A DNA stretch of 26,175 nucleotides from a virus (taxonomy: Duplodnaviria; Caudoviricetes). The DNA lies in IMG/VR virus record IMGVR_UViG_3300025653_005355, positions 1 through 26,175 of that record; one strand, 5' to 3'. Made by a program: the position numbers and the translations under genes. This document shows, one piece after another, positions 1 to 26,175 of this stretch (positions within the stretch are counted from its first letter, which is position 1; each line of letters starts with the position of its first letter). The notes beneath the pieces are model-generated. The model was not told where the DNA came from and searched no databases. It saw only the letters and a program-made list of their open reading frames with translations.

Positions 1-2
1 GC

Positions 3-2405
3 CGCCGCGCCCAAGAGATGCTCGGTGAGAGAGTCACATCTGAAGCAACGAGCCGCATCGGCGGTCTTGGTCGACGAATCCGACAACGTGAAGTTCCGCA
101 TAGTGGAGTTCAGGCGGTTGGTTCTCGACTGTTGAACTCTGACCAAGCAGAAAGGCTTTTCCGTAGGGCTGGCCTCGACTCAAACGACATCGACAACATT
201 CGTTTCGTTGGCGAAATGGCGGCTGCGTTCGGAACCTCTGGCCCAGCCGGTGTTGGCCTTGTTCTTGCTCGCCGTGGCAGTCGTGAAGCGATCGAACTTG
301 GCGTGCAAAAAGCCGTCGAGCAGGGGTGGCTTACAGATACTCAAGCGCGTCGCATTATGCGAGCCGCAGACACTGTTGCCCCCGAAGGTTTGCCGGATGA
401 AATTACAGCAGCCATTGGCGATACAGCCAGAGACGTTTGGGACTCTGCCGCCGCCGACAAAGCGCGTGCGCTTGGCGAAGCCGCTGCTCAACGCGTTCGT
501 GAACTAGACATCGTTGACCGAGGAATGGACGTCTTCGACAGCGCAAGAGACAGGATTCTCGGTCGCGGATCCGAACCAGACACCCCCGCTCTTCCTGCGT
601 CTTCAGGGACATGGGATCCATTCGGCGGCATGGCGTCACGACGGGGAAGCATCCGCAGCGAGGTTCCTGCTCTTCGAGGTGAGAACCCAGAACAGTTGAG
701 GCGACTTGGTCTTGACATGTCGCATAACCCGGATTCGATTGACCAGACTTATTATCAAAACATCGTTGATATTGCTGGCGACATTCGCCTTCCTGACCCG
801 TGGGGTGAGGGACAAGGCAAAACAATTCGCGAATCCTTCACTCAAACAAACTATAAGGATGAAACGTATTTTTCTTCCTACTCGGGCGACCTCGATTACG
901 CGATCGAAGCGGTGCAAGCCTCCGATTTGAGCGATGAAGATAAAGCCCGAGTTGTCGAAGACCTGCAAACCGTTAAAGGGCTGTCTCAGTTGGCAGGCGT
1001 TGGAATGTCAACATCAAAGCCGCCGGGTCGTAGCCGAGATCCTTTTGGTGACGATGGGCCAGAAGCAGAATTTGTGCCGCCGACCGCTGAACAACTCGAC
1101 CAGCAGATCGACGAAATTTTCGATTCGATGCCAGAATCTTTCTTCGAAAATTTTGGCTCGGTACTCGCTGATTTCCAGAAGCGAAAAGAAACACGTGAGC
1201 GCAGAGAAAAAACTCAACGTGAGGTTGAGTCTGAGTTGACGCGGTCAGAAGCCCGTATTGGATACTTCCGGCTCCTTGACGAAAACGATGTCCTTGACCG
1301 CACAGCACCAGTCGGTGAAGCAACAGTTGCGCGACCACACAATCCAGACCACGAACCAAGTGTGCCTGACCCAGACACGTTGCGATCTATCGACGATCTT
1401 GTACAACTCAGCAAGGATGGCATGGTTGTCGCTGACAGCCTGCTCAAGCCAGAACATCGTGAAGAACTCCGCAAACTGCTACTTGAGAACCCGCGAGTTA
1501 AAGCAGCATTGGACTTAATCCGTGAACGCGTCGCTTCCGGTGGGTACCTAGACGACGACGACATAGAAGTAGAAACTCGGTCGGGGGCATACTACGCAGG
1601 ACGAGAACTGGTAGATGCCTTGGTACATGCGCGAGGCATGGATGCAGCAGCAACTCTTCTGACAGACGACGAAATTGACGTCTTGAGATACGTCGATGGG
1701 TGGACCCCTGTCTCGCGTGGCGGCAACCCGGAAATGGCGCGCCGTCATATTGAGGGAGATGGTTACCCGATTGGCGAAGGCGTTGATGGCGCCGGTGTTT
1801 ACTTCGCTGTACAGGGAGGAACCGAACGAATGGGCATCAATGAACACTTTGATGCTGCCGTATACGCTGGAGAAAATGGTGCTGTGATGCAAGGCGTCGT
1901 TTCGCCCTCTGCACGTTTTGCCGGTCCGAATGCCATAGCGACTCAGCGCGAGGCATATCGCCTAGAGGTGCAAGCGGGCATACCCCAGAACTACAGTGAA
2001 GGCGCTAACCCTTTACTTGACTTGCGTCGCGAACTGGTCGCCTCTGGCGATACCGAAATGGTCGAAGCATTGGACTTGATGGTCGGCACAGCGTCATCAG
2101 ACAACAATGGGGAGTTCCCGAACGGCTCTGCGGTAATTGCGCTTCTTCAAGGTTACGATGGGCTCGCCAGTTATGGCTCCAACTCCGCAGACAACCGCGT
2201 CATTTTGTACAACCGTTCAGCGGTTTTGCTGTCTAGCAACTTGTTAAGTGCCGATCAATATAATGAATTGAAGCCGTGGGAAAAACTGGAGGTGCGAGCC
2301 AAAGCGCTCGCCGAAGCACACAATCTGCCTGTCGGTCTTGAGGGAGCGGAACGAACAGAGTGGATTCTGCAAGAAACAGAACGCAGGCTGGGAGAACTCG
2401 GATGA
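3..2405 (+). CDS. Large modular protein (5'-truncated) with C-terminal ADP-ribosyltransferase-like domain; probable virion/head cargo protein
   Basis: Frame is open from the window edge (no stop upstream of ATG 18). Linkers GGMASRR (624-644) and GMSTSK (1002-1019). The C-terminal ~1620-2240 has WTPVSRG, GAGVYFA, GYDG and LYNR and aligns by eye with the C-terminus of 8088..13289. Confidence 0.6.
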   Translation, partial: RRAQEMLGERVTSEATSRIGGLGRRIRQREVPHSGVQAVGSRLLNSDQAERLFRRAGLDSNDIDNIRFVGEMAAAFGTSGPAGVGLVLARRGSREAIELGVQKAVEQGWLTDTQARRIMRAADTVAPEGLPDEITAAIGDTARDVWDSAAADKARALGEAAAQRVRELDIVDRGMDVFDSARDRILGRGSEPDTPALPASSGTWDPFGGMASRRGSIRSEVPALRGENPEQLRRLGLDMSHNPDSIDQTYYQNIVDIAGDIRLPDPWGEGQGKTIRESFTQTNYKDETYFSSYSGDLDYAIEAVQASDLSDEDKARVVEDLQTVKGLSQLAGVGMSTSKPPGRSRDPFGDDGPEAEFVPPTAEQLDQQIDEIFDSMPESFFENFGSVLADFQKRKETRERREKTQREVESELTRSEARIGYFRLLDENDVLDRTAPVGEATVARPHNPDHEPSVPDPDTLRSIDDLVQLSKDGMVVADSLLKPEHREELRKLLLENPRVKAALDLIRERVASGGYLDDDDIEVETRSGAYYAGRELVDALVHARGMDAAATLLTDDEIDVLRYVDGWTPVSRGGNPEMARRHIEGDGYPIGEGVDGAGVYFAVQGGTERMGINEHFDAAVYAGENGAVMQGVVSPSARFAGPNAIATQREAYRLEVQAGIPQNYSEGANPLLDLRRELVASGDTEMVEALDLMVGTASSDNNGEFPNGSAVIALLQGYDGLASYGSNSADNRVILYNRSAVLLSSNLLSADQYNELKPWEKLEVRAKALAEAHNLPVGLEGAERTEWILQETERRLGELG

Positions 2406-2605
2406 TTGACGACAGCACCAAATGGGGACGTGACGACGACGTCAAAAAATTTCTTGCGACCGAAAGTATGCAGGTTGTAAAGCGTAAGGACCCTGAATCG
2501 ATTGCGTATTTCGTTACGGCCTTCCAAGAACGCGCAAAACCAGAAGACGTTCTCGAACAGCACCGTGACTGGTATGAGGCTGCCATGAAGGAATATGAAT
2601 CATGA
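2402..2605 (+). CDS. Small hypothetical protein (67 aa, MIDDSTKWG...), candidate partner/immunity protein
   Basis: ATGA overlaps at both ends (2402-2405, 2602-2605) and GGAGAA lies upstream, so 2402 is preferred over the track start at 2360. Confidence 0.7.
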   Translation: MIDDSTKWGRDDDVKKFLATESMQVVKRKDPESIAYFVTAFQERAKPEDVLEQHRDWYEAAMKEYES

Positions 2606-5121
2606 AGGCGGTGATGGTCGGTCGTGTGTCTGGTGGCAACTTGTTCTATGTCATTGACGGGGACACCGATGGCGCAATCGTCACTCCTTCTCGTGATGTC
2701 AAGCCTGTCAGTTTTTTGTCTTTCGTAACCCGCAAGAAAGTGAGCCGGATTACGAATAGTAAGTTCCATAAATTTTTATGGGATGGAGTTGACAAACCCA
2801 ACGACCGGTGGGAAAACATTGTCGTGTACAAGGTGCAACAGGTGCCGGAGCACATGCTCGCTGGCGTCGACGTGCTCTCCAACCTTGAAGCCAAGAAAAA
2901 AGATGCCCGCTACGACGCGATAAACGAAAAAATCGAAATCATCGACACATTTAAAGTTGCGATTGAAACAGGTTTCCACGAAAAAGCACTTGGACCCCGC
3001 ATTCGCCCAGCACGGTTCGATCCCAACGCCGAAGATGGCGATGGTGACGGCATTGTTCAGGACGGAACTACATTTGCGAGACCAGCGACTCCCGGCACTA
3101 AACCGGCACGTCGCGCCCGACGAGTGCAACGAGCAGCCAATGCGATGTCTAGGGACAGCGGCATGGCGGCACGCCGCAGTTATCTCCCGAGGGTTGGTGT
3201 AATTGAGAGATTCAAGTCGCGTGACAAAAAGTTTTACCGTGACCGTTACGCAAAGCAGTCCAAACGAGTTGACGATGCCTTCAACGGTGGAAAGCCGCTA
3301 AAGACGTACGGCGACATCGCTTCTGCATTTACGCGGGCGCATCCGGGTTTCGCCGCAGGAACGTCCATGGCCGACTACGTCGAAATTGGTTTACTCAAAG
3401 AGGACGAACCAATCTCGATGGCGCACAAAGAGCACGCATACGCGTTTCTGCTTGGCGTCTTGATGAATCCAAGTATCAAAGACATCGATGTGGAAATCCT
3501 TAGCCGTGAATCACGTCGACGTTTAGGCAAGGACCCCATCGAAGGCGCCGATGGCGCAGTGGCGTACGGTGCACGCGGAAAAATTGGTCGCGACCGAAAC
3601 AAAGTCAACGGGTACAGATGGCGAACCGTTGCCAAGGACCGAAAGCCGCGTCTTGAAATGATGTATGCCGACCAGACGTCGTACGACCAGATAGAGGATG
3701 TTCGTGTTTTAGGCAACTTTCAGTTGGAAACACACAAAATGTTCATCACGATGCTCGAAGACACCCCCACAGCATTTTCTGACACAAGCGCCCTTTTGCA
3801 GGCATTGCAACAAATCCTTGAAGGGACAGGCACGCAAGAAAATCTCAGTCCGGAAGATACCGACGCGATCAGAAAAGCATGGGAAGAAGCACGGGCAATG
3901 GCAGCGCGCAGTGTCAACCTGCACGAAATGACGCACCTTTCCAACTATGCGCAAGCATACAAAGAAGCAATTAAGGACCGAGGAATTGAATCACTTAGCG
4001 TAGATGAAGCAATTCAGCAGGGGGTTCTCGAACCGATTGCCGACATGGGAGATGATGCAATTCGCCAAGCGGCAATTAGAAGCGACCTCAGGGAGTTGTC
4101 CGTAACCGCGCCAGAAGCGATGTTCCGCTTCGCTGCTGAATATCAAAGGCTTATCCAAAGCACCAATCCACGCGACAAGATACTTCTTCAGCGGCTGGTA
4201 ACTGAAACTCTCAAAGATCCCGATGGTAACGATCTTAAAAAGGGTGAATCTATTGCTAGATGGCTACAGGCTGTCGGCTGGCCCAAGCCAAACGGCACCC
4301 AACATGACGCGGATGACCCTCTGCATGTAGACGATCTCCTGCCCTTCTTCTTCACTCCCGGCGCAGGAGGACGACCAGTCTGGTCCGACAAGGATGATCC
4401 CTACTATAAGCGGTCCGCATGGGGCCGAAACACTGCTGCCAGCAAACTTGACTTGGCTAACGGCGGAAGCATGGGCATGATCAAGTTTCAAGAGGTGTGG
4501 GACCTCGGGTTGCCGGAAACACGAGGACTACCGGCAATTAGCGTTGAAGATACTCACACCCTCACAAAAGCAGTGGCGCAGGTTGCTACGATGTTTCGTC
4601 TAGATCCCGATATTAGTCAATGGGACTTTGATGACTCGATCCCAGTGGTCGGTGGCGCAATTTGGGAGGATAGCCCGGGCATTATGCGGGCAATCATGAG
4701 TAGCAACGCGCAGGAATGGCTGGCTAACGCTCTTACCCAAATTTCTATGGACACTTCGATGAGCGACGCGCAAAAAGAACGCCTGAGAGCATACATAGTC
4801 GAACAAGCAATCATTGCGCCAAAATTGATGGACGATCTTTCCCCTCGGGAGAAGGCCATCGCTGTGCGTATTGCTAAACTTACAGGTGGTGGAGAGTACG
4901 CCTCTTACATGGGGACGTTTACTCATATAGATTCCTTCCAAGGATTATTTTTCAATCAGCGCTACATGGAATTGCTGGCTGAACTCGGCGCCGCAGCACT
5001 ATTTGGCTCAGAAATCAAAGTTCCAGACGGTTCCGGAATGCGCACTCTGAACGACGTTGAGAAAAAAGTGATGAGCAAGTTGTTGAAGTGGCTATGGCCA
5101 GAAGGTGAGTTAACGCTGTGA
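2602..5121 (+). CDS. Large modular protein with DGDxDG tag and zincin-like metallopeptidase domain
   Basis: 839 aa. HEKALGP...RFDPNAEDGDGDGIVQDGTTFARP (2977-3084), SGMAARR linker (3157-3177), HEMTH zinc motif (3922-3936), distal EYASY...ELLAE (~4890-4983). Confidence 0.65.
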   Translation: MKAVMVGRVSGGNLFYVIDGDTDGAIVTPSRDVKPVSFLSFVTRKKVSRITNSKFHKFLWDGVDKPNDRWENIVVYKVQQVPEHMLAGVDVLSNLEAKKKDARYDAINEKIEIIDTFKVAIETGFHEKALGPRIRPARFDPNAEDGDGDGIVQDGTTFARPATPGTKPARRARRVQRAANAMSRDSGMAARRSYLPRVGVIERFKSRDKKFYRDRYAKQSKRVDDAFNGGKPLKTYGDIASAFTRAHPGFAAGTSMADYVEIGLLKEDEPISMAHKEHAYAFLLGVLMNPSIKDIDVEILSRESRRRLGKDPIEGADGAVAYGARGKIGRDRNKVNGYRWRTVAKDRKPRLEMMYADQTSYDQIEDVRVLGNFQLETHKMFITMLEDTPTAFSDTSALLQALQQILEGTGTQENLSPEDTDAIRKAWEEARAMAARSVNLHEMTHLSNYAQAYKEAIKDRGIESLSVDEAIQQGVLEPIADMGDDAIRQAAIRSDLRELSVTAPEAMFRFAAEYQRLIQSTNPRDKILLQRLVTETLKDPDGNDLKKGESIARWLQAVGWPKPNGTQHDADDPLHVDDLLPFFFTPGAGGRPVWSDKDDPYYKRSAWGRNTAASKLDLANGGSMGMIKFQEVWDLGLPETRGLPAISVEDTHTLTKAVAQVATMFRLDPDISQWDFDDSIPVVGGAIWEDSPGIMRAIMSSNAQEWLANALTQISMDTSMSDAQKERLRAYIVEQAIIAPKLMDDLSPREKAIAVRIAKLTGGGEYASYMGTFTHIDSFQGLFFNQRYMELLAELGAAALFGSEIKVPDGSGMRTLNDVEKKVMSKLLKWLWPEGELTL

Positions 5122-5465
5122 CCGCGCGAGAGAAACATGTCAAATTTATTGAAGACATCCTTGGAGTTCCTTTCCGCGATGCACAGAAGAGTCACAGTCG
5201 TGATCAGTTGATTGGCATCTTCCGCGAACTCGAAGATGGTAAAGACCCATACAAAAAAGAACGTCGGAACATCGGCGAAGAATTGGAACGCGCTGGAATA
5301 TTGATGTCATCCCCGAAAGAGATGTACCGAGACGAGAGGGACACTCAAATTTGGATGATGTTCATCACCGGCGAAGTAATGATCCCGCCGTCTGAAAGAA
5401 TGGCGAAAAATTTTGACATTTTCGAATTGGCAGCCAAGCGCAACCGTATCATCGGTAACAAATAG
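5118..5465 (+). CDS. Small hypothetical protein (115 aa), candidate partner/inhibitor of the upstream peptidase
   Basis: GTGA overlap with the upstream stop; fills the gap on the coding strand. Confidence 0.7.
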   Translation: MTAREKHVKFIEDILGVPFRDAQKSHSRDQLIGIFRELEDGKDPYKKERRNIGEELERAGILMSSPKEMYRDERDTQIWMMFITGEVMIPPSERMAKNFDIFELAAKRNRIIGNK

Positions 5466-5482
5466 ACTAAAATAGGTACACC

Positions 5483-6130
5483 ATGGATGAAATCGAAGTC
5501 AAGGGACCGCAGGATGTAATTCTAGACCTGCCGCAGGAGCGCATTACCGCGATCACTCGTGGTCGTGGACCCCGTCGCGGCAATTTGGAACGTCTTTTGC
5601 GCTACTGGCGCCCGATTATGAAAAAGCCGGGCGGCTTTCGTCGCTGTCGGATCATCCTTGCCGACCACCCCGAGTTGTACCCCTTGGAGCGGATCTGTGC
5701 GTGGCTGCACCATGAAACCACCGGCTTGTGGCCCAACGAGGGGTGCCATCACCCCGGCATGAAGAACTGTAAAGGCAAACTCAAGAAAAAGATTTGGACC
5801 GACAAGAACTTTGCGCGACGCATGAAAAAGCGTTTCAAAAAAGGAAAGAAGTCCCTTGACGGAGCGTACTGGGAAGATGTCGACGACATGTTTTTCGGCG
5901 ACTTCCAAGAACGCAAAGAACTTGGGTTTGATGACGAACAGAATCCCGTAGTCACTGAAATGGATTACAAACACGCAATGGACGTGCTTTCCGATTTCAT
6001 GGAAATGGAATCTGATTTTGTTGCCTATCTGCGTGATTACGACAACTGGGAACTTGAAGGCGAAGACGATAACGGTTCGCTACGCACTGAAGCGTTTGTG
6101 AAATCCGAGGAAGATTGCGGGTGTGACTGA
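5483..6130 (+). CDS. Head-morphogenesis-region hypothetical protein with L-x-x-Y-W...G-x-F-x-R-C...C-A-x-L-H...T-G-x-W-P domain, basic tract and acidic tail
   Basis: 215 aa. The GNLERLLRYW...PGGFRRC...ICAWLHHETTGLWP pattern resembles a domain I recall from actinophage head-region proteins (unverified). TGATG overlap with the next gene. Confidence 0.55.
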   Translation: MDEIEVKGPQDVILDLPQERITAITRGRGPRRGNLERLLRYWRPIMKKPGGFRRCRIILADHPELYPLERICAWLHHETTGLWPNEGCHHPGMKNCKGKLKKKIWTDKNFARRMKKRFKKGKKSLDGAYWEDVDDMFFGDFQERKELGFDDEQNPVVTEMDYKHAMDVLSDFMEMESDFVAYLRDYDNWELEGEDDNGSLRTEAFVKSEEDCGCD

Positions 6131-8091
6131 TGGTTGAGTCATATGTCTACGAACGCGATTTTGGTTGCGAAGCCTGTCCGCCAATCCTGATCAAGAGGAC
6201 AATCCTCGCTGATCTGTCAACGAAGGTAAACCATGACCACATCCGTGGCATGGGCGCAAAATCCGAAGAAGTCGTTGAGTTCAAAGCGCTTGCGCGGCGT
6301 CTTGGTAGTCTGCGCCAATTCGAAGAGAAGCGTGTCGGTCTTTTTGGTTCAAGAAGCCGACTTGGGCAGGTCGCTCAGTCAATCGGCACTTACGCGGCCC
6401 CCGGAAATATTTCCCCAGCCCGAAGCCCAATCCGTTCCGGTATTGCCCGCGCGTTGACGCCGGGAGGACGTCGAGGCCGTGGGATCCCCGGTCGTGGACG
6501 AACTGCACGTTGCCCAGAGGGATATCAGTACGGTGGTCGGTTTACTGACAACGAGTTCACCACTTGCGGCCAGCAATTGTTTGACATGCCGAGCGATTTG
6601 GGTGAAACCATTTCACAGATTCGCCGTCGTGCCGCAGCAAGGACACCCGCGCCAGAAGGTTCAACAACTGAACCTAGGGCTATCAGTAGTGGTTCGAGTG
6701 GTCGAAGCGTGGTGAACCCTCGTGCTCCGCAGATTCCGCGCGTTGCTCAGAAAACCAATAAGCAGGCCCGCTCGAAGAGTGAAGAGCAAATCGTAAAGGG
6801 CATGAGCCCCAAGGGTGTGGAGGCTGCCCGTCTTGTTCGACGTGATGGATTTATTCTTGAGCCGGTGGTTTCAGCGCAGGTGTTGCGCACTATTCCTGAT
6901 AACCGCGACATGGTCGAAGCAACATATCTCTTGACTGCGCGTAGCAAGAACGACATTGGCGGCCAAGAACTTGGGCTTTTGTCAAACACCGGCATCACCA
7001 AACTCACCTATGTGCTGCCGGGCGGCTCGACGCTGGAACTCGAAAAAGTTAGAAATTTGACGACTGGTGAGCGCCGCAAACTCGGTCGAACCGTCAACAA
7101 GGGCATCAAAACGTCTAACGACTCTGATTCGGCTGCGCGTCTCAAGTTCGTGTCCGACGAGACGGGTGATGGGATTCAGTACCGAGAGAACCTGTCTGGT
7201 GGCAAAACTATTGATCAGATCCTTTCGAGTGGCGGTAAGGCCCCCAAGAAAGCGCCTGCGCCGAAGGAAGAAACTGAGGAAGTTACTGATATCGCTCAGG
7301 CGGCGCGCATCATCCGTGACGGCGGGCCTCTTTCCGCGATCGCTCCGTCAATTTTGCAGGAAGCATTGACGAAGGCGAATATGTTCAAGCGTGACAATGG
7401 TTTGTACGAAACAAATCGTGCTGGCACATACCGCATGCAGAAGTCAAACGGCAAAGGTGACCACATTTCAGCCAGTTTTGCTGCGGAAATGCAGTCCTAC
7501 CTTGGGCTTAACTCCCCCGACATCGCGCCAGTCGGCAAGGGCGACAAGAAGAATTACTTGGTCGAGGTTGCTGATAGCGTAATTGAGGGCGCAACCCTGC
7601 AAAAAGACGTCAAACTGAGCGACATTCCGACAACCGAAATGGCGTCGATGCTTGTTTCTGACATCATTTCGGATATCACCGACCGCAAGAGCAACAGTAT
7701 TGCGGTGCTCAAGAAAGACGACGAAATGCTCGCATTTCCTGATATATCAAAGAGCGAACTGATTAATTTGTCGGAAGTAAGCGTTACGGAACGTACAAAA
7801 GCACGGATCCGTGACTTCCGTTCGGTCTCTGGGAACGGCCTTTACAGCAAGTATTATAGAGAGTTGAAGGAAGATCAACAAAGGCTCATGCAGCAACAGA
7901 TCGCTGAACTGATTGAGCGAGCCCGCGAATTTAACTTCACAAAATTCAGAGATCGTCTTTACAGGGACGGAGAACTGAGCGGCGCCGAAAAAGTCCATCT
8001 GAACATCATCCAAAAGATCGTCGAAAATCGCGTTGACGTGCTTCGACAGAGCCGAGAGCAACTCATGGAAGTCCTCGGAGGTAAAAAGTGA
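6130..8091 (+). CDS. Large modular protein with RCP...GGRFTD...C motif and degenerate HipA/PI3K-like kinase-fold C-terminus
   Basis: 653 aa, coupled at both ends. C-terminal YLGLNSP...SDIISDITDRKSNS...AFPD echoes the HipA-like LGL-x-x-P...D-x-x-x-x-N-x-D-R-H-x-x-N...ID pattern with substitutions. Confidence 0.45.
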   Translation: MVESYVYERDFGCEACPPILIKRTILADLSTKVNHDHIRGMGAKSEEVVEFKALARRLGSLRQFEEKRVGLFGSRSRLGQVAQSIGTYAAPGNISPARSPIRSGIARALTPGGRRGRGIPGRGRTARCPEGYQYGGRFTDNEFTTCGQQLFDMPSDLGETISQIRRRAAARTPAPEGSTTEPRAISSGSSGRSVVNPRAPQIPRVAQKTNKQARSKSEEQIVKGMSPKGVEAARLVRRDGFILEPVVSAQVLRTIPDNRDMVEATYLLTARSKNDIGGQELGLLSNTGITKLTYVLPGGSTLELEKVRNLTTGERRKLGRTVNKGIKTSNDSDSAARLKFVSDETGDGIQYRENLSGGKTIDQILSSGGKAPKKAPAPKEETEEVTDIAQAARIIRDGGPLSAIAPSILQEALTKANMFKRDNGLYETNRAGTYRMQKSNGKGDHISASFAAEMQSYLGLNSPDIAPVGKGDKKNYLVEVADSVIEGATLQKDVKLSDIPTTEMASMLVSDIISDITDRKSNSIAVLKKDDEMLAFPDISKSELINLSEVSVTERTKARIRDFRSVSGNGLYSKYYRELKEDQQRLMQQQIAELIERAREFNFTKFRDRLYRDGELSGAEKVHLNIIQKIVENRVDVLRQSREQLMEVLGGKK

Positions 8092-11000
8092 AGCAGTACG
8101 CACTGGTAAAAGACACGATCACCGGAGATACATACGGTGTCGTAATCCGCGAAAACGGTTCAGAAACCTGCCTCGCTGTAAAAACCGACGCTGAAGCATG
8201 GGCAGACGGCTTCAACGACATGCACACCAAGTCGCTCGATGACGACCTGCCATACGGTGTCCGCATCGGAGATTTCCGTGGCATGACAGAAGCGGAAGAA
8301 GTCATCGTTAATGAAATGGCTTTAACCAAGCAGGACCTCCGCCTCCCCAACCGTGACGTCCTCACTTTGATCGACTCTCAACGCACAGACATTGCTACCG
8401 ACCCGATTTCGGTAAAGGACGCGCCGATTGCGTTCTTTGGCGAGTCGGCGGAAAAAGCCGTCGACTACAAGGTGCGCGCTTTCATTTCAGACATGGCTCG
8501 CGGTTCCGTGCTCGCAAAAGCCCGCAACTCAAAATTGGGTATCGAGCGCAAGGGACTGGTTTTCAAGTCACGCAACAACGACCAGTATCTCCGTGAAGAC
8601 CTCGCCAACATGGCCATGGGATATGGTCCGCTGCGTCGAGCAGCCAAAGATGTTTTCCACGCCAAGCAGGACATCCTTGACGATCACGACGGATACCGAC
8701 TAGACGACCAATTTGATCTTCACGTGAAAGCACTTGGGCCCAAACTTGGCGGTGGCCTGCGTGCAGCCCCACGAGGAATGGCATTTGTCGACATCACTGG
8801 TCGTGTTGACGGCGACCGAGACGGAATCGTTTTCGAGGGTGTCACTGGCATGGAGCGCCCAATCATCCCTCGGTTCATCGTCCCTCAGGGCATGGCGCGC
8901 CGCGTGTCGCGGGCCCTTGAAGGTGACTCGATGGAGATTGAGAAGCGTCGCCGTGCCGGCGAGCGAGACCTCGGTATTGATCAGGCGACTCTCAACGATC
9001 GTCTGGGCAATGACGCCCGATTCTTGCAAGCGGCTCCGGGGACGCAGGGGCAGCAGTCTCGTCGCGCTACCCGCCGAACCGGACGGATTGGCGGAGGCGC
9101 TGAGTTACTGGGACCGAAAAGGAATCGACCCGGAAACGAAGATTATCCGCGCATGGATCCAGAGAGAGTGGCTCGTCTGCGCCTTGAGCGTTTCGTTCAA
9201 GAAACCAGCCCGTCTGGCCGCGCACGCCAAAACCGCATCATCAACACTCCGGGTGCTGATGGTGGCCCATCACGTCGCGCTGTTCGCGAACGTTCTGGCC
9301 GAGTTATCCCAGAACCACCGGCACGCGATAGAGGCGGAATGCGTTCACAGCGTCAATCTCAAAGGACTGACTGGACGGGCGATGGAAAGCCTTTCTATTT
9401 GCGAAATGATCCGCAGAGCGAGTTGGTCGCAAAGCGTCGCGATGAGTTTGGGCGCCTCGAAGAAATCTACAGGAACACCGAGACTGGAAAATTCTTTGGA
9501 CGGCAAACGGGATTTTCTGATTACGACACTGAAGGGATTTCCATCCGTGATGGCGACAAACGGCAGTTTGACACAGCGGAAGAAGTTCAACGAGTCGCAG
9601 AAGCCGACAGTCTTTCGCAGTTCAATGGGAGTAATGGACTGCGTTCACAGCGTGCCACTGGAGACGACATTCGGGCAACGCTCTCTCGTATTGATAAAGC
9701 CGAAGGCGGCTATGCCTCTCTTGGCGATGACTTGTTTGACAACATCAGGTTTGCTGCCGACTACCTCGACGGCAACACGGACGCAAACTCAGACGACGCT
9801 TTTGATTTCCTTTTGGCTGCCCTTACCGGTGTCAGAGACAACAAAGACATCAAGCCAAAGGATCGTAGAGAGTTAGAAAAGCAGATCAACGACGCTCTTA
9901 GACGGCACTCTATGCTGCAGCCAAAGATGGGTGGAATGCGTTCACGCCGATCAGAAAACGAAGATGGATCGGTTCCCGAAGGCGATTTCGTAGATATCGA
10001 CTTGACGATGGAAGAAGTCGGCTACTTGTCCGACATTGTCGACAGCATCCGTGACGACATCGCAGCGGCTAACGACTCTGAAGCCGACGAACTGTGGCAA
10101 GAGTTTTCCGACGCAATCGAAGATGCTGCTGCCGGAGTTGACGTTGTTCGTCTCGACCGCGCTGACGCGGAACGACTTCGCGAAATGCTCGAAGATCTTT
10201 ACACCGCAGAAGTCGAACAAGGCAACCCATCCCCAGAAGAGGGCGACGTTCTAGACCTTCTAGGACGCGCAATCGACTCACCCGATGGCGTGTGGGTTTC
10301 CCCTTCAATCGAAGACAATGGTGGCACCCGCCTCTCGACCGGAGGCATGGGTAGTAGAAGGCGTGTCCGGGCAGGTGAATCCTTCGGACCAGAAGCCCGC
10401 TACAACGTTGAGGAAATCGACGGAGACCGCGCGCTCGTCTACGACAACATGAACCGCACGTCGGAGTGGCGCGACCTTGACACAATTTCCCCCGATGACA
10501 CACCATCCCGATTCGAAGGTGGCGGTGGTTTGGCTTCACGCCGAATGACCCCAGAACAGATGGCGGAAAAACGGAACGAGATGGAGCGTGACCTGCGCTC
10601 CCGTGCAGCACGCGAACTGGGCGTCAGCGATGAAGAGTACGCCGAGATGGAGAAATACATCGACGATCTCCCGTTCGATGACGACTCCGCTGAATGGCCG
10701 GGCGAGATCGAAGACGCCGGCGAATCGCGTGGAGGGCCAACCGGACAGCGCACGTCATGGGGCGCCCGCGTCAGCGAAAGCGACGAAGTCAGAGAAGGCA
10801 TTTTCCCTGACGGGCCAATGGAGGGATCGCGCTGGACATTCAACCGCAACGAGTTTTATTCGGAAGATACTTTCGACGATCCGGGCGAGTCTCTTGAAGG
10901 AACTCAGACGCTGACCGTGGACACGCCTAACGGCACCCGCATTACTTACAGCAGCGGCCTTGAAGACGCACCGTCAATTGAACGAGTGCAGAAAATCAGC

Positions 11001-13289
11001 GGAAATGGCGGTCTTCGGGCCAGCCGTGGAGGCGGAGATACTGCGAACTCGCTCGCCCCTAGCCAGCCTTCAAGCAACCCGAAAACTTATGGAACATACA
11101 TCCCGAAATCGATGAAGGATGTCCGTAAGGATTTGCAGATGCTGGCCGCGAACGGCTGGGTTTGGCAAGGTCCGGTAAATGGCAACATCAGGTTTGCTCC
11201 GCCTGACCGTTTCTATGAATGGGCGAAACGCCAACCTGACTCATGGAAGCAGCAATTCGGTGAGCGCCTTATGCGTGGCGGGATTGTTCCGCGCGAATTC
11301 GGGCTTCATCCGAAGCAGGGCAACAACCAGTCAGTCATTCGTGAACTCAAGAAGCGCGTCGAAAAGGTTTATGGCGAAGGCGCTTGGGCTGACATGCAGA
11401 AGAACGCCAAGAATGATGGCATCGGCAAGGTTGGCAACGTGCCATCAGTTGTGTCATCTGGTGGCGGCATGCAAAGTGCACGCGGTGGCCGTTCACGAAT
11501 TCGTGGCGCACAGGACGAAATCACCGGCGCATCCGGACTTGGAGGCGGCATGCGTGCTGGCCGTCGCCGCTTCGGCTCCGGTCGTAACGGCATCAAGAAA
11601 GTTGATGACCGTGACGGCAAGATCATGGAGCAGTTGACGCCGGAACAACGCGAAAAAATGATCGAAGCGATCAAGGAGCGCGAAGGCCAGTTGGCTTGGG
11701 CGATGACACAAAACGGCCTGTTCCGCCCCATCCGCAACACGATGGAAGACGATGGGCGCTACGAAGGCATGTCTCTCGATGAAAGAAAGCGTGTCCCTAT
11801 CGACACAGACTTGATTCCTCGCATGCAGCAGCGGCTTGACGACGCGCTTCGTGATGGCGACATCACCGAGGAGGCCCATGCGGCTTTCCAGAAACAGTTG
11901 AACGACATCAAGACGCTCAACAACATGCGTGAATCGAACAAGTTTGATTTCATCGAGCACCTCCACGAACCTTCTCGCAAGGAAATCGTGAAGCGGGCAC
12001 GATCCAAAGATAAGAGCATCCCAACTCTTGCCGCTTTGGACGGTGCCGGCGAGTCAACGTTCTTCAACGAAGAGGCGTTTGGTTCTGCTCAGGGTGCGGC
12101 CGAGACCGTGTCTGAGCGAGCAGCCCGTCGCCGTGGCAAGCGTCGCCGTCCTCTTTTCGACCGTCTCCTTGACCCAGACCCCAGCAGGGCGCAGCGTAGA
12201 GCAAACCGTCGTGCCCGCCGTCAGGGACGTGGTGGACGTCGAGCCACCGATGTGGACCTCGCTGAAACAATTCGTTTGCGTCGCCGGCTTGCCCGTCAGA
12301 TGCGTCGTTTGCGTCGACGTCTGCGTGGTGAAAGGAACGAGAAGTCGATTCGCGAGGCTCTTGAAGCGAAGCGTTCAGCACACCCGTTGAAGCGCGACAA
12401 ACTCGGCCGTCCAGTCGTTGACGCAGAATTCCTCAAGCACATGTCCAGCCTGAAGCGCCTCAAGGACGAACGCGATCGTGGTGAGCGGAACAGCGAAACG
12501 AAGGACGATTTCCTTCGTGACCTGTGGGAAAACGGCAACATGAACGCACTCCCCGAAATCCTTTCAGAAGACGAGGTGCAAGCACTCCTCGATGCAGGCT
12601 GGAAGCCACTTCACCGTGGTGTTGGGCCAGACGGAACAGCCAACCAGTACTCCGATGCTTACCGTGAAGACCGCGACTCTCGCTTCATTTCAGACCCGCA
12701 TCGACGCGCCTACGGCACCGGTGAATATTGGGCTCCTGAAGGAAGCGGACACTGGGGTGGATACGGCAAAGGCATGGTCGGGTTCGTCGACCCCAACGGA
12801 CGAAAGATCAGCGGCCGAGACATCGAAAGCATCAAAGACAAGCACAACACTCTCCGCAAGGAACTGTCTGCTCTGATGGCCGAATTGGGAGATGGCGCGC
12901 TGAAAGGCGAAGATCCCGCAAACGCCGTCACTCAGATTCGTACCCGCATCAAAGAAGCGGAAGAGCGTCTTGGAGTCGCTGGTCTTTTGGAAAGCGAAAT
13001 GGGTCAGATTTATAGCCAGTGGCTAGACATGTATGCCGGAATGAAGCCGGATGATGCTGGCCGATCCGACGCATGGGATTCGTTCGAGTACCTCCAAGAC
13101 CTCACCCGTCTCGACTCTGGCTATTACGCCGCATTCCTTGGCTACGACTATGTCGAGCACAACGGCGTAACCCTCGTACACAACCGTGGAACGGTTGCTG
13201 TGGCTGATACCGCTAGCGCAATCAGCGGCGGAGAAGCCAGCCAGATGTTGAGCAAGGCCAAAGAGGGCGATGGGGTTAAGTTCCCATAA
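8088..13289 (+). CDS. Giant (1733 aa) polyvalent/polyprotein-like protein with DGDxDG tag, 8 linker repeats, Arg-rich tract and C-terminal ADP-ribosyltransferase-like domain
   Basis: GTG start overlapping the previous stop. HVKALGP...DGDRDGIVFEG...ERP (8721-8861); linkers between 9333 and 11565; WKPLHRG, YGTGEYWA, GYDY, HNRG at 12600-13190. Confidence 0.7.
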   Translation: MKQYALVKDTITGDTYGVVIRENGSETCLAVKTDAEAWADGFNDMHTKSLDDDLPYGVRIGDFRGMTEAEEVIVNEMALTKQDLRLPNRDVLTLIDSQRTDIATDPISVKDAPIAFFGESAEKAVDYKVRAFISDMARGSVLAKARNSKLGIERKGLVFKSRNNDQYLREDLANMAMGYGPLRRAAKDVFHAKQDILDDHDGYRLDDQFDLHVKALGPKLGGGLRAAPRGMAFVDITGRVDGDRDGIVFEGVTGMERPIIPRFIVPQGMARRVSRALEGDSMEIEKRRRAGERDLGIDQATLNDRLGNDARFLQAAPGTQGQQSRRATRRTGRIGGGAELLGPKRNRPGNEDYPRMDPERVARLRLERFVQETSPSGRARQNRIINTPGADGGPSRRAVRERSGRVIPEPPARDRGGMRSQRQSQRTDWTGDGKPFYLRNDPQSELVAKRRDEFGRLEEIYRNTETGKFFGRQTGFSDYDTEGISIRDGDKRQFDTAEEVQRVAEADSLSQFNGSNGLRSQRATGDDIRATLSRIDKAEGGYASLGDDLFDNIRFAADYLDGNTDANSDDAFDFLLAALTGVRDNKDIKPKDRRELEKQINDALRRHSMLQPKMGGMRSRRSENEDGSVPEGDFVDIDLTMEEVGYLSDIVDSIRDDIAAANDSEADELWQEFSDAIEDAAAGVDVVRLDRADAERLREMLEDLYTAEVEQGNPSPEEGDVLDLLGRAIDSPDGVWVSPSIEDNGGTRLSTGGMGSRRRVRAGESFGPEARYNVEEIDGDRALVYDNMNRTSEWRDLDTISPDDTPSRFEGGGGLASRRMTPEQMAEKRNEMERDLRSRAARELGVSDEEYAEMEKYIDDLPFDDDSAEWPGEIEDAGESRGGPTGQRTSWGARVSESDEVREGIFPDGPMEGSRWTFNRNEFYSEDTFDDPGESLEGTQTLTVDTPNGTRITYSSGLEDAPSIERVQKISGNGGLRASRGGGDTANSLAPSQPSSNPKTYGTYIPKSMKDVRKDLQMLAANGWVWQGPVNGNIRFAPPDRFYEWAKRQPDSWKQQFGERLMRGGIVPREFGLHPKQGNNQSVIRELKKRVEKVYGEGAWADMQKNAKNDGIGKVGNVPSVVSSGGGMQSARGGRSRIRGAQDEITGASGLGGGMRAGRRRFGSGRNGIKKVDDRDGKIMEQLTPEQREKMIEAIKEREGQLAWAMTQNGLFRPIRNTMEDDGRYEGMSLDERKRVPIDTDLIPRMQQRLDDALRDGDITEEAHAAFQKQLNDIKTLNNMRESNKFDFIEHLHEPSRKEIVKRARSKDKSIPTLAALDGAGESTFFNEEAFGSAQGAAETVSERAARRRGKRRRPLFDRLLDPDPSRAQRRANRRARRQGRGGRRATDVDLAETIRLRRRLARQMRRLRRRLRGERNEKSIREALEAKRSAHPLKRDKLGRPVVDAEFLKHMSSLKRLKDERDRGERNSETKDDFLRDLWENGNMNALPEILSEDEVQALLDAGWKPLHRGVGPDGTANQYSDAYREDRDSRFISDPHRRAYGTGEYWAPEGSGHWGGYGKGMVGFVDPNGRKISGRDIESIKDKHNTLRKELSALMAELGDGALKGEDPANAVTQIRTRIKEAEERLGVAGLLESEMGQIYSQWLDMYAGMKPDDAGRSDAWDSFEYLQDLTRLDSGYYAAFLGYDYVEHNGVTLVHNRGTVAVADTASAISGGEASQMLSKAKEGDGVKFP

Positions 13290-13303
13290 GTTAGGATTTA
13301 AGC

Positions 13304-13636
13304 ATGGCTGAAGAAAAAGACCCCACAGCGTTTGCAGAGATGCACAACAAGATGTCTCTGGTCGCCTCGTACCCTCCGTTCTCACTCGATGAGGACGTTC
13401 ATAAAGATTTCCTTATGAAGGTGCGTGAGGCTGAGAGCGTCGAAGACTTCGAGAAAATCGGTGAGGAGTTCGCCGAGGAAATCGAAGATGCCGAGATGTA
13501 CCAGAAGCGTTATGGGACAACGGTTGAAGGTGCTTTCGAGGCGCAGCAGGCCGCAGCGGAACTTGCCGACATGTCCATGGGAGACGACAATCTCGTCGTT
13601 ATCGCACCACAGTTTTTGAGCCAGTACAAGGACTGA
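13304..13636 (+). CDS. Small acidic protein (110 aa), candidate immunity/antitoxin
   Basis: Strongly Glu/Asp-rich. Lies between the ART-like and zeta-toxin-like genes with 14-nt and 1-nt gaps. Confidence 0.75.
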   Translation: MAEEKDPTAFAEMHNKMSLVASYPPFSLDEDVHKDFLMKVREAESVEDFEKIGEEFAEEIEDAEMYQKRYGTTVEGAFEAQQAAAELADMSMGDDNLVVIAPQFLSQYKD

Positions 13637-13637
13637 C

Positions 13638-15257
13638 ATGTCAGGGGAGGCCAAGGACAAGGCTTCCGCTTTGCGGAGAGCACAAGAACTTGGCTGTTCT
13701 GGCGCGCACAAGCACCCCGACGGCGGCTGGATGGCGTGCGAAACCCACGAAGAATACGAACGCCTTGAGGCTGAGGAAGAACGGGAAGAAAAATCGGTTC
13801 TTTCCCGAATGCATGATTTCCAAAGCGTCCGTGAACGCAAAGGCCGTCGCAAAAAGAAGAAAAACAAGAAGACGTGGGAAAAACTTGGCGAACGCGGAGT
13901 TGCGTCGATTGACACCATCCCCGGCGGAGGCCTTGTTTCTGGATCCGTAGGCAAAGCGGCTTCAGCCATCCCACACGAAGGCGACGAAGATGTTTTCACC
14001 GACATCAGATCCGCACGCAGGCGCGCCCGCCAATTGGGATGCATTGGTGTCGCTCGGCGTCGTTCACGAAACGGAACAACTGTCTGGACGCCGTGCAGCA
14101 ACATCACCGACTACGCACGCCGGACAGGGACTACTGCTCTGGGACGTCGTTATCAGGCGAGGTTGGCTCGTCAAGAAGCGCGCCGTCTCGTTGAAGAAGA
14201 GTTCCTGAGGACGCGCAAGCGTTACAAACGCAAGGTTTCCCTGCACGAAGAACTCAATGGCAAATCGTTGGGTCGGCGGGCTCAACGCTTCGATCCGAAT
14301 GCTGTTGATGGTGACAACGACGGCATGGTTCAGGACGGAAGCGCTTTCCAGCGTCCTGTGACCCCAAAGGCTCCAAGTGCTTTCGATCTGAAAAAGCACA
14401 CGAAATTGTGGAACTCGGTGCTTCAAGACGATCCGGGTTACATGCGTGAAGCACCCGCGTCTGTCCTTTCAGGGATCACCCCAGAAAACCGGGCTCGCTT
14501 CGCCGAAATTCAGGACGGAATGCGGCACTCGCGTATCGGTGCTGGTGGACGAACCGCTGCAAAGAAAATCTTGGACAAAGTCGAACCGCAGCACCGCAAC
14601 AAGCCACCCGGATCACGAAAAGTGCATTTTGTCGGCGGAACAACAGGTGCTGGAAAAACCACGTTGATGGAAGACGGAACGCTGAACGTTCCCGATTCGA
14701 ATGCGGCTGCCGTTATTGATCCCGACGAGATCAAGAAAGGTCTAGAGGGCTACGACAACGGTCGAGGCGCCAGTTTGGTGCATGAAGCATCACGTCAAGC
14801 AACTGACAAAACCATGGATTCCGCACGGGATTTAGGCACTGACATCGTTGTGACTGGCACCGGTAAGCGTACTGAGCACTTGCAGTGGGCACGCAATAAC
14901 GGATACAGCACTGCTGGCCATTTTGTGTACATCCCAGATGACGTTGCCGACAAACGTCTTGCCGAACGCAACGCTAGAAACAGGGAACAAGGCGGACCTG
15001 TTCTTCCCGGCCATTTCGGTAGCCAAATCGCAGGAGAAATGCGTGCAATCGTTCCGCGCCAGATCACCAGCGGGCTATATGACGAATTTTACTTGTGGAA
15101 CAACAACGTTCAACCACCCTCACTGATTGCAAAACGCACCCCTGATGGCGAGTTCGAAATCAATGACGATGAGGCATTTTCTGCCTTCTTTGGAGCCCGT
15201 GGGGCCCAACAAGTGCTGGGATATTGGCAATCTCAGTCCAGAACACCCGAAAATTAA
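13638..15257 (+). CDS. Zeta-toxin-family P-loop kinase fused to two DUF3721-like GCxG..W-x-x-C repeats and a DGDxDG tag
   Basis: Walker A GGTTGAGKTT (~14634-14663), IDPDEIK, HEAS, VVTGTG, RLAERN. Repeats LGCSGAHKH..WMACETH (13668-13757) and LGCIGV...WTPCSN (13992-14114). KSLG..RFDPNAVDGDNDGMVQDGSAFQRP (14262-14357). Confidence 0.75.
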   Translation: MSGEAKDKASALRRAQELGCSGAHKHPDGGWMACETHEEYERLEAEEEREEKSVLSRMHDFQSVRERKGRRKKKKNKKTWEKLGERGVASIDTIPGGGLVSGSVGKAASAIPHEGDEDVFTDIRSARRRARQLGCIGVARRRSRNGTTVWTPCSNITDYARRTGTTALGRRYQARLARQEARRLVEEEFLRTRKRYKRKVSLHEELNGKSLGRRAQRFDPNAVDGDNDGMVQDGSAFQRPVTPKAPSAFDLKKHTKLWNSVLQDDPGYMREAPASVLSGITPENRARFAEIQDGMRHSRIGAGGRTAAKKILDKVEPQHRNKPPGSRKVHFVGGTTGAGKTTLMEDGTLNVPDSNAAAVIDPDEIKKGLEGYDNGRGASLVHEASRQATDKTMDSARDLGTDIVVTGTGKRTEHLQWARNNGYSTAGHFVYIPDDVADKRLAERNARNREQGGPVLPGHFGSQIAGEMRAIVPRQITSGLYDEFYLWNNNVQPPSLIAKRTPDGEFEINDDEAFSAFFGARGAQQVLGYWQSQSRTPEN

Positions 15258-15302
15258 ATACCCAAAAAAGTACGGTTGTTCCCATACATAACACTGACAT
15301 GT

Positions 15303-15390
15303 TGTAAATTAGATGTGATAGGGCGGGTGCTTACCTAGCGCTGTAAAACCATCCATCTTTAAAAATCTTCATCACAGGGAGAAGATCAAC
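15303..15390 (+). promoter_or_regulatory. Putative promoter and 5' leader of the major capsid gene
   Basis: Longest intergenic gap in the left half (15258-15390), AT-rich. TGTAAATT (15303-15310) resembles TGTAAAAT at 16801. GGGAG Shine-Dalgarno at 15377-15381. Confidence 0.45.
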
Positions 15391-16725
15391 ATGGCAGATA
15401 CCAGCCGCATCAAGGAGTTGCAGTCCGCGCTCCAAGAGAAGACCGCCGAAAACAAGGCGATCGCCGATTCGTTCAAGGTCGAGGAAGGCGTGGTCGTCGT
15501 TGACGCCGCGCAGAAGTCCGCTTTCGACCAGAACATGAAGGACATCAAGGAAATCAAGAGCCTCATCGCTGGCCTTGAGAGCCTCAACGAGGTCGACCAG
15601 TGGGGTTCCTCGCAGGCCGACGAGAGCGTTGCCGCCAAGGCTGCCGCTTTCGAGTCGGTTCGCGAAGAGGTCGCTCACAAGTTCGGCACCGTGGGCGAGG
15701 CCTTCCTTGAGTCGGAAGAGTTCAAGAGCCTTCAGGGCGGCAAGAACGGTGCGAACATGCACTCGCCGTTCCAGTACAAGGGTGCTCTCACCACCGCTAA
15801 CGGTTACAACGTCAAGGACATCTACTCGGCCATGCCTTCCGGCACCCCGGGTCAGTTTGGTTCGATCCAGCGCGATCCGATCGTGATCCCGCCGCAGCGC
15901 ACCAAGCGCGTCCGTGACCTGTTCCCGGTTCGCACCACCTCGGCTGCGATCATCGAGTACTTCCGCATGACCGGCTTCACCAACAACGCGGCGACCGTCG
16001 CGGAGCGTGGCACTGAGGGTGGCAACCCCGTCTTCGGCGCCAAGCCGCAGTCGACGATGACCTTCGAGGGCGTGCAGGCCCCCGTTCGGACCATCGCGCA
16101 CTGGGAGGCTGCTCACCGCAACGTGCTCGCCGACGAGCCGCAGTTGCGTTCGATCATCGACAACGAGTTGATGTACGGCCTCCGTCTTCAGGAGGACGCT
16201 CAGATCCTCGACGGTGACGGCACTGGTGAGAACCTGACCGGCGTCCTTCAGACCACGGGCATCCAGACCTATGACTGGAGCGACGGCGCTCTGACCCCGG
16301 TTCCGGACACCAAGGCTGACGCGATTCGTCGCGCCGCTACCCTCGCGTTCCTCGCCTACTACGAGCCGACCGGTGTCGTTCTTCACCCGAACGACTGGGA
16401 GGACATCGAGTTGACGAAGGACAGCAACGGCCAGTACCTCGTCGCCGTGTCGGTCGCCCTTGGTGGCGAGCCTCGCGTGTGGCGCATGCCGGTCGTCGAG
16501 ACCCCGGCCATCAGCGAGGGCACCGCTCTCGTCGGTGCGTTCGGTACCGGCGCCCAGTTGTACGACCGTGAGCAGGCGAACATCCGGATCTCCGAGCAGC
16601 ACTCGGACTTCTTCGTTCGCAACGCGATCGTCGTGCTCGCTGAGCAGCGTCTGGCCCTCGCGGTCAAGCGTCCGGAGGCCTTCGTGAAGATTGACTTCAC
16701 CAACGGCGGCCCGGTCGCTCCCTGA
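15391..16725 (+). CDS. Major capsid protein, HK97 fold, with N-terminal coiled-coil delta/scaffold domain
   Basis: 444 aa. RVRDLF, VAE, KPQS..FE...APVRTIAHW, EDAQILDGDG, LHPNDW, F.RN..V.LAEQRLALAV.RPEAF are typical HK97-family motifs. Strong C/G third-position bias. Confidence 0.95.
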   Translation: MADTSRIKELQSALQEKTAENKAIADSFKVEEGVVVVDAAQKSAFDQNMKDIKEIKSLIAGLESLNEVDQWGSSQADESVAAKAAAFESVREEVAHKFGTVGEAFLESEEFKSLQGGKNGANMHSPFQYKGALTTANGYNVKDIYSAMPSGTPGQFGSIQRDPIVIPPQRTKRVRDLFPVRTTSAAIIEYFRMTGFTNNAATVAERGTEGGNPVFGAKPQSTMTFEGVQAPVRTIAHWEAAHRNVLADEPQLRSIIDNELMYGLRLQEDAQILDGDGTGENLTGVLQTTGIQTYDWSDGALTPVPDTKADAIRRAATLAFLAYYEPTGVVLHPNDWEDIELTKDSNGQYLVAVSVALGGEPRVWRMPVVETPAISEGTALVGAFGTGAQLYDREQANIRISEQHSDFFVRNAIVVLAEQRLALAVKRPEAFVKIDFTNGGPVAP

Positions 16726-16766
16726 TCTAGGGAACATACTTGGCGGTGAATAACCGCTACGGATCA

Positions 16767-16800
16767 GCCCCCGGGGTAAAACCCGGGGGCTTTTCCTTTG
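16767..16800 (+). terminator. Rho-independent terminator after the capsid gene
   Basis: GCCCCCGGG-gtaaaa-CCCGGGGGC perfect 9-bp stem followed by TTTTCCTTTG. A second hairpin (tggcggt-gaata-accgcta, 16741-16759) precedes it. Confidence 0.9.
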
Positions 16801-16814
16801 TGTAAAATAGTGTT

Positions 16815-16988
16815 GTGGCAAAGAACAGCAACGCCGACAACGATTACTGGGAAGAGTACCGCCGATACGGCAAAGATTTCCGTGGCTCAGCAGAAGAACT
16901 CGAAGATCTTGCAACCGAGGATGACAAGCACGTCAGAATTGAAAGAAAAAAGCAAGCGCTTCGATACGTAGATGAATCAGGAAACTGA
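16815..16988 (+). CDS. Small hypothetical protein (57 aa, MAKNSNADNDYWEEYRRYG...), not in the ORF track
   Basis: GTG lies 6 nt after TAAAAT (16803-16808), a leaderless geometry. TGATG overlap with the nuclease gene. Confidence 0.65.
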   Translation: MAKNSNADNDYWEEYRRYGKDFRGSAEELEDLATEDDKHVRIERKKQALRYVDESGN

Positions 16989-17344
16989 TGTTCACGTACA
17001 GAGCCAAAGTTGAGCGTGTCGTAGACGGAGATACTGTTGATTTGATTCTCGACCTCGGCTTTGACATTCATTACTCTTGCCGGGTCCGTCTCCTCGGAGT
17101 TAATGCTCCAGAATCCCGCACCAAAGACCTTAAAGAAAAAGAAAAAGGTTTAGCCGCAAAAGCATACGTGCAGGACTGGTTTGATGGCCACCCAGAGGTT
17201 TACGTACAGACGTACAAAGATGCAAAGGGAAAGTACGGGCGGATCCTCGCAAATATTTTCGCCGACATGAGCCTAGAAGTCTGCCTCAACGAACAACTCG
17301 TTGACAGCGGCCACGCAGTTGAGTACTTTGGCGGCAAGCGATAA
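16988..17344 (+). CDS. Staphylococcal-nuclease (SNase/thermonuclease)-like protein
   Basis: VVDGDT, VRLLGVNAPES, GKYGRILA, LNEQLV..GHA motifs. Confidence 0.9.
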   Translation: MFTYRAKVERVVDGDTVDLILDLGFDIHYSCRVRLLGVNAPESRTKDLKEKEKGLAAKAYVQDWFDGHPEVYVQTYKDAKGKYGRILANIFADMSLEVCLNEQLVDSGHAVEYFGGKR

Positions 17345-17616
17345 TGAGCGACACTCCCGGCTGGTGGGTTGATCCCAGCGACATGGAGTGGGAGTTGGAC
17401 GGAACGCCGAAAAAGGCGATCATGATTAAACGGCTACGAGAAAACGTGAAAATTATCTCGCTGATGCCGTTGACCTCCGACGTATACGGGTGCTACCCAT
17501 GCGAGGTCTACTGGATAGATGGCCCTGAGTGCTGGTCTTGCGGTGAACAAGGAATTCTTCTTGCCACCGCACAGACCAAACCACAGATGGTGAAAGACGC
17601 CCACCGAACTATTTGA
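17344..17616 (+). CDS. Hypothetical protein with C-terminal CxxC...CxxC zinc ribbon
   Basis: CYPC...CWSC. TAATG overlap with the upstream gene; converges on the RNR gene. Confidence 0.65.
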   Translation: MSDTPGWWVDPSDMEWELDGTPKKAIMIKRLRENVKIISLMPLTSDVYGCYPCEVYWIDGPECWSCGEQGILLATAQTKPQMVKDAHRTI

Positions 17617-19534
17617 TCGGGCACGCTCCCGTCGCACAATCGTCCATAACCACCTCATCAGTGAACGACGACTGCACCAACGGAACGGTGAAATCGATCT
17701 TCGACAGCATCTTCTGATACTCCTCCTCAGTGCACTCCTCGTACGGAGGCATCGGGAAGTTGTGATCGGAGTGAAGCAAGAACGACACCGACTTCAAGCC
17801 GTTCGTATAGTTCTTGGACAGCCACTCTTTGATCTCATCCAGTTCGTGCAAGCGGTAGTAGACAGTCACGGACACAGCGTTATCTGCCCACTCCGTCTGC
17901 ATACGCTTGACCCACTCCAACTGGTCCACAGCCGTCATATCGGCGGCCAGAACGGCGTCTGCTGGCGATTCACAGGGGAATTCGACAACATACCGGGTGC
18001 GGTCTTCACGACCATCAATACCCACATCGAACTGGACGTTGTAGCCACGACGACGACATGCATCAACAAGCGGATCAGAGGAACCGAACCGAACTCGGCG
18101 GATGTAGTGGCGGGCGAACGCAGGATGCACGCCCGGGGTAACACCCGGAAGAAGAGCCAACGTCCCTGAAGGCTGAACGGTTGTCAAGCGGACGCTTTCC
18201 GGGAAATCGTGTTCTGTCGAATACTTCTCATCCAACTCACGCAGAGCAACATACGTCGGGTCCATCCACGACAACTGCTCGGTCGAAGCCTGCAGAACGC
18301 CTGTGATTGACTGCCCCAAGCGAGCGTTCTTGCGAACAATTTTCGTTGTCTTCTCGTAAGGGTATTCGAGACGGGTGATCTGCTTTTGGCACATGTAAAG
18401 AAGACGGGAAATCTCTTTCATCTGCTTCAATGACTCGACGTTTGGCAAGAAAATCGTTGAGAGGTTGCAAGATTCACCATCCCCCAGCGCGATCTCCGCA
18501 CAAGGGTTGTAGCCCTCAATGGAGTTGTCTGTGCGCTTCTCTCCGAGACGCCCGTACCTGCGGGCCAACTTGCGGTTAACGAGGCCGTAGGGCTCTCCAG
18601 AGCCGTCGTAGCCGCCCCAGACTTCGGGCATGATCTCGTCCCACGAGTCGGCATAAATCGAGTTGTTCGAGTTGGCGCGCCACGCTGGAATCTCACCGCT
18701 CGCCCAGTTCTTGGCTCGAAGGAACAACACGTCGTCAGGGTCACCAATTGCGATCTGCGCTGAACGGCGAGAAGAACCAGAGACAACGATACGACCGATG
18801 ATGTTGCAAATATCGAGCACGTCGATTGAACGCAACTTTTTGCCAGCCCGATTTTCCAGCACTTTGCAGATGTCTTCGATACCGTCGATGAGGGCGCCCG
18901 GACCTGACGCTGTGCCGCCGAACTTCTTCAACGGAGCGCCGTACTCACGGATGAGCAAAGTGGAGTAAGAGAACGATTTGCCCGTGTAGAAGTACGACTT
19001 CAGCACGGAGTGAACGAGACGTGACCAGCCCTGACGAGAGTCGGGGACGATGATGTCAGCGTCGTTCGTTTTTTCATGAGTGATGCTGACCCCAGACTTC
19101 ACCTTGGGCAGTTCGTGGATTTTGGATCGCTCCACAGAGAACCCGACGCCCCCACCGAGCATGAGATGGTCGAACAGGAATTCAAAGTCTTCGATGGTCT
19201 CAATGTTGATGAAGTAGCAGTTGTTCAGCGACGCAGCATTGAACTGCTGAACCAGAGGTGTTCCCAATTGCCAGAGGGCGCGACCAGAGAACGAGCAGCG
19301 CAGGTTGAACATGTGGTCGAAAAGTGTTTCGGCTTCCTTCTGGGTGTATGGAACGCCGATTTCGATGGCGCCGTTGATGACACGTTGGACTGTCTCGGGC
19401 CATGTCTCGATCTCGCCGTTTTCCTTAGGGCGAGAATAGGTACGCAGGTAAACGATTTCACCCATTCCATTGAAACCCCACGGGGGCGTCTTTAGGGCGT
19501 AAGAGGCTACAAATTCATCAGTAAGCAGGGTCAT
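17609..19534 (-). CDS. nrdJ: Class II (adenosylcobalamin-dependent) ribonucleotide reductase, monomeric RTPR type
   Basis: YLRTYSR, SGR, LNNC, LMLGGGVG, RRSA, NPCAEI, ESCNL, VQPSGT and C-terminal CATGACPIK. No small-subunit gene nearby. Start placed at 19534 (MTLLTD), which has GGAG upstream. Confidence 0.92.
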   Translation of the reverse strand: MTLLTDEFVASYALKTPPWGFNGMGEIVYLRTYSRPKENGEIETWPETVQRVINGAIEIGVPYTQKEAETLFDHMFNLRCSFSGRALWQLGTPLVQQFNAASLNNCYFINIETIEDFEFLFDHLMLGGGVGFSVERSKIHELPKVKSGVSITHEKTNDADIIVPDSRQGWSRLVHSVLKSYFYTGKSFSYSTLLIREYGAPLKKFGGTASGPGALIDGIEDICKVLENRAGKKLRSIDVLDICNIIGRIVVSGSSRRSAQIAIGDPDDVLFLRAKNWASGEIPAWRANSNNSIYADSWDEIMPEVWGGYDGSGEPYGLVNRKLARRYGRLGEKRTDNSIEGYNPCAEIALGDGESCNLSTIFLPNVESLKQMKEISRLLYMCQKQITRLEYPYEKTTKIVRKNARLGQSITGVLQASTEQLSWMDPTYVALRELDEKYSTEHDFPESVRLTTVQPSGTLALLPGVTPGVHPAFARHYIRRVRFGSSDPLVDACRRRGYNVQFDVGIDGREDRTRYVVEFPCESPADAVLAADMTAVDQLEWVKRMQTEWADNAVSVTVYYRLHELDEIKEWLSKNYTNGLKSVSFLLHSDHNFPMPPYEECTEEEYQKMLSKIDFTVPLVQSSFTDEVVMDDCATGACPIK

Positions 19535-19592
19535 TGGGTGCTCCGTTTGTTTAAATTGGTTTGCCGGGTCCGTTTGCAGCACCCGTTAGAAG

Positions 19593-19598
19593 ATTGTA
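19593..19598 (-). promoter_or_regulatory. Putative -10 element (TACAAT) for the RNR gene
   Basis: TACAAT on the minus strand in the 19535-19622 intergenic gap, ~58 nt upstream of the ATG. Confidence 0.5.
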
Positions 19599-19622
19599 GC
19601 GCGTCGCAAAATACTGAAAGCG

Positions 19623-19970
19623 TTAAGCCAATCCTAGATTTCGCGCTTCCTCCAGAGGAATGTGCTTTCCGGCAGGATATTTGAGGACTTTAGTTTTTGT
19701 GAATGGGGTTATTTGTTTTTCTTCCCAGATGTCCTCCTCCACCAGAAATGTTTGAGTCCCCACAAGTGACTCGATCTCGTTAAATCCGGCAATGTGATCT
19801 GGCGGTCCAAGTTCGCCAGCGCAGTTGCCGTTTGGTTCTCCGCAAACCGGGCACGGTTCGCCGGTGGCTCGTGACACACGGATTTCACGACCGCCGACCC
19901 AAACTGTGTCAGCGCGACGCCCGATGCCAAAACCCCCGTCAAAACCAATCATTCCCCCATCGTACACCAT
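19623..19970 (-). CDS. Hypothetical protein with CPVCG...C motif
   Basis: 115 aa ORF co-directional with its neighbours; CPVCGEPNGNC. Start uncertain. Confidence 0.65.
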   Translation of the reverse strand: MVYDGGMIGFDGGFGIGRRADTVWVGGREIRVSRATGEPCPVCGEPNGNCAGELGPPDHIAGFNEIESLVGTQTFLVEEDIWEEKQITPFTKTKVLKYPAGKHIPLEEARNLGLA

Positions 19971-19975
19971 CGGTG

Positions 19976-20605
19976 TTACATGAAAATTTGCGTATTGAAG
20001 CCGTTTTCTCCGAGCGCTTCAAGAATTCTGAACCGCTCATCTTCGTCCGGATCTTCGTAATCCGCACGCAGCGACATGGCCATCATAGCGGGGAACGGCG
20101 AGTCGCGCAAAATTTTCCCAACTCCGCGTGTGTAGGCAAGGCTATCTGCCCACAAAATGAATTTATCGGCTAGATACTGATAAGGTGCACTTATTAATGT
20201 TGCTTCAGGATCATAACCATCGGGCAGTGTCACGTGCGTTACCGTGAGGCATTCAGCGATGTTCGGGTCACCGGCAGCAAACGACTCGGCCATCGTTTTC
20301 GTCCTTGGGATCTCCGGCGTTTTGTTATGATAACCCTCGGCCACCATCGTTAGTTCATCGCAACCAAAGTAAGCACCCATCACATGAAGCGCACCCGACG
20401 AGATAGAAAACCTCTCCTCAATCGAGTTTTTCATTCGATCCCGCTTCATCTGAACAATCATTGCCAGACGATCGTCAATCCATCCGATAAAATTAAAAGG
20501 AACGTCTTCACCGACGCCAAATTCAGCAACCAAAGACTCCTTGGCGACCTGCGCACTAGACAGCGCAAGCGCTAACTTGGAATATGTGTCGGGGTAGAAA
20601 TCCAC
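19976..20605 (-). CDS. Hypothetical protein (~209 aa)
   Basis: Long ORF filling the gap. Start placed at GTG 20605, 8 nt after minus-strand TATTGT (20614-20619). Confidence 0.7.
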   Translation of the reverse strand: MDFYPDTYSKLALALSSAQVAKESLVAEFGVGEDVPFNFIGWIDDRLAMIVQMKRDRMKNSIEERFSISSGALHVMGAYFGCDELTMVAEGYHNKTPEIPRTKTMAESFAAGDPNIAECLTVTHVTLPDGYDPEATLISAPYQYLADKFILWADSLAYTRGVGKILRDSPFPAMMAMSLRADYEDPDEDERFRILEALGENGFNTQIFM

Positions 20606-20651
20606 ACAAAGGAACAATAGTCGAAAAATCAAACAGGAAGATGAACCTCAA

Positions 20652-20948
20652 ATGAGCACCAATAAGAAAAAGACGCCGGCCAAGAAGACGCCAGCCAAGA
20701 AGACCCCGGCAAAGGCCACAGCCGCGAAAAAGGCGCCTGCTAAGAAGTCACCCGCGAAGAAGGCGCCCGCCAAAAAGAACCCGCCAAAGCAAAAGCCAAC
20801 CGGGCCTTACGCCGAGGCACCCAAGCCCAAGACCGCCACAGAGCCAGCACCAGCACCAGCACCAGCACCAGCCGTCGAAATTACCGAAGAAATCATCTTG
20901 GAGAAGCCGTCATGGATCGCTCGCCTCGTGACGAAGTTCAAGAAGTGA
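20652..20948 (+). CDS. Histone H1-like Lys/Ala/Pro-rich protein with amphipathic C-terminal helix
   Basis: Repeats of KK[TAS]PA, a PAPAPAPA tract, and the tail PSWIARLVTKFKK. AGGAAG upstream. Confidence 0.75.
   Translation: MSTNKKKTPAKKTPAKKTPAKATAAKKAPAKKSPAKKAPAKKNPPKQKPTGPYAEAPKPKTATEPAPAPAPAPAVEITEEIILEKPSWIARLVTKFKK
20844..20872 (+). repeat. (CCAGCA)n hexamer tandem repeat encoding Pro-Ala
   Basis: ccagcaccagcaccagcaccagcaccagc, almost 5 units, in frame. Confidence 0.9.
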
Positions 20949-21064
20949 ACAACGAGGACGCAGAGGAAATCATCCGTCTGGCGTCAATATTTTCCGGAGT
21001 GCCAAAACGGCAAATGACCCTTCAACGGGCGAAACGAATTCTGAAACGCCAAAAAGGTAGGTAG
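20945..21064 (+). CDS. Small basic hypothetical protein (39 aa, MNNEDAEEIIRLASIF...), not in the ORF track
   Basis: GTGA overlap with the upstream stop; ends 2 nt before the next ATG. Confidence 0.5.
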   Translation: MNNEDAEEIIRLASIFSGVPKRQMTLQRAKRILKRQKGR

Positions 21065-21066
21065 CG

Positions 21067-21747
21067 ATGTTTCTGCGGGTGCAGGACGACTTCATCCCAA
21101 GCGACCTGCTGGCAGCAGTAGACGCTGACCCCACGTTTTTCCCTGACGACATGTCCGGGCACGACAACATCGGCGAATACCTAAACGAGTTCCACGATAC
21201 GGAATGCGACTGCTACGCGCCGTACATGTTTTGGGACGGATGGTGGCGCTCGCCCGCAGACACGAATCGCAAAAAAGTTATCGAAGCGATTTGGTCTACC
21301 CCCGGCATCCTGCCGTATCCGATCGAAGACATCGTCGGTTTCGAATACTGGACACGCACGTTCGGTGTCGGCCAGTTCCTCGCTCCCCACTGCGACGAGG
21401 ACACGTTCCTGTATGCGAGCGACAAGATTTTCCATGGACCAAAAATTGGTTGCGTCTGGTACGGAACAAGCGAAGCGACCGGCGGTTTTTTGGAACTTCA
21501 CAACAGCGTCGTCCCCGAAGGCTCAGAGCAGTTGGAACGCGACGTCATCGATCAACACCTGTCGACGATTGACGAACGGGAGCGAATCAAGTACCGTCCG
21601 AACCGCCTCGTCGTTTTTGACGCCGGTCACCGGCTTCACGAAACAACAAGAACTTTGAGCGGCAAAAGGCAGGTGATGGTCATCAACGTGTGGCACAAGG
21701 ACTGCCCGCCTTCCGCTCTCCAAACCGGAGATTTCTTTACCGAATGA
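21067..21747 (+). CDS. 2OG-Fe(II) oxygenase
   Basis: FEYW, HCD (HxD), GGFLE, PNRLVVFD, LHE, RQVMVIN. Confidence 0.85.
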   Translation: MFLRVQDDFIPSDLLAAVDADPTFFPDDMSGHDNIGEYLNEFHDTECDCYAPYMFWDGWWRSPADTNRKKVIEAIWSTPGILPYPIEDIVGFEYWTRTFGVGQFLAPHCDEDTFLYASDKIFHGPKIGCVWYGTSEATGGFLELHNSVVPEGSEQLERDVIDQHLSTIDERERIKYRPNRLVVFDAGHRLHETTRTLSGKRQVMVINVWHKDCPPSALQTGDFFTE

Positions 21748-22391
21748 TTGACCTAGAACGCGTTTCGCTGATCGACCTCGGGATCTGGACTGGGAAAATT
21801 GATGACGTTGACCCGCTCCAGATCGCATCCGATATAAAAAACTACGCACAGACAATTGAGCAGGCATGCCCGGAGTACGGGATTATTTCCCGTGGCTTCG
21901 TTCAGTTCGAAGATCTCGTCATGCCAATCACCCCAGAAGTGGTCAAACTGCAGGAGGCCGTTCATGACCGGCTCAAACATTTGACCGGACGCGACTACAT
22001 GCTTCACGATACGTGGGCAGTTGACCTCGAATACAACCAGAGCGTCATCGCCCACTCCCACCACTCAAATCTTCACCTTCACCCACACGAATTCTTCAGT
22101 GTTACTTACTACCCGCAAGTACCAGAAGGGTCAGCGGAATTGGTGTTCAATGTTGATTACTGCGCGACAATGAGTAGCACTGTCAGCGTCAAACCAGAAG
22201 TTGGCACCGTAGTCATTTTCAACTCGTTCATCCAGCACATGACATCGCGACATAAAAGCCAAGATTCTCGGCTTGTAGTCAGTATGAACTGGGGTCCGGT
22301 AGAGCCAACACTCAGTCCGAATGCCGACTGGTCGGTATACTGGGAACGACCAATCGTTGATCAGCCAAAGAAACCTGATGAAAAGCAGTAA
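21744..22391 (+). CDS. 2OG-Fe(II) oxygenase, HxH type
   Basis: W, HSH, SVTYY, P..G..VIFNS...H, RLVVSMN. Start placed at the ATGA overlap at 21744. Confidence 0.8.
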   Translation: MIDLERVSLIDLGIWTGKIDDVDPLQIASDIKNYAQTIEQACPEYGIISRGFVQFEDLVMPITPEVVKLQEAVHDRLKHLTGRDYMLHDTWAVDLEYNQSVIAHSHHSNLHLHPHEFFSVTYYPQVPEGSAELVFNVDYCATMSSTVSVKPEVGTVVIFNSFIQHMTSRHKSQDSRLVVSMNWGPVEPTLSPNADWSVYWERPIVDQPKKPDEKQ

Positions 22392-23064
22392 ATCCATCCA
22401 TGTAAACGAGAATTTTTTGTCGAAAGACGAACTTTCTTTTTGGATGCGTTATTTTACGAAACCGGGTTTTTACAAACTGGCTGGCGAACACCTAGTTTTT
22501 GACCAACAGGCATTCCCATTGATTTTCCAAGACGTCGACGACCACGACGCGTTTTATAAAGGCGAAAGGGAATTAGTCAACCGGATTAACGAGGAAGTCG
22601 AAAACACGTTCGGCGAAAAAGTTTTATCTGACCACTCAATTTCGTTCCGCAAATGGGAAAAAGGTTTCCGCCTTGTAGAGCACAGCGACGCGTTTTACCA
22701 GCGTTACGAACTCGACTTACAAAACAAGTACCCAAACCGCCTGCCAATGGCGTTCAACGATTTCGCGACCATCTTGTACTACAACGACGACTATGAAGGT
22801 GGGGAAATTCGATTCCCGGATTGCGATTTGAAAATCAAACCGACACCCGGGATGCTGATCATGTTCCCCTGCACACATGTGCATGAAGTCCTAGAAGTAA
22901 CTGCGGGAGAGCGCTTCATGAGCGCCCACTTTTGGACACGATGCAAAACTGTCGCAATGGCAATCGCCCAACCCGACATGAGCAACTGGGAGTGGATTTA
23001 CCGAAACCCACAAGATGCCTTAAAAATGCTGGAACACACTGAATCCCGACCGCCAGAGGACTGA
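22378..23064 (+). CDS. Prolyl-4-hydroxylase-like 2OG-Fe(II) oxygenase
   Basis: HSD, ILYYNDDYEGGE, KPTPG.L.MFP, HEV..VTAGERF. Start placed at ATG 22378. Confidence 0.88.
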   Translation: MKSSKSIHVNENFLSKDELSFWMRYFTKPGFYKLAGEHLVFDQQAFPLIFQDVDDHDAFYKGERELVNRINEEVENTFGEKVLSDHSISFRKWEKGFRLVEHSDAFYQRYELDLQNKYPNRLPMAFNDFATILYYNDDYEGGEIRFPDCDLKIKPTPGMLIMFPCTHVHEVLEVTAGERFMSAHFWTRCKTVAMAIAQPDMSNWEWIYRNPQDALKMLEHTESRPPED

Positions 23065-23065
23065 C

Positions 23066-23809
23066 ATGGATCTACGCGAGGCTTACCCTCAACTTTACAT
23101 TTTCCCCAACTTCATCAGTGGAGATGAACTGTCCTTCTGGCAAAAAAATGTTCGCAATGAGGGCTTCTGGAATGAGATCCCCCCAAATGATCACCACGAA
23201 CAGTTAGATCAACCGAACCATTACTCCATCAACCCTGATGCCATGCACTGGCCTCACGTTGAGCGTAAAGAGTCTGAACTGGTTGGCAAGATCAACGCTG
23301 CCGTCGAACATAAATTCGGTGAAACGTTTTTGACCAACTCGACTTGGTATTTTCGCAAGTGGGTTGCCGGCATGGAGCAGGGGTTGCACCACGACTCCGC
23401 GCACGCTGATTGGACATTGGACTTCCGCCAAAAAGACGGAGACGGACAGACGCCAGCGGCGATCGCCTTTCACGACATAGCAACAATCTTGTATTACAAC
23501 GACGATTTTGATGGCGGAGAACTTTATTTTTACCGACCCGAACTGCAGATCAAGCCATCCGCCGGAATGCTCGTGATGATGCCATGCACCGACCCGTATA
23601 TCCACGGCGTCAGGAAAATCCTCGGTGGTGAACGATTCATTTCCGCCCATTTTTGGACTCGGGCCAAGACCGTCGCCATGGTCCAGCACGCAGAACTGGA
23701 CGACACGTGGCGCATGAAATGGCGCGACTGCCATAAGGTAGACCGGCTGGTGACAAACCCGGGCAACGAGGCTCCGGATGGATCAGAACCTCTACCGGAC
23801 GACGAGTGA
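23066..23809 (+). CDS. Prolyl-4-hydroxylase-like 2OG-Fe(II) oxygenase (paralog of the upstream gene)
   Basis: HHD, ILYYNDDFDGGE, HGV..ILGGERF. Shares SAHFWTRxKTVAM with 22378..23064. Confidence 0.88.
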   Translation: MDLREAYPQLYIFPNFISGDELSFWQKNVRNEGFWNEIPPNDHHEQLDQPNHYSINPDAMHWPHVERKESELVGKINAAVEHKFGETFLTNSTWYFRKWVAGMEQGLHHDSAHADWTLDFRQKDGDGQTPAAIAFHDIATILYYNDDFDGGELYFYRPELQIKPSAGMLVMMPCTDPYIHGVRKILGGERFISAHFWTRAKTVAMVQHAELDDTWRMKWRDCHKVDRLVTNPGNEAPDGSEPLPDDE

Positions 23810-23828
23810 AAATGGTATATTTGCCGTC

Positions 23829-24176
23829 ATGAGCGAATCAGTCGAAGATCTCCCAGCAGTCGAATCAGATCAGGTCGAGGCCGTCATGGATCTCGGCAGC
23901 CACTACCAAGGTGTGATTTTGCACACTGACGAGTGGGGCTCCTACGACATCCGATACGACAACAAGACGCTTCACGTCCTTAAGCCCGTACAGATGTTCG
24001 ACGATGACGGCAATGCGCTTTTCATGTACGAGATCATCGGGCACCACACAATCGAAGAGGACCTGCCGTTCCCGCTTGACCTTCCCACGATGGAGCGCTA
24101 CGCCCGCATCCTGATCACGCTCGTCAACACCGAAAAGCCCGACGAGGCGACTGAGGCCGACGAGGCATCTGAGTAA
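23829..24176 (+). CDS. Acidic hypothetical protein
   Basis: ATG 23829 lies 7 nt after an extended -10-like TGgTATATT (23813-23821), and this start avoids overlap with the upstream gene. Confidence 0.7.
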   Translation: MSESVEDLPAVESDQVEAVMDLGSHYQGVILHTDEWGSYDIRYDNKTLHVLKPVQMFDDDGNALFMYEIIGHHTIEEDLPFPLDLPTMERYARILITLVNTEKPDEATEADEASE

Positions 24177-24186
24177 TATTCGGTAG

Positions 24187-24600
24187 GTGACTACCGAACA
24201 TCGTAAGGCCCCACGCAAGACCGTCGAGTCGATCGACCGTGTCGGCGGCTGGGGAAACGTAAAATATTTACATCATCTTGAATGCGGCCACATCGAGAGT
24301 CGCCCGCGCGCTTCGACAGCCCCAAAACTCGGGTGCGTCACATGTCTGCGTGTCAAAAATCGCCAAGAACCAGAAGGTTTACAACAAGTAAACGTCGAGG
24401 TTGTTGACTTTGGCGCTCAGATCGCCCAAGATGAAATCACCACCAACCAACTCGCTTCCCGACTGGCCAAAACACTGGGGGTCCCAACGGAAGCGATAGG
24501 TCTGCATCAAGAAATACAAGAATCTGGTAGGAGTAGCGTCCAATACGCGGTGGTCTACCTTTCAAAAGACGACATCTACCGGATCATTGGGGGACCATGA
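24187..24600 (+). CDS. Hypothetical protein with CGH...CxxC zinc finger
   Basis: LECGH...CVTC. ATGA overlap with whiB. Confidence 0.7.
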   Translation: MTTEHRKAPRKTVESIDRVGGWGNVKYLHHLECGHIESRPRASTAPKLGCVTCLRVKNRQEPEGLQQVNVEVVDFGAQIAQDEITTNQLASRLAKTLGVPTEAIGLHQEIQESGRSSVQYAVVYLSKDDIYRIIGGP

Positions 24601-24938
24601 CAGCAATACCCGAAGCGCCACCAACAGGAGGTGCCTGCAAAGGCCACGACGTCGAAATGTGGTTTCCTCTTCGAGACATGAAGAGGACACGCGACGTCCA
24701 CCGAAAAATAGAGGAAAACATCCGCAAAGCAAAAGAAATTTGCTCCGGATGCTCAGTAAAAGACCAGTGCCTCGAATACTCGCTGCACTGGGAACCATAT
24801 GGAATATGGGGTGGGCTTGACGAGTCGCAACGGCACGAGGTCCGTATAAAAAGAAACATTTTCCCTCAACGGCAAGGCATGATCAACATGCCCGGACGTG
24901 GAACAAAACGAGTGCAAAATGTTTCAACATACAAGTGA
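24597..24938 (+). CDS. whiB: WhiB-family Fe-S transcriptional regulator
   Basis: AC...WFP...AKEICSGCSVKDQCLEY...GIWGG: four Cys plus the G[IV]WGG turn. Confidence 0.95.
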   Translation: MTAIPEAPPTGGACKGHDVEMWFPLRDMKRTRDVHRKIEENIRKAKEICSGCSVKDQCLEYSLHWEPYGIWGGLDESQRHEVRIKRNIFPQRQGMINMPGRGTKRVQNVSTYK

Positions 24939-26175
24939 GTTCCTATCGAGATTAGACGGAGTCGTATCGTCAGCCAACGGGTGGGAAGCGCGATGCCCAT
25001 GCCGACAAGATGACCGAAACCCGTCGCTTTCCGTCCACGAAAACGAAGACGGCAAGATCGTTCTTTTCTGTCATCGCAACGGTGGTTGCAACACGCCAGA
25101 AATCTGCAAATCCGTAGGCTTAGACGTCAAAGACCTATGGCCCCAATCAGACCGAATCATCGACGACAACCCATACCCGAAACAAGACCGCCCCAAACTC
25201 AAATTCGTCGCCAAATACGAATATAAAGATTCCGACGGACATCTGCTATTTGAAAAAGTCCGCTACGTAGAACCTGACGGAAAGAAAACATTTCGCCAGC
25301 GTAAACCCGACGGACAAGGCGGGTGGACATACAAACTCGGCGATACACCGAAAGTCCTATACAACCTACCTGCAGTACTAAAAGCCAAAGAAGAGGGAGA
25401 CACCATCTTCCTCGTAGAAGGAGAAAAAGATGCTGACGCCCTCATCGCGCTGGGTGCTTGTGCCACGACTATGCCCGGAGGGGCAGGTAAATGGCTCGAC
25501 ATACACACTGAGGCTCTGTCTGGAGCAGTCGTGGACATCATCGTCGACAACGACGAACCCGGACGACGACACGCTCTCCTCGTCGCTCGACTCCTCGCAG
25601 ACGCTGGCAGCGATGTTGCGGTATGGAGGTGTCCTGACCATAAAGACATCTACGACCACCTACAAGCCGGACTCCCCACCACGGACGTCGTCCAAATCGA
25701 GGTTTCCGAACTCGCTGCAGAATTTGAAGGGCAAGATGTTGTCGCTGAGGAACAGCCCGAAGACGGTGAAGAACCAGAAATTGCAGAAGAAGAACTCACC
25801 CCGCAAGAACGCGCCTTACAGAAAATTGCAGAACTCCTAGAGACAGACCGCAAACCCCAATCACTCCTACTCAAAATCGCTGACATCGCCCTCGCGGGAG
25901 ATGATCAGGTTGTCGAACGAGATGAAGGCAAATTAGTCAACTGGGTTGACTTCATTGAAGAAGAAGTCGACGACTCTTACGACTGGCTGTTGCCCGGCTT
26001 GCTTGAGCGACAAGAACGAGTGATGGTGGTTGCGGCAGAGGGCGTCGGTAAAACGATGCTTGCCCGTCAAATCGCGATCTGCTCAGGCTTCGGGGTGCAC
26101 CCGTTCACCTTTCAGCGGATGCCAAAAATTCGCACCCTTACAGTTGACCTCGAAAACCCAGAGCGGATTATCCGT
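24919..26175 (+). CDS. Primase-helicase fusion (Zn-binding, TOPRIM, RepA/AAA_25-type helicase), 3'-truncated; absent from the ORF track
   Basis: Open frame from ATG 24919 to the window end: ARCPC..DDRNPSLSV...CHRNGGC, LVEGEKDAD, DNDEPG, KDIYD, then WLLPGLL...AAEGVGKT and VDLEN. Confidence 0.9.
   Translation, partial: MFQHTSEFLSRLDGVVSSANGWEARCPCRQDDRNPSLSVHENEDGKIVLFCHRNGGCNTPEICKSVGLDVKDLWPQSDRIIDDNPYPKQDRPKLKFVAKYEYKDSDGHLLFEKVRYVEPDGKKTFRQRKPDGQGGWTYKLGDTPKVLYNLPAVLKAKEEGDTIFLVEGEKDADALIALGACATTMPGGAGKWLDIHTEALSGAVVDIIVDNDEPGRRHALLVARLLADAGSDVAVWRCPDHKDIYDHLQAGLPTTDVVQIEVSELAAEFEGQDVVAEEQPEDGEEPEIAEEELTPQERALQKIAELLETDRKPQSLLLKIADIALAGDDQVVERDEGKLVNWVDFIEEEVDDSYDWLLPGLLERQERVMVVAAEGVGKTMLARQIAICSGFGVHPFTFQRMPKIRTLTVDLENPERIIR

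Follow-up and report, generated by a model that had tools for sequence, protein, structure and literature searches.

A repeated module-junction peptide with phage-private dialects in the head-block proteins of large myoviruses, and a candidate zincin that may read it

The window analyzed here, a 26-kb stretch of phage DNA, carries an HK97-type capsid gene alongside genes for WhiB, a B12-type ribonucleotide reductase, and a primase-helicase (Table 1). Its relatives are records of 125–156 kb (~140-kb) that encode a tail sheath and a tape measure, placing the phage in a large myovirus family. The presence of WhiB, together with nearest cultured capsids that belong to Brevibacterium and Gordonia phages (47–51% identity), leads us to infer an actinobacterial host. 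Gene order in the relatives runs from the portal and the S78 prohead protease, often with a giant extension, through conserved g0, g1, g2, g5, g6, and g8 to the capsid gene, a region referred to below as the head block. One record (G011) is identical to the window sequence across g6 and reaches further upstream. Comparisons drew on 35 records, of which 31 could be used: G016 and G024 were dropped because of an unusable head block, and in G013 and G040 the g1 region is missing. Counts over this set (17 main-clade and 14 other records) score as motif-less one record, G031, that was later found to bear a second dialect of the peptide described here.

The g6 product gave nothing above cut-off against Pfam and PHROG, whether searched entire or split by module, and its possible C-terminal ADP-ribosyltransferase-like domain is a lead only (ART-PolyVal, 0.88, on 17% of a cluster). 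The C-terminal domains of g6 (12405–13286) and g1 (1500–2402) have a G-x-G-x-Y plus GYD pattern in common, for which ART-PolyVal is a weak lead. The part of g1 upstream of the window contains a candidate protease, designated ZN1, with HExxH at residue 526, as well as five further motif-like sites. In g5, the position of the catalytic Asp is occupied by D, N, K, S, or V across orthologues, and the protein is likely a pseudokinase because this residue is not conserved. A small Cys module (RCP-G...FTD...C) recurs in g5 (6505–6580), in g1 (L127, residues ~195–215), and in head proteins of motif-less relatives. The 215-aa g4 (5483–6130) forms a fusion with the prohead protease in G008, G009, and G010. 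A module of the form RFDPxAxDGDxDGxVQDGT (DxDxDG; 8808–8825, 3034–3051, and 14307–14324) comes after a K↓ALG or K↓SLG site in several head-block proteins. It is present in 15/15 main-clade versus 1/14 other records and is possibly a capsid-interior or Ca-binding anchor.

Table 1. Features of the head block in the window (arrows within sequences mark the proposed cleavage point)
Feature	Position	Strand	Remarks
g1	3..2405	+	C-terminal 800 aa of a 2421-aa protein; N-terminal part upstream of window
Junction motif GGMASRR in g1	624..644	+	Motifs in 2/2 aligned orthologues
g2	2602..5121	+	839-aa; K↓ALG, DxDxDG module, motif at 3157, then zincin-type module (HEMTH 3922–3936)
Junction motif SGMAARR in g2	3157..3177	+	Canonical in the 3 closest among 8 orthologues listed; partial or absent in the others
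g5	6130..8091	+	653-aa conserved head-block protein; C-terminal HipA/CotH kinase-like fold (7327–8088); no junction motif
g6	8088..13289	+	1733-aa head-block polyprotein; N-terminal pro-region, DxDxDG module, motif-delimited modules, C-terminal possible ADP-ribosyltransferase-like domain (lead only)
K48↓SL, putative prohead-protease-type site	8229..8240	+	Second motif class; sequence pattern
K214↓ALG, putative prohead-protease-type site	8727..8738	+	Sequence pattern
Junction motif GGLRAAP	8751..8771	+	Ninth g6 copy, absent from the preliminary description; GLRSAP in orthologues
DxDxDG module in g6	8808..8825	+	Common to several head-block proteins
Junction motif GGMRSQR	9333..9353	+	Pattern match; predicted coil
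Junction motif NGLRSQR	9633..9653	+	Next module (517–615) absent in L004, further downstream in L012
Junction motif GGMRSRR	9930..9950	+	Pattern match; orthologue comparison; predicted coil
Junction motif GGMGSRR	10341..10361	+	61-aa segment after motif absent in L004
Junction motif GGLASRR	10524..10544	+	Pattern match; predicted coil
Junction motif GGLRASR	11007..11027	+	Pattern match; orthologue comparison; predicted coil
Junction motif GGMQSAR	11463..11483	+	First of conserved doublet
Junction motif GGMRAGR	11544..11564	+	Second of doublet; conserved C-terminal region starts here
g8	13638..15257	+	539-aa; DUF3721, DxDxDG module, degenerate motif at 14514, zeta-toxin-like P-loop domain
Degenerate junction motif DGMRHSR in g8	14514..14534	+	G[MLF]RS in 5/5 orthologues
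Major capsid protein, HK97-type	15391..16725	+	K↓S and K↓D sites; no junction motif

A preliminary description of the window had drawn attention to eight linkers of the form G[ML]x[SA]xR in g6. All eight heptapeptides are present, with Gly at residues 417, 517, 616, 753, 814, 975, 1127, and 1154, and the segments between them (100, 99, 137, 61, 161, 152, and 27 aa; net charge -28 to +11) differ in composition as described. Shuffled g6 sequences contain a mean of 0.28 and a maximum of 4 matches, and 0/5000 reach 8, a figure that is optimistic because the pattern was derived from the very eight g6 copies. Independent support comes from the recurrence of the motif in orthologues and its near-absence outside the head block, the pattern occurring once in 3,958 aa of the other window genes and the profile matching once in 38,963 aa (G001) and once in 33,905 aa (G002) outside the head block. 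Among the additional sites proposed in other genes, those at 624, 3157, and 14514 have orthologue support, whereas GMSTSK at 1002 is kept in 0/2 orthologues and is probably a chance match.

Orthologue comparison locates these peptides at the edges of segments that come and go. The protein in L004, with an N-terminus 77% identical to g6, lacks exactly segments 517–615 and 753–813; L012 has a homologue of 517–615 at a later position between two motifs, and in L013 the 344–416 segment is relocated and fenced by motifs. Across 13 orthologue pairs, 15/20 insert edges fall at most 10 aa from a motif versus 1.9 expected, and 6/10 inserts have both edges near one, the count covering only the 10 inserts of at least 40 aa with well-aligned flanks and omitting unclean inserts. 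A 3021-aa orthologue of g6 holds 12 motif copies. An AlphaFold2 model of g6 residues 400–1171 (6-row alignment; pTM 0.28) puts 8/8 motifs in predicted coil, in segments with pLDDT<50, values that may stem partly from the shallow alignment. Such segments account for 293/772 residues of the model, in which five modules are folded and the 61-aa and 27-aa segments unfolded. A Foldseek search of this multi-domain, low-confidence model against the PDB returned no match at E≤0.001, a result that says nothing about the folds. That the junction motif marks the borders of exchangeable modules in head-block proteins is thus strongly supported, and, as in polyproteins, a repeated consensus recurs at inter-domain joints that are predicted to be flexible.

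De novo word counts reveal that each phage uses a private dialect of the peptide at homologous joints. GMRSxR is the form in G001, G002, G011, and G014, GMRSR in G005 (37 GMRS copies), GL[AR]SST in G004 (19 copies), PLGSR in G006 (17 LGSR copies), and STRS in G015 (35 copies), with GM[SR]S, GFASR, and LRSSG/LSSG as further dialects. At a single homologous joint GMRS, GLRS, GFRS, STRS, TLRS, and GLAS, and GAMS in G041, stand in register. Ser occupies its position in 99% of 285 seed-defined copies, partly by construction. An unrelated second dialect, SGxM[ST]T, occurs outside the main clade in G041 (L311:11018–18880 and L320), a record adjoining G031; its five copies (0/2000 shuffles reach 2) stand at joints homologous to GLASST and GMRS joints. 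G031 has four sites of this type, and the 13 remaining motif-less records contain one [VI]SGxM[ST] in total. In motif-less relatives G008, G009, G010, G022, and G025, shorter head proteins with Pro/Ala/Arg- or PAKK-rich stretches are found instead. Of seven motif matches outside the head block of G006, four lie in one 2693-aa cargo-like protein (L112:2525–10603; G006 102525–110606). This protein, a relocated cargo polyprotein, contains a DxDxDG module, three HExxH, and four PLGS sites.

The same dialects extend to the tape measure. In 10/11 dialect-bearing records, the best match to the phage's own dialect lies within the central low-complexity insert of this protein, as compared with 42/110 for foreign profiles and 14/99 for dialect profiles on nine tape measures scored motif-less. 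The pairing between own dialect and tape measure exceeds 200,000/200,000 permutations, in which kin are not independent. The tape measure of G041 has two own-dialect (SGxMST) sites; own-profile searches of those of G001 and G031 gave no clear one. The tail is built apart from the prohead, and a site in the tape measure accordingly favors an enzyme that acts while the tail matures, or else at or following ejection.

These observations bear on the proposal in the preliminary description that the linkers are protease sites in true polyproteins. Its module-border component is the part that is strongly supported and cleavage is the best, though tentative, reading; of the enzymes it named, discussed below, neither fits best. 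As candidate sites, the motifs are probably cut by some protease. ZN1, the candidate enzyme favored here, lies directly after the small Cys module in the N-terminal part of g1 and combines HExxHxxQ with a distal Glu pair. In alignment A1, which leaves out the 1108-aa g2 orthologue of G013, the H, E, and H are invariant and the two Glu are conserved at 90%. A search iterated from the phage's own sequence recovers ZN1 in 17/17 main-clade and 0/14 other records. The metal motif is kept in 91/94 distant homologues (90 HExxH and one HExxxH), and the parts downstream of such homologues contain 242 generic linker words versus 94 expected, with 20/86 significant alone. Filtering 98 further loci by length and redundancy left 48, five of which repeat earlier records; 47/48 have ZN1, the exception being L311 (G041), and among these 47 the top two words include a linker word in 44 and none in three.

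A zincin fold is tentatively predicted for ZN1. Its model (pLDDT 81) matches zincins weakly, best the catalytic domain of anthrax lethal factor, at a middling Z of 7.2 (rmsd 4.9, 179 aligned), with other zincins next. Foldseek found no match to the ZN1 model in the PDB at E≤0.001 and, among viral structures, a single uncharacterized phage protein; no Pfam model matched the sequence, nor did any of 50,697 deposited phage records.

One alternative is that the motif stays uncut and serves as a docking or modification tag, read by a chaperone of packaging or ejection or by an enzyme that modifies Ser, on every ejected module including the tape measure. The near-invariance of Ser alone would suit such a tag, as would the Gly/small-x-x-Ser spacing that persists in every dialect while the hydrophobic position shifts, the location of the tape measure outside the prohead, and the adjoining kinase-fold gene g5. 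Against this, g5 has no conserved catalytic Asp, for which reason it was rejected as a Ser kinase writing the mark, and it is present also in motif-less relatives. Comparing G002 with 7 records, at tblastn sensitivity only, turned up no further enzyme gene specific to the clade. The placement of the motif strictly at both module ends, rather than on surfaces, is what a cut site requires. The tag is considered unlikely but far from negligible.

A separate class of sites, K↓[SAG]L, conforms to the HK97 prohead-protease rule of Lys-Ser (K↓S; Lys at P1, then a small residue). Motif-bearing, motif-less, and cultured phages all have such sites in the N-terminal parts of their head proteins, as well as around the protease and within the delta region of the capsid protein. 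The S78 prohead protease, one of the enzymes proposed in the preliminary description, could in principle, as the head matures, also cut a second class of site, the junction motif (G-M-R↓S). It is encoded in every record having the region, it frequently forms one chain with a polyprotein rich in motifs (19 copies in G005), and both site classes are hydrophobic-basic-small in the commonest dialect. However, position +2 of the 285 junction copies is Arg in 62% and Lys in 1%, although evident S78 sites need Lys. Its domain hardly changes between dialects (mean 74% identity over 15 dialect-bearing records) or in motif-less phages and is flanked by the same K↓ sites in motif-less and cultured relatives, and prohead-protease distance does not follow motif distance (partial r -0.11), whereas ZN1 has diverged to 22% mean identity yet keeps HExxHxxQ, a contrast that favors ZN1 as the enzyme. 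The tape-measure site, moreover, lies outside the prohead. Cleavage by S78 is improbable on this evidence even if T4-type prohead proteases of giant phages cut ejection proteins, as PMC10052503 describes, and the separate Lys class, the constancy of S78, and the rarity of Lys at the junction make the motif look like the target of another reader.

That reader might also be a different protease, such as a g2-type or ArdC-linked zincin, an unrecognized phage protease, or a host protease with host-specific preference. The head block does encode several further zincins, and the title of a reference in the T5 paper, as far as that entry goes, points to a host role in tail-protein cleavage. Only some motif-bearing records have the g2-type and MPTase-PolyVal zincins, however, and the dialects track phage kinship. 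The g2 zincin (2602–5121), put forward earlier as a possible enzyme, is itself lacking or represented by an N-terminal piece only in motif-bearing G004, G006, G018, G023, G020, G027, and G028, and the chance that any such protease is responsible appears small.

Least probable is a motif that nothing reads at the protein level, whether a mere crossover scar in the DNA that duplication has spread or a start site for internal translation: despite some codon homogenization in G005, where motif Arg is CGT in 34/43 copies versus 38% background, there are 14 distinct 12-mers in 15 copies in the window's phage and 30 in 35 in G015, with Ser encoded by both TCN and AGY blocks, and despite the frequent Met at +1, Leu, Phe, and Thr substitute for it and Shine-Dalgarno-like words precede 6/120 motif Met codons versus 82/1,429 others. 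Synonymous variation thus largely refutes a pure DNA repeat as sole cause, and internal starts were rejected for want of Shine-Dalgarno enrichment. Selection acts on the junction peptide at the protein level, its place is at the borders of modules, and it varies in concert across the head-block proteins and tape measure of each phage. The module-junction code is real and functional; cleavage is likely, and assignment of the enzyme is tentative.

For the favored assignment, in which the motifs are candidate ZN1 cleavage sites that release virion cargo, the probability appears about evenly balanced on the sequence comparisons available. The two records outside the main clade, G041 and G031, each pair a second dialect with HExxH at the same place in g1 and so argue for it. 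Several observations weaken it. ZN1 and the motif co-occur through one change on the 31-record tree (at most two counting G031/G041), and the DxDxDG module tracks the same clade. ZN1 distance does not co-diverge with motif distance beyond kinship (partial Mantel r 0.10; 1342/5000 permutations). Furthermore, G009 has HExxH in its g1 orthologue yet no motif, and the G001 and G031 tape measures and the three loci without a linker word among their top two words are additional exceptions. In the SGxMST dialect the hydrophobic residue has shifted from +1 to +2, and STRS has Thr in its stead, a poor fit to one fixed S1' rule. Zincin-bearing proteins can also be packaged or transferred uncut, as with phage N4 virion RNA polymerase, ArdC, and TraC1 in the available text of PMC5512222.

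In the mechanism envisaged for ZN1, head-block proteins would be packaged via their N-terminal regions, as their gene position suggests, and the HK97-type prohead protease would trim them at K↓[SAG]L. ZN1 would then cut the junction peptide, in the matured head or on or after ejection, at either Gly↓Met/Leu or x↓Ser, converting head-block proteins and tape measure to single modules and freeing nucleases, NTPases, Nudix and anti-restriction proteins, and many small domains of no known function. The repeated motif codons would provide micro-homology through which modules could recombine in frame. A more elaborate, speculative picture, which is conceivable but falls short of being probable, is a two-tier code in which loading and trimming of cargo fall to the capsid protease, acting at a Lys site that stays fixed, an injected, fast-evolving zincin of phage-private specificity unpacks dozens of effector modules and the tape measure post-ejection, and the peptide doubles as the recombination joint. 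Modules would then move between lineages and be refitted with the local dialect, as suggested by one exonuclease module that is bordered in three phages by GLASST, GMRS, and SGAMST. If so, ZN1 homologues would constitute a natural library of orthogonal sequence-specific proteases.

The closest known parallels are the polyvalent proteins (Iyer et al. 2017, PMC5512222), described in the available text as giant multidomain chains within virion gene blocks. The proteins analyzed here likewise lie between the portal/protease and major capsid genes and unite many disparate domains, as seen in the module mosaic of g6 orthologues and in relatives, whose proteins reach 4,109 aa and include MPTase-PolyVal, ArdC-N, zeta toxin, Nudix, RNase T, and KTSC domains. 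The hallmark domains PF18818 and PF08401 occur in relatives (G005, G006, and G012), g6 itself being without a Pfam match. Zincin self-processing has been proposed for polyvalent proteins since 2017, with no cut site named and no cleavage-site motif given in the available text of PMC5512222; here, by contrast, a repeated phage-private peptide fences modules and recurs across several genes as well as in the tape measure, and ZN1 matches no Pfam model.

Processing in T4-like and giant phages offers a second comparison. In SPN3US (gp245; PMC10052503), one phage protease acts on several internal proteins at a short motif, an arrangement proposed here from sequence. There, the prohead protease acts, mainly in propeptide removal, a role that the K↓[SAG]L class appears to fill here; the junction motif differs in being a second layer, with up to 19 copies per chain, that varies among close relatives. 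The fused virion RNA polymerase polyprotein of crAss-like phages (bioRxiv 10.1101/2020.03.07.982082) is similarly presumed to be cut into parts, with a zincin (gp65) as candidate, but the available text describes three fixed components in a podovirus-type host group and gives no site motif, and no RNA polymerase is found here. The tape measures T5 pb2 and lambda gpH show that such proteins can be cut during morphogenesis (bioRxiv 10.1101/2022.09.20.507954), although the cut described in the available text is single and C-terminal, whereas the present site lies in the central low-complexity insert and copies the head-cargo dialect. Cultured Brevibacterium phage Cantare and Gordonia phages Chidiebere and ScarletRaider are also myoviruses with a related portal, S78 protease, and capsid (47–51% identical) and the same K↓[SA] sites, but they lack the junction motif (19 proteins checked) and a ZN1 match. 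No account of the motif was found in the literature searched, a search reaching few subscription journals. The present analysis separates two classes of site, argues for ZN1 rather than the prohead protease, and adds a second lineage whose dialect is shifted.

With its predicted sites, candidate enzyme, and naturally occurring dialect pairs, the motif family makes the zincin self-processing idea testable with purified domains even though the phages are uncultured. Enzyme–dialect pairs could also give orthogonal proteases. In addition, the motif parses unannotated proteins of 1,500–4,100 aa into small candidate effectors, mostly without a family. Elsewhere in the window, positions 20652–20948 encode a Histone H1-like AKK/PAK-repeat protein (match below cut-off), and 21067–23809 contains four 2OG-Fe(II) oxygenase genes in tandem.
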